Shown here piece by piece: positions 1-64,000 of a stretch of DNA of 64,000 nt (the first letter of the stretch is position 1; every line of letters begins with the position of its first letter). Origin of the DNA: an uncultured Sedimenticola sp. (GTDB taxonomy: Bacteria > Pseudomonadota > Gammaproteobacteria > Chromatiales > Chromatiaceae). The position numbers were made by a program, and so were the translations under genes. A model generated the notes under the pieces. It did no database searches. It had not been told where the DNA came from and was given only the letters and a program-made list of their open reading frames with translations. Location: the NCBI GenBank assembly GCA_964394235.1, contig CAYMWJ010000003.1, positions 10,896 through 74,895 on the forward strand, read 5' to 3'.

Positions 1-15
1 GGCTCCCTCGAAATG

Positions 16-62
16 CCCGCTCAAGAAGCCTTTGTGCGCTTTGTGTGCTTTGTGGTTACCCC
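16..62. repeat. Partial 9-nt-periodic repeat arm (CTTTGTG x3 + GTTACCCC)
   Basis: Near-identical to 6266..6312 (tcaagaag-c-CTTTGTGnnCTTTGTGtgCTTTGTGgttacccc). Confidence 0.75.
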
Positions 63-95
63 CTCAAGAAACCTTCTTGCCCTTGAACACGCGAG

Positions 96-902
96 CTACC
101 GCTGGCAGTGCGGGCACCACACGCTGTTGCGTTGCGCGATCTGACGCGCGCGCAGGAGGCTGCCGCAGCGGGGGCAGGGGTGGCCTTCGCGGCCATAGAC
201 GTGCAGCGACTGGGCGAAGTAGCCGGGGCGGCCGTCCTCGCGCTGGAAGTCGCGCAGGGTGGTGCCGCCCTGTGCGATGGCCTCGGTGAGCACTTGCCTG
301 ATGTGCGTCACCAGCGCGGCGATGCGCGGGCGGGCGATGCGGTCGCAGCGACGGGCCGGGGCGATACCGGCGAGAAACAGCGCCTCGGTGGCGTAGATGT
401 TGCCCACCCCCACCACCACGTGGCCGTCCATGATCAGCGCCTTGATCGGCACGCGTCGGCGCCGGGCCGCAGCGTACAGGTGGTCGGCATCGAAGGCATT
501 GGACAGCGGTTCGGGGCCGAGCTCGCGCAGCAGGGGGTGCTGTTCGGGCGGCTGGTCGGTCCACAGCACGGCGCCGAAGCGCCGCGGGTCACGCAGGCGC
601 AGGCAGTAGTCGGCGAATTGCAGGTCGAAATGGTCGTGGGCCTGTGGCGGGGTGTCGGCGGGCAGGATGCGCAGGCTGCCCGACATGCCCAGGTGCAGGA
701 TCAGGGTGCCGTGATCGAAGCGCAACAGCAGGTACTTGGCGCGGCGCTCGACTGCGCGCAGTGTCTGCCCGGCGAGATGGTCCAGGTCGGGCACGCGCCA
801 GCGCAGCTTCGGCTGACGCACGACCGTGCCGCGCACGGTCCGTCCTTCGAGGTGCGGGGCGATGCCGCGCCGGGTGGTCTCGACTTCGGGCAGTTCCGGC
901 AT
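96..902 (-). CDS. mutM: Formamidopyrimidine-DNA glycosylase
   Basis: N-terminal MPELPEVET catalytic motif, HLGMSG, GVGNIY and a C-terminal zinc finger (CPRC...CPHC); start reset to ATG at 902. Confidence 0.97.
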   Translation of the reverse strand: MPELPEVETTRRGIAPHLEGRTVRGTVVRQPKLRWRVPDLDHLAGQTLRAVERRAKYLLLRFDHGTLILHLGMSGSLRILPADTPPQAHDHFDLQFADYCLRLRDPRRFGAVLWTDQPPEQHPLLRELGPEPLSNAFDADHLYAAARRRRVPIKALIMDGHVVVGVGNIYATEALFLAGIAPARRCDRIARPRIAALVTHIRQVLTEAIAQGGTTLRDFQREDGRPGYFAQSLHVYGREGHPCPRCGSLLRARQIAQRNSVWCPHCQR

Positions 903-1390
903 CACTCGGCCTCGCGGAAGTGGCTGGCCGGCAGGCCGGCCAGGTCGAACCAGAAGTCGTCGATCAGGTGGACTCGATCGCCGACCTGCACATAGCGGTA
1001 ACCGGGGGGAGTGCTGGGGCCGCCGAAGCGGATGTGCAACTGGTCGAACCACAATGCGCGTTGTGGCTGCTCCAGCCCGGCCTGTTTCAGCAGTCCCGGA
1101 CTGGCGGGCCAGTCGCCATGGCTGGGGGCGCGCAACAGGGCCAGCAGATTGGCGACCCGGGACGGGCGGGCGCGGGCGATCTCGGGCAGGGTGAGCATCC
1201 AGCCTTCGGCATCGCGCAGCAGGGCCAGCCGCAGCTCGCCCTGTCCGAAGACCCGGATCTCCTGCACCTGCGCGGCAGGCAAGGTGGTGAGCGGCCTGGG
1301 CCCGGGCTTGTCCAGCTGGCGCAGCCAGAGCAGCAAGGCCACCAGCACGGCCAGCAGCAGGGTCAGCTGGTCGATGCCTCGCAGGCGCAT
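902..1390 (-). CDS. DUF4340-like membrane-anchored protein (short)
   Basis: N-terminal TM helix, GLEQP and RYVQVGDRVHLI segments typical of DUF4340; last gene of a Gld-like ABC operon with overlapping stop/start codons. Confidence 0.65.
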   Translation of the reverse strand: MRLRGIDQLTLLLAVLVALLLWLRQLDKPGPRPLTTLPAAQVQEIRVFGQGELRLALLRDAEGWMLTLPEIARARPSRVANLLALLRAPSHGDWPASPGLLKQAGLEQPQRALWFDQLHIRFGGPSTPPGYRYVQVGDRVHLIDDFWFDLAGLPASHFREAE

Positions 1391-3390
1391 CAGCTCCGCC
1401 CCCGCCGCCAGCGGATGAACAGCCCGGTCAGTGCCCACAACAGTGGCAGCGCGAGCAGGTGGGTCAGGGCGATGCGCGTGCCGGTCTCGGGCGACCAATC
1501 GATGGCGATGTCGTGCGCCGCGGTGCCGGTGCTCAGGCGGTTGCCGGTCAGCCAGTTGACCAGGCCCAGCAGCACGGCGCGGTTGCCGGCCTGGCCGAAC
1601 AGGGCATTGCGCGCGCAGTCGCTGTCACCCAGGATCAGCACCTGCGCCTTGTCCTTGCGCAGCGCCAGGCCCACCAGGTGGCGGGCCTTGCGTTCCCCTT
1701 GCAGGGGGTCATGGTGCGCCGTGCCGGGCTTGGTCTCGTTCCAGGTGGCGACCGGGGTCTCGAGGCGGGCGACCGTCTCCCAGCCGTTCTCCGCCGGGTC
1801 CAGCAGGGCATGGGCGCCGTCGAGCAGCAGCGGGGCGGACGGCGGTGAGCCCAGCAGGGGGGCGAGCCCGGCGCGGATCCCCAGGCGGGCCGGTCCCAGG
1901 CCGGTCTGCGGGGTGTCGCTCACCAGGGTGCCGGGCAGGGTCTCCAGGCCCAGCAGGGCCTGCAGGTTGTCGCTGGGATCGTCCTCGTGCAGCCAGAACA
2001 GATGCCCCCCTCGCGCCAGGTAGCGCCGCAGGGCCTCGCGGGTCGGGGCGGGCAGGGCGCGGCGCGGGGCGGCGACCACCACCAGGGCGGCGTTGTCCGG
2101 AATCGTCGCGTTGCCCGCCAGACCCAGCACCCGGTAGCCCAGTTCGTCGAGGGCGTCGGCCCAGGCGCCGATCCCCTGCGGATTTTCGTGGTCCAGCGCG
2201 GCCTCGCCATGGCCCTGCAGGACCACGATCCAGGGATCGCCGGTACGCGCGATACGGGTGAAGGCGCGCAGCAGGGCGGCGGGGGTCGGCCGGAGTACCC
2301 GCTGGCTCCTGCCCATGCCTTCGATGTGCAGCTCGCCCTCGCGGGTGACGCCGGCTTCGCGGGCCAGTTGTGGCTCGCGACGCGGGTCGATCCAGCGCAG
2401 GCGCAACTGCGGATAGCGGGCCTGCAAGGGGGCGATGAGCTTTTCGATATGCGCGCGCAGCACCGGGTGGTCCGGCGCCCAGGCGGTGACCACCACCGGG
2501 CCATGCAGGGCGTCCAGGGCCTGGAGCAGGGCCTTGGGCAGCGGATGCACGCGGTAGAGGGTGAGATTGTGCCGCTGCGACAGATCGGCGGCCAGGCCCA
2601 GTGCCGTCAGCAGCAGGCTGAGGGCGAACGCTTCGCGCAGTGGCTGCCAGCGCGCCCGTTCCCGCTCGCGCAGCAGAACCAGGCCGCTGGCGGCCAGGGT
2701 AGCGAGGGTCAGCAAGACGAAATAGGCGATGTCGTCGAGCCGCAGGGTGCCGCGCAGGCCAGGGTCGAGGTGCGGCGCCAGGGCCAGCCAGCGCCAGGCC
2801 GCCTCGCGCGGGGCAAAGCTGTCGAGCAGCCACAGGAAGCCGCCGACGAGCAGGGCTAGGGCCATGGCGGAGGCGGGGCGGCGGGCGAGCGCCGAGCACA
2901 GCAGCGAGATCCCCGCCAGCAGGGCGGCCAGCAGGGCGAGCGTCGCCCAGGCCACGGCCAGGCGGTCCCATTCCACCTGCATGCCCAGTGCCAGGCTGGC
3001 CGGCAGCGCCATCAGGGCACTGATCAGTGCCAGGATTGGCAGCAGGATGCCCAGCCACTTCGCGAGCACCAGTGCAGGGAGCGACAGCGGGGTGGCGAGC
3101 AAGTATGGCAGGCGGTCTTGCTGGCGTTCGCTGGCGATGGCCGACATGCCGCCGAGCGGCACCATCGGCAGGAGCAGCAGGGCCAGGGTGCCCAGAGTGG
3201 GGGTGATCAGCAGGTCGTTGATCCCCAGCGGCAGCTGGTGGGCCAGCAGGTCGGGCTGGATCTGTTGATACACCTGCAGTTGCGCGAACAGCATCCAGGC
3301 CAGGATCAGCCAGGTGCCCGCGGCGAGCAGCCAGAAGGTCGAGCCGGTGAAGCGTGCGCGCAGTTCCCGCGCCAGCAGGTGCTGGATCAT
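1390..3390 (-). CDS. ABC-2 permease (GldF-like) fused to GldG-type auxiliary domain
   Basis: N-terminal multi-TM permease (ARELRARF, SERQQDRLPYLLATP, VLAKW) followed by GldG-like WIDP, GHGE and VAAPRR motifs; start at ATG 3390 overlaps the upstream stop. Confidence 0.8.
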   Translation of the reverse strand: MIQHLLARELRARFTGSTFWLLAAGTWLILAWMLFAQLQVYQQIQPDLLAHQLPLGINDLLITPTLGTLALLLLPMVPLGGMSAIASERQQDRLPYLLATPLSLPALVLAKWLGILLPILALISALMALPASLALGMQVEWDRLAVAWATLALLAALLAGISLLCSALARRPASAMALALLVGGFLWLLDSFAPREAAWRWLALAPHLDPGLRGTLRLDDIAYFVLLTLATLAASGLVLLRERERARWQPLREAFALSLLLTALGLAADLSQRHNLTLYRVHPLPKALLQALDALHGPVVVTAWAPDHPVLRAHIEKLIAPLQARYPQLRLRWIDPRREPQLAREAGVTREGELHIEGMGRSQRVLRPTPAALLRAFTRIARTGDPWIVVLQGHGEAALDHENPQGIGAWADALDELGYRVLGLAGNATIPDNAALVVVAAPRRALPAPTREALRRYLARGGHLFWLHEDDPSDNLQALLGLETLPGTLVSDTPQTGLGPARLGIRAGLAPLLGSPPSAPLLLDGAHALLDPAENGWETVARLETPVATWNETKPGTAHHDPLQGERKARHLVGLALRKDKAQVLILGDSDCARNALFGQAGNRAVLLGLVNWLTGNRLSTGTAAHDIAIDWSPETGTRIALTHLLALPLLWALTGLFIRWRRGRS

Positions 3391-4268
3391 GCGGCGGTCC
3401 CCAGGCTGAGCGCGCGGAAGCGCGCCATCAGGTCCGAGCCCTCGGGTTGCCAGCGGCACAGCCCCCAGCCTTGGGCGGCGATCCGTTCGGCCAGGTCGGT
3501 CGGGGCGTCCTCGGCGAGCTGCAGCAGCAGTTCGTCCGCGTCGCGCGCCAGCACCGCGTCGATGCCCGGCTGTTGCAGCAGCTGCGCAGCGGACGGCGGG
3601 CGCAGAAAACGCGCGCGCACCCGTGGCGCGGCCATGCGCACCGGCTCGTCGGCCACGATCCGCCCCTGGTGCATCAGCAGGGCGCGGTCGCACAGTGCAT
3701 CGATATCGGGCAGCAGGTGCGAGGCGATCAGCACCGCGCGCTCGCCGGCGATGGCTTGGATGTGGCAGCGCAGCCGTTCCGCCTGTAAGGGGTCGAGCCC
3801 GGCGGTGGGTTCGTCGAGCAACAGGATGTCCGGCTCGTGGGCCAGTACGCAGGCCAGCCCCAGGCGCATGCGCTCGCCGCCGGACAGGCGCCAGGCCAGC
3901 CGTCGGCGCAGGGGCAACAGATCGAAGGTCTCGAGCAGCGCATCACAACGTTCGCGCGCCACGCGGTGCCCCAGTTGCAGGCCGGCTAGGAAGATCAGGT
4001 TCTCGGCGACCGTCAGCTCGGGATACAGCGGCGGGTGCTGCGGCAGCCAGCCGATGCGGCGGCGCGCTGCCCGCGTCAACGGGCGGCCGGCGATCTGCAA
4101 GCGGCCACGCACGCCCGGTAGTGCCCCGGCCAGCGCCGCCAGCGCGCTGGACTTGCCGGCGCCGTTGATGCCCAGCAGGCCCCCCGTCTCGCCACGGTGC
4201 AGGGTCAGCGAGAAGTCATCCAGGCGTGGGCGCAGGCACAGATTGCGGGCTTGCAACAGGACATCCAT
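3387..4268 (-). CDS. ABC transporter ATP-binding protein (GldA-like)
   Basis: Walker A GINGAGKS, signature LSGGE, Walker B LLLDEPT, SH switch. Confidence 0.92.
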   Translation of the reverse strand: MDVLLQARNLCLRPRLDDFSLTLHRGETGGLLGINGAGKSSALAALAGALPGVRGRLQIAGRPLTRAARRRIGWLPQHPPLYPELTVAENLIFLAGLQLGHRVARERCDALLETFDLLPLRRRLAWRLSGGERMRLGLACVLAHEPDILLLDEPTAGLDPLQAERLRCHIQAIAGERAVLIASHLLPDIDALCDRALLMHQGRIVADEPVRMAAPRVRARFLRPPSAAQLLQQPGIDAVLARDADELLLQLAEDAPTDLAERIAAQGWGLCRWQPEGSDLMARFRALSLGTAA

Positions 4269-4310
4269 GGCCGCGCAGGGTAGCAAGCCGGCGCGAGAAG
4301 CGCCAAGGGT

Positions 4311-4460
4311 GGGGCGGGGACCAATGTGCGTCGTTCTTTCGGGCGGCAGGGGTTGTCATTTTCGAGCCAGAACTTGGCCTCGCCCTCTCCCGAGATCACA
4401 TGGATATGCCGACGTGTCTCTATCTTTCGAGAAAAAGAAAAACCGATAGCCTCTTTCCGA
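4311..4460 (-). pseudogene. Internally deleted, frameshifted duplicate of the DUF4160/DUF2442 locus
   Basis: 4311..4360 matches 5415..5464 and 4361..4460 matches about 5809..5905 with a 1-bp insertion (ctctATcttt vs ctctTcttt). Confidence 0.8.
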
Positions 4461-4464
4461 AAAT

Positions 4465-4493
4465 AGGGCACCTCGAATTTTTCGAGGTGCCCT
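4465..4493. terminator. Perfect 13-bp hairpin; possible hicAB terminator or IS-end scar
   Basis: AGGGCACCTCGAA-TTT-TTCGAGGTGCCCT just downstream of hicB. Confidence 0.5.
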
Positions 4494-4506
4494 GGGGTTG
4501 CAACGG

Positions 4507-4899
4507 TTATGAATGCGCCAGCACCTCGCTGACAGCGGAACGAATCAACCCGCTACGGGTCATCCCATGCGCCTTGGCATAGCGGTCCATCTGCGCCACC
4601 AGCCCGCGCGGCAACGACACATTCACCCGCGTGGGCTTGGTGTCCAGGCGGCTGGTATCGATGTCCATCAGCAGCCACACTCCGTCCTGATATTGCTCGT
4701 CCTGCATCAGCACATCCAGCGGCGTGGGCTCCGGCAGGTCCATGTCCTCGCCCTCGCAATAGACCTCCACCGCCTCCTGCACCATGGCCGGAATCTGATC
4801 CCACTCGTCCGCCGCGCTGAAGCAACCGGGAAAATCCGGCACGATTACCCCATGGGAATGGCGCTCGTCACCAGGATGCACATAGACGGGATAGATCAT
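4507..4899 (-). CDS. hicB: HicB family antitoxin with C-terminal RHH
   Basis: VIVPDFPGCFSAAD HicB motif; RVNVSLP...MTRSGLI ribbon-helix-helix. Confidence 0.92.
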   Translation of the reverse strand: MIYPVYVHPGDERHSHGVIVPDFPGCFSAADEWDQIPAMVQEAVEVYCEGEDMDLPEPTPLDVLMQDEQYQDGVWLLMDIDTSRLDTKPTRVNVSLPRGLVAQMDRYAKAHGMTRSGLIRSAVSEVLAHS

Positions 4900-4902
4900 C
4901 GC

Positions 4903-5091
4903 TCACCTCCATTTCCAACCGGCTTGCCGGAAAATAGCGCGCAGGGTGCCGATCGAAATGTCCTTGCGTGGATGGGGGACCACCACATGGCCGGGCTTGT
5001 CCGGGTGCTTGAACTTCTCGTGATCGCCCTTGCCGCCGACCTTCACCCAGCCATCGGCCTTCAGGCGCTTGATCAGTTCCCTGCTGTTCAT
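4903..5091 (-). CDS. hicA: HicA family toxin (mRNA interferase)
   Basis: MNSRELIKRLKADGW...GDHEKFKHP...VVVPHPRKDISIGTLRAI. Confidence 0.93.
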   Translation of the reverse strand: MNSRELIKRLKADGWVKVGGKGDHEKFKHPDKPGHVVVPHPRKDISIGTLRAIFRQAGWKWR

Positions 5092-5098
5092 GGGTGTG

Positions 5099-5104
5099 AT
5101 TATA
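5099..5104 (-). promoter_or_regulatory. -10 box (TATAAT) 7 nt upstream of the hicA ATG; probably a leaderless transcript
   Basis: attata at 5099..5104 on the + strand; no Shine-Dalgarno sequence between it and the start codon. Confidence 0.55.
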
Positions 5105-5138
5105 CATACTTCTACACAATGCGAAGGGCGAATTTGAC

Positions 5139-5414
5139 CTGGCGTCTCCCCATTTTTTCACCTGATTGCTCCCGAGTAGTCCAGGGGCATTGGCGAACAG
5201 GGCGGGCAATCCGTCCACCCAGCCGCTCAGACGGACTTTCCATTTGGCGCGTTTTCTGGCATCTTGAGTCATCGGAGTTTTCCTTGGGGTTCAATGGCTT
5301 GGTTACACTTCCATTTTACCCCATCGAAAACTCCGATTCTTCACTTGCAGCCCATCTTCCCCTTGATTTTCAAACTCTTAAGGAATCTATTCCGAAAAAA
5401 TGGGGAGACGCCAG
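5139..5414. mobile_element. 276-bp MITE or internally deleted IS with perfect 21-bp terminal inverted repeats
   Basis: CTGGCGTCTCCCCATTTTTTC (5139..5159) and its exact reverse complement (5394..5414); lower-GC interior. Confidence 0.82.
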
Positions 5415-5459
5415 TGGGGCGGGGCCAAGGTGCGTCGTCCTTTCGGGCGGCAGGGGGTG

Positions 5460-5726
5460 TCATTCTGTCCGGGCGGAAAGCGGGAAGCGCTCCGGATGTT
5501 CGATCATCTCCTCGGTGAGATCGACATCCAGCGCGGGCCAGTGAAAATGACCAGGCGCGATCTCCTCGACCTCGAGGATGGCCACCACTTTCTGGTCCCG
5601 GAACCACGGAAACTGCGCATAAGGCAGGAAGAGTTCCTTGCCATGGGCCAGAACCCAGAAGCCGTGGGCGGAGATGTTGGTCACTTCAACGCCCGAAGTG
5701 TCTTTCCCATGCGGCAAGGAGTTCAT
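5460..5726 (-). CDS. DUF2442 family protein (putative antitoxin)
   Basis: VEVTNISAHGFW...ELFLPYAQFPWF...HWPALDVDL pattern. Confidence 0.85.
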   Translation of the reverse strand: MNSLPHGKDTSGVEVTNISAHGFWVLAHGKELFLPYAQFPWFRDQKVVAILEVEEIAPGHFHWPALDVDLTEEMIEHPERFPLSARTE

Positions 5727-5925
5727 CGTAGTGCGCCTCTATCAGCCTTTCGATCTCGTTGAGCTGCCTCCGGCCGTAGCGGTGGCTCTTCGATAGCGCG
5801 ATTTCCGGTTCGAGCCAGAACTTGGCCTCGCCCTCTCCCGAGATCACATGGACATGCCGACGTGTCTCTTCTTTCGAGAAAAAGAAAAACCGATAGCCTC
5901 TTTCCCTGAAGATAGTGGGACTCAT
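5686..5925 (-). CDS. DUF4160 family protein (putative toxin)
   Basis: MSPTIFRERGYRFFFFSKEE..HVHV..GEGEAKFWLEP pattern, paired with DUF2442. Confidence 0.87.
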   Translation of the reverse strand: MSPTIFRERGYRFFFFSKEETRRHVHVISGEGEAKFWLEPEIALSKSHRYGRRQLNEIERLIEAHYDELLAAWERHFGR

Positions 5926-6098
5926 CGTCCGTTCCGCCCTCCGTGGGGCCCACGCCTTCCCTGGCAATGGTTGTCAGTCTAGTCCGTGTGTCTCGATCCG
6001 CAACCCCCTCAGAAACTCGTCTGCCAGTTGGCGGCCAGCCACCAGGTGGGCATGGGGCCATTGGTGGTGGCATTGAGCATCAGCGAGCCGGTGCCCCT

Positions 6099-6230
6099 GC
6101 AGGAAGGTCCGCGCTTCGCCTTTTGCCATCGTCAAGCTCTGTGCGCTCTGTGTCCTCTGTGGTGAAGAATCAGGGGTACCAACGTATCTTCCATGATCAG
6201 GGGTGTGGTCGGCCCGCGTCATGAGAGTTG
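6099..6230 (+). repeat. Right half of the CTCTGTG-periodic repeat element
   Basis: Shares GCTTCGCCTTTTGCCATCGTCAAGCTC, CTCTGTG x3 and the ...CATGAGAGTT tail with the copies at 9144 and 31437. Confidence 0.85.
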
Positions 6231-6265
6231 GCCTCTTTGGCGACCTTCGCAGTTCCCCCGAAGCT

Positions 6266-6312
6266 CCCGTTCAAGAAGTCTTTGTGCTCTTTGTGTGCTT
6301 TGTGGTTACCCC
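6266..6312. repeat. CTTTGTG-periodic repeat arm
   Basis: Near-identical to 16..62. Confidence 0.75.
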
Positions 6313-6379
6313 TTCCAAAGCCTTTGCAGTTTTCACCCCCGGTTCCTATCGCGTCGTCGGCTCTCTACAATCCGCAGCC

Positions 6380-8371
6380 ATGATCTGGCTTGGCGTGGAC
6401 ACCGGCGGCACCTTCACCGATTTCGTCTGTTTCGACGAGGACGGTGGTGTGCGTGTGCACAAGGTGCTGTCGACGCCGGAGGCGCCGGAGCGGGCCATCC
6501 TGCAGGGCATCGCCGAGCTGGAGCTGCCACTCGATCGCTTGCAGGTGGTGCATGGCTCCACGGTGGCGACCAACGCGGTGCTCGAGGGCAAGGGCATGCG
6601 CACGGTGTTCGTCACCAATCGTGGTTTTGGTGATCTGTTGACCATCGGCCGCCAGGCGCGGCGCGCGCTGTACGATCTGCGACCGGTGAAGCGCCCACCG
6701 CCGGTGCCTCCGGAGGATTGCCTGGAGACCGGCGGGCGCATCGGTGCCGATGGCTCGGTGGTCGAGCCGCTCACCGACGACGATCTTGCCGCTCTGCGTG
6801 ATGCACTGGCCGAGCGCGATCCCGAGGCAGTGGCGGTCTGCCTGTTGTTCTCCTGGTTGCGGCCCGAGCTGGAGCAGCGCCTGCGCGAGGCCGTTCCGGA
6901 AGGCTGTTTCGTGTCGCTCTCCTCCGAGGTGTTGCCCGAGGTGCGCGAGTACGAGCGCGGCATGGCGACCTGGCTGAATGCCTGGGTGGGGCCGCGTGTC
7001 GCTGGCTACCTGCGCCGGCTGAGCGCGGGCCTGCCCGGGGTGCCGGTGTCGGTGATGCAGAGTGCGGGCGAGACCATGAGCGCCGAGCAGGCGGCGGGGC
7101 AGGCGGTGCGCATGTTGCTCTCGGGACCGGCTGGTGGACTGTTGGCGGCGCAGCACCTGGGCGAGCGCGCCGGTTTCGATCGCCTGCTCACCTTCGACAT
7201 GGGCGGCACCTCGACCGACGTGGCGCTGATCGAGGGCGAGCTGGCGTTGACCAGCGAGGGGCGCATCGGCGACTGGCCGGTGGCGGTGCCCATGATGGAC
7301 ATGCACACCATCGGCGCCGGTGGTGGTTCGATCGCCTGGATCGACGAGGGCGGGATGCTGCAGGTGGGGCCGGAGTCGGCGGGCGCCGATCCGGGGCCGG
7401 CCTGTTACGGACGCGGGGGTGAGCGGCCCGCGGTGACCGATGCCAACCTGTTGCTTGGCCGCCTGCAGGCCGACGCCTTCCTGGGTGGCGGCATGCGCCT
7501 GGACCGGGCGGCAGCGCAGCGGGCCATGCGACCGATCGCCGAGGCGCTGGGCGGTGACCTGCTGGCCGCTGCGCGCGCCGTGATCGATGTCGCCAATGCC
7601 CACATGGCGCGTGCCTTGCGGGCCATTTCCATCCGGCGTGGCGTGGATACGCGGGGGCATCTGCTGGTGTCCTTCGGTGGCGCGGGCGGGTTGCACGTGT
7701 GCGAACTGGCCGAGGCGCTGGACATGCGCCAGGCCATGGTGCCGGCGCATGGCGGCGTGCTCTCGGCGCTGGGCATGCTGGTGGCGCGGCCGGGGCGCCA
7801 GTTGTCGCTGACCCTGATGCGCAGGCTGGACGAGGCGGACCTCGAGGCGGCGGTGGCCGATGCCCTGGAACGCCTGCGCGAGCGGGCGGCGGTCATGCTG
7901 GCGCCGGAAGGTATCGTGCTGGAGCGGGCCGAGGTCGTGGTGAGCGCCGATCTGCGCTATCGCGGCCAGTCGCATACCCTGAACCTGCCGTGGGAGGGCG
8001 CGGTACGCACGGCCTCGGCCTTTCACGCGCGGCACGCCGAGCGTTACGGCCATGCCCTCGACCAGCCGGTGGAGCTGGTGACCCTGCGCCTGGCGGTGCG
8101 CGGCGAGGGCTGTGGCTTCCGCCTGCCGAACTGGCGGGCGGACGGCCAACCCGATCCGCAGCCCGTGTCGGTGCCGGGGTGTGGCGAGGTGTCGCTCTAC
8201 CGACGCGAGACCTTGCCGCCGGGCTTTGCCTTCGCCGGCCCGGCGATCGTGGCCGAGCAGGTGGCTACCACCTGGGTGGCGCCGGGCTGGTGCGGCCGGG
8301 TGGACGATTTCGGCAATCTGTTGTTGCAGCGTGACTGGAACGAGGGCTGTTCCGTGCGGAAGCCGGGATAG
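6380..8371 (+). CDS. Hydantoinase/oxoprolinase family, A (N-terminal, ATP-binding) subunit
   Basis: GVDTGGTFTD, HGSTVATNA, SGPAGG, DMGGTSTD, IGAGGGS, GPESAGADPGPACY. Confidence 0.92.
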   Translation: MIWLGVDTGGTFTDFVCFDEDGGVRVHKVLSTPEAPERAILQGIAELELPLDRLQVVHGSTVATNAVLEGKGMRTVFVTNRGFGDLLTIGRQARRALYDLRPVKRPPPVPPEDCLETGGRIGADGSVVEPLTDDDLAALRDALAERDPEAVAVCLLFSWLRPELEQRLREAVPEGCFVSLSSEVLPEVREYERGMATWLNAWVGPRVAGYLRRLSAGLPGVPVSVMQSAGETMSAEQAAGQAVRMLLSGPAGGLLAAQHLGERAGFDRLLTFDMGGTSTDVALIEGELALTSEGRIGDWPVAVPMMDMHTIGAGGGSIAWIDEGGMLQVGPESAGADPGPACYGRGGERPAVTDANLLLGRLQADAFLGGGMRLDRAAAQRAMRPIAEALGGDLLAAARAVIDVANAHMARALRAISIRRGVDTRGHLLVSFGGAGGLHVCELAEALDMRQAMVPAHGGVLSALGMLVARPGRQLSLTLMRRLDEADLEAAVADALERLRERAAVMLAPEGIVLERAEVVVSADLRYRGQSHTLNLPWEGAVRTASAFHARHAERYGHALDQPVELVTLRLAVRGEGCGFRLPNWRADGQPDPQPVSVPGCGEVSLYRRETLPPGFAFAGPAIVAEQVATTWVAPGWCGRVDDFGNLLLQRDWNEGCSVRKPG

Positions 8372-8557
8372 CCACGACAGCATTCGGGATTCAGGTTCCG
8401 GTTCCGTCGAAGCCTTGCACTGGGCTGGCCGGCCGGCATGCCTGAACCTGCATCCCCTGGTGGCCCATTTCTTCCGTTTCTGGCTGTGGCTGACCACCGG
8501 CATGGTGACCGGCGAGTGGGTGCGGTCGTCGTCCGATCTCTGTCCGTCCCTGGACAA

Positions 8558-8587
8558 GCAAAAACCCGCCAGCGGCGGGTTTTTTGC
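8558..8587. terminator. Bidirectional rho-independent terminator
   Basis: gcAAAAACCCGCC-agc-GGCGGGTTTTTTgc between convergent genes. Confidence 0.85.
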
Positions 8588-8607
8588 GAGCGGTGTGCAA
8601 GGACGGA

Positions 8608-8775
8608 CTACTTTATCTTGCCTTCCTTGTAGATCACGTGCTTGCGGATGACCGGGTCGTACTTCTTGATCTCGAACTTGCCCGTCATGGTGCGCTTGTT
8701 CTTGGTGGTGGTGTAGAAGTGACCGGTGCCTGCGCTCGAGTTGAGCCGGATCTTTTCACGAACTGCCTTGGCCAT
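8608..8775 (-). CDS. rpmG: 50S ribosomal protein L33 (not in the ORF track, 55 aa)
   Basis: Translates as [55 protein letters not shown]. Confidence 0.96.
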
Positions 8776-8786
8776 GATGTTGCTCC

Positions 8787-9023
8787 TCAGACCTTCTCGC
8801 CACGTGCGCGCAGCTCGGCGAGCACGGCGTCGATGCCTTTCTTGTCGATGATGCGCATGCCGGCGGCGGAGACCCGCAGGCGGACGAAGCGCTGCTCGCT
8901 CTCCACCCAGAAACGATGGTAGTGGAGGTTCGGCAGGAAGCGGCGCCGCGTCTTGCGGTGTGAGTGAGACACGTTGTTGCCGGTCATCGGCCGCTTGCCC
9001 GTTACCTGACAGACTTTGGACAT
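8787..9023 (-). CDS. rpmB: 50S ribosomal protein L28
   Basis: [21 protein letters not shown]...RRFLPNL. Confidence 0.97.
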
Positions 9024-9091
9024 GGTCGGAGCCCCAAAAATGCGGTTGATTTCATCGCCCCGAAACGCGGGGGCGGGCTGAAAGGAGCGTA

Positions 9092-9120
9092 TTTATAACA
9101 GAAGGCAGGGGGCAGAGCAA
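9092..9120 (-). promoter_or_regulatory. Sigma70 promoter for rpmBG
   Basis: Minus strand TTGCTC-N17-TATAAA. Confidence 0.6.
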
Positions 9121-9143
9121 GCACAACCGGCCCCGTGTGTAAT

Positions 9144-9380
9144 GTGGAAGTCAACACCGCAGAGCACACAGAGATCACAGAGGGGGTGAAGTTGAAGGTT
9201 GTCCCGGCGGGATTGTCACCCGCAGCTGGCGGGCCGAGGTCCATCAGCAGGAAAGTCCGTGCTTCGCCTTTTGCCATCGTCAAGCTCGGCGTGCTCTGTG
9301 CTCTCTGTGGCGCATGAAAACCAGGGGCATCAACACATCTTCCATGATCCGGGGTGTGGCCAGCGGGCGCATGAGAGTTG
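9144..9380 (+). repeat. Full copy of the CACAGAG/CTCTGTG-periodic hairpin repeat element
   Basis: Left arm CGCAGAG-CACAGAG-CACAGAG, degenerate right arm, shared core and CATGAGAGTTG tail. Confidence 0.85.
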
Positions 9381-9400
9381 GCCCAAGGCCGAGATGGGCG

Positions 9401-10636
9401 TTAGCAGTCATCTCCCCGAAAGTCACCTCCCTTGCCGGAATCTGCAGGCCGGCTTCGGTAGAGCATCTTCAGCAGGAAGGGCGGAATCAGCGTGGTGAAG
9501 GCGATCACCATGATCATGCCCGCGTAGACTGCGTCGTCGAAGATGCCGCTGGTGCGACCCAGCTCGGCGAAGATCAGCCCCACTTCGCCTCGGGGGATCA
9601 TGGCGACGCCGATGATGATGCGCTGGCGCAACGGTTCCGGGGTGAGCAGGGCGCCGCCGAACTTGCTGGCCACCGCCACCAGGAGGAAGAGGAGGAAAAA
9701 GGCCCAGATGAAGGCGGAACTCCAGTCCACTTCGTGCAGCTTGAGCGACAGCCCCACGGTGACGAAGAAGATGGGGGTGAAGAGCTGGATGATGGGGCGC
9801 ATCTGTGCCTCGATGCGCATGAAGAACGTGGGTGGGGTGCGCAGGGCGATGCCGAAGGGGAGGGCGAAGCGGCGTGAGAGTGCCAGCCCCGCGGCGAAGC
9901 CGCCGAGCAGTGCCGGCGCGCCCATGGCGTGGGCCAGCCAGGCGAAGAAGAGGACCAGTGACACGATGGCGGTGGGGATCAGCCCCGGCAGGTCGCTGGC
10001 GCTGTCCACGTGACGGATGAGGATGGAAATGAGCCGGGCGGCCACCGGTGCGATGAGAAAGAAGAGCAGGATGAAGAGCAGTACCTTGCTGGTGTTGCCC
10101 AGGGTGATGCCGCCGGCCACCGAGAACTCGTAGAGCAGGGCCAGCAGTACCACGCCGAGCACGTCGTCCAGCACCGCTGCGCCCAGCACGATCTGCCCCT
10201 CGCGGCTGTTGCGCTGTCCCAGATCGATGAGCACGCGCATGGTGATGCCGATACTGGTGGCGGTGAGGGCGCCGCCCACGAAGAGGGAGACCAGGGTAGG
10301 CAGGTCGAATGCCAGTTTGGCGAGCAGGAAGCCGAGTACGAAAGGCAGGGTGAACCCGGCCAGCGCCACCAGCACGGAGCTTCTTCCGGTGTTGATCAGC
10401 CTGCGGATATCGGTTTCCAGACCGACCTCGAAGAGCAGCAGCAGGATGCCGATCTCGGCGAGGAAGCGGATGGTCTCTCCGGGCTGGATGATGTCCAGCA
10501 GGCTGGGGCCGAGCAGGATCCCCGCTGTCAGTTCCCCGATGACGGCCGGTGCCCCCAGATGGACGGCGATCTCGGCGCACACCCGGGCCGTGACCAGGAT
10601 GATCAGCAGATAGAGAAAGAAGGTGGAGGTGTCCAT
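9401..10636 (-). CDS. Cation:proton antiporter (CPA2/NapA-KefB-like)
   Basis: Highly hydrophobic; GLETD, ATSIGIT, AAVLDDVLG, PRGEVGLI motifs. Confidence 0.9.
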   Translation of the reverse strand: MDTSTFFLYLLIILVTARVCAEIAVHLGAPAVIGELTAGILLGPSLLDIIQPGETIRFLAEIGILLLLFEVGLETDIRRLINTGRSSVLVALAGFTLPFVLGFLLAKLAFDLPTLVSLFVGGALTATSIGITMRVLIDLGQRNSREGQIVLGAAVLDDVLGVVLLALLYEFSVAGGITLGNTSKVLLFILLFFLIAPVAARLISILIRHVDSASDLPGLIPTAIVSLVLFFAWLAHAMGAPALLGGFAAGLALSRRFALPFGIALRTPPTFFMRIEAQMRPIIQLFTPIFFVTVGLSLKLHEVDWSSAFIWAFFLLFLLVAVASKFGGALLTPEPLRQRIIIGVAMIPRGEVGLIFAELGRTSGIFDDAVYAGMIMVIAFTTLIPPFLLKMLYRSRPADSGKGGDFRGDDC

Positions 10637-10862
10637 CTTCGGCGAGGATAACACCGGCTCGGCACCGCTGCTGCCCGATCAGGTGGACGGTGCCTGCAGG
10701 CCAGGCGGCAAGGCGCTGCTCGCTGTCGGGGCGGCCTGTTGACGATCTGCTGGATGAGACTCGGCCCGACGATCTCCTGTTGGCTCGGGGCCGCCTTTCT
10801 CTGCTGCGCCTCCTCCTTGCGGTACCAAGGCGTGTCACGGTCCCGGGGCAGCAGCACGGACG

Positions 10863-11537
10863 TCAGATCCAGCCGCGCTGCGCCAGCGAGCAGTGCTCGC
10901 CGTCGCCGATCACGATGTGGTCGAGCACGCGCACGTCGATCAGCGCCAGGGCCTCGCGCAGGCGCAGGGTGATCTGGCGGTCGGCCTCGCTGGGTTCGGC
11001 GACCCCCGAGGGGTGGTTGTGGCTGAGGATGACCGCTGCGGCATTGTGGGCCAGGGCGCGTCGCACCACCTCGCGCGGGTAGACGCTGGCGCCGTCTATG
11101 GTGCCGCGGAACAGCTCCTCGAAGGCGATCAGGCGGTGCCGGTTGTCGAGGAACAGTACCGCGAAGCACTCGCTCGGGGAGTCGCCCAGACGGGCCTGCA
11201 GGTAGTCGATGCACTTCTCCGGTGCGTCGATGGTGGCCCCGCGCCGCAGGCGTTCACCGATGTGCCGCCGGCTCATCTCCAGGACCGCCTGCAGCTGGGC
11301 ATACTTGGCATCGCCCAGCCCCGGTGCGGCACAGAAGTCGTGTCGCGAGGCGTTGAGGAGGGCGCGCAGACCGCCGAAACGTGTCAGCAGTTCGCGCGCC
11401 AGGTCCACCGCGCTGCGCCCCTTGACCCCGGTACGCAGGAAGATCGCCAGCAGCTCGGCATCGCTGAGTGCCGCCGCGCCCTGTGTCAGCAATTTTTCGC
11501 GTGGCCGTTCGTCGGCCGGCCAGTCTCGTATGCTCAT
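10863..11537 (-). CDS. radC: RadC/JAB domain protein
   Basis: PREKLL...LSDAELLAI; HNHPSG...PSEAD; VLDHIVIG; canonical position beside coaBC. Confidence 0.95.
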
Positions 11538-11667
11538 GGTCTCGTCCCTGAAAGCCGATGAGGTGGATGGATTCTAGTCTGCTGGCCTGGCGGTGGACAG
11601 GGGAGGAGGCAACAGGATTGGAACGCAGATCATGGTATGCCGGGAGGTCAGTCAGTAAACTGGGGGC

Positions 11668-12900
11668 ATGACCGTGAGTGATCACTTTCGACTGCGTGCC
11701 CGGCGCGTCCTGCTGGGCGTGACCGGGGGCATCGCCGCCTACAAGGCCGCCGAGCTGGCGCGTCTGCTGATGCGTGCCGGGGCCGAGGTACAGGTGGTGA
11801 TGACCGAGGCGGCGGCGGCCTTCGTCGGTGAATTGACCTTGCAGGCGATCACCGGGCGGCCGGTGCGTCGGGCGCTGTTCGATCCCGCGCACGAGGCGGC
11901 CATGGGGCACATCGAGCTGGCGCGCTGGGCTGAGCTGATCCTGGTGGCGCCGGCGAGTGCCGATTTTCTGGCACGTCTGTGTGCCGGTCTGGCCGACGAT
12001 CTGCTGTCCACCCTGTGCCTGGCCAGCGAGGCCCCGCTGGCGGTGGCGCCGGCCATGAACCAGAATATGTGGAGACACCCGGCGACGGTTGCCAACCTCG
12101 AGGCCTTGCGCGCGCGCGGGGTGCGGGTCTGGGGGCCGGCCGAGGGGGAGCAGGCCTGTGGCGACCAGGGGCCAGGTCGTCTGCTCGAACCGGCCGAGCT
12201 GCTGGCACGGGTCGGCGGGCTGTTCGGAGAGGGGTGCCTGGCCGGGCGCAAGGCGGTGGTCACCGCCGGCCCGACGCGTGAACCACTCGATCCGGTGCGT
12301 TTCCTCGGCAACCGGAGTTCAGGCAAGATGGGCTATGCGGTGGCCGAGGCCCTGATGCGCGAGGGGGCGGAAGTGACCCTGGTCAGTGGCCCGGTGAGCC
12401 TGGCCGCGCCGCCGGGGGTGTGTCTCGTCCCGGTGGAGACGGCACTGGCGATGCGCGAGGCCGTGCTCGAGGCGGTGGTCGGGGCCGATCTGTTCGTGGC
12501 CTGCGCGGCGGTTGCCGACTACCGTCCGCGTGAGGTGGCGGATCACAAGATCAAGAAGACAGAAGAGACCTTGCAGGTCGTGCTGGTGAAAAATCCCGAT
12601 ATCCTGCGTGAAGTGGCGGCCCTGCCGGATCGCCCCTTCTGTGTGGGCTTTGCGGCGGAGACCGAGGCGCTGGCCGGACAGGCGGAAGCCAAGCGGCGAG
12701 CCAAGGGGATCGACATGATCGCCGCCAACCGGGTCGGGGGGGGCGAAGGGTTCGAAGTCGACCACAATGCGCTGCTGGTGCTCTGGGAAGGGGGACGTCT
12801 CGAATTGCCCCGGCAGCCGAAAACCCGACTGGCCGCGCAACTGGTCTCGTTGATTGCGGAGAGGATGGATGCACAGGCTACAACTGAAGATTCTCGATGA
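11668..12900 (+). CDS. coaBC: Bifunctional phosphopantothenoylcysteine decarboxylase/ligase
   Basis: [52 protein letters not shown]. Confidence 0.96.
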
Positions 12901-13324
12901 GCGCCTGGGCAGCGAGTTCCCGCTGCCCGATTATGCCACGGCGGGCTCTGCCGGGATGGACCTGCGGGCCATGCTCGAGGCGCCACTGGCGCTGGCGCCC
13001 GGTGAGACCGAGCTGATCCCCACCGGTATCGCCATCCATATCGGTGACCCCTCGCTGGCGGCGGTGATCCTGCCGCGCTCTGGCCTGGGCCACAAGCATG
13101 GCATCGTGCTGGGCAACCTGGTGGGGTTGATCGATTCCGACTATCAGGGGCAGCTGTATGTCTCCTGCTGGAACCGGGGGCAGAAGGAGTTTCGTATCGA
13201 GGTCGGCGAGCGCATCGCCCAGCTGGTGTTGCTGCCGGTGGTGCGCGCGGTGTTCGAGCAGGTCGAGGAGTTCGAGACCAGCGAGCGCGGCGCCGGTGGG
13301 TTCGGACATTCAGGGCGGCACTGA
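12869..13324 (+). CDS. dut: dUTP diphosphatase
   Basis: [41 protein letters not shown]. Confidence 0.97.
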
Positions 13325-13329
13325 CGGAC

Positions 13330-16766
<3,437 letters not shown>

Positions 16767-16767
16767 G

Positions 16768-17352
16768 ATGCCGAAACCGTCCCGCAAACGACAGATCCTC
16801 GAGACCCTGGCGCGTGAACTCGAGGTCAACCCGGGAGAGCGGATCACCACCGCCGCGCTGGCACGTGCGGTGGGGGTCTCCGAGGCGGCCCTGTATCGGC
16901 ATTTCCCTAGCAAGGCCCGCATGTTCGAGGGGCTGATCGCCTTTGCCGAGGAGGCGGTCTTCGTGCGTATCAACCAGATCCTCGAGGCAGAGAAGAGCAC
17001 CCAGGTGCGTTGCGCCCAGGTGCTCTACCTGCTGCTGGGCTTTGCCGACCGCAATCCTGGCATCACGCGCGTCCTGCTGGGGGACGCCCTGGTCGGCGAG
17101 CGTGAGCGCCTGCTCGAGCGGGTGCAGCAGTTCTTCGATCGCATCGAGGCGCAACTGCGGCAGATCCTGCGCGAGCAGGCCCTGCGTGGCGACGGTCGTC
17201 TGCAAGTGGAACCCGAGGCCGGGGCGGCCCTGCTCACCGCCTATGTCGAGGGGCGTTTGCACCAGTTCCGGCGTTCGCGTTTCGAGCGCTCCTGTCTCGC
17301 CGCCTGGGAGGCCGAGTGGCAGGTGTTGCAGGCGGGGCTATTTGCCGACTGA
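16768..17352 (+). CDS. slmA: Nucleoid occlusion factor (TetR family)
   Basis: RKRQILETLA...ITTAALARAVGVSEAALYRHFPSKARMFEGLI; canonical synteny after argB. Confidence 0.92.
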   Translation: MPKPSRKRQILETLARELEVNPGERITTAALARAVGVSEAALYRHFPSKARMFEGLIAFAEEAVFVRINQILEAEKSTQVRCAQVLYLLLGFADRNPGITRVLLGDALVGERERLLERVQQFFDRIEAQLRQILREQALRGDGRLQVEPEAGAALLTAYVEGRLHQFRRSRFERSCLAAWEAEWQVLQAGLFAD

Positions 17353-18354
17353 AGCGGCGTCTTCCCTGTCGATATACTGCTGCATGGCCTCGACGAACTG
17401 CCGTGGCAGGTCGCGTACCGAGGCGCGCTGGCAGAATTCCCGGCCCGAGACGCTGTTCATGCAGGACAGGTCCAGGAAGATGCGCTCCACCCCACTGCGC
17501 CGGAGGCGCGATACCGTGAGGCTGATGTCGGTGGGCTTGCGTGCTGCATGGGTGACCAGGATGCGTTCGCCCACGATCTCGATCGGTGTGGTGGCATGCT
17601 GTCGGACCCATTCCTTGGCCAGCGGCCAGAGGCGGTCGCACTGGTTGCTGTCGCGGCAGACCACCGCGCCATCGACTGGGATGATGCGTGGTGGCTCGTG
17701 TACCGGTTCCACATCGGCGGGTGAGTTGGCGCGGAAGCCTTGCTTGAGTTGCCGGAAGCGATCCAGCTCGCGCTGGTACTGGGCGGAGATGCGTTTCTTG
17801 TCGGCTTCGCGCTCGACGATGCCGGCGTAGGTATTCTCCATCTGCTGCTGGATGTTGTGCAGGTTCTCCTGCTGCTGGGGCGTGGGCTTCAGGCCCTTGC
17901 GCTCGCGTGCCGCGGCCTGCGTCTGCCACTTGCTGAGCTGGCGCTTGAGTTGCTCGATGCGGGCCTTCTTGAGGCGGATCTGGGCATCGATCTGCATCAG
18001 CTTGCTGTCGCGCACCAGGATCAGGTCGTCTTCCGTGCGGTACAGATCCAGCAGGATACGGTCACGCTCACGCTGTTCCTCGATCATGCGTTGCTGCTCC
18101 TGACGCAGGGCCTCGAGTTCGCGCTCGCGTGCAATCTCCTCCGGTGTCTTGGCGCGTTCCACATGCTTGACGGAAAAGCCGCGTTCGTTGAGTTCCTCGT
18201 GTGCCCGATTCACGTATTGCGGAGGGATCGACGTTCCATAATGGGTGACGCCATTCTCGTCTACCCACTTCTTGATGGTGACACCCGCTGCGGGGCCGGC
18301 GAGCATGACCGCCAGCGCGCACCACACGATCGATCTGGCGGGACGGAACCTCAT
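17338..18354 (-). CDS. DUF4124 domain secreted coiled-coil protein
   Basis: Signal peptide, KKWVDENGVTHYG (DUF4124), central coiled coil, Cys-containing C-terminal domain. Confidence 0.75.
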   Translation of the reverse strand: MRFRPARSIVWCALAVMLAGPAAGVTIKKWVDENGVTHYGTSIPPQYVNRAHEELNERGFSVKHVERAKTPEEIARERELEALRQEQQRMIEEQRERDRILLDLYRTEDDLILVRDSKLMQIDAQIRLKKARIEQLKRQLSKWQTQAAARERKGLKPTPQQQENLHNIQQQMENTYAGIVEREADKKRISAQYQRELDRFRQLKQGFRANSPADVEPVHEPPRIIPVDGAVVCRDSNQCDRLWPLAKEWVRQHATTPIEIVGERILVTHAARKPTDISLTVSRLRRSGVERIFLDLSCMNSVSGREFCQRASVRDLPRQFVEAMQQYIDREDAASVGK

Positions 18355-18429
18355 GTCATGCACCTCTGTCGGGATTGCGGCCTACGGGCTCATTATAATG
18401 CCCGGGTTTCGACATCACCCGGATTCTCC

Positions 18430-19176
18430 GTGGACCAGCTCATACTTTTTGCCGTTTCCCTGGTTGCCAATACCTTTTCGGCCTTCGCCGGGGGCGGTGC
18501 CGGCCTGTTGCAACTGCCGATCCTGATCTTCCTCGGCCTGCCTTTCGCCATTGCCCTGGCGACGCACAAGGTCGCTTCGGTGGCACTGGGAGTGGGCGCC
18601 ACCCTGCGCCACCTGCGCGAAGGTCATCTCGAACGGCGCTTCGTGCTGTTCATCCTCGCTACCGGACTGCCGGGGGTGGTGCTCGGTGCCTCGGTCATCC
18701 TCCAGGTACCGGGACGCTGGGCAGAGATCGCACTGGGCCTGCTCACCCTGGGCCTGGGCGTCTATTCCTTCGTTCGCAAGGAGCTGGGGCAGGTGATGCG
18801 CCTGCAGCATCAGCGCGGTCGGGGGTTGTGGTTCGGTGGCCTGGTGCTGTTTCTCATCGGTGTACTCAATGGCTCGCTCACCTCGGGTACCGGGCTGTTC
18901 GTCACCCTCTGGCTGGTGCGCTGGTTCGGTGCCGACTACAAGAGCGCCGTGGCCTATACGCTGATCCTGGTCGGCCTGTTCTGGAACGGCAGCGGTGCGC
19001 TCACCCTCGGCCTGCTCGGTGAGATCCGCTGGGACTGGCTGCCGGCCCTGTTGGCGGGTTCGCTGGCCGGCGGCTATCTCGGTGCGCACCTGGCCATCCG
19101 CCAGGGCAACCGCTGGATCAAGCGGGTGTTCGAGATCGTGACGGTGCTGGTGGGGATCAGGCTGATCCTGGGGTGA
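18430..19176 (+). CDS. Sulfite exporter TauE/SafE family membrane protein
   Basis: AGGGAGLL, hydrophobic repeats, SGTGLF; GTG start inferred. Confidence 0.82.
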   Translation: MDQLILFAVSLVANTFSAFAGGGAGLLQLPILIFLGLPFAIALATHKVASVALGVGATLRHLREGHLERRFVLFILATGLPGVVLGASVILQVPGRWAEIALGLLTLGLGVYSFVRKELGQVMRLQHQRGRGLWFGGLVLFLIGVLNGSLTSGTGLFVTLWLVRWFGADYKSAVAYTLILVGLFWNGSGALTLGLLGEIRWDWLPALLAGSLAGGYLGAHLAIRQGNRWIKRVFEIVTVLVGIRLILG

Positions 19177-19186
19177 CTCCTTTTGT

Positions 19187-19495
19187 CACCACGAAGGGCA
19201 CGAAGAACACAAAGAATGCCTTGCATGGCAAGGATACTCAGCGAAAGCGCTGTCGGGTCAGCGGCAATGCCATTGGTTGTAAGCAGGGTGCTCATGTTCG
19301 GGGCCGGCAGCGGTCCAGTTCAGGGAATGCCGTCAACCCATCCCTGGGGGCTTGACGGTGGCATCCCTGCCAGTGATATCCCTGACCTGGGCCACTGCCA
19401 GCCCTTGAGTCAATGACATTGGGTTGACAGGCCCTTTGCGAACCTTTGCGGTGGAATCAAAGGAGCCGTCTTCGTGTTCTTCGTGCGCTTCGTGG
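19187..19495. repeat. CACGAAG/CTTCGTG-periodic inverted-repeat element with a nested REP-like palindrome
   Basis: Left caccacgaagggcacgaagaacacaaag; right cttcgtgttcttcgtgcgcttcgtgg; inner palindrome at 19321..19369. Confidence 0.8.
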
Positions 19496-19502
19496 AAATC
19501 TT

Positions 19503-20141
19503 TCAGATGCCGTATTCGGCGCGATAGGCGCGGATCCGTTCCAGGTCCTGCTCGTCACCGCGTTGCTCCAGGTAGCCGATGAGGTCTTCCAGCCGCGCGA
19601 TGGCGGCGACCGGGATGCCGTAGTCGGCCTCGACTTCCTGGATGGCCGAACGCTCGCCCTGGCCCCGTTCCTGGCGGTCGAGCGCGATGACCACGCCAGC
19701 GGGGGTGGCGCCTTCGGCGGCGATGATGTCCATGGACTCGCGGATCGCGGTGCCGGCGGTGATGACATCGTCGATGATGAGGATGCGGCCCTCCAGCGGA
19801 TGACCGACGATGCGCCCGCCCTCGCCGTGGGTCTTGGCCTCCTTGCGGTTGAAGGCATAGGGCTTGTCGATGCCGTGGTGCTCGAACAGTGCGGCGGCGG
19901 TGACCGCGGCCAGCGGGATGCCCTTGTAGGCCGGGCCGTAGAGTACGTCGAAGTCGATGTCCGCCTCGACGATGGCCTGCGCGTAGAAGCGGCCCAGGCG
20001 TGCCAGGGCGCCGCCGGTGTCGAACAGGCCGGCATTGAAGAAGTAGGGGCTGATGCGCCCGGATTTCAGCGTGAACTCGCCGAAGCGCAGCACGCCGCGT
20101 TCGAGGGCGAAGTCGAGAAAATCGCGTCGAAAGTCCTGCAT
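19503..20141 (-). CDS. pyrE: Orotate phosphoribosyltransferase
   Basis: [48 protein letters not shown]. Confidence 0.97.
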
Positions 20142-20183
20142 GACGGGCCTCATTCGTGGTGGGGCGCCAGTATAATGCGACGG

Positions 20184-20957
20184 ATGCGCGTCATCACCTG
20201 TAATCTCAACGGCATCCGCTCGGCGGGCCGCAAGGGTTTCTTCCACTGGCTGCGCCGGCAGAAGGCCGATGTGGTCTGTCTGCAGGAACTCAAGGCCCAG
20301 GTCCACCAGCTCGAGGAGTCACTGTACTGGCCGCCCAGCTTTCATTGCTACTACCACCCGGCGGAGAAGAAGGGCTACAGTGGGGTGGGCATCTATTGTC
20401 GGCGCAAACCAGACGAGGTAATCGAGGGTGTAGGCCGGCCCGAGTTCGATCGTGAAGGGCGCTGGATCGAGGCCCGCTTCGGTGACCTGCACATCGTCTC
20501 GCTCTACCTGCCCTCGGGCTCGTCCAGCGAAGAACGCCAGCAGGTGAAGTTTCAGGTACTCGACTGGCTGCTGCCGTATCTGGTCGAGCGCCGCGAGGCA
20601 GGCCAGCGGTTGATCGTCTGTGGCGATCTGAACATCGCGCACAAGAAGGAAGACCTGAAGAACTGGCGCGGCAACCAGAAGAACTCGGGTTTCCTGCCCG
20701 AGGAGCGCGCCTGGATGGACCGTCTGTTTGGTGAGGCGGGTTTCGTCGATGCCTTCCGTCAGATCAACCGCGAAGCCGACCAGTACACCTGGTGGTCGAA
20801 CCGCGGGCGGGCCTGGGAAAAGAACGTGGGTTGGCGTATCGACTACCAGGTGGTCACGCCGGACCTGGCCGAGCGTGTGCAGGCCGCCAGCATCTACAAG
20901 CGCAAGCGCTTTTCCGACCACGCACCGCTGATCATGGATTATGCACTCGAGGACTGA
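20184..20957 (+). CDS. xth: Exodeoxyribonuclease III
   Basis: [48 protein letters not shown]; TATAAT 7 nt upstream of the ATG. Confidence 0.95.
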
Positions 20958-22281
20958 ACGTATCGGCTGGCGCGAAGCCCTGTGGCACCTGCGTGACTGG
21001 CGGGTGCTGCGCATCGGCCTGCTGGGTTTCTCCTCCGGCCTGCCGCTGCTGCTGGTATTCGGCACCCTGTCGTTCTGGCTGCGCGAGGCGGGCATCGACC
21101 GCTCCACCATCGGCTACATCAGTTGGGTGGCGTTGGCCTATGCCTTCAAGGTGGTCTGGTCGCCGCTGGTCGATCGCCTGCCCATTCCCGTGCTCACACC
21201 GGTCCTGGGGCGTCGCCGGGCCTGGCTGTTGGCTACCCAGCTGGTAATTGCCGGCGGCCTGGTGGGGATGGCCTTGAGTGATCCGGCGTGGCAGCTCGAA
21301 CGGGTGGTCTGGCTGGCGCTACTGGTGGCGGTCGCCTCGGCAACCCAGGACGTGGCAGTGGATGCCTACCGTATCGAGAGCGCGGGCACGCGGATGCAGG
21401 GCATCCTTACCGCCTTCTACACCACCGGCTACCGGGTCGCCATGTTCGTGGCCTCGGCAGGTGCCTTGTGGATCGCCGCGCGTTTCGATCCGGACGAGGC
21501 CAGCTATCAGCAGGGACCCTGGCTGGCCGCCTACGGCAGCATGGCCCTGCTGATGGGGGTCGGCATCCTCACCACCCTGTTCTCGCCGGAGCCCGAGCGC
21601 ACCGTGGTGCCCGAGCCACTGACGGGGGATCGGATGGAACGGCTGGCCGCCTGGCTGCGCAGTGCGGTCTGGGAGCCTTTCGCCGAGTTTTTCCGGCGTT
21701 ACGGCGGCAAGGCCGCGCTGGTGCTGGCACTGATTGCCGGCTACCGGTTGTCGGACATCGTGCTCGGGGCCATTGCCAATGTGTTCTACAAGGACATGGG
21801 GTTTTCCAAGGACGAGATCGCGCTGGTCTCCAAGGGTTTCGGCATCTATGTGACCATCTTTGGTGGCTTCCTGGGCGGGCTGGCGGTCTATCGCTTCGGG
21901 GTGATGGTGGTGTTGTTCGTCGGTGCCGTACTGGCCGCGGCGACCAATCTGCTGTTCGCCTGGCTGGCGCTGCGTGGGCACGATTTCTGGGGACTGGTGG
22001 CAGTGGTGGGCATGGACAACCTCGCCGCCGGGGTGGCCATCTCGGCCTTCGTGGCCTATCTCTCCGGGTTGGTGAACATCCGTTTCTCGGCCACCCAGTA
22101 TGCCCTGTTCAGCTCGGTGATGTTGCTGCTGCCCAAGTTTCTGGGTGGCTTCTCGGGGGTGCTGGTCGATCGCCTGGGCTATCCGGCCTTCTTCACCCTC
22201 ACCGCGCTGGCCGGAGTGCCGGTGCTGCTGCTGGTCGCCGCGGCCTGGCGTTGGACCGAGGTGCGGGTGGACGATGATTGA
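20941..22281 (+). CDS. ampG: AmpG-like muropeptide MFS transporter
   Basis: LGFSSGLP, KVVWSPLVD, GRRRAW, SATQDVAVDAYRIE, ATQYALFSS. Confidence 0.88.
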   Translation: MHSRTERIGWREALWHLRDWRVLRIGLLGFSSGLPLLLVFGTLSFWLREAGIDRSTIGYISWVALAYAFKVVWSPLVDRLPIPVLTPVLGRRRAWLLATQLVIAGGLVGMALSDPAWQLERVVWLALLVAVASATQDVAVDAYRIESAGTRMQGILTAFYTTGYRVAMFVASAGALWIAARFDPDEASYQQGPWLAAYGSMALLMGVGILTTLFSPEPERTVVPEPLTGDRMERLAAWLRSAVWEPFAEFFRRYGGKAALVLALIAGYRLSDIVLGAIANVFYKDMGFSKDEIALVSKGFGIYVTIFGGFLGGLAVYRFGVMVVLFVGAVLAAATNLLFAWLALRGHDFWGLVAVVGMDNLAAGVAISAFVAYLSGLVNIRFSATQYALFSSVMLLLPKFLGGFSGVLVDRLGYPAFFTLTALAGVPVLLLVAAAWRWTEVRVDDD

Positions 22282-22942
22282 GGTCGGCCTGCTCGGTGCC
22301 CTGCTGGTGGGGCTGCTCGGTGGCGTGCACTGCGTGGGCATGTGCGGCGGTATCGTCGGCGCCCTCTCGCTGGGCCTGCCGGCCGGGCGTTCGCGCTGGC
22401 CGCTGTTGCTGGCCTACAACCTCGGGCGGGTCGCCAGCTATACCCTGGCCGGTGCCATCGCCGGTGGCCTGGGGATGTTCTTCTCGGGGCTGCTGCCGGT
22501 GCAGCAGGCGCAACGGGTGCTGCTGGGGGTGGCCGGGATCTTCATGCTGCTGCTGGGGCTCTACCTGGGCGGCTGGTGGCGCCTGCTGGCACGTGTGGAA
22601 CAGGCGGGTGGCATGCTGTGGCGGCGTATCGAGCCCTGGGGGCGCGGTCTGCTGCCGGTGCGGCGTCCTGCCCAGGCGCTGGCGCTGGGCGCGCTCTGGG
22701 GCTGGCTGCCCTGCGGGCTGGTCTACAGCGTGCTGATCTGGTCGGTCTCGGCCGGTGGGGCGCTGGAGGGGGCGTTGCTGATGCTGCTCTTCGGGTTGGG
22801 CACGCTGCCCAACCTGTTGCTGATGGGGGCGGCAGCCGCAACCGTGCAGCGTTTCGTGCGCCGCCCCGGGGTCAGGCAGGCCGCGGGGGCGCTGGTGGCA
22901 GCCTTGGGTCTGTGGCAGCTCTGGCGCGCGCTCAGCGGGTGA
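22274..22942 (+). CDS. TauE/SafE-like (DsbD_2) membrane protein
   Basis: HCVGMCGG, YNLGRVASY, GWLPCGLVY, FGLGTLP. Confidence 0.88.
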   Translation: MIEVGLLGALLVGLLGGVHCVGMCGGIVGALSLGLPAGRSRWPLLLAYNLGRVASYTLAGAIAGGLGMFFSGLLPVQQAQRVLLGVAGIFMLLLGLYLGGWWRLLARVEQAGGMLWRRIEPWGRGLLPVRRPAQALALGALWGWLPCGLVYSVLIWSVSAGGALEGALLMLLFGLGTLPNLLLMGAAAATVQRFVRRPGVRQAAGALVAALGLWQLWRALSG

Positions 22943-23366
22943 AGAATTCCTGTTCGAAGCGGGCGTGCAGGGGAGTCACCTGGCCCTTGTGCAACACGTT
23001 GATATCGAAGATCAGGTGCTCCCGGTGGGCGACCGGAAAGTCGGCGATGTAGTAGATGGCATCGCCCTCGCGGATTTCGCGTACCGGGATGTCGCGCTTC
23101 TGTCCCATCAGGTTGTGCGCCACCACCTTCACCTGTGCCTCGACGGGGACCCCGGTAGTGCCCGGGGTTTCCTGGATCACGGCGATGTTCACCATGCCGC
23201 GGCTGGTGCTGCGCTGGATGCCGTAGCTGCGAGCCACCTCGGGGGCGAGGCTGTCGGTGGTGAAGGCATTGTGGTGGATGGCATAACCGGCGGTGCGAGT
23301 GACATTTTCCGCCAGTGCCAGCCCGGCAGACAGCAACAGCAGGGGGAGCAGGATGAGTCGTTTCAT
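22932..23366 (-). CDS. DUF4426 domain periplasmic protein
   Basis: Signal peptide; HHNAFTTDSL.PEVA..YGI.RS; NLMGQ; EGDAIYYIA. Confidence 0.87.
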   Translation of the reverse strand: MKRLILLPLLLLSAGLALAENVTRTAGYAIHHNAFTTDSLAPEVARSYGIQRSTSRGMVNIAVIQETPGTTGVPVEAQVKVVAHNLMGQKRDIPVREIREGDAIYYIADFPVAHREHLIFDINVLHKGQVTPLHARFEQEFFTR

Positions 23367-23458
23367 GGCGGATCTCCTTTTTTCCAATTGTAGTATGGCC
23401 CTGTCCGACAAGACCGGGAAGGGGAGAGATTTGTTTCCTGCGGAAGCGGGGGCAGAGA

Positions 23459-25444
23459 TCAGCGTGCCAGGCGGCTGTCGCTGTTGCCCTCGATCACCTT
23501 GGGTCGCACCTTGCCCTGCTCGTTGGGGATGATGGGGTTGTTCAGGGCCTGGCGCACGTTCTGCAGGGAGCTGAGCTGGATCAGCCGCTGCCGGGCCTCG
23601 CGCTCCATCAGCAGAATACGTTGCTGAATGGTCTTGCGCGACTGGCTGGCGTGCTTGAGGTCGCGAATCTGCTGGGAGATGGCACCACGATACTCCTTGA
23701 CCTCGACGGTGAGCGGATCGAGGGCATGCTCCAGCCATTCGCAGGCCTCGCGATGGGCCTCGCGGAAGATATGGCGGGCGCGGTCGACGATGGTACGGAA
23801 GTAACGTTTCACCACGAAGTGCTGCTCGGTCATGGCGGTGCGTGGGCTCTTGCGGAAGACCTCGGACTCCTGGTGCAGTATGTCCAGGTCCACCTGGTGA
23901 CGGACGATGGAGAGCATGGCCGGCTGCAATGGCGGGAAATCGTGGTCGGTCTGGAAGCGTCGATAGATGCCGCGGATCAGGCGGCGCATGGCGGCGGCGT
24001 GTTGGCCGGCTGTCTCCATGCGGGCGTTGATGTCGTCGAACAGGATTCGCATGGCTTCCTTGAGGCCAGGTGTGGTCCAGGCCTTGGACATCTCCAGGCG
24101 CGCCGCTTCGATGACCTGGTCCAGTGAGTGCGGGTCCAGTGCCTCGAGCAGGAGGTGCCCGTGTTCCTGGAATTCGCGGCGGCTCTCGTGATAGGCCTCC
24201 ATGCTGGCCTGATAGCGTTTCTTGTCGCGCCGGGTTTCGCGCAGCAGGTGCGCGACCGCACTGTCGCTGCGGTTGGCCACCTCGTGCAGATTGTGGATCT
24301 GTTTCTGTGTGCGTTTGCGGCGTGATTCGATGATGTTCTCCAGCGACTCGATGGCATGCAGCACCTCACCGGTGAAGTCGTGCATGATGAGATCGCGCCG
24401 GTTCTCCACCACGCTGGTCGAGAGGTAGTCCTCCAGCCGCTGGATGCCGCTGCGCCGCTCGAGTTGGTGATCCTCGCGGATACGTGCCAGCAATGCCTTC
24501 TGGGCCGACACGGCGAAGGTCTGCTCGATGCGGATGTTCAGCAGCTTGGCCACCTCGGCGCGTTGCTGGAGGACCTGCTCCTCGATGTACTCCTGTGGTC
24601 GCAGCTCGTCCCACAGGATGTCGACCTTGTTGAGCACCGCCATCACGCCCTGTCGCAGTTTGCCCGTGGGGTTGATGCACTGTTGCCAGATGTCGAGGTC
24701 GGAGCGGGTCACGCCGGTGTCGGCGGACAGCACCAGCAGCACGGCCTGGGCATTGGGCAGGATCTCGTAGGTGAGTTCCGGCTCGTTGCCCACGGCATTG
24801 AGGCCGGGGGTATCGATCACCCGCAGTCCCTTGGCCAGCAGGGGGTGGCGGATGTTGAGCTGTGCGAGCCGCCAGCGCGGGATGGCCACCGTATCGTCGC
24901 CGTCGTCGGCAGACTGGTTCTCGATCGCCTCGGACAGGCCCAGCTCGGCGGCCTGGGCGCGAGGAACCCGCTTGGTGGCGGTCAGTGCCTCGAGTCGTTC
25001 TTGCAGGTCGTCCGGATCGTCGAGTTGCAGTGGCAGCGTGGTCCAGAGTTCCGGTTTCTGGCGCAGCTGGAACAGGCTGATATCGTGGCCGCGGGTCTCG
25101 ATGGGCAGCAGACGCAGGCAGGGGGCGGTCTCGTCATCTTGCAGGATCTCGGTCGGGCACATGGTGGTGCGCCCGGCGTCGGTGGGCAGCAGACGATAGC
25201 CGAGGTTGCCGAAGAACAGGGCGTTGATCAGCTCGGTCTTGCCGCGCGAGAACTCGCCGGTGATGGCCACCGTGATGTCGTCGCTGCGTAGTGCGGCACG
25301 TGCCCGTCCGATGGCGTGACGGATCTCGGAACCGTAGAGATCCTGCTGCTGCAGCCAGGGTTCGAGCTGGTCGAGGATCTTGCGCTGTCGTTGTTTCCAG
25401 CGGGCGAACCCGGCCAGTTGTTTTTCCAGCAGCGAAGTTGCCAT
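23459..25444 (-). CDS. Bacterial dynamin-like GTPase
   Basis: G1 GEFSRGKT, G2 PT.AGRTT, G3 IDTPG, G4 NKVD; long helical C-terminal stalk. Confidence 0.87.
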   Translation of the reverse strand: MATSLLEKQLAGFARWKQRQRKILDQLEPWLQQQDLYGSEIRHAIGRARAALRSDDITVAITGEFSRGKTELINALFFGNLGYRLLPTDAGRTTMCPTEILQDDETAPCLRLLPIETRGHDISLFQLRQKPELWTTLPLQLDDPDDLQERLEALTATKRVPRAQAAELGLSEAIENQSADDGDDTVAIPRWRLAQLNIRHPLLAKGLRVIDTPGLNAVGNEPELTYEILPNAQAVLLVLSADTGVTRSDLDIWQQCINPTGKLRQGVMAVLNKVDILWDELRPQEYIEEQVLQQRAEVAKLLNIRIEQTFAVSAQKALLARIREDHQLERRSGIQRLEDYLSTSVVENRRDLIMHDFTGEVLHAIESLENIIESRRKRTQKQIHNLHEVANRSDSAVAHLLRETRRDKKRYQASMEAYHESRREFQEHGHLLLEALDPHSLDQVIEAARLEMSKAWTTPGLKEAMRILFDDINARMETAGQHAAAMRRLIRGIYRRFQTDHDFPPLQPAMLSIVRHQVDLDILHQESEVFRKSPRTAMTEQHFVVKRYFRTIVDRARHIFREAHREACEWLEHALDPLTVEVKEYRGAISQQIRDLKHASQSRKTIQQRILLMEREARQRLIQLSSLQNVRQALNNPIIPNEQGKVRPKVIEGNSDSRLAR

Positions 25445-25522
25445 GCCCCTTGTCCTCCCGGATGTGGGCCGGGTCTGCGCCCGGACATTCCCTTTTTTAA
25501 GCTTGTTCCTCAATTCTAGGCG

Positions 25523-25837
25523 CTAAACGGTTGTTTTTGCACCTTTGAGGCTGTTGTGAAGTGTAGAAGGGATCCGGGAAGGCGTGGAAATACGAATGCG
25601 TTTGCGTCGGGAGGACTCCCCGCTCTCGATGCGGACGGCCGATTTCGGCACCCGAAACTGGCGTGCCAGCCAGGCTGTCAGGTGGGTATTGGCCTTGCCC
25701 TCGACCGGTGGTGCGGTGATGCGCACCTTGATGGCGTCGTCGAGGACCTCGGCAAAGGTGTCGCGGGCGGCGCGTGGCTGGACCTTGACGTAGAGCAGCA
25801 GGTCTTCGCCGTCCCAGCGGAACCATTCGCCCGCCAT
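25523..25837 (-). CDS. yggU: DUF167 (YggU) protein
   Basis: VKVQPRAARD, ITAPPVEGKAN, SGESSRRK. Confidence 0.92.
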   Translation of the reverse strand: MAGEWFRWDGEDLLLYVKVQPRAARDTFAEVLDDAIKVRITAPPVEGKANTHLTAWLARQFRVPKSAVRIESGESSRRKRIRISTPSRIPSTLHNSLKGAKTTV

Positions 25838-26412
25838 CACAGCAGGCCCAGCAGCAGCGCCTTCAGCGGCGGGATGAGCAGCATCTTCAGCAGCGCCAGG
25901 CCGATCATCACCAGCATGGGGGAGAGGTCCAGGCCGCCGATCGGCGGCAGGATGCGTTGTGCCGGTGCCATCAGCGGACGGGTGAGGGCCGCGAGCACGC
26001 CGATCGCCGGGTTGTGACCGCCGGGATTGACCCAGCTGATGATCACCAGGATGAGGATGCTGTAGAGAAAGATGTCGATCAGCAGCCCGATCAGCTCGGG
26101 GATCGCCAGTAGCAGCGCGCCCAGGGGCTGGAAGCCTTGGCCGACGATGGCAAAGATCAGCAGCAGTTGCAGCGCCAGCACCAGCCAGGCCAGCACCAGC
26201 GAGGCGGTATCCTTGCCGCCGATCGGCGGGATGACGCGGCGCAGCGGTACCAGTACCGGGCTGGTGAGGCGCACGATGAACTGCGACAGTGGATTGTAGA
26301 AATCGGCGCGCACCAGTTGCAGCAGGAAGCGCAGCAGGGCCACCAGGGCATACAGCCCGAAGATCACCTGTACCAGAAAGATCAGCGGTGTGGAGAGATA
26401 GCCTTCGCCCAT
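25837..26412 (-). CDS. yggT: YggT family membrane protein
   Basis: RADFYNPLSQFI...P; IGGLDLSP; synteny with proC. Confidence 0.92.
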   Translation of the reverse strand: MGEGYLSTPLIFLVQVIFGLYALVALLRFLLQLVRADFYNPLSQFIVRLTSPVLVPLRRVIPPIGGKDTASLVLAWLVLALQLLLIFAIVGQGFQPLGALLLAIPELIGLLIDIFLYSILILVIISWVNPGGHNPAIGVLAALTRPLMAPAQRILPPIGGLDLSPMLVMIGLALLKMLLIPPLKALLLGLL

Positions 26413-26415
26413 GCC

Positions 26416-27243
26416 TCATTCCTCGTCCAGCAGGCGTGACAGCTCGACGGAGCGGTCACGTGCGGCAGTGAGCGCACGCAACACGATGCCTTCCAGATCT
26501 TCCGCCTCGAAGCGCTCGATCGCCTGTTCAGTGGTGCCGCCCGGCGAGGTCACGCGACGGCGCAGCTCGGCTGGGTCCTCGCTGCTCTCGATGGCCATGC
26601 GCGCCGCGCCCAGCGCCGTTTGCAGGGTCAGCAGGCGGGCGGTGTCGGCCGGCAGGCCCAGGCGTTCGGCAGCGTGCTCCATGGCCTCCATGAACAGGAA
26701 GAAATAGGCCGGGCCGCTGCCCGAGAGCGCGGTGACCGCGTCCATCAGCGATTCATCGTCCACCCACTGTACCAGGCCGACGGCGCGCATCACCGATTCG
26801 GCCTGCTCGCGTTGCGTTGCGTTCACCGCAGGGGTGGCGAACAGCGCGGTGGCGCCGGTCTGCAACATCGCCGGGGTGTTGGGCATGCTGCGCACCAGGG
26901 CCACCTCGCCACCCAGCCAGCGTTGCAGGGTGTCGCTGCGGATCCCGGCAGCGATGGAGATCACCAGTGGGCGGTGTTGCTGTATCGGTTCTGCCAGCTC
27001 ACGTGCGACCTCGCCCAGTATCTGGGGCTTGACCGCGAGTACGACCACTTCGGCACGGGTGACCGCCTCGGCATTGTCCTCCAGGGTGTGGATGCCGGAC
27101 TGGGTGGCCAGGGTCTCGCGGCGCGCCGGGTCGGGGTCGGTGGCGAGGATGCGTTCGACTGGGGTACCGTCGCTGATCAGGCCGCCGATCAGGGCCGCGG
27201 CCATGTTGCCGGAACCGATGAAGGCGATGGTGGGCTGGGTCAT
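26416..27243 (-). CDS. proC: Pyrroline-5-carboxylate reductase
   Basis: FIGSGNMA, LAVKPQ, SMPNTP, ALSGSGPAY, VTSPGGTT. Confidence 0.97.
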   Translation of the reverse strand: MTQPTIAFIGSGNMAAALIGGLISDGTPVERILATDPDPARRETLATQSGIHTLEDNAEAVTRAEVVVLAVKPQILGEVARELAEPIQQHRPLVISIAAGIRSDTLQRWLGGEVALVRSMPNTPAMLQTGATALFATPAVNATQREQAESVMRAVGLVQWVDDESLMDAVTALSGSGPAYFFLFMEAMEHAAERLGLPADTARLLTLQTALGAARMAIESSEDPAELRRRVTSPGGTTEQAIERFEAEDLEGIVLRALTAARDRSVELSRLLDEE

Positions 27244-27412
27244 TGGGATGTCTGCCGTGTTGTGAGTTGAGATCATTCTAGCCCGAATGTTTCACCGGCC
27301 GAACAACGTTACCACCCTGACAGGGTCGGTGATCCCGTCAGGGGTAGTAGCCGCCTTGTTCCATGCGATGCCGCGGCACCTCGAGCTGCCTGGTGAAACT
27401 GCCAGGGCGATC

Positions 27413-28099
27413 TCATTCCCGGGCGCCGAAGATGTCGGTGCCCACGCGCACCAGGGTCGAGCCGGCGGCAATCGCCAGTTCCAGGTCGCCGCTCATGCCC
27501 ATCGACAGGGTGTCGAGGTGCAGGTCCGCCTGTGCTGCGAGTTGTTGGCGCAAATCGGCCAGGCGTTGGAACACCGCGGCCTGGGCCTCGCGCGGGCTGG
27601 TCGGGTCGGGCATGGTCATCAGGCCGCGCAGGCGCAGGCGCGGTAGTTCGCTCACGGCCAGGGCCAGTTCCTCCAGGGCCTCTGCGGGGATGCCCCCCTT
27701 GCTGGCTTCGTCGCTCAGATTGACCTGGATGCAGCAGTTCAGCGGTGGCAGTGCCTCGGGACGCTGCTCGCTCAGGCGCCGGGCGTGCTTGAGCCGGTCC
27801 AGGCCATGCACCCAGGTGAAGTGGCGGGCGATGTCGCGGGTCTTGTTGCTCTGCATGCGCCCGATGTAGTGCCACTCGATGGGCAGGTCGGCGAGCATTC
27901 GGATCTTGGGCAGGGCATCCTGCAGGTAGTTCTCGCCGAAGGCCTGCTGACCGGCGTGCCAGGCCTCGCGGATCATCGCCGCCGGCTTGGTCTTGCTCAC
28001 GGCCAGCAGCTCGATCTCGGCCGGGTTGCGGTCCACTGCGAGCGCGGCCTGTGCGATACGTCGATGAACATCCTCCAGCGCTTGTGCGATAGTAGGCAT
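27413..28099 (-). CDS. yggS: PLP-binding protein YggS/PROSC
   Basis: LAVSKTKP, FGENYLQ, WHYIG.MQSNK, LSMGMSGD, VRVGTDIFG. Confidence 0.96.
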   Translation of the reverse strand: MPTIAQALEDVHRRIAQAALAVDRNPAEIELLAVSKTKPAAMIREAWHAGQQAFGENYLQDALPKIRMLADLPIEWHYIGRMQSNKTRDIARHFTWVHGLDRLKHARRLSEQRPEALPPLNCCIQVNLSDEASKGGIPAEALEELALAVSELPRLRLRGLMTMPDPTSPREAQAAVFQRLADLRQQLAAQADLHLDTLSMGMSGDLELAIAAGSTLVRVGTDIFGARE

Positions 28100-28229
28100 G
28101 GGATTCCGGTGGCTGTTAATCTCTTGTCGGCAAGGGTGTTGTGTGGCCGGGGGTTCGTCAAGTGTTTGGATACCGGGCCGCTACAGGAGTGCGTGGTGCA
28201 GCGCACATTTGGACTCAAGGGGGGAATCG

Positions 28230-29267
28230 ATGGACATTGCAGAACTGCTCGCCTTCAGCGTCAAGCACAATGCCTCGGATCTGCATCTCTCGGCCGGTCT
28301 GCCGCCGATGATCCGGGTCGACGGGGATATCCGGCGGATCAACGTGCCGGTGCTCGATCACAAGACCGTGCATGCACTGGTCTACGACATCATGAACGAC
28401 AAGCAGCGCAAGGACTACGAGGAGTTCTTCGAAGTCGATTTCTCGTTCGAGATCCCGGGTCTGGCGCGTTTCCGGGTCAATGCCTTCAATCAGGACCGCG
28501 GGGCCGCGGCGGTGTTCCGGACCATCCCCTCCAAGGTGCTCACCCTCGAGGAACTGGATGCGCCGCCGGTGTTCAAGACCATCTGTGACAATCCGCGGGG
28601 CCTGGTACTGGTCACCGGACCGACCGGCTCGGGCAAATCCACCACCCTGGCGGCGATGATGGACTACAAGAACGAGACCGAGTACGGGCACATCCTCACC
28701 ATCGAGGACCCCATCGAATTCGTGCACCAGTCCAAGAAGTGCCTGATCAACCAGCGCGAGGTACACCGCGACACCCTGGGTTTCGCCGAGGCCTTGCGTT
28801 CGGCGCTGCGTGAGGACCCGGACATCATCCTGGTGGGCGAATTGCGTGATCTGGAGACCATCCGTCTGGCGCTCACTGCCGCCGAGACCGGCCACCTGGT
28901 GTTCGGTACCCTGCATACCAGTTCGGCCGCCAAGACCATCGACCGGATCGTCGACGTGTTTCCGGCCGGTGAGAAGGCCATGGTGCGCTCCATGCTGTCG
29001 GAGTCACTGCGCGCGGTGATCTCGCAGACCCTGCTCAAGAAGGTTGGGGGAGGGCGCGTCGCTGCGCACGAGATCATGATCGGCACCCCGGCCATCCGCA
29101 ACCTGATCCGCGAGGACAAGGTGGCGCAGATGTACTCGGCCATCCAGACCGGTCAGGCACACGGCATGCAGACGTTGGACCAATGTCTGCAAGATCTGGT
29201 GAAGAAGGGGCTGGTGTCACGCCAGGATGCCCGAACCCGGGCGGTCAACCGCGATCTTTTCGCATGA
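28230..29267 (+). CDS. pilT: Type IV pilus retraction ATPase
   Basis: MDIAELL, ASDLHLS, GPTGSGKST, TIEDPIE, ALREDPD, AIRNLIRE. Confidence 0.97.
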   Translation: MDIAELLAFSVKHNASDLHLSAGLPPMIRVDGDIRRINVPVLDHKTVHALVYDIMNDKQRKDYEEFFEVDFSFEIPGLARFRVNAFNQDRGAAAVFRTIPSKVLTLEELDAPPVFKTICDNPRGLVLVTGPTGSGKSTTLAAMMDYKNETEYGHILTIEDPIEFVHQSKKCLINQREVHRDTLGFAEALRSALREDPDIILVGELRDLETIRLALTAAETGHLVFGTLHTSSAAKTIDRIVDVFPAGEKAMVRSMLSESLRAVISQTLLKKVGGGRVAAHEIMIGTPAIRNLIREDKVAQMYSAIQTGQAHGMQTLDQCLQDLVKKGLVSRQDARTRAVNRDLFA

Positions 29268-29273
29268 GCCTCG

Positions 29274-29289
29274 TGTGAATTGACCCACA
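29274..29289. promoter_or_regulatory. Candidate CRP/Vfr-type site upstream of pilU
   Basis: TGTGA-ATTGAC-CCACA, 9/10 match to TGTGA-N6-TCACA. Confidence 0.5.
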
Positions 29290-29347
29290 TTATTTGTGAC
29301 CGCGTGGGCGTGTTTTTAGACATCAGAATGTCGCCAGGAGGTAAGCC

Positions 29348-30469
29348 ATGGCCATGGATTTCAACGACATCATTGCCCTGATGGTGGAAAAGAAGGCGTC
29401 CGACCTGTTCATCACGGCGGACATGCCGCCTTGCATCAAGGTGAACGGGCAGGTGATGCCCATCTCCAAGACGCGCCTGACCGAACAGCAGAGCCGGGAG
29501 CTGACCTATTCCCTGATGAGTCCGGAACAGCGCGAGGAATTCCATCATACCAAGGAGTGCAACTTCGCTTTCTCGGCGCGCGGGATCGGTCGTTTCCGGG
29601 TCAGTGCCTTCGTACAGCGTGATGCGGTCGGTATGGTGCTGCGGCGCATCGAGACGCGCATTCCCTCTTTCGACGAGCTGGGCCTGCCCCCGGTGTTGAA
29701 GGATCTGGCGATGGCCAAGCGGGGGCTGGTGGTCTTTGTCGGGGCCACCGGCACCGGCAAGTCCAGCTCGTTGGCCGCGATGGTCGGTCATCGCAACCGC
29801 AACAGCACCGGGCACATCATCTCCATCGAGGACCCGATCGAGTTCCTGCACAAGCACGAGAACTGCATCATCACCCAGCGTGAAGTCGGTGTGGATACCG
29901 AGTCCTACGAGGTGGCCTTGCGCAACACCCTGCGCCAGGCGCCGGACGTGATCCTGATCGGCGAGGTCCGTACCCGAGAGGCCATGGAGTACGCCATCAC
30001 CTTTGCCGAGACCGGTCACCTGGTGCTGACCACCCTGCATGCCAACAATGCCAACCAGGCGCTCGAGCGCATCATTCACTTCTTTCCGGAAGAGCAGCAT
30101 GCGCAGGTGTTCATGGACCTGTCGCTGAACCTGCGCGGTATCGTCGCCCAGCAGCTGGTGCCGCGTATCGACGGCAACGGCCGGCGGGCAGTCGTGGAGA
30201 TCCTGCTCAACACGCCGCTGGCCTCCGACCTGATCGCCAAGGGCGAGGTGTCCAAGCTCAAGGACCTGATGAAGCGCTCTCGCGAGCACGGCATGATCAC
30301 CTTCGACCAGGCGCTCTACGAGGCCTGCGTGCGCGGCGAAATCAGCGAGAAGGACGCCATGCATTATGCCGATTCGGCCAACGAGGTGCGTCTGATGCTC
30401 AAGCTGGGCAAGCACCGGGCCGATGCGCGTTCGCGCGACCCGAGTGGTATGCAGCTGATGCCGGAATGA
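29348..30469 (+). CDS. pilU: Type IV pilus ATPase PilU
   Basis: GATGTGKSSSL, LRQAPDVILIGE, HANNANQALERI; follows pilT. Confidence 0.94.
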   Translation: MAMDFNDIIALMVEKKASDLFITADMPPCIKVNGQVMPISKTRLTEQQSRELTYSLMSPEQREEFHHTKECNFAFSARGIGRFRVSAFVQRDAVGMVLRRIETRIPSFDELGLPPVLKDLAMAKRGLVVFVGATGTGKSSSLAAMVGHRNRNSTGHIISIEDPIEFLHKHENCIITQREVGVDTESYEVALRNTLRQAPDVILIGEVRTREAMEYAITFAETGHLVLTTLHANNANQALERIIHFFPEEQHAQVFMDLSLNLRGIVAQQLVPRIDGNGRRAVVEILLNTPLASDLIAKGEVSKLKDLMKRSREHGMITFDQALYEACVRGEISEKDAMHYADSANEVRLMLKLGKHRADARSRDPSGMQLMPE

Positions 30470-30482
30470 TGCCGGTCGGTGC

Positions 30483-31346
30483 TCAGAATACCCGGTAGCC
30501 GTCGAACACCGGTCCGTCCACGCAGACCCGTTGCATGGCGGGGCCGGCATCGGTGGCCACTTCCACCACGCAGCCGGCGCAGCCGCCCACGGCGCAGGCC
30601 ATGAACTCCTCCAGCGAGACCTGCACCGGCAGTGCGAACTCGCGCGCCAGCGCCACCACTGCCTCGAGCATGGGGTGCGGGCCACAGGCATAGAGCCCGA
30701 CTTCGGCACGCGCCGCCTCGTCCAGTGTCCGCAGCCAGTGGCGGGCGAGATCCGTCACATAACCTGTGTGACAGCCGGGGTAGCCCTGCAGGCTGGCCAG
30801 GCGGCAGGGGATGTCCCAGTCCTCGAGCAGGGGCATGGTGGCGATCACCCCGTCGGGCAGGCCGGGCAGCAGGATCTGCGAGGGACGTGGATCGAAGGGG
30901 AAGGGCACCTCGGAACCCAGGATCACGAAGGGCCGTGCCGCGGTGCCACGCAGGGACTCGGCCAGGCAGATCATCGGTGGCATGCCCACCCCGCCGCCGA
31001 TCAACAGCGGCCGTCGCTGTTTCACCTCGAAGGGCCGGCCGACCGGCCCGAGCAGGCTGAGGCGCTCGCCCACACGGCGCTCCGCCAGCAGGGCGGTGCC
31101 TTCGCCGACCGCCTTGTACAGCAGGTCGACCCAGCCGGCCTCGGCAGAGGTACGCATGATGGAGATGGGGCGTCGCAGGGGACGCAGGGGATGCACCTGG
31201 AGGTGCACGAACTGGCCCGGCCGGGTGCGCGCTGCGCAACCGGGGGCCTGCACGCGCAGCAGGTACTGGTCGCCGGGGAAGGCTTGGTGTTCCAGGATCT
31301 CGGCCTCCTCGAGGAGGATGCTGTCTCGGTGGGCTCGTTCGTTCAT
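30483..31346 (-). CDS. pyrK: Dihydroorotate dehydrogenase electron transfer subunit
   Basis: RRPISI, GGGVG.PP, YACGPHPML, EEFMACAVGGCAGC...RVCVDGPVF 2Fe-2S motif. Confidence 0.9.
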   Translation of the reverse strand: MNERAHRDSILLEEAEILEHQAFPGDQYLLRVQAPGCAARTRPGQFVHLQVHPLRPLRRPISIMRTSAEAGWVDLLYKAVGEGTALLAERRVGERLSLLGPVGRPFEVKQRRPLLIGGGVGMPPMICLAESLRGTAARPFVILGSEVPFPFDPRPSQILLPGLPDGVIATMPLLEDWDIPCRLASLQGYPGCHTGYVTDLARHWLRTLDEAARAEVGLYACGPHPMLEAVVALAREFALPVQVSLEEFMACAVGGCAGCVVEVATDAGPAMQRVCVDGPVFDGYRVF

Positions 31347-31436
31347 GGCGCAAAGCTTACCGTAATCGGCGCTCGGGGTTGAGCCCGAAACCCGAAGGTC
31401 CGTACTCGCTTCCGTGTGGCGATGCAGCCTGCGATA

Positions 31437-31677
31437 GTGTGAAAGTCAACACCACAGAGCACACAGAGATCACAGAGGGGGTGAAGTTGGGGGCTGTCCC
31501 AGCGAGATTGTAACCCTCGGTCGACGGACCGATGGTCCATCAGCAGGAAGGTCCGCGCTTCGCCTTTTGCCATCGTCAAGCTCTGTGCGCTCTGTGTTCT
31601 CTGTGGTGAATGAAAAACAAGGGGGTCAGCGCATTTTCCACAATCCAGGGTGTGGGATATCTGTCCTCATGAGAGTT
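31437..31677 (+). repeat. Full copy of the CACAGAG/CTCTGTG-periodic hairpin repeat element
   Basis: CACAGAG x3 left arm, CTCTGTG x3 right arm, shared core and CATGAGAGTT tail. Confidence 0.88.
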
Positions 31678-31734
31678 AGTGCCGGCTTTGCTAAGCTGGA
31701 GGCTATTCTCCATCCCGGCCCAGGAGCCTTCCGG

Positions 31735-34527
31735 ATGCAGCGTCTGCTGATGCTCTGTGCCAGGTATCCGTGGCATGCCCTCGGGTTCCTGCTGCTGGTC
31801 TCACTCGCGGCCGCCACCCAGTTGCAGCACGTGCAGGTGCAGATCGCCACCGACGAGTTGCTGGTGATGGATGACCCCGAGCGCGCCTATTACGAGCGTA
31901 TCAGCCGCCAGTTCGGGGAAGAGAACATCGTGGTGCTCTATCTCGAGGACGCGGCGCTGATGGCGCCGGAACGCCTCGAGGTCCTGCGCCAGACCCTCGA
32001 GCAGATCGCGCAGCTGGATTTCGTCGACCGCGTGGAGAGCCTGTTCTCCGTGCCCTGGCTCAAGAGCGTCGATGGCTACCTGAACAAGGATCCCTACCTG
32101 AAGCAGCTGCCGAAGGATGCCGCCGAGGGTGAGCGCCTGCTCGCTCAGGCACTCCAGGATCCCTTCGTGCGTCACGTGCTGTTGTCGGTCGATGGGCGGG
32201 TGATGGGGGCGGCCATCGTGCTGCGCGACGATGTGAGCGGGGAGGACGACCTGCGGGTGACGCACGCACTCGAACGCCTGGTCGCGCCCTTGCGTGCGCA
32301 CTATCAGCGGGCCTTCGTGATCGGCTATCCGCACGTGCGCACGGCCATCGCCCAGCAGATCCGCCAGGAGCAGGCCGAGCTGTTCCCCTGGGCGGTGGGG
32401 GCCCTGTTGCTCGCGCTGTTCCTGCTGTTGCGTCAGCTGGTCGATATCCTCGCGCCGGTGCTCACCGCGGCGATCAGCATCGTCTGGACCCTGGGTCTGA
32501 TGGGACTGAGCGGCATCCCGTTGAACGTGGTCACCTCCATCGTGCCCATTCTGTTGATCATCGTCGGTTCGACCGAGGACATCCATCTGTTGTCGGAGTT
32601 TCGCCACGCCCAGCGCGCAGGCCTGGGCCGCGAGGCGGCGCTCGAGCGCATGGCCACGCGCATGGGGCGCACGGTACTGTTGACCTTCGTCACCACCTAT
32701 GCCGGCTTCTTCTCGGTGGCGCTGAGCCGCATCGAGGTGTTGTGGCAGTTCGGCGTCCTCGCCTCGACGGGTCTGCTGTTCAACTTCGTGGCCACCGTGG
32801 TGCTCATTCCGGCCCTGCTGTCGCTGGCCGGCCATTGGCAGCTCGATGGGCGCTCACGTTTCGTGCGGCAGCGTCCGGGACGCCTGGCACGACGTTACTG
32901 GGAGCTGCTCCATCGCGTGCGCTGGGGCATCCTCGTGGTGTTGCTCGGGATCTCGCTGATCGCGGCCCTCGGGGTGCCCCGGATCGAGGTCAATCACAGC
33001 ACCATCGACAGCCTGGCCCGTGATTCCGAGGTGCGGCGCCAGGTGGAGGCGGTCAACCAGCATCTGGCCGGGCTGGAGGACTTCTCCATCGTGCTCGAAT
33101 CGGGTATCGAGGACACCTTTCTCAAGGTGCGCTATCTCGAGCAGGTGGCCGCCATCCAGGCGTTCATCGAGCAACAGGGCCTGGCCCGTTCCACCACTTC
33201 GTTCACCGATTACCTGTCGATGCTCAACATGGCCTTCCAGGAGCTGGACAGGCCGTCGCTCCCCGGTTCGGACGACGTGGTCGATGAACTGATGATCTTT
33301 CTCGATCATCGCCATGTGCAGGCCTATGTATCGGACGACTACAGTCGATTGCGCATCCTCGTTCGCCACTCGGTCGACTCCACGGTGGCCTTGCAGGCCT
33401 TTGTCGACCGTGTGCAGGCCTATCTGGACGAGCATCTCGATGCCGGCCTCGAGGCGCACATCACCGGTTCCTCGGTGCTGACCCTGCGGGCCACCGAGTC
33501 GATGATCCGCGGTCAGCTGGAGTCGGTGCTGCTCCTGCTGCTGTGCTTCGTGCTCATCATCTCGGTGCTGTTCACCGATCTCCGTGTGGGTCTGATCGCC
33601 GCCCTGCCCAACGCGCTGCCGGTGCTGGTGCTGTTCGGTGTCATGGGCTACGCGGGTATCCCGCTGAACATCGGTACTGCCATGGCCGCAGCCATCGCCA
33701 TCGGGATCGCCGTGGACGACACCCTGCACTTCATGTTGCGCTACAACCGCGAACTGCGGTCCTCGCATCAGCAGGTCGCCGCCATGCAGGCGACCCTGGC
33801 CGGTGAGGGGCTGCCGGTGATTGCCACCTCGGTGGCCTTGATCGCGGGTTTTCTGGTCTTCACCCTCTCGGATTTCCAGCCCATCGTGCTGTTCGGGGCG
33901 CTCAGCGCCCTGGTCATCGCCACCGCGCTGCTGGCGGATTTCGTGATCACCCCCCTGGCCATCTCTTCGCTGCGCCTGGTCAACCTATGGGACCTGTTGT
34001 CGGCCCAGTTGCGGCGTGAGGTCATTCCGCAGAGTGTGCTGTTCCGAGGCATGCGGCCCTGGCAGATCCGTCGTTTCATCCTCGCCAGCACCCTGGGAGA
34101 GTACCGGCCGGGCGAGGTGATCTTCGAGCCGGGAGACGAATCGGACGCCATGTTCCTGGTGATGCGCGGTGCGGTGGAGGTGGTGGTGCCCGGCAGCCGT
34201 GGCGAAAGGGGTGATCTGGTGGTCAGTCGCTTCGGTGTGGGCGAGCTGTTCGGCGACGTGGCGGTGCTGGCCCGTAAACGCCGCAAGACGCGAGCGCGAG
34301 CGCTCGAACCGACGACCTTGCTGCTGCTGGGGCGCGACAGCCTCTACAATGCCGTGCAATACCACCCCTTGCTGGCGAGTCGCCTGTTCTACAATCTGGC
34401 GGTCGACGTGAGCTGTCGCTGGATCCGTTTCATTGGCACTATCCAGTCGCCCGCGGATTCGCGGGTCCGTGGGGCAGGCAAGGGAGCCGAGGACGGCCAC
34501 TGCGGGCGGAGCGTTGAGGAGTCGTGA
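31735..34527 (+). CDS. MMPL/RND family transporter with C-terminal cyclic-nucleotide-binding domain
   Basis: Two MMPL halves (GSTEDIHLL; IGIAVDDTLH..LRY) then YRPGEVIFEPGD...MFLV.RGAVEV...GELFGD...RARA. Confidence 0.88.
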   Translation: MQRLLMLCARYPWHALGFLLLVSLAAATQLQHVQVQIATDELLVMDDPERAYYERISRQFGEENIVVLYLEDAALMAPERLEVLRQTLEQIAQLDFVDRVESLFSVPWLKSVDGYLNKDPYLKQLPKDAAEGERLLAQALQDPFVRHVLLSVDGRVMGAAIVLRDDVSGEDDLRVTHALERLVAPLRAHYQRAFVIGYPHVRTAIAQQIRQEQAELFPWAVGALLLALFLLLRQLVDILAPVLTAAISIVWTLGLMGLSGIPLNVVTSIVPILLIIVGSTEDIHLLSEFRHAQRAGLGREAALERMATRMGRTVLLTFVTTYAGFFSVALSRIEVLWQFGVLASTGLLFNFVATVVLIPALLSLAGHWQLDGRSRFVRQRPGRLARRYWELLHRVRWGILVVLLGISLIAALGVPRIEVNHSTIDSLARDSEVRRQVEAVNQHLAGLEDFSIVLESGIEDTFLKVRYLEQVAAIQAFIEQQGLARSTTSFTDYLSMLNMAFQELDRPSLPGSDDVVDELMIFLDHRHVQAYVSDDYSRLRILVRHSVDSTVALQAFVDRVQAYLDEHLDAGLEAHITGSSVLTLRATESMIRGQLESVLLLLLCFVLIISVLFTDLRVGLIAALPNALPVLVLFGVMGYAGIPLNIGTAMAAAIAIGIAVDDTLHFMLRYNRELRSSHQQVAAMQATLAGEGLPVIATSVALIAGFLVFTLSDFQPIVLFGALSALVIATALLADFVITPLAISSLRLVNLWDLLSAQLRREVIPQSVLFRGMRPWQIRRFILASTLGEYRPGEVIFEPGDESDAMFLVMRGAVEVVVPGSRGERGDLVVSRFGVGELFGDVAVLARKRRKTRARALEPTTLLLLGRDSLYNAVQYHPLLASRLFYNLAVDVSCRWIRFIGTIQSPADSRVRGAGKGAEDGHCGRSVEES

Positions 34528-35294
34528 CGATGCGAAGGAGAATCTGCGGGCGGGGTCCGCTTGCCCTGGTGGCCTTGCTGCCACTGATCGCCGCCCTGGC
34601 CAGGGCGACCCCTTCCCCGGTATTCAGCGCCCCCTACAGTGGTGAGCGGGTGACCGAGTATGAGGTGGAGCTGGCGACCGGTCCCCATGCCCGGCGCGGT
34701 TTTCGTATTCCCGCCGAATGTCCGGCCGCCCATCAGGCCTTTCGCGCCGGAGCGCAGCAGTGGTGCAATCGCGTGGAGCGCCGGCTCTGGGCCAAGGTGA
34801 TGCAGGATTGTTATTACGCCGCCTTTCTCGCTCGCGCCCGGCCCGGCGCGCAACACGATTTCGTGAGCGGCTACGATCTCATGAATGCGCGTCTGGCCGA
34901 CCTGCCGCTGCGTCGCCATTGCGGCCTGGACAATGGTTGTGAACCCCTGCCGCCGGGGGTGATCGATCTGGGGCAGATCCTGGCCCGGGTGACCACGCGC
35001 GAGGAGGGCGAGCACGCCACGCCCGAGGCCTGCCGGGTCGAGCACGGGCGCTTTCGGGGCTGGGTAAGATTCGATCCGAAGGGGGGCATGGTCTGCTGGT
35101 CCGATCCGCACGCCAATGGCTTTCGCATCATTGCCGTGGACCATGGCGACGTGAACGGCGACGGCTATCTGGACGCCATACTGCGCTTGATCCCGCTCGG
35201 TCGGGACTATCGTCGAGTTCCGCTGATCCTGCCGTTGACGCGCAAGCAGCCTGATGGCCCCTTCAGCCTGCCGGATCGGCTGGCGGTGCCCTGA
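34524..35294 (+). CDS. Hypothetical secreted Cys-rich protein with a DxDxDG Ca-binding motif
   Basis: Signal peptide, multiple Cys, DHGDVNGDGYLD; GTGA overlap with the upstream stop. Confidence 0.7.
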   Translation: MTMRRRICGRGPLALVALLPLIAALARATPSPVFSAPYSGERVTEYEVELATGPHARRGFRIPAECPAAHQAFRAGAQQWCNRVERRLWAKVMQDCYYAAFLARARPGAQHDFVSGYDLMNARLADLPLRRHCGLDNGCEPLPPGVIDLGQILARVTTREEGEHATPEACRVEHGRFRGWVRFDPKGGMVCWSDPHANGFRIIAVDHGDVNGDGYLDAILRLIPLGRDYRRVPLILPLTRKQPDGPFSLPDRLAVP

Positions 35295-35325
35295 GAACCA
35301 TCGTGGCGGGAGGCCTCTGAAAACC

Positions 35326-36042
35326 ATGTGGGTACTTGCTGTCAGTGTTTTGGCCTACCTGTTCGGCCTGGGGGTGCTGGTGCTCTTCGTGCTGTTTGTC
35401 GCTCCCTGGCCGCTGCTGCCGTGGCACGTGGATTCCGGAGGGGCCGGGTTGCCGGTCTGGCTGGCAGTCGGCATCGACATCGGCCTGCTGGCACTGTTCG
35501 GTCTGCAACATTCCGTGATGGCGAGGCCCCGTTTCCGGCGCCTGCTGCCGCCCGCGCTCACGCGTGCCGTCTATGTGTTGGCCTCGGGGATGGCGCTGGG
35601 GCTGTTGATCGCTTGCTGGCAGCCGTTGCCCGGCGAGCCGTGGCAGGTCGAACAGCCGTTCGCGCGCGGCTTGTTGCTGGCGGGGTTCGTTGGCGGCTGG
35701 GCGCTGTCGGTCTACGCCACCTTCGTCATCGACCACTTCGAGCTGTTCGGCTTGCGTCAGGCCTGGCGATACTTGCGGAGGGAGGCCGCGCCGGCGCCCG
35801 CCTTTCGCGAGGTGTCACTCTACCGCTGGGTGCGTCATCCCATGCAGCTCGGCGTGTTGATCGGCCTGTGGGCCACGCCGCAGATGTCGAGCGGCCACCT
35901 GCTGCTGGCGCTGGGCATGACCGCCTATGTGCTGCTCGGCCTGTGGTTCGAGGAGCGCGACCTGCTGGTCGAGCTGGGCCCGGCCTATGCCGAGTACCGC
36001 CAGCGGGTGCCGCGGCTGATTCCCCTGCGTCGGCCGCGCTGA
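35326..36042 (+). CDS. mddA: Methanethiol S-methyltransferase-like membrane methyltransferase (MddA/ICMT-PEMT family)
   Basis: LFGLQHSVMARP, FVIDHFELFGLRQ, LYRWVRHP, WATP.M..GHLL, EERDL. Confidence 0.75.
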   Translation: MWVLAVSVLAYLFGLGVLVLFVLFVAPWPLLPWHVDSGGAGLPVWLAVGIDIGLLALFGLQHSVMARPRFRRLLPPALTRAVYVLASGMALGLLIACWQPLPGEPWQVEQPFARGLLLAGFVGGWALSVYATFVIDHFELFGLRQAWRYLRREAAPAPAFREVSLYRWVRHPMQLGVLIGLWATPQMSSGHLLLALGMTAYVLLGLWFEERDLLVELGPAYAEYRQRVPRLIPLRRPR

Positions 36043-36160
36043 TGTCGAGCTCGGCCGATGCGCGCAGGTGGCGTGATCGCGGGCAGCGTGTCCCGGGCGC
36101 GGACACAAGAAACCCCGCCACGGGGGCGGGGCGGGTTTGCCAACCCAGCTTGGGTCTCGA

Positions 36161-37132
36161 TCAATCGTTCAGCGGCTTGAGCTTGAGTTCGCTGTCGGTA
36201 GCCTTCAGGAAGCCGTATTTCGCGTAGATGGCCTGGGCCGCGGGGGTGCCGAGGTAGGCGAGATAGCGTTCAGCATTGTGCGGATTGCGCCCGGTGGCCA
36301 GGGTGCCGATGGCATAGCCCACCTTGTGCTGCATGTTGTAGGGCGCGGGGATGGGCACGCCTTCGATCGGGCGTCCCTGGGCCTGGGCATGTTTCACCTC
36401 GGTGGTCCAGACGATGCCTACGTCGGCCTCGCCCTTCTCGATCCGGTAGGGCGTCTCACGGTGATGACGCGAGGTGAACCAGGTCTTGCCGGGCACGGCC
36501 CAGCAGCTCTTGCATTTGGCACCACCGGTGACCTTGTCGTACAGACCCAGGTCCTTGAGCATCTGTGCGCCGTAGAACTTGAAGATGCCCTCGGTCAGCG
36601 GGTTGGGGTGGGACTGCACCAGGTCGTCGCGGCCCAGATCCTCCGGTCCCTTGATGCCCTTGGGGTTGCCCTTGGCGACCATCAGTTCGAGCTTGTTGTG
36701 GGTGTAGATCATGTAGTCGTGCATGAGCCCCTTCTTTGCCAGCTTCTTCAGGTGGCCCAGGTTCACGCTGGCGAACAGGTCGGGATTCTGTGCGGTCTTC
36801 CGGCCATCGATGACCCCCTGCTTGAGGATCTGGCCCTTGAGGATCTGACCCGGCGGGATGGTCTCGACGTAGATGGTGCGGATGTCGGGGTTCTTCTTCT
36901 GGAAGTCGCGGATCAGCTCTTCCATCACCATGAACTGGTTGCCGGCGAGGTACATGACCAGGTCGGCGGTGTAGGAATCACCGATCTTGCCGTACGTGAT
37001 ATGGCCGTCGGCATGAAAGGTACGGTAGTCGTGACCGTGACCGGCGCTGTCCTTGCCCTGGGTCGCCATCGTGGGGGCGGTCAGGAGCAGCGTGGTGGCC
37101 GCGAGCAGTGCCAGCAGCTTGCGTGGTTTCAT
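36161..37132 (-). CDS. Periplasmic ModA-like (molybdate/sulfur-oxyanion) substrate-binding protein, orphan
   Basis: Signal peptide; LAGNQFMV, YVETIPPG, HHRETP, ADVGIVW.TE; no permease or ATPase nearby. Confidence 0.8.
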   Translation of the reverse strand: MKPRKLLALLAATTLLLTAPTMATQGKDSAGHGHDYRTFHADGHITYGKIGDSYTADLVMYLAGNQFMVMEELIRDFQKKNPDIRTIYVETIPPGQILKGQILKQGVIDGRKTAQNPDLFASVNLGHLKKLAKKGLMHDYMIYTHNKLELMVAKGNPKGIKGPEDLGRDDLVQSHPNPLTEGIFKFYGAQMLKDLGLYDKVTGGAKCKSCWAVPGKTWFTSRHHRETPYRIEKGEADVGIVWTTEVKHAQAQGRPIEGVPIPAPYNMQHKVGYAIGTLATGRNPHNAERYLAYLGTPAAQAIYAKYGFLKATDSELKLKPLND

Positions 37133-37255
37133 GATGTCCTCCTTTGGGGGTCGTTGTTGGCGTCTCCATCCTGGAGCGGATGCTGTATCTCGCCAATACG
37201 ATCGACTACGGGATGGCCCCTGGGGGAAACCCGAGGTTGTCTTTCAAGTTGTTGA

Positions 37256-39097
37256 TCAGGAAGGGAAATCGGATGGGTCTTCGGTGTCGAGCAGTCCGGC
37301 CTGCATGGCCAGGCGGGTGAGCGCGGCAGCGTTGCCGAGCTCGAGCTTGCGCATCAGGTTGGAGCGATGCAGCTCGACGGTCTTGACGCTGATCCCCAGT
37401 TCGCGGGCGATCTGCTTGTTGGCCAGGCCACGGCTCACTGCGATCAGCACCTCGCGTTCGCGCGGGGTGAGCCCTGCCAGACGGTGGGCGGCCAGTGCAC
37501 GACGCTGTTCGCGCAGGCGGTTCTGTTCCTCGTAGGCCAGCCACTGCGCCACCAGTTGCAGGATGCGCATCCCCAGTGTGTTGTGACGCCCCAGCTTGTG
37601 CGCGGCTTGCTGCTCGGCGAGCAGTTCCAGCACGCACAGGGCCTTGCCCTGCTGCACTACTGGGCAGGCCAGGTAGCGCATCGTCGTGTCCTCCCGCGCA
37701 AACTCGCGTTCGAGCGGCGCGCGTTCGGCCACGGCGCGTGCAGCCGCCTCGGCATCGAGGACAGCGGGTGGGCTGTCGGGCGGGCTGGCCGCGCAGTATT
37801 CGGGGCGCCCCTTACGTACCCGGTGGAGCAGCAGGTGCCGGGTGCCGAAGTAGGCGGCCAGGTGATCGAGGATGGATTGCAGGCGCTGTTCCGGGCTCAG
37901 GTCGTCGCGCACGATCAGGGTGTGGATGCTGTGCAGGCAGTCGCAGCCGTCGTGCAGGGCCTCTTCCTGACGGATGCGCGTGGCGATGTCGTCCTGCAGC
38001 GTGCGATTCGCTGCGAGCAGGGCCTCGGTGCGTTGCTCGACCAATTGTTCCAGCTCGTCCCGGTGTCGCTCGAGTGCCTGTTGCGAGCGTTGCAGTTCGC
38101 GGTTGATGCGCAGGATGTAGAGGCTGCTGCCCAGCCCCAGCAGCAGTGCCGTGAGCAGGCTGCCGAGCAGGGTGGCGTGGCTGTGCCACAGTTCGGCCAG
38201 GGAAAGAGGGCGTGGCGTGTAGGGAGGGGCCTGCAAGGTGCGCAGTACCTCGTGTACGCCGTTGTAGTCCAGCGGGATGGTCCAGCCGGCGATGCTTGCC
38301 GCGCGTGCCACCGGGCCGTCGGCGGGCATCTGCAGCAGTTGCAGGGTCACCTGGCGGGCCAGTGCCTCGTCGGTGCGCGGCAACCTCGCCAGCGGCCACT
38401 CGGGGTACAGCGAGGTGCTCAGGCGCAGGGGAAAGCCGGGCGCATGTCGGGGCAGCAGGATGCGCAATGCCTTCGGGTCCAGGCGCCCGGCAGTGATCAG
38501 GCCTTCGATCACGCCGGTGCGTACCGTGCCGGCATCCGCCCGGCCCTCGAGTACCGCCTGCACGATCTCGTGTTGTGGAAATCCCAGCCACAGGGGGTGC
38601 ATCTCGTGCAGTGGGTCGATGCCGGTCTCGCGCAGCGCGTGGCGTGCCAGCAGGAAGCCGCCAAAGGCCTCGGGACTGACGGCCGCCAGGCGCTGTCCCC
38701 GCAGATCCTCAGGGGTGTGAATGCCGCTGTCGGCACGGGTGAAGATCACGGCCCCGAAACGGGTGAGCGCGCGTCCAGCATGCCGGTTGCGCAGGGTGAG
38801 GATACGGGTGACACCGAAACTCACCTCGAGTTGCACATAGTGCGCCGGGTTGGTGAGCACGAAATCCAGCTGGTCCTTGCGGATGCGGTTGCGGAAGCCT
38901 TCGTGGGTGAGCGGCAGTACGCGGAAGGTGTAGCCGGGTATGCGGGCGCTGAGGTAGCCAGCCAGCGGCTGCCAGCGCGCCAGCGCGCGCTCCTCGCCGT
39001 CGAAGGCGAGCACCCCGATGTGCACCGTGCGGGGCGGCTCGCCGAAGGCGATGCCCCAGCACAGCAGCGAGACCAACAGACAGAGGCGGTATCCCAT
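37256..39097 (-). CDS. Transmembrane one-component regulator: PhnD/TtrS-like periplasmic domain, TM, coiled coil, GAF-like domain, LuxR HTH
   Basis: IGVLA...W.PLAGYL, DFVLTNP, FGAVIF, SFGGF-like AFGGF, DAGTVRTG, YPEWP; C-terminal LTPREREVL...NKQIARELGISVKTVELHRSNLMRKL. Confidence 0.85.
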   Translation of the reverse strand: MGYRLCLLVSLLCWGIAFGEPPRTVHIGVLAFDGEERALARWQPLAGYLSARIPGYTFRVLPLTHEGFRNRIRKDQLDFVLTNPAHYVQLEVSFGVTRILTLRNRHAGRALTRFGAVIFTRADSGIHTPEDLRGQRLAAVSPEAFGGFLLARHALRETGIDPLHEMHPLWLGFPQHEIVQAVLEGRADAGTVRTGVIEGLITAGRLDPKALRILLPRHAPGFPLRLSTSLYPEWPLARLPRTDEALARQVTLQLLQMPADGPVARAASIAGWTIPLDYNGVHEVLRTLQAPPYTPRPLSLAELWHSHATLLGSLLTALLLGLGSSLYILRINRELQRSQQALERHRDELEQLVEQRTEALLAANRTLQDDIATRIRQEEALHDGCDCLHSIHTLIVRDDLSPEQRLQSILDHLAAYFGTRHLLLHRVRKGRPEYCAASPPDSPPAVLDAEAAARAVAERAPLEREFAREDTTMRYLACPVVQQGKALCVLELLAEQQAAHKLGRHNTLGMRILQLVAQWLAYEEQNRLREQRRALAAHRLAGLTPREREVLIAVSRGLANKQIARELGISVKTVELHRSNLMRKLELGNAAALTRLAMQAGLLDTEDPSDFPS

Positions 39098-39176
39098 GTG
39101 CTGGAGATGCGCTGTGCGCCGCTTTATTCCCCGGGCTCAGGTCACGAGTTGCCGCGTCCCGGGTCGCTGCGGGCCA

Positions 39177-39554
39177 TCACGGGGATGCCTGTTTGCAGGC
39201 GGGCAGGCAGGCGAGGCGGATCCTTTCCTTCAGGTCGTCGAGGTCTTGGCAATCGCGCAGGGAGCGGGCGTTCAGGCATTGCTGGATCTCGCCTTCGCCT
39301 TCCACGAACACGGCGGGTAGTTCGGTGCGCACTTGCGGGTATTCACGCCGGAACTCGTCACGGTGCAGGAAGCGGGTCTCCACCGGCAGGGCTGTGATGA
39401 AATCGCGCCAGGCCTCGCGTTCGCGCAGTACGCCATGGGTAAGCATGCACAGGTCGCAGTGGTAGGTCTGCGGCGAGAACAGTTTGTGGCCGATGTCGGC
39501 CAGGGTGTTGAACAGGCCCGAGTCGGCGTTGTAGACGAACAGCAGACGCGGCAT
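39177..39554 (-). CDS. Conserved hypothetical protein with a CxxC motif (thioredoxin-like?)
   Basis: LLFVYNADSG...HKLFSPQTYHCDLCMLTHG...FLHRDEF conserved-family pattern. Confidence 0.7.
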   Translation of the reverse strand: MPRLLFVYNADSGLFNTLADIGHKLFSPQTYHCDLCMLTHGVLREREAWRDFITALPVETRFLHRDEFRREYPQVRTELPAVFVEGEGEIQQCLNARSLRDCQDLDDLKERIRLACLPACKQASP

Positions 39555-39590
39555 ACGAGGCTCCGGTGTGTCAGACTGGCGGCCGGGCGG

Positions 39591-39618
39591 CTTGAATTCC
39601 GTCCGTCGGCCCCGATGT
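39591..39618 (+). promoter_or_regulatory. Sigma32 (RpoH) promoter for cbpA-cbpM-htpX
   Basis: CTTGAAT-N13-CCCGATGT vs consensus CTTGAAA-N13/14-CCCCATNT. Confidence 0.7.
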
Positions 39619-39732
39619 TGGGGCTGTTGAGGGATCTCTGAACCCAATGCTGTAGTTGCCTTCCCGGCAAGCGGGGGGCTGGGTCGGAGGTTCCCTGGGT
39701 CAACCCTAGCAGATCAGGCAAGCCGTTATTCG

Positions 39733-40695
39733 ATGGAATTCAAGGACTACTACGAAATCATGGGCGTCTCGCGCGACGCCACGCAGGACGAGATCAAGCG
39801 CGCCTACCGCAAGCTGGCGCGCAAGTATCATCCCGACGTGAGCAAGGAGCCGGACGCCGAGCAGCGCTTCAAGGAGATCGGTGAGGCCTACGAGGTGCTC
39901 AAGGATCCCGAGAAGCGCGCCGCCTACGACCAGCTCGGTGCCAACTGGCAGGCCGGGCAGGACTTCCGTCCGCCGCCGGACTGGGACCAGGGCTTCGAGT
40001 TCCATGGCGGCGGCTTTACCGGTGCCGATGCCGAGCAGTTCAGCGACTTCTTCGAGAGCCTGTTCGGTCGCGCGCGCGGCGGCAGCCGTCATGCCTGGTC
40101 GACGGCAGGTGGTGGTGGCTTCGATCTGCGCGGCGAGGACACCTATGCCAAGGTGCTGATCGATCTCGAGGACGCCTACCAGGGGGCGATCCGGACGCTG
40201 ACCCTCAAGCACACCGAGCTGGGGCCGGATGGCCGGCCGCGGCTGCGCGAGCGCACGCTCAATGTGCGCATTCCCAAAGGGGTGAAGGAAGGGCAGCACA
40301 TTCGCCTGGCGCGCCAGGGCAGTCCCGGCGTCGGCAAGGGCGAACCGGGGGATCTCTATCTCGAAGTGGCGTTCCGCCCGCATCCCTTCTATCGTGTAGA
40401 GGGCAAGGATGTCTATATCGAGCTGCCGGTGGCGCCCTGGGAGGCTGCGCTGGGCGCCAAGGTCAAGGTGCCCACGCCGGCCGGCGCAGTGGACCTGAAG
40501 ATCCCCGCCGGCTCCAGGGCCGGGCGCAAGCTGCGTCTGAAGGGACGTGGGATCCCGGCGAAGCAGCCAGGCGATTTCTACGTCGAACTGCAGATCGCCC
40601 TGCCGCCGGCCGATGATGCGGAGGCGCGTACCGACTATGAGCGATTCAGGGAAGCCTTTCCGGGCTTCGCCCCGCGGGCGCATCTGGGAGTGTGA
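39733..40695 (+). CDS. cbpA: DnaJ-class chaperone CbpA
   Basis: J-domain with HPD, no zinc finger, DnaJ_C (GDLYL, PVAPWEAALG). Confidence 0.92.
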   Translation: MEFKDYYEIMGVSRDATQDEIKRAYRKLARKYHPDVSKEPDAEQRFKEIGEAYEVLKDPEKRAAYDQLGANWQAGQDFRPPPDWDQGFEFHGGGFTGADAEQFSDFFESLFGRARGGSRHAWSTAGGGGFDLRGEDTYAKVLIDLEDAYQGAIRTLTLKHTELGPDGRPRLRERTLNVRIPKGVKEGQHIRLARQGSPGVGKGEPGDLYLEVAFRPHPFYRVEGKDVYIELPVAPWEAALGAKVKVPTPAGAVDLKIPAGSRAGRKLRLKGRGIPAKQPGDFYVELQIALPPADDAEARTDYERFREAFPGFAPRAHLGV

Positions 40696-40701
40696 CGGGC
40701 C

Positions 40702-41019
40702 ATGAACACGCAAATGACGACACTATTCGACGGTGACCTGCTGGAAGACGACGTGGAACTCAGCCTTGCCGAGCTGAGCATGGCCTGCCGCCTGCCGGCC
40801 GAAACGGTGCTGGAGATGGTCGAATATGGCCTGATCGAACCACTGGGCCGCGATCCCGCGCACTGGCGGTTCAGTGGCCTGAGCGTGCAGCGGGTGCGTT
40901 GCGCCCAGCGCCTTCGCGCCGACCTGGGGGTCAACCTCGCCGGGGCCGCGCTGGCGCTCGACCTGCTCGACGAGATCGCACGCCTGCGCGGCCGCTTGCG
41001 CCGCCTGGGGGGCGAGTGA
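40702..41019 (+). CDS. cbpM: Chaperone modulator CbpM
   Basis: EMVEYGLIEP...RLRADLGVNLAGAALALDLLDEI; follows cbpA. Confidence 0.9.
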   Translation: MNTQMTTLFDGDLLEDDVELSLAELSMACRLPAETVLEMVEYGLIEPLGRDPAHWRFSGLSVQRVRCAQRLRADLGVNLAGAALALDLLDEIARLRGRLRRLGGE

Positions 41020-41999
41020 ACGGGGGCGCGCCGGGCATCGACCCGCTGGTCTGGGAGGAGCATGCCTGGCGCAACCGCCTGCAGTCGCTGTTCCTGCTGG
41101 CGGTGATGGGCGGCTTCATGGGCTTGCTCGGCTGGTTGCTGTGGGGCGAGACCGGGGTCTGGATGATGCTGTTCACCACGGCGCTCGGTGTGGCCTTCAA
41201 TCCCGGCATCTCGCCGCGCTGGGTGATGCGCCTGTACGGCGCCAGGCCACTGCGGCGCGAGCAGGCCCCCGAGCTGTTCGAGATCGTGGAGACTTTGGCG
41301 CAGCGCGCGGGCCTGGCGCGACCGCCGGCCCTGTACTGGGTACCCAGCAGCATGCTCAATGCCTTTGCCGTAGGCACGCCAGAGCAATCGGCCGTCGCGG
41401 TCACCGACGGCCTGCTGCGCAATCTCGACCTGCGCGAGCTGAGCGGGGTGCTGGCGCACGAGATCAGCCATGTGCGTAACCGCGACCTCTGGGTGATGGG
41501 GCTGGCCGACCTGTTCAGCCGCGCCACCAGCACCTTGTCGCTGTTCGGCCAGTTCCTGCTGCTGGCCAATCTGCCGTTGATCCTGCTCGGCAGTGCGGCC
41601 ATCAGCTGGTCGGCTATTCTGCTGTTGGTGTTCGCGCCCACGCTCAGCGGATTGGCGCAACTGGCGCTGTCTCGCACCCGCGAGTACGACGCTGACCTGA
41701 ATGCCGCGCGGCTGACGGGCGATCCCGACGGTCTGGCCAGTGCGCTGGCCAAGATCGAGCGCGTCCAGGGTAACTGGCTGGAGCGTATCTTCCTGCCCGG
41801 CCGCCGGGTGCCTGAGCCCTCCCTGTTGCGTACCCATCCCGAGACCGCCGACCGCATCGCGCGGCTCATGGAACTCAAGCGACGCATGGGGCCGACCATC
41901 TCTCTCGCCGGTTTGCCGGGCGGCGCCCTGCATCTGCATGGCCTCGGCGGCCCGGTCCAGCGGCACCCTGGCTGGCACCTGAGCGGCCTCTGGCACTGA
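41016..41999 (+). CDS. htpX: M48 zinc metalloprotease HtpX-like
   Basis: NAFAVG, VTDGLL, HEISH, SRTREYDAD, LASALAKI, THP. Confidence 0.9.
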   Translation: MNGGAPGIDPLVWEEHAWRNRLQSLFLLAVMGGFMGLLGWLLWGETGVWMMLFTTALGVAFNPGISPRWVMRLYGARPLRREQAPELFEIVETLAQRAGLARPPALYWVPSSMLNAFAVGTPEQSAVAVTDGLLRNLDLRELSGVLAHEISHVRNRDLWVMGLADLFSRATSTLSLFGQFLLLANLPLILLGSAAISWSAILLLVFAPTLSGLAQLALSRTREYDADLNAARLTGDPDGLASALAKIERVQGNWLERIFLPGRRVPEPSLLRTHPETADRIARLMELKRRMGPTISLAGLPGGALHLHGLGGPVQRHPGWHLSGLWH

Positions 42000-42013
42000 C
42001 CTGAGCAAGTATC

Positions 42014-42170
42014 GGGTGTCGCTTTTTGCGACACCCTGCAGAGGACGCAGAGCCCACAGCGCGGGCAGGGGAGGCATGGAAGCAGCCCCGGTTCCACATG
42101 ACTGACCGATCATGGTGCTCGGCCACCAGAGACTCGGAAAAACTCTTTGCGTTCGGTGTCCTCTGTGGTC
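42014..42170. repeat. Degenerate periodic hairpin element preceded by a perfect GGGTGTCGC-TTTTT-GCGACACCC hairpin
   Basis: Left gcagaggacgcagag, right ctctttgcgttcggtgtcctctgtggt. Confidence 0.6.
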
Positions 42171-42188
42171 AATCCTTCAGCTCGATGA

Positions 42189-42225
42189 ATTGCAAAAACC
42201 TATCGTTTATTTTTGAACATTCAAT
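42189..42225. promoter_or_regulatory. Candidate OxyR-type operator upstream of the Prx-Grx gene
   Basis: ATTG-N7-CTAT-N7-TTTT-N7-CAAT, with a LysR T-N11-A core. Confidence 0.5.
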
Positions 42226-42297
42226 TTCCCTAATCGGTAGGCAGCTGCAATACTCCTCCTGTATTCGATAGCAACAGCCCAGGACAGGAGAATGACC

Positions 42298-43044
42298 ATG
42301 CAGAATCGTGAAGGACAAACCGTACCCAGCGTCGTCTTCCACACCCGCGAGAACGGGGAGTGGAAGGACATCCACAGTGACCAGATCTTCAAGGGCCGCA
42401 CCGTGGTGCTGTTCGCCCTGCCAGGCGCGTTCACGCCCACCTGCTCTTCGACCCACCTGCCGCGCTACAATGAGCTGGCGCCGGTGTTCCACGAGAACGG
42501 GGTGGACGAGATCGTCTGCCTGTCGGTCAACGACGCCTTCGTCATGGAAGCCTGGAGGGAGGACCAGGAGGCGGAGAACGTCACCCTGATCCCCGACGGC
42601 AACGGCGAGTTCACCGCCGGCATGGGCATGCTGGTGGACAAGTCCGATCTCGGCTTCGGCAAGCGCAGCTGGCGTTACTCCATGCTGGTGCGCGACGGAG
42701 TGATCGAGAAGATGTTTATCGAGCCGGATGTGCCGGGCGATCCCTTCGAGGTCTCGGACGCCGACACCATGTTGAACTACATCAACCCGAAAGCGCGCAA
42801 GCCGCGGGCAATCAGCCTGATGACCAAGCCTGGTTGCCCCTTCAGTGCCCGTGCCAGGACGATGCTCGAAGAGCGCGGCATGCCCTACGAGGAGATCGTG
42901 CTCGGTCACGACGCCACCATCCGCTCGTTGCGTGCCATCACCGGCCGCGAGACGGTGCCCCAGGTGTTCGTCGATGGCCAGTGCATCGGCGGTTCCGATG
43001 AACTCGCGGCCTGGCTGGCCGAACAGGCGCCGCAGGCCGCCTGA
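42298..43044 (+). CDS. Peroxiredoxin 5-glutaredoxin hybrid (PgdX-like)
   Basis: [39 protein letters not shown]; Grx domain KPGCPFS...TVPQVF.DG..IGGSD. Confidence 0.93.
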
Positions 43045-43086
43045 GTGTCTTTCTTCCGTCCATTCGCGGACGCGTAATCCAGAAAC

Positions 43087-43127
43087 CCTCCCTCTCCGCT
43101 CGTGGAGAGGGCCGGGTAGGGGGAGGG
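43087..43127. repeat. Degenerate CCCTCTCC/GGAGAGGG-type REP-like palindrome
   Basis: ccctccctctccgctcgtggagagggccgggtagggggaggg. Confidence 0.45.
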
Positions 43128-43143
43128 CGGGTTTTGCGCTACT

Positions 43144-43171
43144 CTTGATCGAGGCGGTGTCGCCCTCATTT
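43144..43171 (+). promoter_or_regulatory. Candidate sigma32 promoter for ftsH-degP
   Basis: CTTGATC-N13-CCTCATTT. Confidence 0.55.
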
Positions 43172-43206
43172 CCCGATGCCGGACAACCGAGAACAAGGAC
43201 AACCCC

Positions 43207-45099
<1,893 letters not shown>

Positions 45100-45139
45100 A
45101 TCAGGCCAGCATGCGCCTTTTTCCTCGAGGATCCGAGCC

Positions 45140-46273
45140 ATGCAATCCCCCAGCGATCCCTATCTGGCGCGTCTGCGCTGGCTGACCTGGACCTTCGTTC
45201 TGCTGTTCGTGTTGTGGCAGTTCCTGCCACTGGTGCAGCACTGGCTGATCGGCATGAGCGCCGAGCCGCGTCCGGTCACCGCGCGTGGCGACCTGGCCGC
45301 CGACGAGCAGGCGACCATCGCCATCTTCGAGCGCGCCAGCCCGTCGGTGGTGTTCATCACCACCCGCCAGCGCGTGGTCGACTTGTGGACGCGCAATGTG
45401 TTCAGTGTGCCACGGGGTACCGGTTCGGGGTTCGTGTGGGACGACCTGGGCCATATCGTCACCAATCACCACGTGATCGCCGGCGCCTCCGAGGCCCAGG
45501 TGCGACTCAACGATGGACGCAGCTATCGTGCGGTACTGGTCGGCAGCAGTCCGGCGCACGACCTGGCGGTGTTGCGCATCGACGTCAAGTTCGATCGCCC
45601 GCCGCCGGTACCCATCGGCACCAGTCATGATCTGAAAGTGGGACAGAAGGTGTTCGCCATCGGTAATCCCTTTGGCCTGGACTACACGCTGACCGGCGGG
45701 CTGGTCTCGGCGCTGGATCGTTCGCTCACCGAGGAGAATGGTGCACGCATCGAGCACCTGATCCAGACCGACGCGGCGATCAACCCCGGCAATTCGGGGG
45801 GGCCATTGCTCGACAGTGCCGGGCGCCTGATCGGCATCAACACCGCCATCTACAGTCCGTCCGGTGCCTACGCGGGTATCGGCTTCGCGGTGCCGGTCGA
45901 TACGGTCAATCGGGTGGTGCCCGAGTTGATCGCGCGTGGACGTTACATCCGCCCCAGCCTGGGGATTCGCAGCGACCAGCGCCTCAGCCGTCTGGTCACC
46001 GAACAGCTCAAGGTGCCGGGCGTGCTGGTGCTCGAGGTCACGCCGGGATCGCCCGCCGAACAGGCCGGGTTGCGTGGAACCCGCATTGGGCCGAACGGTG
46101 AGCTGGTGCCCGGTGACATCCTGCTTGCCCTCGATGGCCGGCTGCTCGATTCGATCGATACCTTGCAGGCCCGCCTTGGCGATTACCGCCTCGGCGACCG
46201 GGTGCGCCTGAAGCTGTGGCGCAACGGTGAGGTGCACGAGGTGGAGGTGGTGCTCGACCAGGACGGCGGCTGA
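45140..46273 (+). CDS. Trypsin-like serine protease with one PDZ domain (DegP/HtrA-like)
   Basis: GTGSGF, VTNHHV, DLAVL, AINPGNSGGPL; C-terminal PDZ. Confidence 0.93.
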   Translation: MQSPSDPYLARLRWLTWTFVLLFVLWQFLPLVQHWLIGMSAEPRPVTARGDLAADEQATIAIFERASPSVVFITTRQRVVDLWTRNVFSVPRGTGSGFVWDDLGHIVTNHHVIAGASEAQVRLNDGRSYRAVLVGSSPAHDLAVLRIDVKFDRPPPVPIGTSHDLKVGQKVFAIGNPFGLDYTLTGGLVSALDRSLTEENGARIEHLIQTDAAINPGNSGGPLLDSAGRLIGINTAIYSPSGAYAGIGFAVPVDTVNRVVPELIARGRYIRPSLGIRSDQRLSRLVTEQLKVPGVLVLEVTPGSPAEQAGLRGTRIGPNGELVPGDILLALDGRLLDSIDTLQARLGDYRLGDRVRLKLWRNGEVHEVEVVLDQDGG

Positions 46274-46389
46274 GTTCGGCATGGCAAGGCCGTGCCGGGC
46301 GAAGAATCTCGGTCGCCGGTGCGGAAGCGGGCGCCCGGACCGAGCCACCTGCTGGCGTTGTGGCTGGAAGCAAAAATAAAGGGGAGAAA

Positions 46390-46466
<77 letters not shown>

Positions 46467-46671
46467 TGAGCAAGCCGCCCGCCAGGACGGGGACGGCGAA
46501 GAAGGTCTATTCTAACATCGACCGTTGCCTTCTGTGCAGCGGATTTGCCGTTCGTCGGGTACAGCGCTTTACAAAGGGGGGCACTCGACCATAGGATCCT
46601 TGGGGCTATATGGACAACTACTGTAAAGCCCTCCATCAGAAGGGGGACGTGCAAGACCTGGAGGAGTCGAA

Positions 46672-47220
46672 ATGGCGCGCAAGCTGACCTGGGCCACGGG
46701 CCTGCTGATCTTTTTCATGGGCATTGTCTTTACCGGCCTGTTCAACATGGGGCTGGCCTATACCAATGAGCTGGAGTTCTGTACCTCCTGTCATTCCATG
46801 CAGACCAATCTGCGGGAGTACAAGGAGACGGTGCACTACAAGAATGCCTCGGGGGTGCGGGCCATCTGTTCCGATTGTCATGTGCCCAAGGCTTTCGTCC
46901 CCAAGATGATTGCCAAGATCGCGGCGGCCAAGGATGTCTGGGGTGAACTCACCGGCAAGCTCGACACGCCCGAAAAATACGAGGCGCATCGCTGGGAGAT
47001 GGCCAACGCGGTCTGGGACAAGATGAAGGCGACCAATTCGCGGGAGTGCCGCTCCTGCCACGACTTTGGCGCCATGGCCTTCGACGAGCAGGACCGGAGC
47101 GCCCGCAAGCGCCACGCGCGCGCCGAGGAGCGAGGCGAGACCTGCATCGATTGTCATACGGGTATTGCCCACGAGGAGCCGGAAGAGCCAGAGGACGCCG
47201 CACAGGCAAGCGAGGGCTGA
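46672..47220 (+). CDS. NapC/NirT family membrane-anchored tetraheme cytochrome c
   Basis: N-terminal TM; CTSCH, CSDCH, CRSCH, CIDCH. Confidence 0.93.
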
Positions 47221-47221
47221 A

Positions 47222-48169
47222 ATGGCTAGAGACATGAGATTTTGGGCGGGGGTGGTCCTGGCATGGGCGCTGATCGGCCCGCTGGCGCTGGCTGCCGAGA
47301 AAGAGGTCGAATTGCGTGCCGCTGCCACCGTGGGCGATGTCGACTACATGCGCGAGTTGCTGGATCGGGGGGCTGACGTCGATGCGCCCAACAAGTACGG
47401 CAAGACGGCGCTGATGATGGCGGTGGAAAACGGCAATATCGCGGCGGCCTCGTTGCTGGTCTCCCGGGGTGCCGATGTCAACCGGCGGACCGTTGCCGGT
47501 TGTACCGCGCTGACCTTTGCCGCCGAGAACGGTGAGACGGAGTTGTCCGCGCTGTTGCTGGAGAAGGGGGCCGACATGGCGGCGCGGACGCGTGCCGGCT
47601 GGAATGCCCTGATGATCGCCAGCCGCTATGGCCTGGCGGACATGGTCGAACAGTTGCTCTTCAAGGGAGCGGAGACCGAGGTTGTCGACAAGGAGGGGCA
47701 GACGGCACTGATGATGGCGGCCGCCGGTGGGCATGTGCCGGTCCTGCGCCTGCTGCTCGAGCATGGGGCCAACATCGAAGCGCGGGATCGCCTTGGACGC
47801 ACCGCGCTGACGCTTGCCGCCTCGCATGGCCAGGTCGGGGCGATGAAGGAACTGCTGGCGCATGGCGCCGCGGTGGATGCCCCGACCAAGGACGGGGCCA
47901 CCCCGTTGATCTGGGCCGCCAGCCAGGGTCAGGAGGCCGCCGTGGCCCTGCTGTTGCAGGAAGGCGCAGATGTGAACGCGCGCGATGCCGATGGGGTGAC
48001 CGCCCTGATGGAGGCGGTCAATGTCCGTTCACCGGAACTCGTGAGGTTGCTGCTCGAGTATGGGGCCGATCCCTTGTTGCGCAACAGCGATGGCAAGACG
48101 GCTTACGAGATGGCCAGAGGCGGGCGCAACCGCCAAGTACGAGCGGTTCTCGAACGCTACATGAACTGA
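47222..48169 (+). CDS. Periplasmic ankyrin repeat protein
   Basis: Signal peptide; repeated G.TALM.AA..G...V..LL..GA.V units. Confidence 0.92.
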
Positions 48170-48408
48170 CGATCATGAACAGTCGCTTCCCATCACCTCG
48201 TAGATGCAAAGATGCGGTGGGTTCTTTCGTGGTCGTTTTTCACCACAGAGGACACAGAGCGCACAGAGATCAACGATAGCAAATGGCAAGGTGGACCTTC
48301 CCGCGGGCATCGGACGGACCGTCGGTCGCGGTTGACAATCCCGCCAAGACAGCCCTCGCTTCAACCCCTCTGTGATCTCCGTGTGCTCTGTGGTGTTGAC
48401 TTCCACAC
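48170..48408 (-). repeat. Inverted copy of the CACAGAG/CTCTGTG-periodic hairpin element
   Basis: ctctgtgatctccgtgtgctctgtggtgttgacttccacac is the reverse complement of the 9144/31437 left end. Confidence 0.85.
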
Positions 48409-48440
48409 GAAAAATCCCGCCGGTTCGGCGGGATTTTTCG
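48408..48440. terminator. Bidirectional terminator
   Basis: cgAAAAATCCCGCC-ggttc-GGCGGGATTTTTcg. Confidence 0.8.
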
Positions 48441-48458
48441 TTGGGTCGTGCAGGGGGC

Positions 48459-49073
48459 TCACTTGCTGCCCAGTGCGTGGATGATGGCCTCGTAGTCTTC
48501 TTTCTTGAGCTTCTTGAACTTCTTCTTCATCTTCTTTGGCATCTCGCGCTCACCCGAGGCAAACAGCTCGAACTGGTGGCGCAGGTATTCCATCCACTGG
48601 CCACCCAGGATGCCGGCATCGTCCTCGGGGTCGGTGCCGAAGTCGGTATGGCACTTCTTGCACTTGCGCTTGAAGAGTTTCTCGCCGCGTGCGACCAGCT
48701 TGGGATCGGTCTCCTGCTCGCCTGCGTGGCTCTTGAAGGTCTGCCTGGAGTAGTACTCGGCGATGGCCTTGATGTCGTCCTCGCTCAGCTTCTTGGCGAT
48801 TTCGACCATGTCGGTCTCGGTGCCGTCTTCCTCCTTGAACTTGAGGCCCGGGCGTTCACCACTTCGGTAGTCCTCCAGGGCGTCCTCGATGTATCTGGCC
48901 GAGTAGCCGGCGATATTGGGCACCTTCGGGTGGGTGCTGTTGCCATCCTTGCCATGGCATTCGCCACATTCCTGGGCCAGACTGTTGACATCGGCGGTAC
49001 TGGCGACCGGCACGATGGCAAAAGTCAGTCCTGTGCCGAGCAGGAGGGTCGCGAGGGTTCTTGTTCTCAACAT
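48459..49073 (-). CDS. Diheme cytochrome c, FccA/c4-like
   Basis: Signal peptide; CGECH and CKKCH; ILGGQW.EYL...F...R.MPKKM resembles the flavocytochrome c heme subunit. Confidence 0.85.
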   Translation of the reverse strand: MLRTRTLATLLLGTGLTFAIVPVASTADVNSLAQECGECHGKDGNSTHPKVPNIAGYSARYIEDALEDYRSGERPGLKFKEEDGTETDMVEIAKKLSEDDIKAIAEYYSRQTFKSHAGEQETDPKLVARGEKLFKRKCKKCHTDFGTDPEDDAGILGGQWMEYLRHQFELFASGEREMPKKMKKKFKKLKKEDYEAIIHALGSK

Positions 49074-49195
49074 GATGGATATGCTCCTTCGGTCGTGATT
49101 TCCTGAAGACGCCCGGCTGTGGGCGTCGCGAACGATGGCGGTCGTCGCACGTGCATTCTAAATGTCGTTTCCCGGTCCTTGTCCAGTAGTTTGCG

Positions 49196-49945
49196 TCAAG
49201 GTCTGTGTGGCAGCGGGCGGATGGCATGAGGAAAATCCGGGTTGCTCCAACCGGGTCGGGCCAGCCTTGCCGCGGGTGGACGCAGGTGGGAGACATACGA
49301 GAGGACGGCGTTCTCGTCATGTCGGCTGAAAGCACGGATCTGTCGGGCCATCTTGCGATCGGCATTGCGTCGCTTGCCGCTGCGGATGTGGTCGAACTGA
49401 CGCTTGAGGTAGTTGAAGTGCTGCCCCTGCAGCCGGGGAATGTGGTCTTCGGCATCGCCTTCACCCTGCTTGCCATGGCATTCCGCACACTGCTCGGCAT
49501 AGATGGCTTGCCCTTCGGACAGCAGGTGTTCGGGGCCGCGACCATTATGGGGCGTCATGGGCAGCGAGGCCACATAGGCGGCCACGTCAGCGATCTCTTG
49601 TGCCCCGCCGAGCACACGGGGCGAGGTGAAGGCACGCATGATGGGATTGACGCGGTTGCCGGCGCGGATGTCGGCCAGTTGTTTGATGATGACGCTGGCG
49701 AGCTGGCCGGCGATCTGTGGGTAGGCCCCGTCTTCGCGTCCCCAGCCTTCCGGGCCATGGCAACTCACGCAATAGACATACAGGCGACGCCCGTTCTCCA
49801 GGTCGGGAGCGAGAGACAGCGCGGCTGTGAATTCCGTCAGGTCTGCCGCCATTGTGGCTCGGCCGGAGATCAGTAGGAAAGCGGTATGAAGCAGCACGTT
49901 CAGGAGTCCGCTGGAAAATCGACACCTTGTCATACGGAATATCAT
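49196..49945 (-). CDS. Diheme cytochrome c4-like (start may be 49933)
   Basis: CVSCH and CAECH; YPQIAGQ, IPRLQGQHFNYL. Confidence 0.87.
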   Translation of the reverse strand: MIFRMTRCRFSSGLLNVLLHTAFLLISGRATMAADLTEFTAALSLAPDLENGRRLYVYCVSCHGPEGWGREDGAYPQIAGQLASVIIKQLADIRAGNRVNPIMRAFTSPRVLGGAQEIADVAAYVASLPMTPHNGRGPEHLLSEGQAIYAEQCAECHGKQGEGDAEDHIPRLQGQHFNYLKRQFDHIRSGKRRNADRKMARQIRAFSRHDENAVLSYVSHLRPPAARLARPGWSNPDFPHAIRPLPHRP

Positions 49946-50133
49946 GATTATCTAAACTACTGTTCTGTATTTGAAAACGCAATGATCCGGTGCTATAAAG
50001 CGGATGATCTCACAGAGCCCACATACCGATAAGGGGTATCCGGGCGGTGAGATCGGGGGCAGGGACCGTGCCGCATGGCCCCTTCCCGTGTAGATCGAAA
50101 TCATTTGCCACGACCTCATCAAAGGGGAGAGTC

Positions 50134-52566
50134 ATGAACAGGAAAGCGATAGCGCTCGCGGTTCTGGGCGCCGTGTTTGTTGCCGGCTGTGCGCCGCAGC
50201 AGACGGCCAAGGCGCCAGACTCCGGCGCCACGGCGGGTACCGCCACCGCCGACGTCACCAAACCAAAGAATGATTACAACATCACGGTGAACTACGAGCT
50301 GGGCATGCACTGCACCGGCTTCGACTTCACCTACTGCTGTGTGCTGCCGCCGTACAACTCGGTGCAGTCCCAGGTCATCAAGACCGCCGATGGCCCCAAG
50401 GCCTATCCCGAGTTGCTCGAAGCCGACGAAAAGGACCACACGGTTCTGGTCGATGGCAAGAAGCGCTTCAAGCTGGCCTATGGCCACATCGACAATACCT
50501 ATTCCGAAGGTGCCAAGCTGGCCTACTGGAACGTGCCCTACGATGTGGATGGCGATGGCAAGTGGGAGAAGAACGAGAACGTGGCCAACGCCTACTTCAC
50601 CCACCTGTACGTCTACAAGGACCTGAAGGGTTCCAACCCCAAGGGCACCAGCAAGGACAGTGAAAAGCTGTTCGTGGGTATCCAGATCCCAGTCCCGCAG
50701 GACAATGGCCCGGCCGGCGCCGCGGTGCCCAGTCCGATGAAGGGAGGGCACCTGCACTACACCGGCGAGAAGGGCACTATCGTGTTCACCAAGTCGCCGG
50801 TGCTGGACAATGTGCCCATCGTGCTGACCAACCCGGGTATCTGGGATGCGTTGGGACTGCCGCTGACCCCGTTCACCGACACGGTGGCAGCCAAGAACCC
50901 GCTGACCCTGGTCGAGTCCGACATCCAGCCTTACCAGATGGCCCAGGTCACCCTGGTGGATGCGGACACCGGCAAGCCGGTCATCGACTCGCACTCCGGC
51001 AAGCCCGTGAGCTTCGTGGGTACCAGCCCGATCGACATCCCCAACTGCGCCAACTGTCACGCCAACGAGACGGCCAATGGTGACAAGTACACCCTGTACA
51101 AGCAGGAGAAGGCCTTCTGGAAGGGCCTGGGGGCGTCGGACTGGATCGCCAATCTGAAGGCGACCTCCATCTCCATCATGGAGATCCACGACGACAAGAA
51201 CGGTACCGACTTCCTGAAGAACTACAGGCCGAACAGCCGCGACATCAGCAACCGTCTTGGTCGTGACCCGGTGCTGTGCCAGAAGTGTCACGCGGACAAC
51301 GTGATCGGCGTGCTCCAGTCCAAGACCCACAAGGAGGATGGCAAGGAGAAGCTTATTCCCCCGCTGACTCAGGCAATTCATACGGTGCACCAGATGAAGG
51401 CGCCGCTGCCCGACTCGCAGGGCCGTACCGCTGCCTGCCAGGGTTGCCACCCGGCGCACCGCCAGGACGGCAGCATGGAAGGCTACCCGATCACCCCGGA
51501 TGGCAAGAACGCCTACGCGGACGCGGACAACCGTGATGCTGCGGGCGGCTGCTACGTGGGGCGTGACGTGCACTCCAACCCCGGCAAGGATCGTGACGGT
51601 GTAGGCACCAGGGAATACCTCAACGCCATCGGCCAGTGGCTGCAGGACAACGTCTCGCAGATCGGAAACGGTCAGGGCGGCAAGGGTCTGTGGTGCACCA
51701 ACTGTCACAACCAGCTGAGCCGTGAACTGTACCAGCGTGACAATCTGCAGAATGCCTTCCTGCAGACCGGCACCACGCTGCGCAACAAGTCGCTGGAGGA
51801 GATCGCAGCCGGCATCGGTGTCTCCATGGACCAGCTCAAGGCCATGATGGACCCGAAGGTGGTGCTCAACGAGAAAGGTGAGGACACGCCCGGCAAGTCC
51901 GAGATCCTGCACACCTGGGCCAAGGATCGCCTGGTCCCGGATATCGCGGTGATCGCACTGAAGGGTGATGCTCCGCTGGTGCACAAGGACGAAGACGGCG
52001 ACATCAACGTGGTGCCCCTGTCGGCCAACCCGGCGGTGGACATCGCCTCGCTGAAGCTGCCGGAAGGGGCTACCGGTGCCGCCGCGGTGCCGTATGACGC
52101 TGCCACGCATGGTCGTGACTACTGGCTGTCGCCAGGTGCGCCGCACTGTGCCGACTGTCACGCTGCGCCCTTCGTCGAGGGTCAAGGTGGGGTGGCCTTC
52201 CCCATCAACCAGCCGGGCAAGTACAGCCTGATGCGCTACACCAAGGGTCATGCTGGCATCGCCTGTCAGGGCTGCCACGAGTCGATCCACGGCCTGTACC
52301 CGGTGACGCCTGAGGTGGACAAGACCACCTATGCACAGGCCGCCATGTACAACCCCGATGGTTCGCACGGTCCGCTCAAGTGTGCTTCCTGCCACGAGAC
52401 CAACTCGGACGGTGTGCCGCTGATTGCCAAGCACCAACCGGACGAGGAAGAAGTGGCCGACCGCCACGAGTGGAAGGGCAAGCCCATCGAGCATGACTTC
52501 GAGGCTGCCGTGCAGTGGATGCACGCTTATGCCCCCGACCTTGGAGGCAAGATCCCAGAGGAGTGA
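50134..52566 (+). CDS. Uncharacterised heptaheme cytochrome c lipoprotein (810 aa)
   Basis: Lipobox VAG-C; seven CxxCH motifs (CANCH, CQKCH, CQGCH, CTNCH, CADCH, CQGCH, CASCH); extra Cys in GMHC...YCC and GGCYVGRDVH. Confidence 0.9.
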   Translation: MNRKAIALAVLGAVFVAGCAPQQTAKAPDSGATAGTATADVTKPKNDYNITVNYELGMHCTGFDFTYCCVLPPYNSVQSQVIKTADGPKAYPELLEADEKDHTVLVDGKKRFKLAYGHIDNTYSEGAKLAYWNVPYDVDGDGKWEKNENVANAYFTHLYVYKDLKGSNPKGTSKDSEKLFVGIQIPVPQDNGPAGAAVPSPMKGGHLHYTGEKGTIVFTKSPVLDNVPIVLTNPGIWDALGLPLTPFTDTVAAKNPLTLVESDIQPYQMAQVTLVDADTGKPVIDSHSGKPVSFVGTSPIDIPNCANCHANETANGDKYTLYKQEKAFWKGLGASDWIANLKATSISIMEIHDDKNGTDFLKNYRPNSRDISNRLGRDPVLCQKCHADNVIGVLQSKTHKEDGKEKLIPPLTQAIHTVHQMKAPLPDSQGRTAACQGCHPAHRQDGSMEGYPITPDGKNAYADADNRDAAGGCYVGRDVHSNPGKDRDGVGTREYLNAIGQWLQDNVSQIGNGQGGKGLWCTNCHNQLSRELYQRDNLQNAFLQTGTTLRNKSLEEIAAGIGVSMDQLKAMMDPKVVLNEKGEDTPGKSEILHTWAKDRLVPDIAVIALKGDAPLVHKDEDGDINVVPLSANPAVDIASLKLPEGATGAAAVPYDAATHGRDYWLSPGAPHCADCHAAPFVEGQGGVAFPINQPGKYSLMRYTKGHAGIACQGCHESIHGLYPVTPEVDKTTYAQAAMYNPDGSHGPLKCASCHETNSDGVPLIAKHQPDEEEVADRHEWKGKPIEHDFEAAVQWMHAYAPDLGGKIPEE

Positions 52567-52619
52567 TCCTTTGGACCCGGGAAGCCGGTCGACCCCCGGG
52601 TCGGCCGGCCCTTCAGTCG

Positions 52620-52646
52620 ACAGGGGGTTATGCCCCCTGTTTTTCG
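52620..52646 (+). terminator. Putative terminator or attenuating hairpin after the multiheme gene
   Basis: ACAGGGGG-ttatg-CCCCCTGT-ttttc. Confidence 0.55.
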
Positions 52647-52709
52647 TGGGGCCAGCGGCGCGTGTCGTGCGAACTCAAGGCTCCGCACGCTGTTGGAGTA
52701 CATCACAGC

Positions 52710-54011
52710 ATGAACAGATTCCCTTTCTACCGAATTTCGCTATTGCACCGTGTCGCTTGGGTGCTCGGTGCCCTCTTGTTGGCCGGTTCCCTGCATGCCA
52801 GTACGGGCAACCCGCAGTCGCTGGTGACGATAGGCCACTTGCAGGTCACCGCCGGCGATCTGGAACGGGCCGTGGCCAGCTCGCCCTTTGCGACCCAGTT
52901 CGCGGCCATGGACGAAGACGACCAGGCCTCGTTGCGTGGCGACCTGCTCAAGCGTCTGGTCCTCTCGCGCCTGTTGCGTATCGAGGCCGAGGCCCAGGGG
53001 CTGGATCGCTCCCCCGAGTTTCTCAAGGAGCTCGAGAATTTCCGCCTCGGCATGCTCTACCGTCACTACATGGACAAGCTGCGCGAGCGTCTGCAGGTGC
53101 CGGATGAGGAGCTGCGGCGCCTGCGCAAGGAGAGCGAAGGCAATTCCGACGTGTTTGCCGCGCTCAAGTCGGCCTATGTCTCCGGGCGTTATCGCCAGGT
53201 GCGGCTGCTCACCCTGCAGAAACTGCGTGACGAACGTCATGTCGTCCTGCACGAAGACCGCATCAAGCCGGGGGTCACGCCGGACACGGTGCTGATGGAA
53301 GGCGACGACCTGGTCATCACCTATGGTGACGTGATCGATGTCCATGAATACCCCGAGTTGCCCAATCCGGAATACGTCAAGGAGCAGTTGTACAAGCGGG
53401 GTGAGCTGCTGCTGATCGCCGATGCTGCGCAGAAGGAGGGCGTCGATGTGAGTGATCGTGTGGAGGCCTTCCGCAACGAGCGCCTGCCAGCATTGTTGAT
53501 CGAACGCAAGGAAAAGGAATGGGTGCCGGACGAGGCGGCCATGCGCGCCTATTTCAAGGCCCATCCCGAGCTGGGGCACGTGGTGGAGCGGCGTCACATC
53601 GGCCAGCTGGTGACCTCGTCCTATGCCCAGGCCAAGGCCCTGCGTCGCCGCATCGAACAGGGCGAGAGCCTGTTCAAGCTGGCTGGCGAGTACAGCATCG
53701 ATCCCTACGGCCGTTCGCACAATGGCGACATGGGCTGGGTACGGCAAGGCACTGGCATGCCGCAGATCGAGGCGGCGTTGGCCCGGCTGAGTGATGGTGA
53801 GGTGAGCCCCATCATCAAGACGCCCAAGGGCTACCACCTGGTGACCATCGTTGAGCGCCGGCTGGGCCGCATGCGTCCCTTCGAGGGGGTCAAGGACAAG
53901 GTCCGTCAGGCCATGATCTCCGAGAAGATGAAGGACTTCATCCACGCATTGGAGCAGAAACACCAGATCGTCTGGCATGTGCTGAAGCAACCCGAGGGGG
54001 GGGAATCCTGA
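52710..54011 (+). CDS. Periplasmic parvulin (PpiC-type) peptidyl-prolyl isomerase/chaperone
   Basis: Signal peptide; helical SurA/PrsA-like N-domain; rotamase FKLAGEYSID...NGDMGWV...SPIIKTPKGYHLV. Confidence 0.85.
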   Translation: MNRFPFYRISLLHRVAWVLGALLLAGSLHASTGNPQSLVTIGHLQVTAGDLERAVASSPFATQFAAMDEDDQASLRGDLLKRLVLSRLLRIEAEAQGLDRSPEFLKELENFRLGMLYRHYMDKLRERLQVPDEELRRLRKESEGNSDVFAALKSAYVSGRYRQVRLLTLQKLRDERHVVLHEDRIKPGVTPDTVLMEGDDLVITYGDVIDVHEYPELPNPEYVKEQLYKRGELLLIADAAQKEGVDVSDRVEAFRNERLPALLIERKEKEWVPDEAAMRAYFKAHPELGHVVERRHIGQLVTSSYAQAKALRRRIEQGESLFKLAGEYSIDPYGRSHNGDMGWVRQGTGMPQIEAALARLSDGEVSPIIKTPKGYHLVTIVERRLGRMRPFEGVKDKVRQAMISEKMKDFIHALEQKHQIVWHVLKQPEGGES

Positions 54012-54667
54012 TGAGCGATACCGTATCTGCCAACAGTCGCTTGCAGATTGGCGTGGCGATGCTGGTCGCCGCCGGCGCGGTCGCCTGGCTCGCCTCGCAT
54101 TTCAGCGAGGCCTCGGTGGAACGCCAGGCCAGTACCCAACAGGCTGAGGCGGCGGTGCAGGAGGCTGCGGCCGATCCGCGCACCACCACCATCACACTGC
54201 CGCAGCGCACCAACAATGCCTGGGAGATGCCGGTCTTCGAGCTCGAGGGACTCGACGGCAAGCGGCATCGGCTGGCCGACTGGAAGGGCAAGGTCATCAT
54301 GCTCAACTTCTGGGCGAGCTGGTGTGCGCCCTGCCAGTACGAGATCCCCGACTTTGTCGAGTACCAGCGCCGCTACGGGGACAAGGGTCTGCAGGTGATC
54401 GGCCTTGGCCTGGACGAAGAGCGCAAGCTGCGCAATGTGGCCCGCACCCTGGAGATCAACTATCCGGTGCTGGTTGCCGACCTGGCCAACCCCGACAATG
54501 CGGCCTTGTTGCCGCAATGGGGCAACAGCGAGCAGATCGTCCCCTACACCGTGGTCATCTCGCAGACCGGGCGCATGGTCTACATCCACCGCGGCCGCAT
54601 GGGCGACGAGGAGTTCGACCTCTACGTCAAGCCGCTGCTGGAAGGAGGTTCGACAAACGCCTCGTGA
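54011..54667 (+). CDS. TlpA/ResA-like thiol-disulfide oxidoreductase
   Basis: N-terminal anchor; KGKVIMLNFWASWCAPC; overlaps the PPIase stop codon. Confidence 0.92.
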   Translation: MSDTVSANSRLQIGVAMLVAAGAVAWLASHFSEASVERQASTQQAEAAVQEAAADPRTTTITLPQRTNNAWEMPVFELEGLDGKRHRLADWKGKVIMLNFWASWCAPCQYEIPDFVEYQRRYGDKGLQVIGLGLDEERKLRNVARTLEINYPVLVADLANPDNAALLPQWGNSEQIVPYTVVISQTGRMVYIHRGRMGDEEFDLYVKPLLEGGSTNAS

Positions 54668-54690
54668 GGTATCCTGGTTCTTTCTGAAAC

Positions 54691-54723
54691 GAAAAAGGCC
54701 CCGGTATTCCGGGGCCTTTTCTT
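54691..54723. terminator. Bidirectional terminator
   Basis: gAAAAAGGCCCCGG-tatt-CCGGGGCCTTTTctt between convergent tlpA and ccmI. Confidence 0.85.
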
Positions 54724-54745
54724 GTGTGCTCTAAAATCGCGCGGA

Positions 54746-56044
54746 CTACTGCCGCACGCTGTTGATCAGCAACTGGATCGGCTGGTCGCTGTCGTTGGGG
54801 GTTTCCACCTCCGGAGCCTGGAGGTCGCCGGCCTGTGGGATGGGGCGTCCGGACTTGGAGACCCGCGCACCGACCTTCACCCGGGGAAAGCTCGAGAGCC
54901 GCATCTGCGGCATCATCGCCATGCTGTCGTTGAGCTCCACCTTGACCGGCAGTTCCGAGACGCGCTTGCGGACCACCGCCAGTGGCATGGGCGGTCCGGA
55001 GACGGCCTTGGCGTAGATGAACACGATGTCGTCAGGCGAGGTCTTGTCCATCAGTTCGGCATCCAGCGCCACCTCCACCTTGAGGCTGGGGCCGCCGGCT
55101 GTGGGTGCCGGCGAAGTACCGTTGTCGTTTGTACCGGCCGTCATGATCGGCGGCGGTGTCTTGGGCAGATCAGCCTTCAGGCCGCTGCGTTGTTCCACCG
55201 CGCGGATCAGGCTGCCCAGCTCTTGCTGCAGCGCGGGTTCCTGGGCGAGCAGGGGCCAGGCGCGTGCCCAGTATTTCAGTGCCTCGGCGTCCTGGTGGCG
55301 CTGGCCGGCGGCATTTCCGCGCAGCCAGAGGGCGGTCGGGTTTTCCGGTTCGAGCTCCAGTACCTTGTCGAGCAGGGTCACGGCCCGCTCGGGTACTTGT
55401 CCACCATTCTGCATCGACAGGGCGTCGGCCAGGGAGATCAGTACCGTGGGATTGTTCGGCAACAAGTCGTTGAGCTTGTCGAAGGCACGGACCGCATCGT
55501 CATAGCGATTGAGTTTCATATAGGTGCGGCCAAGCAGGAACCAGCCCTTGGGGTTGTTCGGTTCCTGCTGCATGCGTTTTTCCAGTTCGCCCACCAACTC
55601 GGCAATACTGCCCGGCTTGTGCGCAGCATTTTTCATGGTCATGTTGGCGGCCATCTGCTGCGGCGGGGTGTCGATCAGGTCGGGCGAGCCGGTCTGGAGG
55701 TAGATGCCGGCAACGATGGTCGGCACCAGCACGATCACCGCGACTACGGTGGCGATCGCCGCGCGGTCGCTGGTGACCTTGACAGTGCGTTTCTCTACGG
55801 CCTCGAGGTCCTGGGCCAGCGCGATCTCGAGATCGACCTTGGCCTGTTCAAACTCCTCGTCGGACAGTTCGCCGCGGGCGTGTTCCTTGCGCAGTTCCTC
55901 GAGATGTTCGCGGGCAATGCGGATATCGTATTCCCGGGTGTCGTCGCTGGGCGGCGGCTGCCGGTTCCGGCGCAGCAGGGGCACGATGAGCAACAGCAGC
56001 ACCACGGCCAGCAATGCGCCGGCGATCAGAAGAAAAGCAGTCAT
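54746..56044 (-). CDS. ccmI: Cytochrome c maturation protein CcmI/CycH
   Basis: TM, TPR region (PKGWFLLGRTY), C-terminal IYAKA..GPPMPLAV...ARVSKSG. Confidence 0.92.
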   Translation of the reverse strand: MTAFLLIAGALLAVVLLLLIVPLLRRNRQPPPSDDTREYDIRIAREHLEELRKEHARGELSDEEFEQAKVDLEIALAQDLEAVEKRTVKVTSDRAAIATVVAVIVLVPTIVAGIYLQTGSPDLIDTPPQQMAANMTMKNAAHKPGSIAELVGELEKRMQQEPNNPKGWFLLGRTYMKLNRYDDAVRAFDKLNDLLPNNPTVLISLADALSMQNGGQVPERAVTLLDKVLELEPENPTALWLRGNAAGQRHQDAEALKYWARAWPLLAQEPALQQELGSLIRAVEQRSGLKADLPKTPPPIMTAGTNDNGTSPAPTAGGPSLKVEVALDAELMDKTSPDDIVFIYAKAVSGPPMPLAVVRKRVSELPVKVELNDSMAMMPQMRLSSFPRVKVGARVSKSGRPIPQAGDLQAPEVETPNDSDQPIQLLINSVRQ

Positions 56045-56520
56045 CAATCGGTACTCTTGTCGGATGGCTGGTCGAGCAGGTCGGCCGCGTGGGCGATCTG
56101 TTCGGTGCTGAGTTCTCGGCGCTCTTCCCGCTGCCGGGCGCGTCGGATGGCGCGCAGCATGAAGGTCACCGCGAGCACGAAGACCACGAAGGGGCCGACC
56201 CACAGCACCAGGGTCTTGGCCTCGAAAGGCGGCTTGTAACGTACGAAATCGCCATAGCGTTCGACCATGAAGTCGATGATCTCCTGCTTGCTCTTGCCGT
56301 CCTTGAGCATGCGGAAGACCTTGTGGCGCATGTCCTGCGCCAGCTCGGCGTTGGAGTCGGCGATGTCCTGGTTCTGGCACACCAGGCAGCGCAGCTCGGT
56401 GGTCAGCTCCTTGTAGGTGCGCTCCTGTGCCGGGCTGTCGAAGTCGTAGACCTCGATGTTGGTGGCCAGGGCCCCCAGGCTCAGGGTGCAGAGCAGCAGA
56501 ATGAGCGGCAGTGATTTCAT
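56044..56520 (-). CDS. ccmH: Cytochrome c maturation protein CcmH
   Basis: LRCLVCQNQDIADSNA; RYGDFVRYKPP. Confidence 0.95.
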   Translation of the reverse strand: MKSLPLILLLCTLSLGALATNIEVYDFDSPAQERTYKELTTELRCLVCQNQDIADSNAELAQDMRHKVFRMLKDGKSKQEIIDFMVERYGDFVRYKPPFEAKTLVLWVGPFVVFVLAVTFMLRAIRRARQREERRELSTEQIAHAADLLDQPSDKSTD

Positions 56521-57053
56521 CGCTTGTCCTCGAACCAGCGCGCGAACTTCTCGCGCCAGGCGGCCTCGTTCAGCGCCCCCTTGTGCTTGGCGCGAATGAT
56601 GCCGTCGGCGTCGATCAGGAAGGTCTCGGGCGCGCCATATACGCCCCAGTCGATGGCGGCGGTGCTGTCGGGGTCGAAGGCGACGGCCACGAAGGGGTTG
56701 CCGTTCTCGCGCAGCATGGCCTGGCCATCGGCGAGCTCGTCACGCCAGTCCACGCCGACGATGGGAATGCCGCGCGCCTTCAATTGCAGCAGGTAGGGGT
56801 GCTCGCGCCAGCACTCGGGACACCAGGTGCCCCAGAAGTTGAGCAGCCAGGGCTTGCCCTTGTACGCCGAGGGGCGCACCTGCTGCTGCGGGTCGAACAG
56901 CTCGGGCAGGGCGAACTCGGGTGCGGCACGGCCGATGAATTCGGTGGGGATGTCGCGCGGATTGTATTCGCCTTCGCCCATCTGCTGCAGGACGTAGAAG
57001 AACAGCCCGGCCAGTACCACGAAGATGCCGAGGGGAATGATCGCCTTGTTCAT
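56517..57053 (-). CDS. ccmG: Thiol:disulfide interchange protein DsbE/CcmG
   Basis: LLNFWGTWCPEC; GVYGAPETFLID. Confidence 0.93.
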   Translation of the reverse strand: MNKAIIPLGIFVVLAGLFFYVLQQMGEGEYNPRDIPTEFIGRAAPEFALPELFDPQQQVRPSAYKGKPWLLNFWGTWCPECWREHPYLLQLKARGIPIVGVDWRDELADGQAMLRENGNPFVAVAFDPDSTAAIDWGVYGAPETFLIDADGIIRAKHKGALNEAAWREKFARWFEDKR

Positions 57054-59011
57054 GCGCGGGCCTCCGCGGCGTTGCCGGCGGTGCTGCGACGCTGCGCCAG
57101 CACCCGGTAACGACGGTCTGCGGCGGCCAGCAGGCCGCCCAGGGCCATGATCAGTGCGCCCAGCCAGAGCCAGCGCACGAAGGGCTTGTGATAGATGCGC
57201 AGACTCCAGGCCTGTTTGCCCAGGTCTTCGCCCAGGGCGACGTAGAGGTCGCGGAACAGGCCGGCGTCGATGGCCGCCTCGGTCATCGGCATCTTCTGTA
57301 CCAGGTAGGTGCGCTTCTGCGGGTGCAGCTCGGCGATGGTCTCGCCTTGCTGGCGCACGCTGATCGAACCTTCATAGGCGGTGTAGTTGGGCCCTTCGAC
57401 GCTGGTCACGCCATTGAACTCGAAGGTGTAGTCGCCGATCTGATAGGTCTCACCGGGCGCCAGGCGAATGTCCTTTTCGGTGGAGTAGGTGGTGGTCATG
57501 GCGATGCCGATGACGAACACCCCGATGCCCAGGTGACCGAGGATCATGCCCCAGAAACCCAGCGGCACGTGACGCAGCTTGGCGTGTGGGCTCAGGCGTT
57601 CGCGCAGCGCGGCCAGGGTGGCGGCGAGCACCCAGATCCCCAGGGTCAGACCGAGCACGGCCATGGGGCTGACGAAGGGCACGGCAAGCAGGCCCCAGGC
57701 CAGGCCGAGCACCAGCGCGGCGATGGCGGGGATGCGCAGCTTCTGCCACAGGCGGGCCGGTTCGTCACGCTTCCAGCGCGCCATGCTGCCGATGCCGATC
57801 AGCACGACCAGCGGCAGGGCGAGGATCATGAAGACGGTGTCGAAATAGGGGCGTCCCACCGAGATCTTGCCCAGTTGCAGGGCATCCGAGATCAGGGGGT
57901 ACAAGGTGCCCAGCAGCACGGCCACGGCCGAGACCAGCAGGATCACGTTATTGAGCAGCAGGAAGGTCTCGCGCGAGAGCATTTCGAAGCGCACGCTGCT
58001 CTTGATCTCGTTGGCGCGCATGGCATACAGCGCCAGCGAGGAGCCGACCACGGTGAACAGGAAGGCGAGGATGAAGATGCCGCGTTCCGGGTCGGAGGCG
58101 AAGGCATGCACCGAAGTGAGCACGCCGGAGCGCACCAGGAAGGTACCCAGCAGGCTGAGCGAGAAGGAGAAGATCGCCAGCAGCACGGTCCAGGCCTTGA
58201 AGGCACCGCGTTTTTCGGTGACCGCCAGCGAGTGCATCAGGGCGGTACCGACCAGCCAGGGCATGAAGGAGGCGTTCTCCACCGGGTCCCAGAACCACCA
58301 GCCGCCCCAGCCCAGTTCATAGTAGGCCCACCAGCTGCCCAGGGTGATGCCCAGGGTGAGGAACAGCCAGGCCACGTTGGTCCAGGGGCGCGACCAGCGC
58401 GCCCAGGCGGCATCCAGCCGGCCGCCGAGCATGGCCGCCACGGCGAAGGCGAAGGGAATGGCGAAGCCGACATAGCCCATGTAGAGCATGGGCGGGTGGA
58501 ACACCAGTCCCGGGTCCTGCAGCAGTGGGTTGAGGTCACGGCCTTCCGGGGCGGGGGGCATCAGGCGATCGAAGGGGTTGGAGGTAAGGATCATGAACAG
58601 CAGGAAGCCCACGCTTACCAGGCCGAGCACGCCGAGCACGCGGGCGATCACCACCTCGGGCACGCTGCGGCTGAAGAAGGTGACCGCAGTGGTCCAGATG
58701 CCCAGGATCAGCGCCCACAGCAGCAGCGAGCCTTCGTGCGCGCCCCAGACCGCGGAGATCAGATAGGGCGTGGGCAGCCGGGTGTTGGAGTTCTGTGCCA
58801 CGTACAGCACCGAGAAATCGTGTTGCAGGAAGCTCCAGGTGAGCAGGCCGAAGGCGATGGCCAGTACCAGTGCCTGGATGCGGGCCGCCGGGCGTGCCAG
58901 GGCGATCCAGCTGCTGATGCCGCGTTGCGCGCCGACCAGCGGAAACACGCCCTGTACCACGGAGAGGGCCAGGGCCAGGGCCAGCATCAGTTGTCCGAGT
59001 TCGGGGATCAT
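57050..59011 (-). CDS. ccmF: Heme lyase CcmF
   Basis: WGAHEGSLLLW, HPPMLYMGY, WAYYELGWGGWWFWDPVENAS, SVHAFA. Confidence 0.97.
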   Translation of the reverse strand: MIPELGQLMLALALALSVVQGVFPLVGAQRGISSWIALARPAARIQALVLAIAFGLLTWSFLQHDFSVLYVAQNSNTRLPTPYLISAVWGAHEGSLLLWALILGIWTTAVTFFSRSVPEVVIARVLGVLGLVSVGFLLFMILTSNPFDRLMPPAPEGRDLNPLLQDPGLVFHPPMLYMGYVGFAIPFAFAVAAMLGGRLDAAWARWSRPWTNVAWLFLTLGITLGSWWAYYELGWGGWWFWDPVENASFMPWLVGTALMHSLAVTEKRGAFKAWTVLLAIFSFSLSLLGTFLVRSGVLTSVHAFASDPERGIFILAFLFTVVGSSLALYAMRANEIKSSVRFEMLSRETFLLLNNVILLVSAVAVLLGTLYPLISDALQLGKISVGRPYFDTVFMILALPLVVLIGIGSMARWKRDEPARLWQKLRIPAIAALVLGLAWGLLAVPFVSPMAVLGLTLGIWVLAATLAALRERLSPHAKLRHVPLGFWGMILGHLGIGVFVIGIAMTTTYSTEKDIRLAPGETYQIGDYTFEFNGVTSVEGPNYTAYEGSISVRQQGETIAELHPQKRTYLVQKMPMTEAAIDAGLFRDLYVALGEDLGKQAWSLRIYHKPFVRWLWLGALIMALGGLLAAADRRYRVLAQRRSTAGNAAEARA

Positions 59012-59013
59012 GT

Positions 59014-59469
59014 TCAGTTTCCTGTGACGGTGGTTTGCATGCGTGCCTTCTCGCCGGCCTTCATGGCGGCGGCGACCTCGGGCGGCATGTAGTTCTCGTC
59101 GTGCTTGGCCAGCACCTCGTCGGCCACGAACACGCCGTCGGCATTCAGCTTGCCCTGGGCGATCACGCCCTGGCCCTCGGCGAACAGGTCGGGCAGGATG
59201 CCCTGGTAGGCGACGGGAATCTTCTTGTGGAAGTCGGTGACCACGAAGTGCACGGTGAGGTCTCCTTCGGCGCGCTGCACGCTGCCTTTCTCCACCATGC
59301 CGCCGAGGCGGAAGACGTGGTCGGCGGGAGCCTTGCCCTCGGCCACTTCGGTGGGCGAGAAGAAATACGAGAGGTTGCCTTCGAGGGCGTTCAGGACCAG
59401 GGAGGTGGCCAGGCCGAGGATCGCCAGACCGGCGGCCACCAGGATCAGGCGCTTGTGACGGGCTTTCAT
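59014..59469 (-). CDS. ccmE: Heme chaperone CcmE
   Basis: [15 protein letters not shown]; [13 protein letters not shown]. Confidence 0.96.
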
Positions 59470-59639
59470 CGTTTGTCGGTCTCCAGGCGATTGAGGCGTG
59501 CGATCTGGCGCTGGATGCGCGCGGTGCGCGAGCGCAACAGCAGGGGCTCGAGGATCATGCAGGCGGCGGTCATGCCGAAGGATCCCCACACGTAGAGGGC
59601 ATACTTGCCCATGTCCAGTTTTTCGAGAATGCTGCTCAT
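59466..59639 (-). CDS. ccmD: Heme exporter protein CcmD
   Basis: [13 protein letters not shown] + TM + basic tail. Confidence 0.9.
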
Positions 59640-60385
59640 GCCCGCTCTCCGATCAGTTCCCGCACCCAGGTGGCCCCGACCTCGCGCTCGAGGATGATGG
59701 CGCGCACCCGCACCATGGCGGCGGCGATGCTGTAGGCCCAGAAGCCCAGGGCCATGATGAGCATGGTCAGCAACATGGTCTCGTCCATGCTCGTCTGACC
59801 GTTCATCTTGATGGTGGCCCCCTGGTGCAGGGTGTTCCACCACTTCACCGAGAAATAGATGATGGGGACGTTGACCACCCCGACCAGCAACAGGATGGCA
59901 CCGGCACGGTCGGCGCGGCGGCGGTCGTCGATGGCGCCGACCAGCGCCATGTAGCCGAGGTAGAGGAACAGCAGGATCAGTTCGGAGGTGATGCGTGCAT
60001 CCCACACCCACCAGGTGCCCCACATGGGCTTGCCCCAGAAGGAGCCGGTCCACAGCGAGACGAAGGCGAACATGGCCCCGGTGGGGGCCAGCGCCTGGGC
60101 CATCATCGCCGAGAGACGGGTGTTGAACACCAGGCCGATGGCCGACCAGCCGGCCATCACGATATAGATGAACATCGACATCCAGGAGGCAGGCACATGG
60201 ATGAAGATGATGCGGTAACCGTCGCCCTGCTTGTAGTCGACCGGCGCGACAAAAAAGCTCATGTACAGGCCGATGCCGATGAGAATGATCGCCAGTACCC
60301 AGAAGATCGGGGCCAGTCGCCCGGCCAGGGGGTAGAAGGTGGCGGGCGAGGAGAACTTGAACCAGTTGATCAGCCTGTTCTGCAT
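59636..60385 (-). CDS. ccmC: Heme exporter protein CcmC
   Basis: [27 protein letters not shown]. Confidence 0.96.
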
Positions 60386-60423
60386 GTGATTGCGATGTCG
60401 GGGGATGGTTCGGGCGAGCCGAG

Positions 60424-60452
60424 AGGTTAACCGATGATCTAGACTCGCGCAA
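60424..60452 (-). promoter_or_regulatory. Candidate internal sigma70 promoter upstream of ccmC
   Basis: Minus strand TTGCGC-N17-TAACCT in the 128-bp ccmB-ccmC gap. Confidence 0.5.
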
Positions 60453-60513
60453 AAGGCGCAAGTTCACCCTCCCACGGATTTTTGGCGCAGGCCCTGGCGG
60501 CCGGCGAGCGCGG

Positions 60514-61182
60514 TCACTCGTTGGCGACCCGCAGTGCGGCAGCGGTGGCCAGCGGGGTGCCGAGGATGGCCACCAGCAGGATGGCGCCGAGCATCGACAG
60601 GTGTGCGCCGCCCCCCAGGCCCGAGGTGGTCGCCTCCACCGCGCCGGCACCGAAGATCAGCACCGGGATGTAGAGCGGCAGCACCAGTAGTGCCACCAGC
60701 ACACCGCCCGAGCGCAGGCCCAAGGTGAGTGCCGCGCCGATGGCCCCCAGCAGGCTGAGCGTGGGGGTGCCGAGCAGCAGCGACCAGACCATGACGCTCA
60801 GTGCCTCGGCCGAGAGGTCGTACTGCAGGCCCAGCACCGGGGCCATGATCACCAGCGGCAGACCAGTGATCAGCCAGTGCGCGATCACCTTGCCGACCAC
60901 CAGCACCGCCAGCGGTTGTGGGGCCAGCAATATCTGTTCGAGGGTGCCGTCACGGTGGTCGGCCAGGAACAGTTGCTCGAGTGCCAGCATGGAGGCGAGC
61001 AGGGCGCCTACCCAGACTACCCCGGGGGCGATCAGGCGCAGGGTATCGAGTTCCGGGCCGATGCCCAGTGGGAACAGGCTGACCACGATGAGAAAGAAGA
61101 TCAGGCTGGTGAACACATCGGTGCGCCGGCGCAAGGCAATGGTCACGTCGCGGCGTACGATCCAGAGCAGTGCCTCAAGCAT
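60514..61182 (-). CDS. ccmB: Heme exporter protein CcmB
   Basis: LFPLGIGP, D.RDGTLEQ, HWLITGLP, LPLYIPVLIFG. Confidence 0.95.
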   Translation of the reverse strand: MLEALLWIVRRDVTIALRRRTDVFTSLIFFLIVVSLFPLGIGPELDTLRLIAPGVVWVGALLASMLALEQLFLADHRDGTLEQILLAPQPLAVLVVGKVIAHWLITGLPLVIMAPVLGLQYDLSAEALSVMVWSLLLGTPTLSLLGAIGAALTLGLRSGGVLVALLVLPLYIPVLIFGAGAVEATTSGLGGGAHLSMLGAILLVAILGTPLATAAALRVANE

Positions 61183-61831
61183 GGCTGACCTCCGGGACCT
61201 CCTGCCCCAGCGTCACACGGAACACCGTGTCACAGGTCAGCTCGACCTCCTGGTGGGTGGTGAGTATGACCATGCCACCACGTGCCAGGTGGTCGCGGAT
61301 CACCGCCTGCAGGGCGTCCACCGCGGCCAGGTCCAGGGCGCTGAAGGGCTCGTCCAGGATCCACAGCGTGGCCCGGCTGCACCACAGGCGGGCGAGTGCC
61401 ACGCGGCGCTTCTGACCCTGCGAGAGGTGCTTGATCGGCAGGTCCTCGTGGCCGCGCAGGCCGATGTCCTCCAGTAGTTGCCAGGCGGCCTGCTCGTCCA
61501 GGGGGTGGTTGCGCACCGCACCGTCCATGCGTAAGTTCTCGATGGCGTTGAGATCGCCCTTCAGGGCGTTGAGGTGACCGAGGTAGAGCAGTTCGGCGTG
61601 AAAGACATCGCGCTGGCGGCGGATGGGGGTGCCATTCCACAACACCTCGCCCGACTCCGGTTGCAGCAGGCCGGCCAGGGTGCGCAGCAGGGTGGTCTTG
61701 CCGCTACCGTTGGGGCCGCGCAGGTACATCAGCTGGCCGCTCTCCAGGGCAAAATCCAGGCAGCGAAACAGCTGCCGGTCGCCCCGGCAGCAGCAGAGGT
61801 CTCGGGTCTCCAGGCGGTGGGTCGGGTTCAC
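61175..61831 (-). CDS. ccmA: Heme ABC exporter ATP-binding protein CcmA
   Basis: GPNGSGKTT, YLGH, LSQGQKRRVALARL, WILDEPF. Confidence 0.95.
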   Translation of the reverse strand: MNPTHRLETRDLCCCRGDRQLFRCLDFALESGQLMYLRGPNGSGKTTLLRTLAGLLQPESGEVLWNGTPIRRQRDVFHAELLYLGHLNALKGDLNAIENLRMDGAVRNHPLDEQAAWQLLEDIGLRGHEDLPIKHLSQGQKRRVALARLWCSRATLWILDEPFSALDLAAVDALQAVIRDHLARGGMVILTTHQEVELTCDTVFRVTLGQEVPEVSHA

Positions 61832-62013
61832 GTCTCGGCTTCTGGTCGAGGGCTGCTGAGGACCGGCAGTCTACACCATCGGGCCGGGATGCGGGTTTAC
61901 CCCCATGCAATTCGGGAGGACTCATGCAAAGATTGGTGAAAGCCCCGCGTGCGCGGGGTGGGGAATACCGGCGTCGGAGCGGCGCTGCCGACTCCTTGGA
62001 AAAGAGAGGTTGC

Positions 62014-62754
62014 ATGTCCAGGTTCCTGAAGCCGCGTGCCCAGCCGACCCAGTGCGCGGCCTGTCCCATCCGCCAGAATGCCCTGTTCCAGGTGGTGCCG
62101 GTCAGCTATATAAATGATGCCCAGTCGCGGCGTACCGACCAGTATCACCTGCCAGCGCGGCGCCTGCTCTACGAAGAGGGGGCGCCGGCAACCATGGCCT
62201 ACACCCTCTACGAAGGCTGGCTGATGTTGTACCGTTCGCATTCCGACGGGCGCCGCCAGGGGCTGCGCGTGGCTCTGCCCGGTGACTTTCTGGGGTACAT
62301 GCCGCCCGGCGAGGGCTATATCCACCATTCCGCGATGGCGATCACCAACACGGTGGTCTGTGGTTTCGGCCAGGATGGGCTGCATGAGATGCTGGGCAAG
62401 CATCCCGATCTGGCCGCGCACATCACCCGTATCCAGGCGCGCTACATGGCCAGTTGCCAGAGCGCCATGCTGGGCCTGGGGCGCAAGACCGCCGAACAGC
62501 GCATTGCCTTCCTGATCGCCGAGTTGTTCCACCGGCTGCGCAAGCGGCGCCTGCTGGCGGAAGACGCCACCATCATGCCGTTCCCGCTCACCCAGGAGAT
62601 GATCGGTGACATGACCGGCCTGACCCCGGTGCATACCAACCGCGTCATGCGGCGCTTGCGGATGGATGGCATCGTGCGCGCCGAGCGTCAGCGGCTGGAG
62701 ATTCTCGATCTGGATGCCCTGGTGCGCCTGGGCGAATTCGTCGAAACCGAGTAG
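62014..62754 (+). CDS. Crp/Fnr family regulator with a partial FNR cysteine motif
   Basis: CAACPIR, PGDFLG, GRKTAEQRIA, LTQEMIGDMTGLTPVHTNR. Confidence 0.9.
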   Translation: MSRFLKPRAQPTQCAACPIRQNALFQVVPVSYINDAQSRRTDQYHLPARRLLYEEGAPATMAYTLYEGWLMLYRSHSDGRRQGLRVALPGDFLGYMPPGEGYIHHSAMAITNTVVCGFGQDGLHEMLGKHPDLAAHITRIQARYMASCQSAMLGLGRKTAEQRIAFLIAELFHRLRKRRLLAEDATIMPFPLTQEMIGDMTGLTPVHTNRVMRRLRMDGIVRAERQRLEILDLDALVRLGEFVETE

Positions 62755-62847
62755 TTGTCCCTGCCAGGGATAGGTAATTGCGCCGCCAGTCGGTATAATC
62801 GCGCCCGAATTTCACCTTTTCGACCTATTTTTTCACGGGAGATTGCC

Positions 62848-63726
62848 GTGTCCGCACAAAACGATTCTGGTTTCCTGCGCATGTTTCTCTTCGTTCTGGG
62901 TGCCCTGGTCGCCTTTACCGTCGTCATCATGTTTGCCGCTGGTTCGGTGAGCGACAAGCTCGAGGAGAAACAGGGAGGCGACAGCCGCAAGCAGGCCGCG
63001 ATCGCCGAGCGTATCAAGCCGGTGGGTGAGGTGGCCGTGGCCAAGGCCGGTGCCGCGCCTGCTGCGCCGCGCTCCGGCAAGGAAGTGGTCGGTGCCGTCT
63101 GCGGTGCCTGTCATGCCACCGGTGCGCTGAACGCCCCCAAGATCGGCAACGCCGATCAGTGGCAGCCGCGTTTCGAGGCCAACGGTGGTCTCGATGGCCT
63201 GGTCAAGAGCGCCATCGCTGGCAAGGGCTCCATGCCGCCGCGCGGGGGGGGCAATGTCAGCGACGAGGAGCTGCGTAATGCCATTGCCTACATGTTGAAG
63301 AAGGCCGGTATCGATGCGGCTGCCAAGGTGGCGCCTGCTCCGTCCAGCCCCGTGCAGGCCGTGGCGGACATGGTCGGCAAGGCGGTCGATGCGGCCACTC
63401 AGGCCGCCGGTCAGGCGGTGACGGCGGCAACCGAGGCCGTGGCGCAGGCCACCGGCCAGGCCGCGGCCCCTGCCGTCGAAGACGCCAGCGCACTGGCCCA
63501 GTCCAAGGGCTGTCTGGGCTGTCACCAGGTGGCGGCCAAGGTGCTCGGTCCGGCCTACAGAGATGTCGCGGCCAAGTATCGTGGAGATGCCGGGGCGCTC
63601 GAGCGGCTGGTAGCCAAGGTCCAGTCGGGTGGTGCTGGCGTCTGGGGGCAGATTCCCATGCCGCCCAACAACGTGAGCAACGAGGAGGCCACCCGCCTGG
63701 TGAAGTGGATCCTCAGTCTGCAGTGA
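62848..63726 (+). CDS. Diheme cytochrome: c5 domain, Ala-rich linker, c8 (c551/c552) domain
   Basis: TM anchor, ERIKPVG, CGACH, MPPRGG; second domain GCLGCH, GPAY.DVA.KY, WG.IPMPPN. Confidence 0.9.
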   Translation: MSAQNDSGFLRMFLFVLGALVAFTVVIMFAAGSVSDKLEEKQGGDSRKQAAIAERIKPVGEVAVAKAGAAPAAPRSGKEVVGAVCGACHATGALNAPKIGNADQWQPRFEANGGLDGLVKSAIAGKGSMPPRGGGNVSDEELRNAIAYMLKKAGIDAAAKVAPAPSSPVQAVADMVGKAVDAATQAAGQAVTAATEAVAQATGQAAAPAVEDASALAQSKGCLGCHQVAAKVLGPAYRDVAAKYRGDAGALERLVAKVQSGGAGVWGQIPMPPNNVSNEEATRLVKWILSLQ

Positions 63727-63768
63727 TCGGTTGGCAGTCGCGTATCGCCTGATTCGCGTTCACGCTCA

Positions 63769-63796
63769 GGCCTCGCCCCGGTGGCGAGGCCTTTTC
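63769..63796 (+). terminator. Rho-independent terminator
   Basis: AGGCCTCGCC-ccggt-GGCGAGGCCT-ttt. Confidence 0.75.
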
Positions 63797-64000
63797 GTAG
63801 TGCCCAGCATGCCCCCCTGTGGGTGGAAGTCCCGCCATGAGCCGGCCGTGGCGGGGCAGCGTCGAACTCTATGGCGGTTGCACCTGTCGAATCGCCCGGT
63901 GCGGGTCCGCATGCCGGGGGGGAGGGGGTCGGTCAGCCATGCTGACCGCCCCTATCCCGATTCAGCCGTTCCTAGCAACATAGAAAAATATTCCATGTTG

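Follow-up and report, generated by a model that had tools for sequence, protein, structure and literature searches.

We consider it likely that the 613-residue protein encoded near the middle of the window (the whole stretch of DNA analysed, 64,000 nucleotides long) is a transmembrane one-component transcription regulator descended from a two-component system of the TtrS/TtrR type. In the mechanism that we propose, an anionic ligand would close a periplasmic Venus-flytrap domain, and this movement would be relayed along the dimeric TM helix and the coiled coil, by way of a GAF-like module where one is present, and would shift the position of both C-terminal HTH domains. Anchored in the membrane, the dimer would then bind the sequence CTNGGGT-N2-ACCCNAG upstream of the promoter of the neighbouring SBP gene and activate it, with phosphotransfer playing no part in the action of the regulator. 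The SBP would be the output of the system, handling the sensed compound in the periplasm; its gene does not lie beside a transporter.

Domain architecture of the regulator

The preliminary description of this DNA had recognised a signal peptide, a PhnD-like domain, a single TM helix, a coil, a GAF-like domain and an HTH, and this arrangement was reproduced with Pfam, NCBIfam and AlphaFold (Table 1). The Phosphonate-bd domain (PF12974) spans aa 27–273 with an E value of 1.5e-41, and Foldseek superimposes the sensor domain on PtxB, ArrX, HtxB and AioX with TMt values of 0.7–0.82. An A-F-G motif, read from the sequence, precedes residue E20, and the signal peptide is probably cleaved. The coiled coil aligns colinearly with the helix that follows the TM in TtrS-like kinases, and the sequence matches of the HTH in the PDB are FixJ, EL222 and NarL. 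The AlphaFold model (mean pLDDT 88.6) consists of a PBP fold (residues 23–290), a continuous helix (300–396), an alpha/beta domain (402–540) and the HTH (545–599); its inter-domain geometry is unreliable, since the full-length pTM is 0.54. The GAF family PF01590 scores below threshold in Pfam (aa 402–521, E 0.057, 14.4 bits against a cut-off of 22.4), and the GAF assignment therefore comes from transitive homology through the kinase P0089: aa 402–530 of the regulator are colinear with the region of P0089 that scores as GAF/GAF_3 in Pfam. The same part of the regulator also aligns with the Pfam-significant GAF of a further protein, P0091.

As the preliminary description had noted, the protein carries neither kinase nor receiver domains. 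Pfam gave no match to HisKA, HATPase_c or Response_reg (PF00072) in the regulator even at an E value of 0.1, and NCBIfam gave none either. The assigned domains account for all 613 residues, so a hidden kinase core would not fit. The protein thus falls within the definition of transmembrane one-component regulators, which combine a DNA-binding domain with a TM segment and lack phosphotransfer domains.

Table 1. Features of the regulator locus, with positions in the window.
Feature	Position	Strand	Evidence or remark
Terminator-like hairpin closing the regulator–SBP unit	36112..36132	-	
Orphan periplasmic ModA-like SBP, 323 aa, predicted target gene	36161..37132	-	SBP_bac_11 (PF13531), E 5e-37
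Second conserved promoter-proximal element, CCCGTAGTCGATCGTATTGG	37193..37212	-	conservation; fixed spacing after the palindrome
Predicted operator palindrome, CTCGGGTTTCCCCCAG (consensus CTNGGGT-N2-ACCCNAG, 16 bp)	37220..37235	.	comparative
Transmembrane one-component regulator gene (sensor-TM-coil-GAF-HTH)	37256..39097	-	613 aa; ATG start; stop at 37256–37258
LuxR/FixJ HTH (GerE)	37292..37477	-	PF00196, aa 543–597, E 3.7e-19; dN/dS 0.11–0.15
Fusion junction and linker, aa 521–540	37478..37537	-	homologous to the interdomain linker of a FixJ/TtrR-type response regulator
GAF-like alpha/beta domain, aa 397–520	37538..37909	-	alignment to kinase P0089; alpha/beta fold in the model
Cytoplasmic coiled coil/signalling helix, aa 328–396 (~70 aa), including near-invariant Cys385	37910..38116	-	model, conservation
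TM helix, aa ~303–327, hydrophobic, ATLLGSLLTALLLGLGSSLYIL	38117..38191	-	within continuous helix 300–396
Periplasmic PhnD-like sensor domain (class II PBP), aa 23–295	38213..39031	-	PF12974, TtrS model, Foldseek
N-terminal signal peptide or TM1, aa 1–19, MGYRLCLLVSLLCWGIAFG	39041..39097	-	hydrophobic helix H2–16 (AlphaFold model)
Conserved 125-aa ORF (H-C-D-L-C) just upstream of the regulator	39177..39554	-	closest subclade, 7 loci
Second near-consensus palindrome, CTAGGGTTGACCCAGG (on the - strand)	39694..39709	.	147 nt upstream of the 125-aa ORF

Conservation and authenticity of the fused gene

The regulator belongs to a conserved family in which all domains are under purifying selection. 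At least 73 clusters of full-length homologs were found, at 37–98% identity, the one-component clusters comprising 73 long and 9 short ones. These homologs occur in marine sulfur-oxidising Gamma- and Alphaproteobacteria, and nearly all of the hosts are sulfur oxidisers; cultured carriers include Thiomicrorhabdus arctica DSM 13458 and T. sp. Milos-T2, and the architecture is also present in complete genomes. The dN/dS ratio of the regulator is ~0.19 overall and 0.11–0.32 across the domains; for the sensor domain it is 0.13–0.18, and constraint is weakest in the GAF-like region. The GAF domain is dispensable, because Thiolinea-type members of the same clade lack it and retain the sensor, the coil and the HTH. 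The fused clade has a near-invariant Cys385, part of a GCE/D motif, that is missing from the kinase relatives, and the invariant pocket-type motifs of the sensor domain (TNP, AFGG, WLGFP and GWT) are common to fused regulators and kinases.

Independent metagenome contigs from several runs span the fusion junction, among them a single unitig (~299x) and a contig of a variant strain; the check for an assembly artefact, called for when the gene was originally described, was thus passed, with full-length homologs in abundance. One contig joint that omits 437 nt (38291 to 38729) has ~6% of the depth and 28-nt anchors and is out of frame, and we attributed it to a graph artefact or to a minor variant.

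Literature searches for the architecture yielded only a bulk count in supplementary tables, namely those of the survey of transmembrane regulators by Demey et al. 2023, with Phosphonate-bd in 14 proteins and GerE in 9.8% (PMC10269533). The architecture has therefore already been tallied there without being described, and this variant is otherwise uncharacterised. Its earlier designation as unusual should be toned down, since it is that of a sizeable family that had already been counted.

Probable derivation from a two-component system

The TtrS model of NCBIfam (NF040750) matches the regulator only over model positions 8–331 of 555, which cover the sensor, TM and linker, with 188.6 bits against an equivalog cut-off of 750. 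On the output side, the TtrR model (NF040749) is matched only at positions 122–185, scoring 47.3 against a cut-off of 290, and the FixJ model (NF006900) only at positions 111–201. Residues 19–575 of the regulator align to kinase P0089 with 36% identity (the Pfam GAF of P0089 lies at 434–564), and residues 5–527 are colinear with the TtrS-like kinase of locus L084, the alignment stopping at aa 527. Residues 512–602 align in turn to residues 110–200 of the adjacent L084 response regulator, with 46% identity. Absent from the fused protein are the DHp/CA core (~235 aa) and the receiver (~110 aa). According to these alignments, the regulator is composed of a kinase part (signal peptide, PhnD-like domain, TM, coil and GAF) and a response-regulator part (linker and HTH), joined at about residue 520.

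The proposal of a collapsed TtrS/TtrR-like system, made in the preliminary description, is supported, since the fused protein is colinear with an intact kinase and its adjacent response regulator, and since the same SBP and operator are found beside both forms. That the change ran from a two-component to a one-component system is argued from parsimony and from an NJ tree that was rooted at the midpoint and carries no support values. Another origin, by fusion of a sensor to a pre-existing soluble GAF-LuxR protein, was rejected after a search with aa 380–613: no soluble GAF-LuxR relatives were found among the 1.84 billion representatives searched, and the full-span matches were exclusively members of the same family of 600–630 aa, or fragments.

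The regulator is not a TtrS ortholog. Neither in the window nor in the related loci L001–L003 does a ttrBCA/molybdopterin oxidoreductase operon lie near the gene. Because the scores are far below the equivalog cut-offs and ttrBCA is not found nearby, the identity of the TtrS/TtrR ligand is not transferable to this protein.

Predicted operator and promoter region

Direct control of the adjacent gene had also been proposed. That gene does encode an SBP, of the SBP_bac_11 family, and comparative genomics indicates that the regulator probably switches it on directly, through a conserved palindrome whose centre is located 95 nt upstream of the SBP ATG. Of 43 SBP-upstream regions, 31 contain the palindrome with at most two mismatches, where 0.35 would be expected from shuffles, and it lies ahead of the SBP beside both fused regulators and intact kinase/regulator pairs. 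With at most one mismatch, the 64-kb window contains only two sites (0.24 expected), and these flank the regulator locus. The geometry of the predicted operator is that of the ThsR operator, defined by mutation as TATGTGGTTTACCACAAT (PMC5408782), and of the EMSA-verified ttrR box, GTGG-N4-CCAC, located just upstream of the -35 (PMC11293645).

The second conserved element takes the form CCGTAATC-N5-TATTG in one-component loci and GGGTA-N-CAGTTAT in two-component loci, and may represent the -35/-10 region or a second site. A sigma-70 consensus scan of positions 36000–39800 returned no promoter-like site. The metatranscriptome contigs of a relative align in pieces with identities in the bands 95–99%, 90–95% and under 90%; they span both genes at a flat depth that is uninformative on the start site. 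The centre of the palindrome could lie between about -42 and -65 relative to the transcription start, and a repressor role of the regulator at this site is possible. Apart from a half-conserved copy in L001, the palindrome at 39694–39709 recurs only in the closest relative, L004; as a possible autoregulatory site, it is a weak lead.

The adjacent SBP and neighbouring genes

The SBP family comprises more than 120 clusters at 73–100% identity. Orthologous SBPs (66–96% identity) are encoded downstream of fused regulators and also flank kinase/regulator pairs. The invariant columns of the family are C207-x-x-C210-W and R222-H-H-R-E-T-P, with the CxxC and HH located in a family-specific loop. The nearest folds are those of ModA/WtpA, which bind molybdate and tungstate (4kd5, TMt 0.84). 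The only family matches are to ModA and to sulfate/thiosulfate binders, and the profile of the SBP gave only weak ModA/Sbp matches against the PDB. Against the ModA model TIGR01256, the protein scores 53.1 bits, the equivalog cut-off being 62.5, with the match restricted to the C-terminal lobe. An ABC permease/ATPase (modBC) was not a recurrent neighbour of the SBP in the loci compared. This orphan, near-invariant CxxC protein is widespread in marine sulfur oxidisers, and the label 'molybdate ABC transporter' that annotation pipelines give it is weakly grounded. The conserved 125-aa ORF upstream of the regulator gave no match in Pfam or NCBIfam.

Predicted regulon in relatives and probable nature of the signal

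In relatives, the same operator precedes SoxB-like genes and genes for secreted DsrE-like proteins, as well as a YeiH-like exporter gene, and in locus L026 it lies ahead of a true SoxY gene and a SoxZ-like gene. Several fused regulators lack a neighbouring SBP gene; DsrE-like or soxYZ genes follow them instead. A sulfur-compound signal is favoured because the operator stands before these soxYZ, SoxB-like and DsrE-like genes, and the ligand would most likely be an inorganic sulfur compound in a reduced or partly oxidised state, thiosulfate or a polythionate for example. The SBP gene is directly followed by moeA, moaE, moaD and mog in L001, L004, L006 and L012, and the more distant loci L027 and L032 have moeA next to the module. 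Hence, the sulfur oxyanion originally put forward as ligand is made plausible by the predicted regulon in relatives, but the recurrence of moeA and moaE leaves room for molybdate or tungstate.

Taken together, these data allow a broader and more tentative reading, which we put forward as a possibility somewhat short of an even chance: on at least two independent occasions, direct allosteric control of a LuxR-type HTH across the membrane would have taken the place of the phosphorelay; the resulting single-protein sensor would respond to thiosulfate or a polythionate in sulfur oxidisers; and the SBP under its control, an extremely conserved CxxC protein that had not been recognised before, would constitute, together with SoxYZ, SoxB-like and DsrE-like proteins, a new accessory branch of sulfur oxidation in the periplasm.

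Alternative explanations

The same mechanism could operate with molybdate, tungstate or, in sulfidic water, thiomolybdate as the signal, the module then serving Mo/W acquisition. The ModA/WtpA-like structure and the family matches of the SBP, the moeA/moaE/moaD/mog neighbours in several loci, and cysteines that could ligate thiometallates all fit such a role; we nevertheless regard it as unlikely, given that the SBP scores under the ModA cut-off over its C-terminal lobe only, that modBC is absent, that the operator precedes sulfur-handling genes in relatives, and that the characterised kinase relatives with the same sensor detect tetrathionate or thiosulfate. Nor do we place much weight on a scheme in which the SBP is the true ligand receptor and docks, once liganded, on a PhnD-like domain that acts as a mere platform, as in TorT/TorS, LuxP/LuxQ, AioX/AioS and CBP/ChiS (binding-protein co-sensors are reviewed in PMC8050422). 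The SBP adjoins the sensor and never a transporter, and its conservation far exceeds that of the regulator (73–100% against 34–98% identity), as expected for constrained protein-protein contacts. However, the SBP gene has its own operator whatever the gene order, making it at least a regulated output; several fused regulators lack a nearby SBP; and the sensor keeps its pocket-type motifs.

It is improbable that the periplasmic domain is vestigial, or a simple anchor, and that the input is cytoplasmic, through a small molecule bound in the pocket of the GAF-like domain or through the redox state of Cys385. Ligand binding is common in GAF domains, and the distribution of Cys385 between fused regulators and kinases agrees with such an input, whereas the strong conservation of the sensor, the weak constraint on the GAF-like region and the existence of GAF-less members in the same clade argue against it. 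Release by proteolysis is known for membrane-tethered transcription factors as a class, and genes for FtsH and an M48 protease lie a few kb away; even so, we deem it highly improbable that regulated proteolysis frees a soluble GAF-HTH fragment as the active regulator. No site-1/site-2 protease is conserved with the module, the protease neighbours are confined to the closest subclade, and the long coiled coil, with a reach of ~10 nm, would allow the regulator to act directly from the membrane, as other transmembrane regulators do. An 813-aa member of the clade, P0019, looked aberrant at first and could have pointed to an assembly chimera or a decaying, functionless two-component remnant, but it proved to be a frameshift read-through into the SBP gene. 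With at least 73 clusters and complete genomes carrying the architecture, contigs spanning the junction and purifying selection in all domains, we give this explanation next to no credence and reject it.

Implications

The family offers a natural and well-populated case in which kinase and receiver would have been lost while sensor, operator and target were kept. As intact and collapsed versions can be compared side by side, the coupling of a Venus-flytrap signal to DNA binding without phosphorylation becomes testable, and so does the requirement for the coil and the GAF, for which natural GAF-less and minimal versions exist. The regulator is also a candidate compact biosensor part for an inorganic anion, consisting of one gene, one promoter and a predicted operator of 16 bp.

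Comparison with known systems

The regulator resembles TtrS/TtrR and ThsS/ThsR of Salmonella, Shewanella and Vibrio parahaemolyticus in its PhnD-like periplasmic sensor and FixJ/LuxR-type HTH, and its predicted operator (AGGGT-N2-ACCCT) differs by one half-site base from those of ThsR and TtrR (GTGGT-TT-ACCAC and GTGG-N4-CCAC). Unlike those systems, the fused regulator has no DHp, ATPase or receiver and hence no phosphorelay; moreover, no tetrathionate or thiosulfate reductase operon lies nearby, and the predicted target is an orphan SBP. In the AioX/AioS/AioR and ArrX/ArrS/ArrR systems, a PhnD-family binding protein likewise serves signalling rather than transport, but it does so as a free protein, and a phosphorelay there acts on a sigma-54 activator as the output.

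As judged from its sequence, the regulator would share with ToxR, CadC, TcpP and TfoS the union of a DNA-binding domain and an extracytoplasmic sensor in one membrane-anchored polypeptide that acts without phosphotransfer. These proteins carry an N-terminal winged helix and have the inverted topology, whereas the HTH of the fused regulator is C-terminal, lies ~280 residues past the TM and demonstrably comes from a response regulator. ChiS of Vibrio cholerae is a two-component-derived membrane sensor that regulates transcription directly and involves a periplasmic binding protein, as here; it differs in keeping its kinase and receiver together with a separate DNA-binding domain, and its binding protein is a separate polypeptide rather than a fused domain. 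Finally, EL222 (LOV-HTH) also places a LuxR/FixJ-type HTH under an adjacent sensor without a receiver, and its residues 130–209 match aa 523–602 of the regulator. EL222 is a soluble light sensor, while in the fused regulator control must cross the membrane via the coiled coil.

Domain architecture and integrity of the regulator

The ORF of the fused regulator lies where the preliminary description had placed it. Pfam assigned its 613-aa product a PhnD-like Phosphonate-bd domain (PF12974; aa 27-273, E 1.5e-41) and a GerE/LuxR HTH (aa 543-597, E 3.7e-19), together with a sub-threshold GAF match (E 0.057), and detected no HisKA, HATPase_c or receiver domain. Among the NCBIfam models, the TtrS kinase model aligned through positions 8-331 of 555, i.e. 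only its sensor, TM and linker part (188.6 bits versus a cut-off of 750), and the FixJ and TtrR models were matched in their C-terminal thirds only. An AlphaFold model built with 45 homologs as input (pLDDT 88.6, pTM 0.54) exhibits an N-terminal PBP fold, a single unbroken helix (residues 300-396) comprising the TM segment (~303-327) and ~70 residues of coiled coil, and an alpha/beta domain (402-540) followed by the HTH. Foldseek neighbours of the N-terminal domain were PtxB, ArrX, HtxB and AioX. Therefore, the architecture that had been read from the sequence, a PhnD-like domain, a TM helix, a coiled coil, a GAF-like domain and an HTH with neither kinase nor receiver, proved accurate in every element. 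Cys385, a cytoplasmic residue within a G-C-(E/D)-x-L motif where the coiled coil ends, is near-invariant across the fused clade; the examined kinase relatives lack it.

When 5.8 billion proteins were searched, 73 clusters shared this architecture at full length (37-98% identity, 567-672 aa) and nine clusters were shorter; kinases of ~800 aa carrying PF12974, GAF, HisKA and HATPase were also retrieved. Family members occur in Chromatiaceae, Sedimenticola, Halothiobacillus, Cocleimonas, Thiolinea and the alphaproteobacterium Albidovulum, the closest genome being CP037918 (Chromatiaceae; 92% identical regulator), and cultured carriers are Thiomicrorhabdus arctica DSM 13458 and T. sp. Milos-T2. 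The window derives from a metagenome sampled at a hydrothermal vent. The fusion junction is contained in one unitig (37368-39034, ~299x) and in a variant-strain contig from a different run (36891-37965). Furthermore, dN/dS against two orthologs was 0.11-0.32 in all four domains, with its minimum in the HTH and sensor. Judged from these sequences, the regulator gene is real and functional. Contigs from two DNA runs also contained a minor form that omits 437 nt of the sensor-domain coding sequence. The form is out of frame and has a depth of 18 of ~300 in X1 on 28-nt anchors; an artefact of the assembly graph or a rare deletion variant is the probable explanation.

Features located in the window
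Feature	Position	Strand	Remarks
Regulator ORF	37256-39097	-	613 codons
SBP gene	36161-37132	-	next after regulator
Predicted operator palindrome	37220-37235		95 nt from SBP start
Second near-consensus palindrome	39694-39709		only other site within 1 mismatch in the 64 kb
Cys385 codon	~37943-37945
Segment skipped in minor form	38291-38729
125-aa ORF	39177-39554	-	contains H-C-D-L-C
MMPL fusion gene	31567-34527	+	986 aa
Multihaem cytochrome gene	50047-52566	+	839 aa
ccmF	57050-59011		near the cytochrome gene
Dynamin-family (bacterial dynamin-like) gene	23459-25513	-	684 aa

Origin of the fused protein

Regulator residues 19-575 are colinear with P0089, a TtrS-like kinase relative whose Pfam-significant GAF domain (434-564) maps to regulator residues ~402-530. 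At L084, a relative's locus in which the response regulator gene directly follows the kinase gene, the kinase aligns with regulator residues 5-527, and residues 110-200 of the response regulator align with 512-602 (46% identity). The two alignments share ~15 residues around W519, where the last GAF helix passes into the counterpart of the receiver end and interdomain linker. This colinearity indicates that the fused protein corresponds to kinase residues 1 to ~560 joined to response regulator residues ~115 to the end; an in-frame loss of ~350 codons over the gene boundary would be sufficient to yield it. By alignment, then, the regulator is a collapsed two-component system.

Fusion of a sensor onto a soluble GAF-LuxR ancestor was rejected: a search with aa 380-613 among 1.84 billion cluster representatives found no such protein. 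The GAF and HTH combination occurred there solely in 600-630-aa family members or fragments, and thus no soluble ancestor is available. As to how often two-component systems collapsed, a neighbour-joining tree of sensor domains grouped the 73 long forms and five GAF-less Thiolinea-type forms in one clade, and four further short forms nested among kinases. Two or more independent collapses are suggested by this grouping, tentatively because the tree is midpoint-rooted and carries no support values.

The SBP gene and its predicted operator

In 29 of 35 long-fused-regulator loci, the orphan SBP_bac_11 gene follows the regulator gene on its strand after ~100-300 bp, and the orthologous SBP (66-96% identity) also adjoins intact kinase/regulator pairs, whichever gene comes first. 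The SBP has diverged far less than its regulator (73-100% identical across more than 120 clusters); in Albidovulum it is ~90% identical and the regulator only 50%. Its invariant C207-x-x-C210-W and R222-H-H-R-E-T-P motifs reside in a family-specific loop absent from ModA, and its score falls below the ModA cut-off, although pipelines label it a molybdate ABC transporter protein. No transporter genes adjoin it at the loci examined. A terminator-like hairpin is found 3' of the SBP gene and none between the regulator and SBP genes.

Upstream of the SBP gene, fused and intact-pair loci alike carry the palindrome CTNGGGT-N2-ACCCNAG, with a second conserved element at a constant distance after it; within 2 mismatches, the palindrome occurs in 31 of 43 SBP-upstream regions versus 0.35 in shuffles. 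In geometry the predicted operator matches, with one base per half-site different, the mutationally defined ThsR operator TATGTGGTTTACCACAAT (PMC5408782) and the ttrR box GTGG-N4-CCAC, which was verified by EMSA and sits immediately 5' of -35 (PMC11293645). No sigma-70 consensus was detectable at the regulator-SBP locus. Activator-dependent promoters usually lack one. The second palindrome of the window, between the divergent cbpA and the 125-aa ORF that precedes the regulator, is upstream of that ORF; L004, the nearest relative, alone conserves it, and in L001 it is half-conserved.

Candidate signals

A sulfur compound is one candidate for the sensed signal: almost all host bacteria are sulfur oxidisers, and the characterised kinases with this PhnD-like sensor detect tetrathionate or thiosulfate (PMC5408782). 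In relatives, genes for secreted DsrE-like proteins, for SoxB-like hydrolases, for larger SBP_bac_11 proteins and for a YeiH-like exporter also lie behind the operator or its CTAGTA variant. Locus L026 (5983-9397) encodes a fused regulator with 40% identity, after which come a bona fide soxY (TIGR04488, 144.7 bits versus a cut-off of 125), a soxZ-like gene and a dsrE-like gene for a secreted protein; the operator variant preceding soxY, CCTAGTATTTTTACTAGG, recurs ahead of the SBP gene in L017. Intact kinase/regulator relatives at L037, L051, L058, L074 and L080 adjoin genes for SoxB-like metallophosphoesterases of ~730 aa (TIGR04486, E 3.8e-42, below cut-off), which carry the same operator as the SBP gene and are in some cases followed by a 440-aa SBP_bac_11 variant. 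Molybdate or tungstate is the other candidate, to which the fold neighbours of the SBP, ModA and WtpA, point, as do the moeA, moaE and mog genes adjoining the module in L001/L004/L006/L012, L027 and L032.

Other genes in and around the window

Neither Pfam nor NCBIfam matched the conserved 125-aa ORF, which the seven closest loci carry between cbpA and the regulator gene. In L001, this ORF is separated from the regulator by an inserted PNPOx-like gene and an IS (rve) element. The 986-aa product, an MMPL/sterol-sensing-domain transporter fused to a C-terminal cyclic-nucleotide-binding domain, is encoded syntenically in L001. The multihaem cytochrome weakly matches MtrC/MtrF-like proteins and cytochrome c7, and a similar 849-aa cytochrome is encoded near the regulator-SBP module in L002.

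Comparison with known systems

The regulator is one of the transmembrane one-component regulators, a broad class. A survey of transmembrane regulators published in 2023 recorded GerE in 9.8% of them and counted 14 proteins with Phosphonate-bd but did not describe these (PMC10269533), and no description of the fused-regulator family was found in the literature searched. The principle itself is not new; the family is of interest for the evolution of signal transduction and as a compact biosensor part. Lacking a kinase core and a receiver, scoring below the cut-offs and with no ttrBCA nearby, the fused regulator is neither a TtrS nor a TtrR. It would work as TtrSR and ThsSR do, with the phosphorelay removed.
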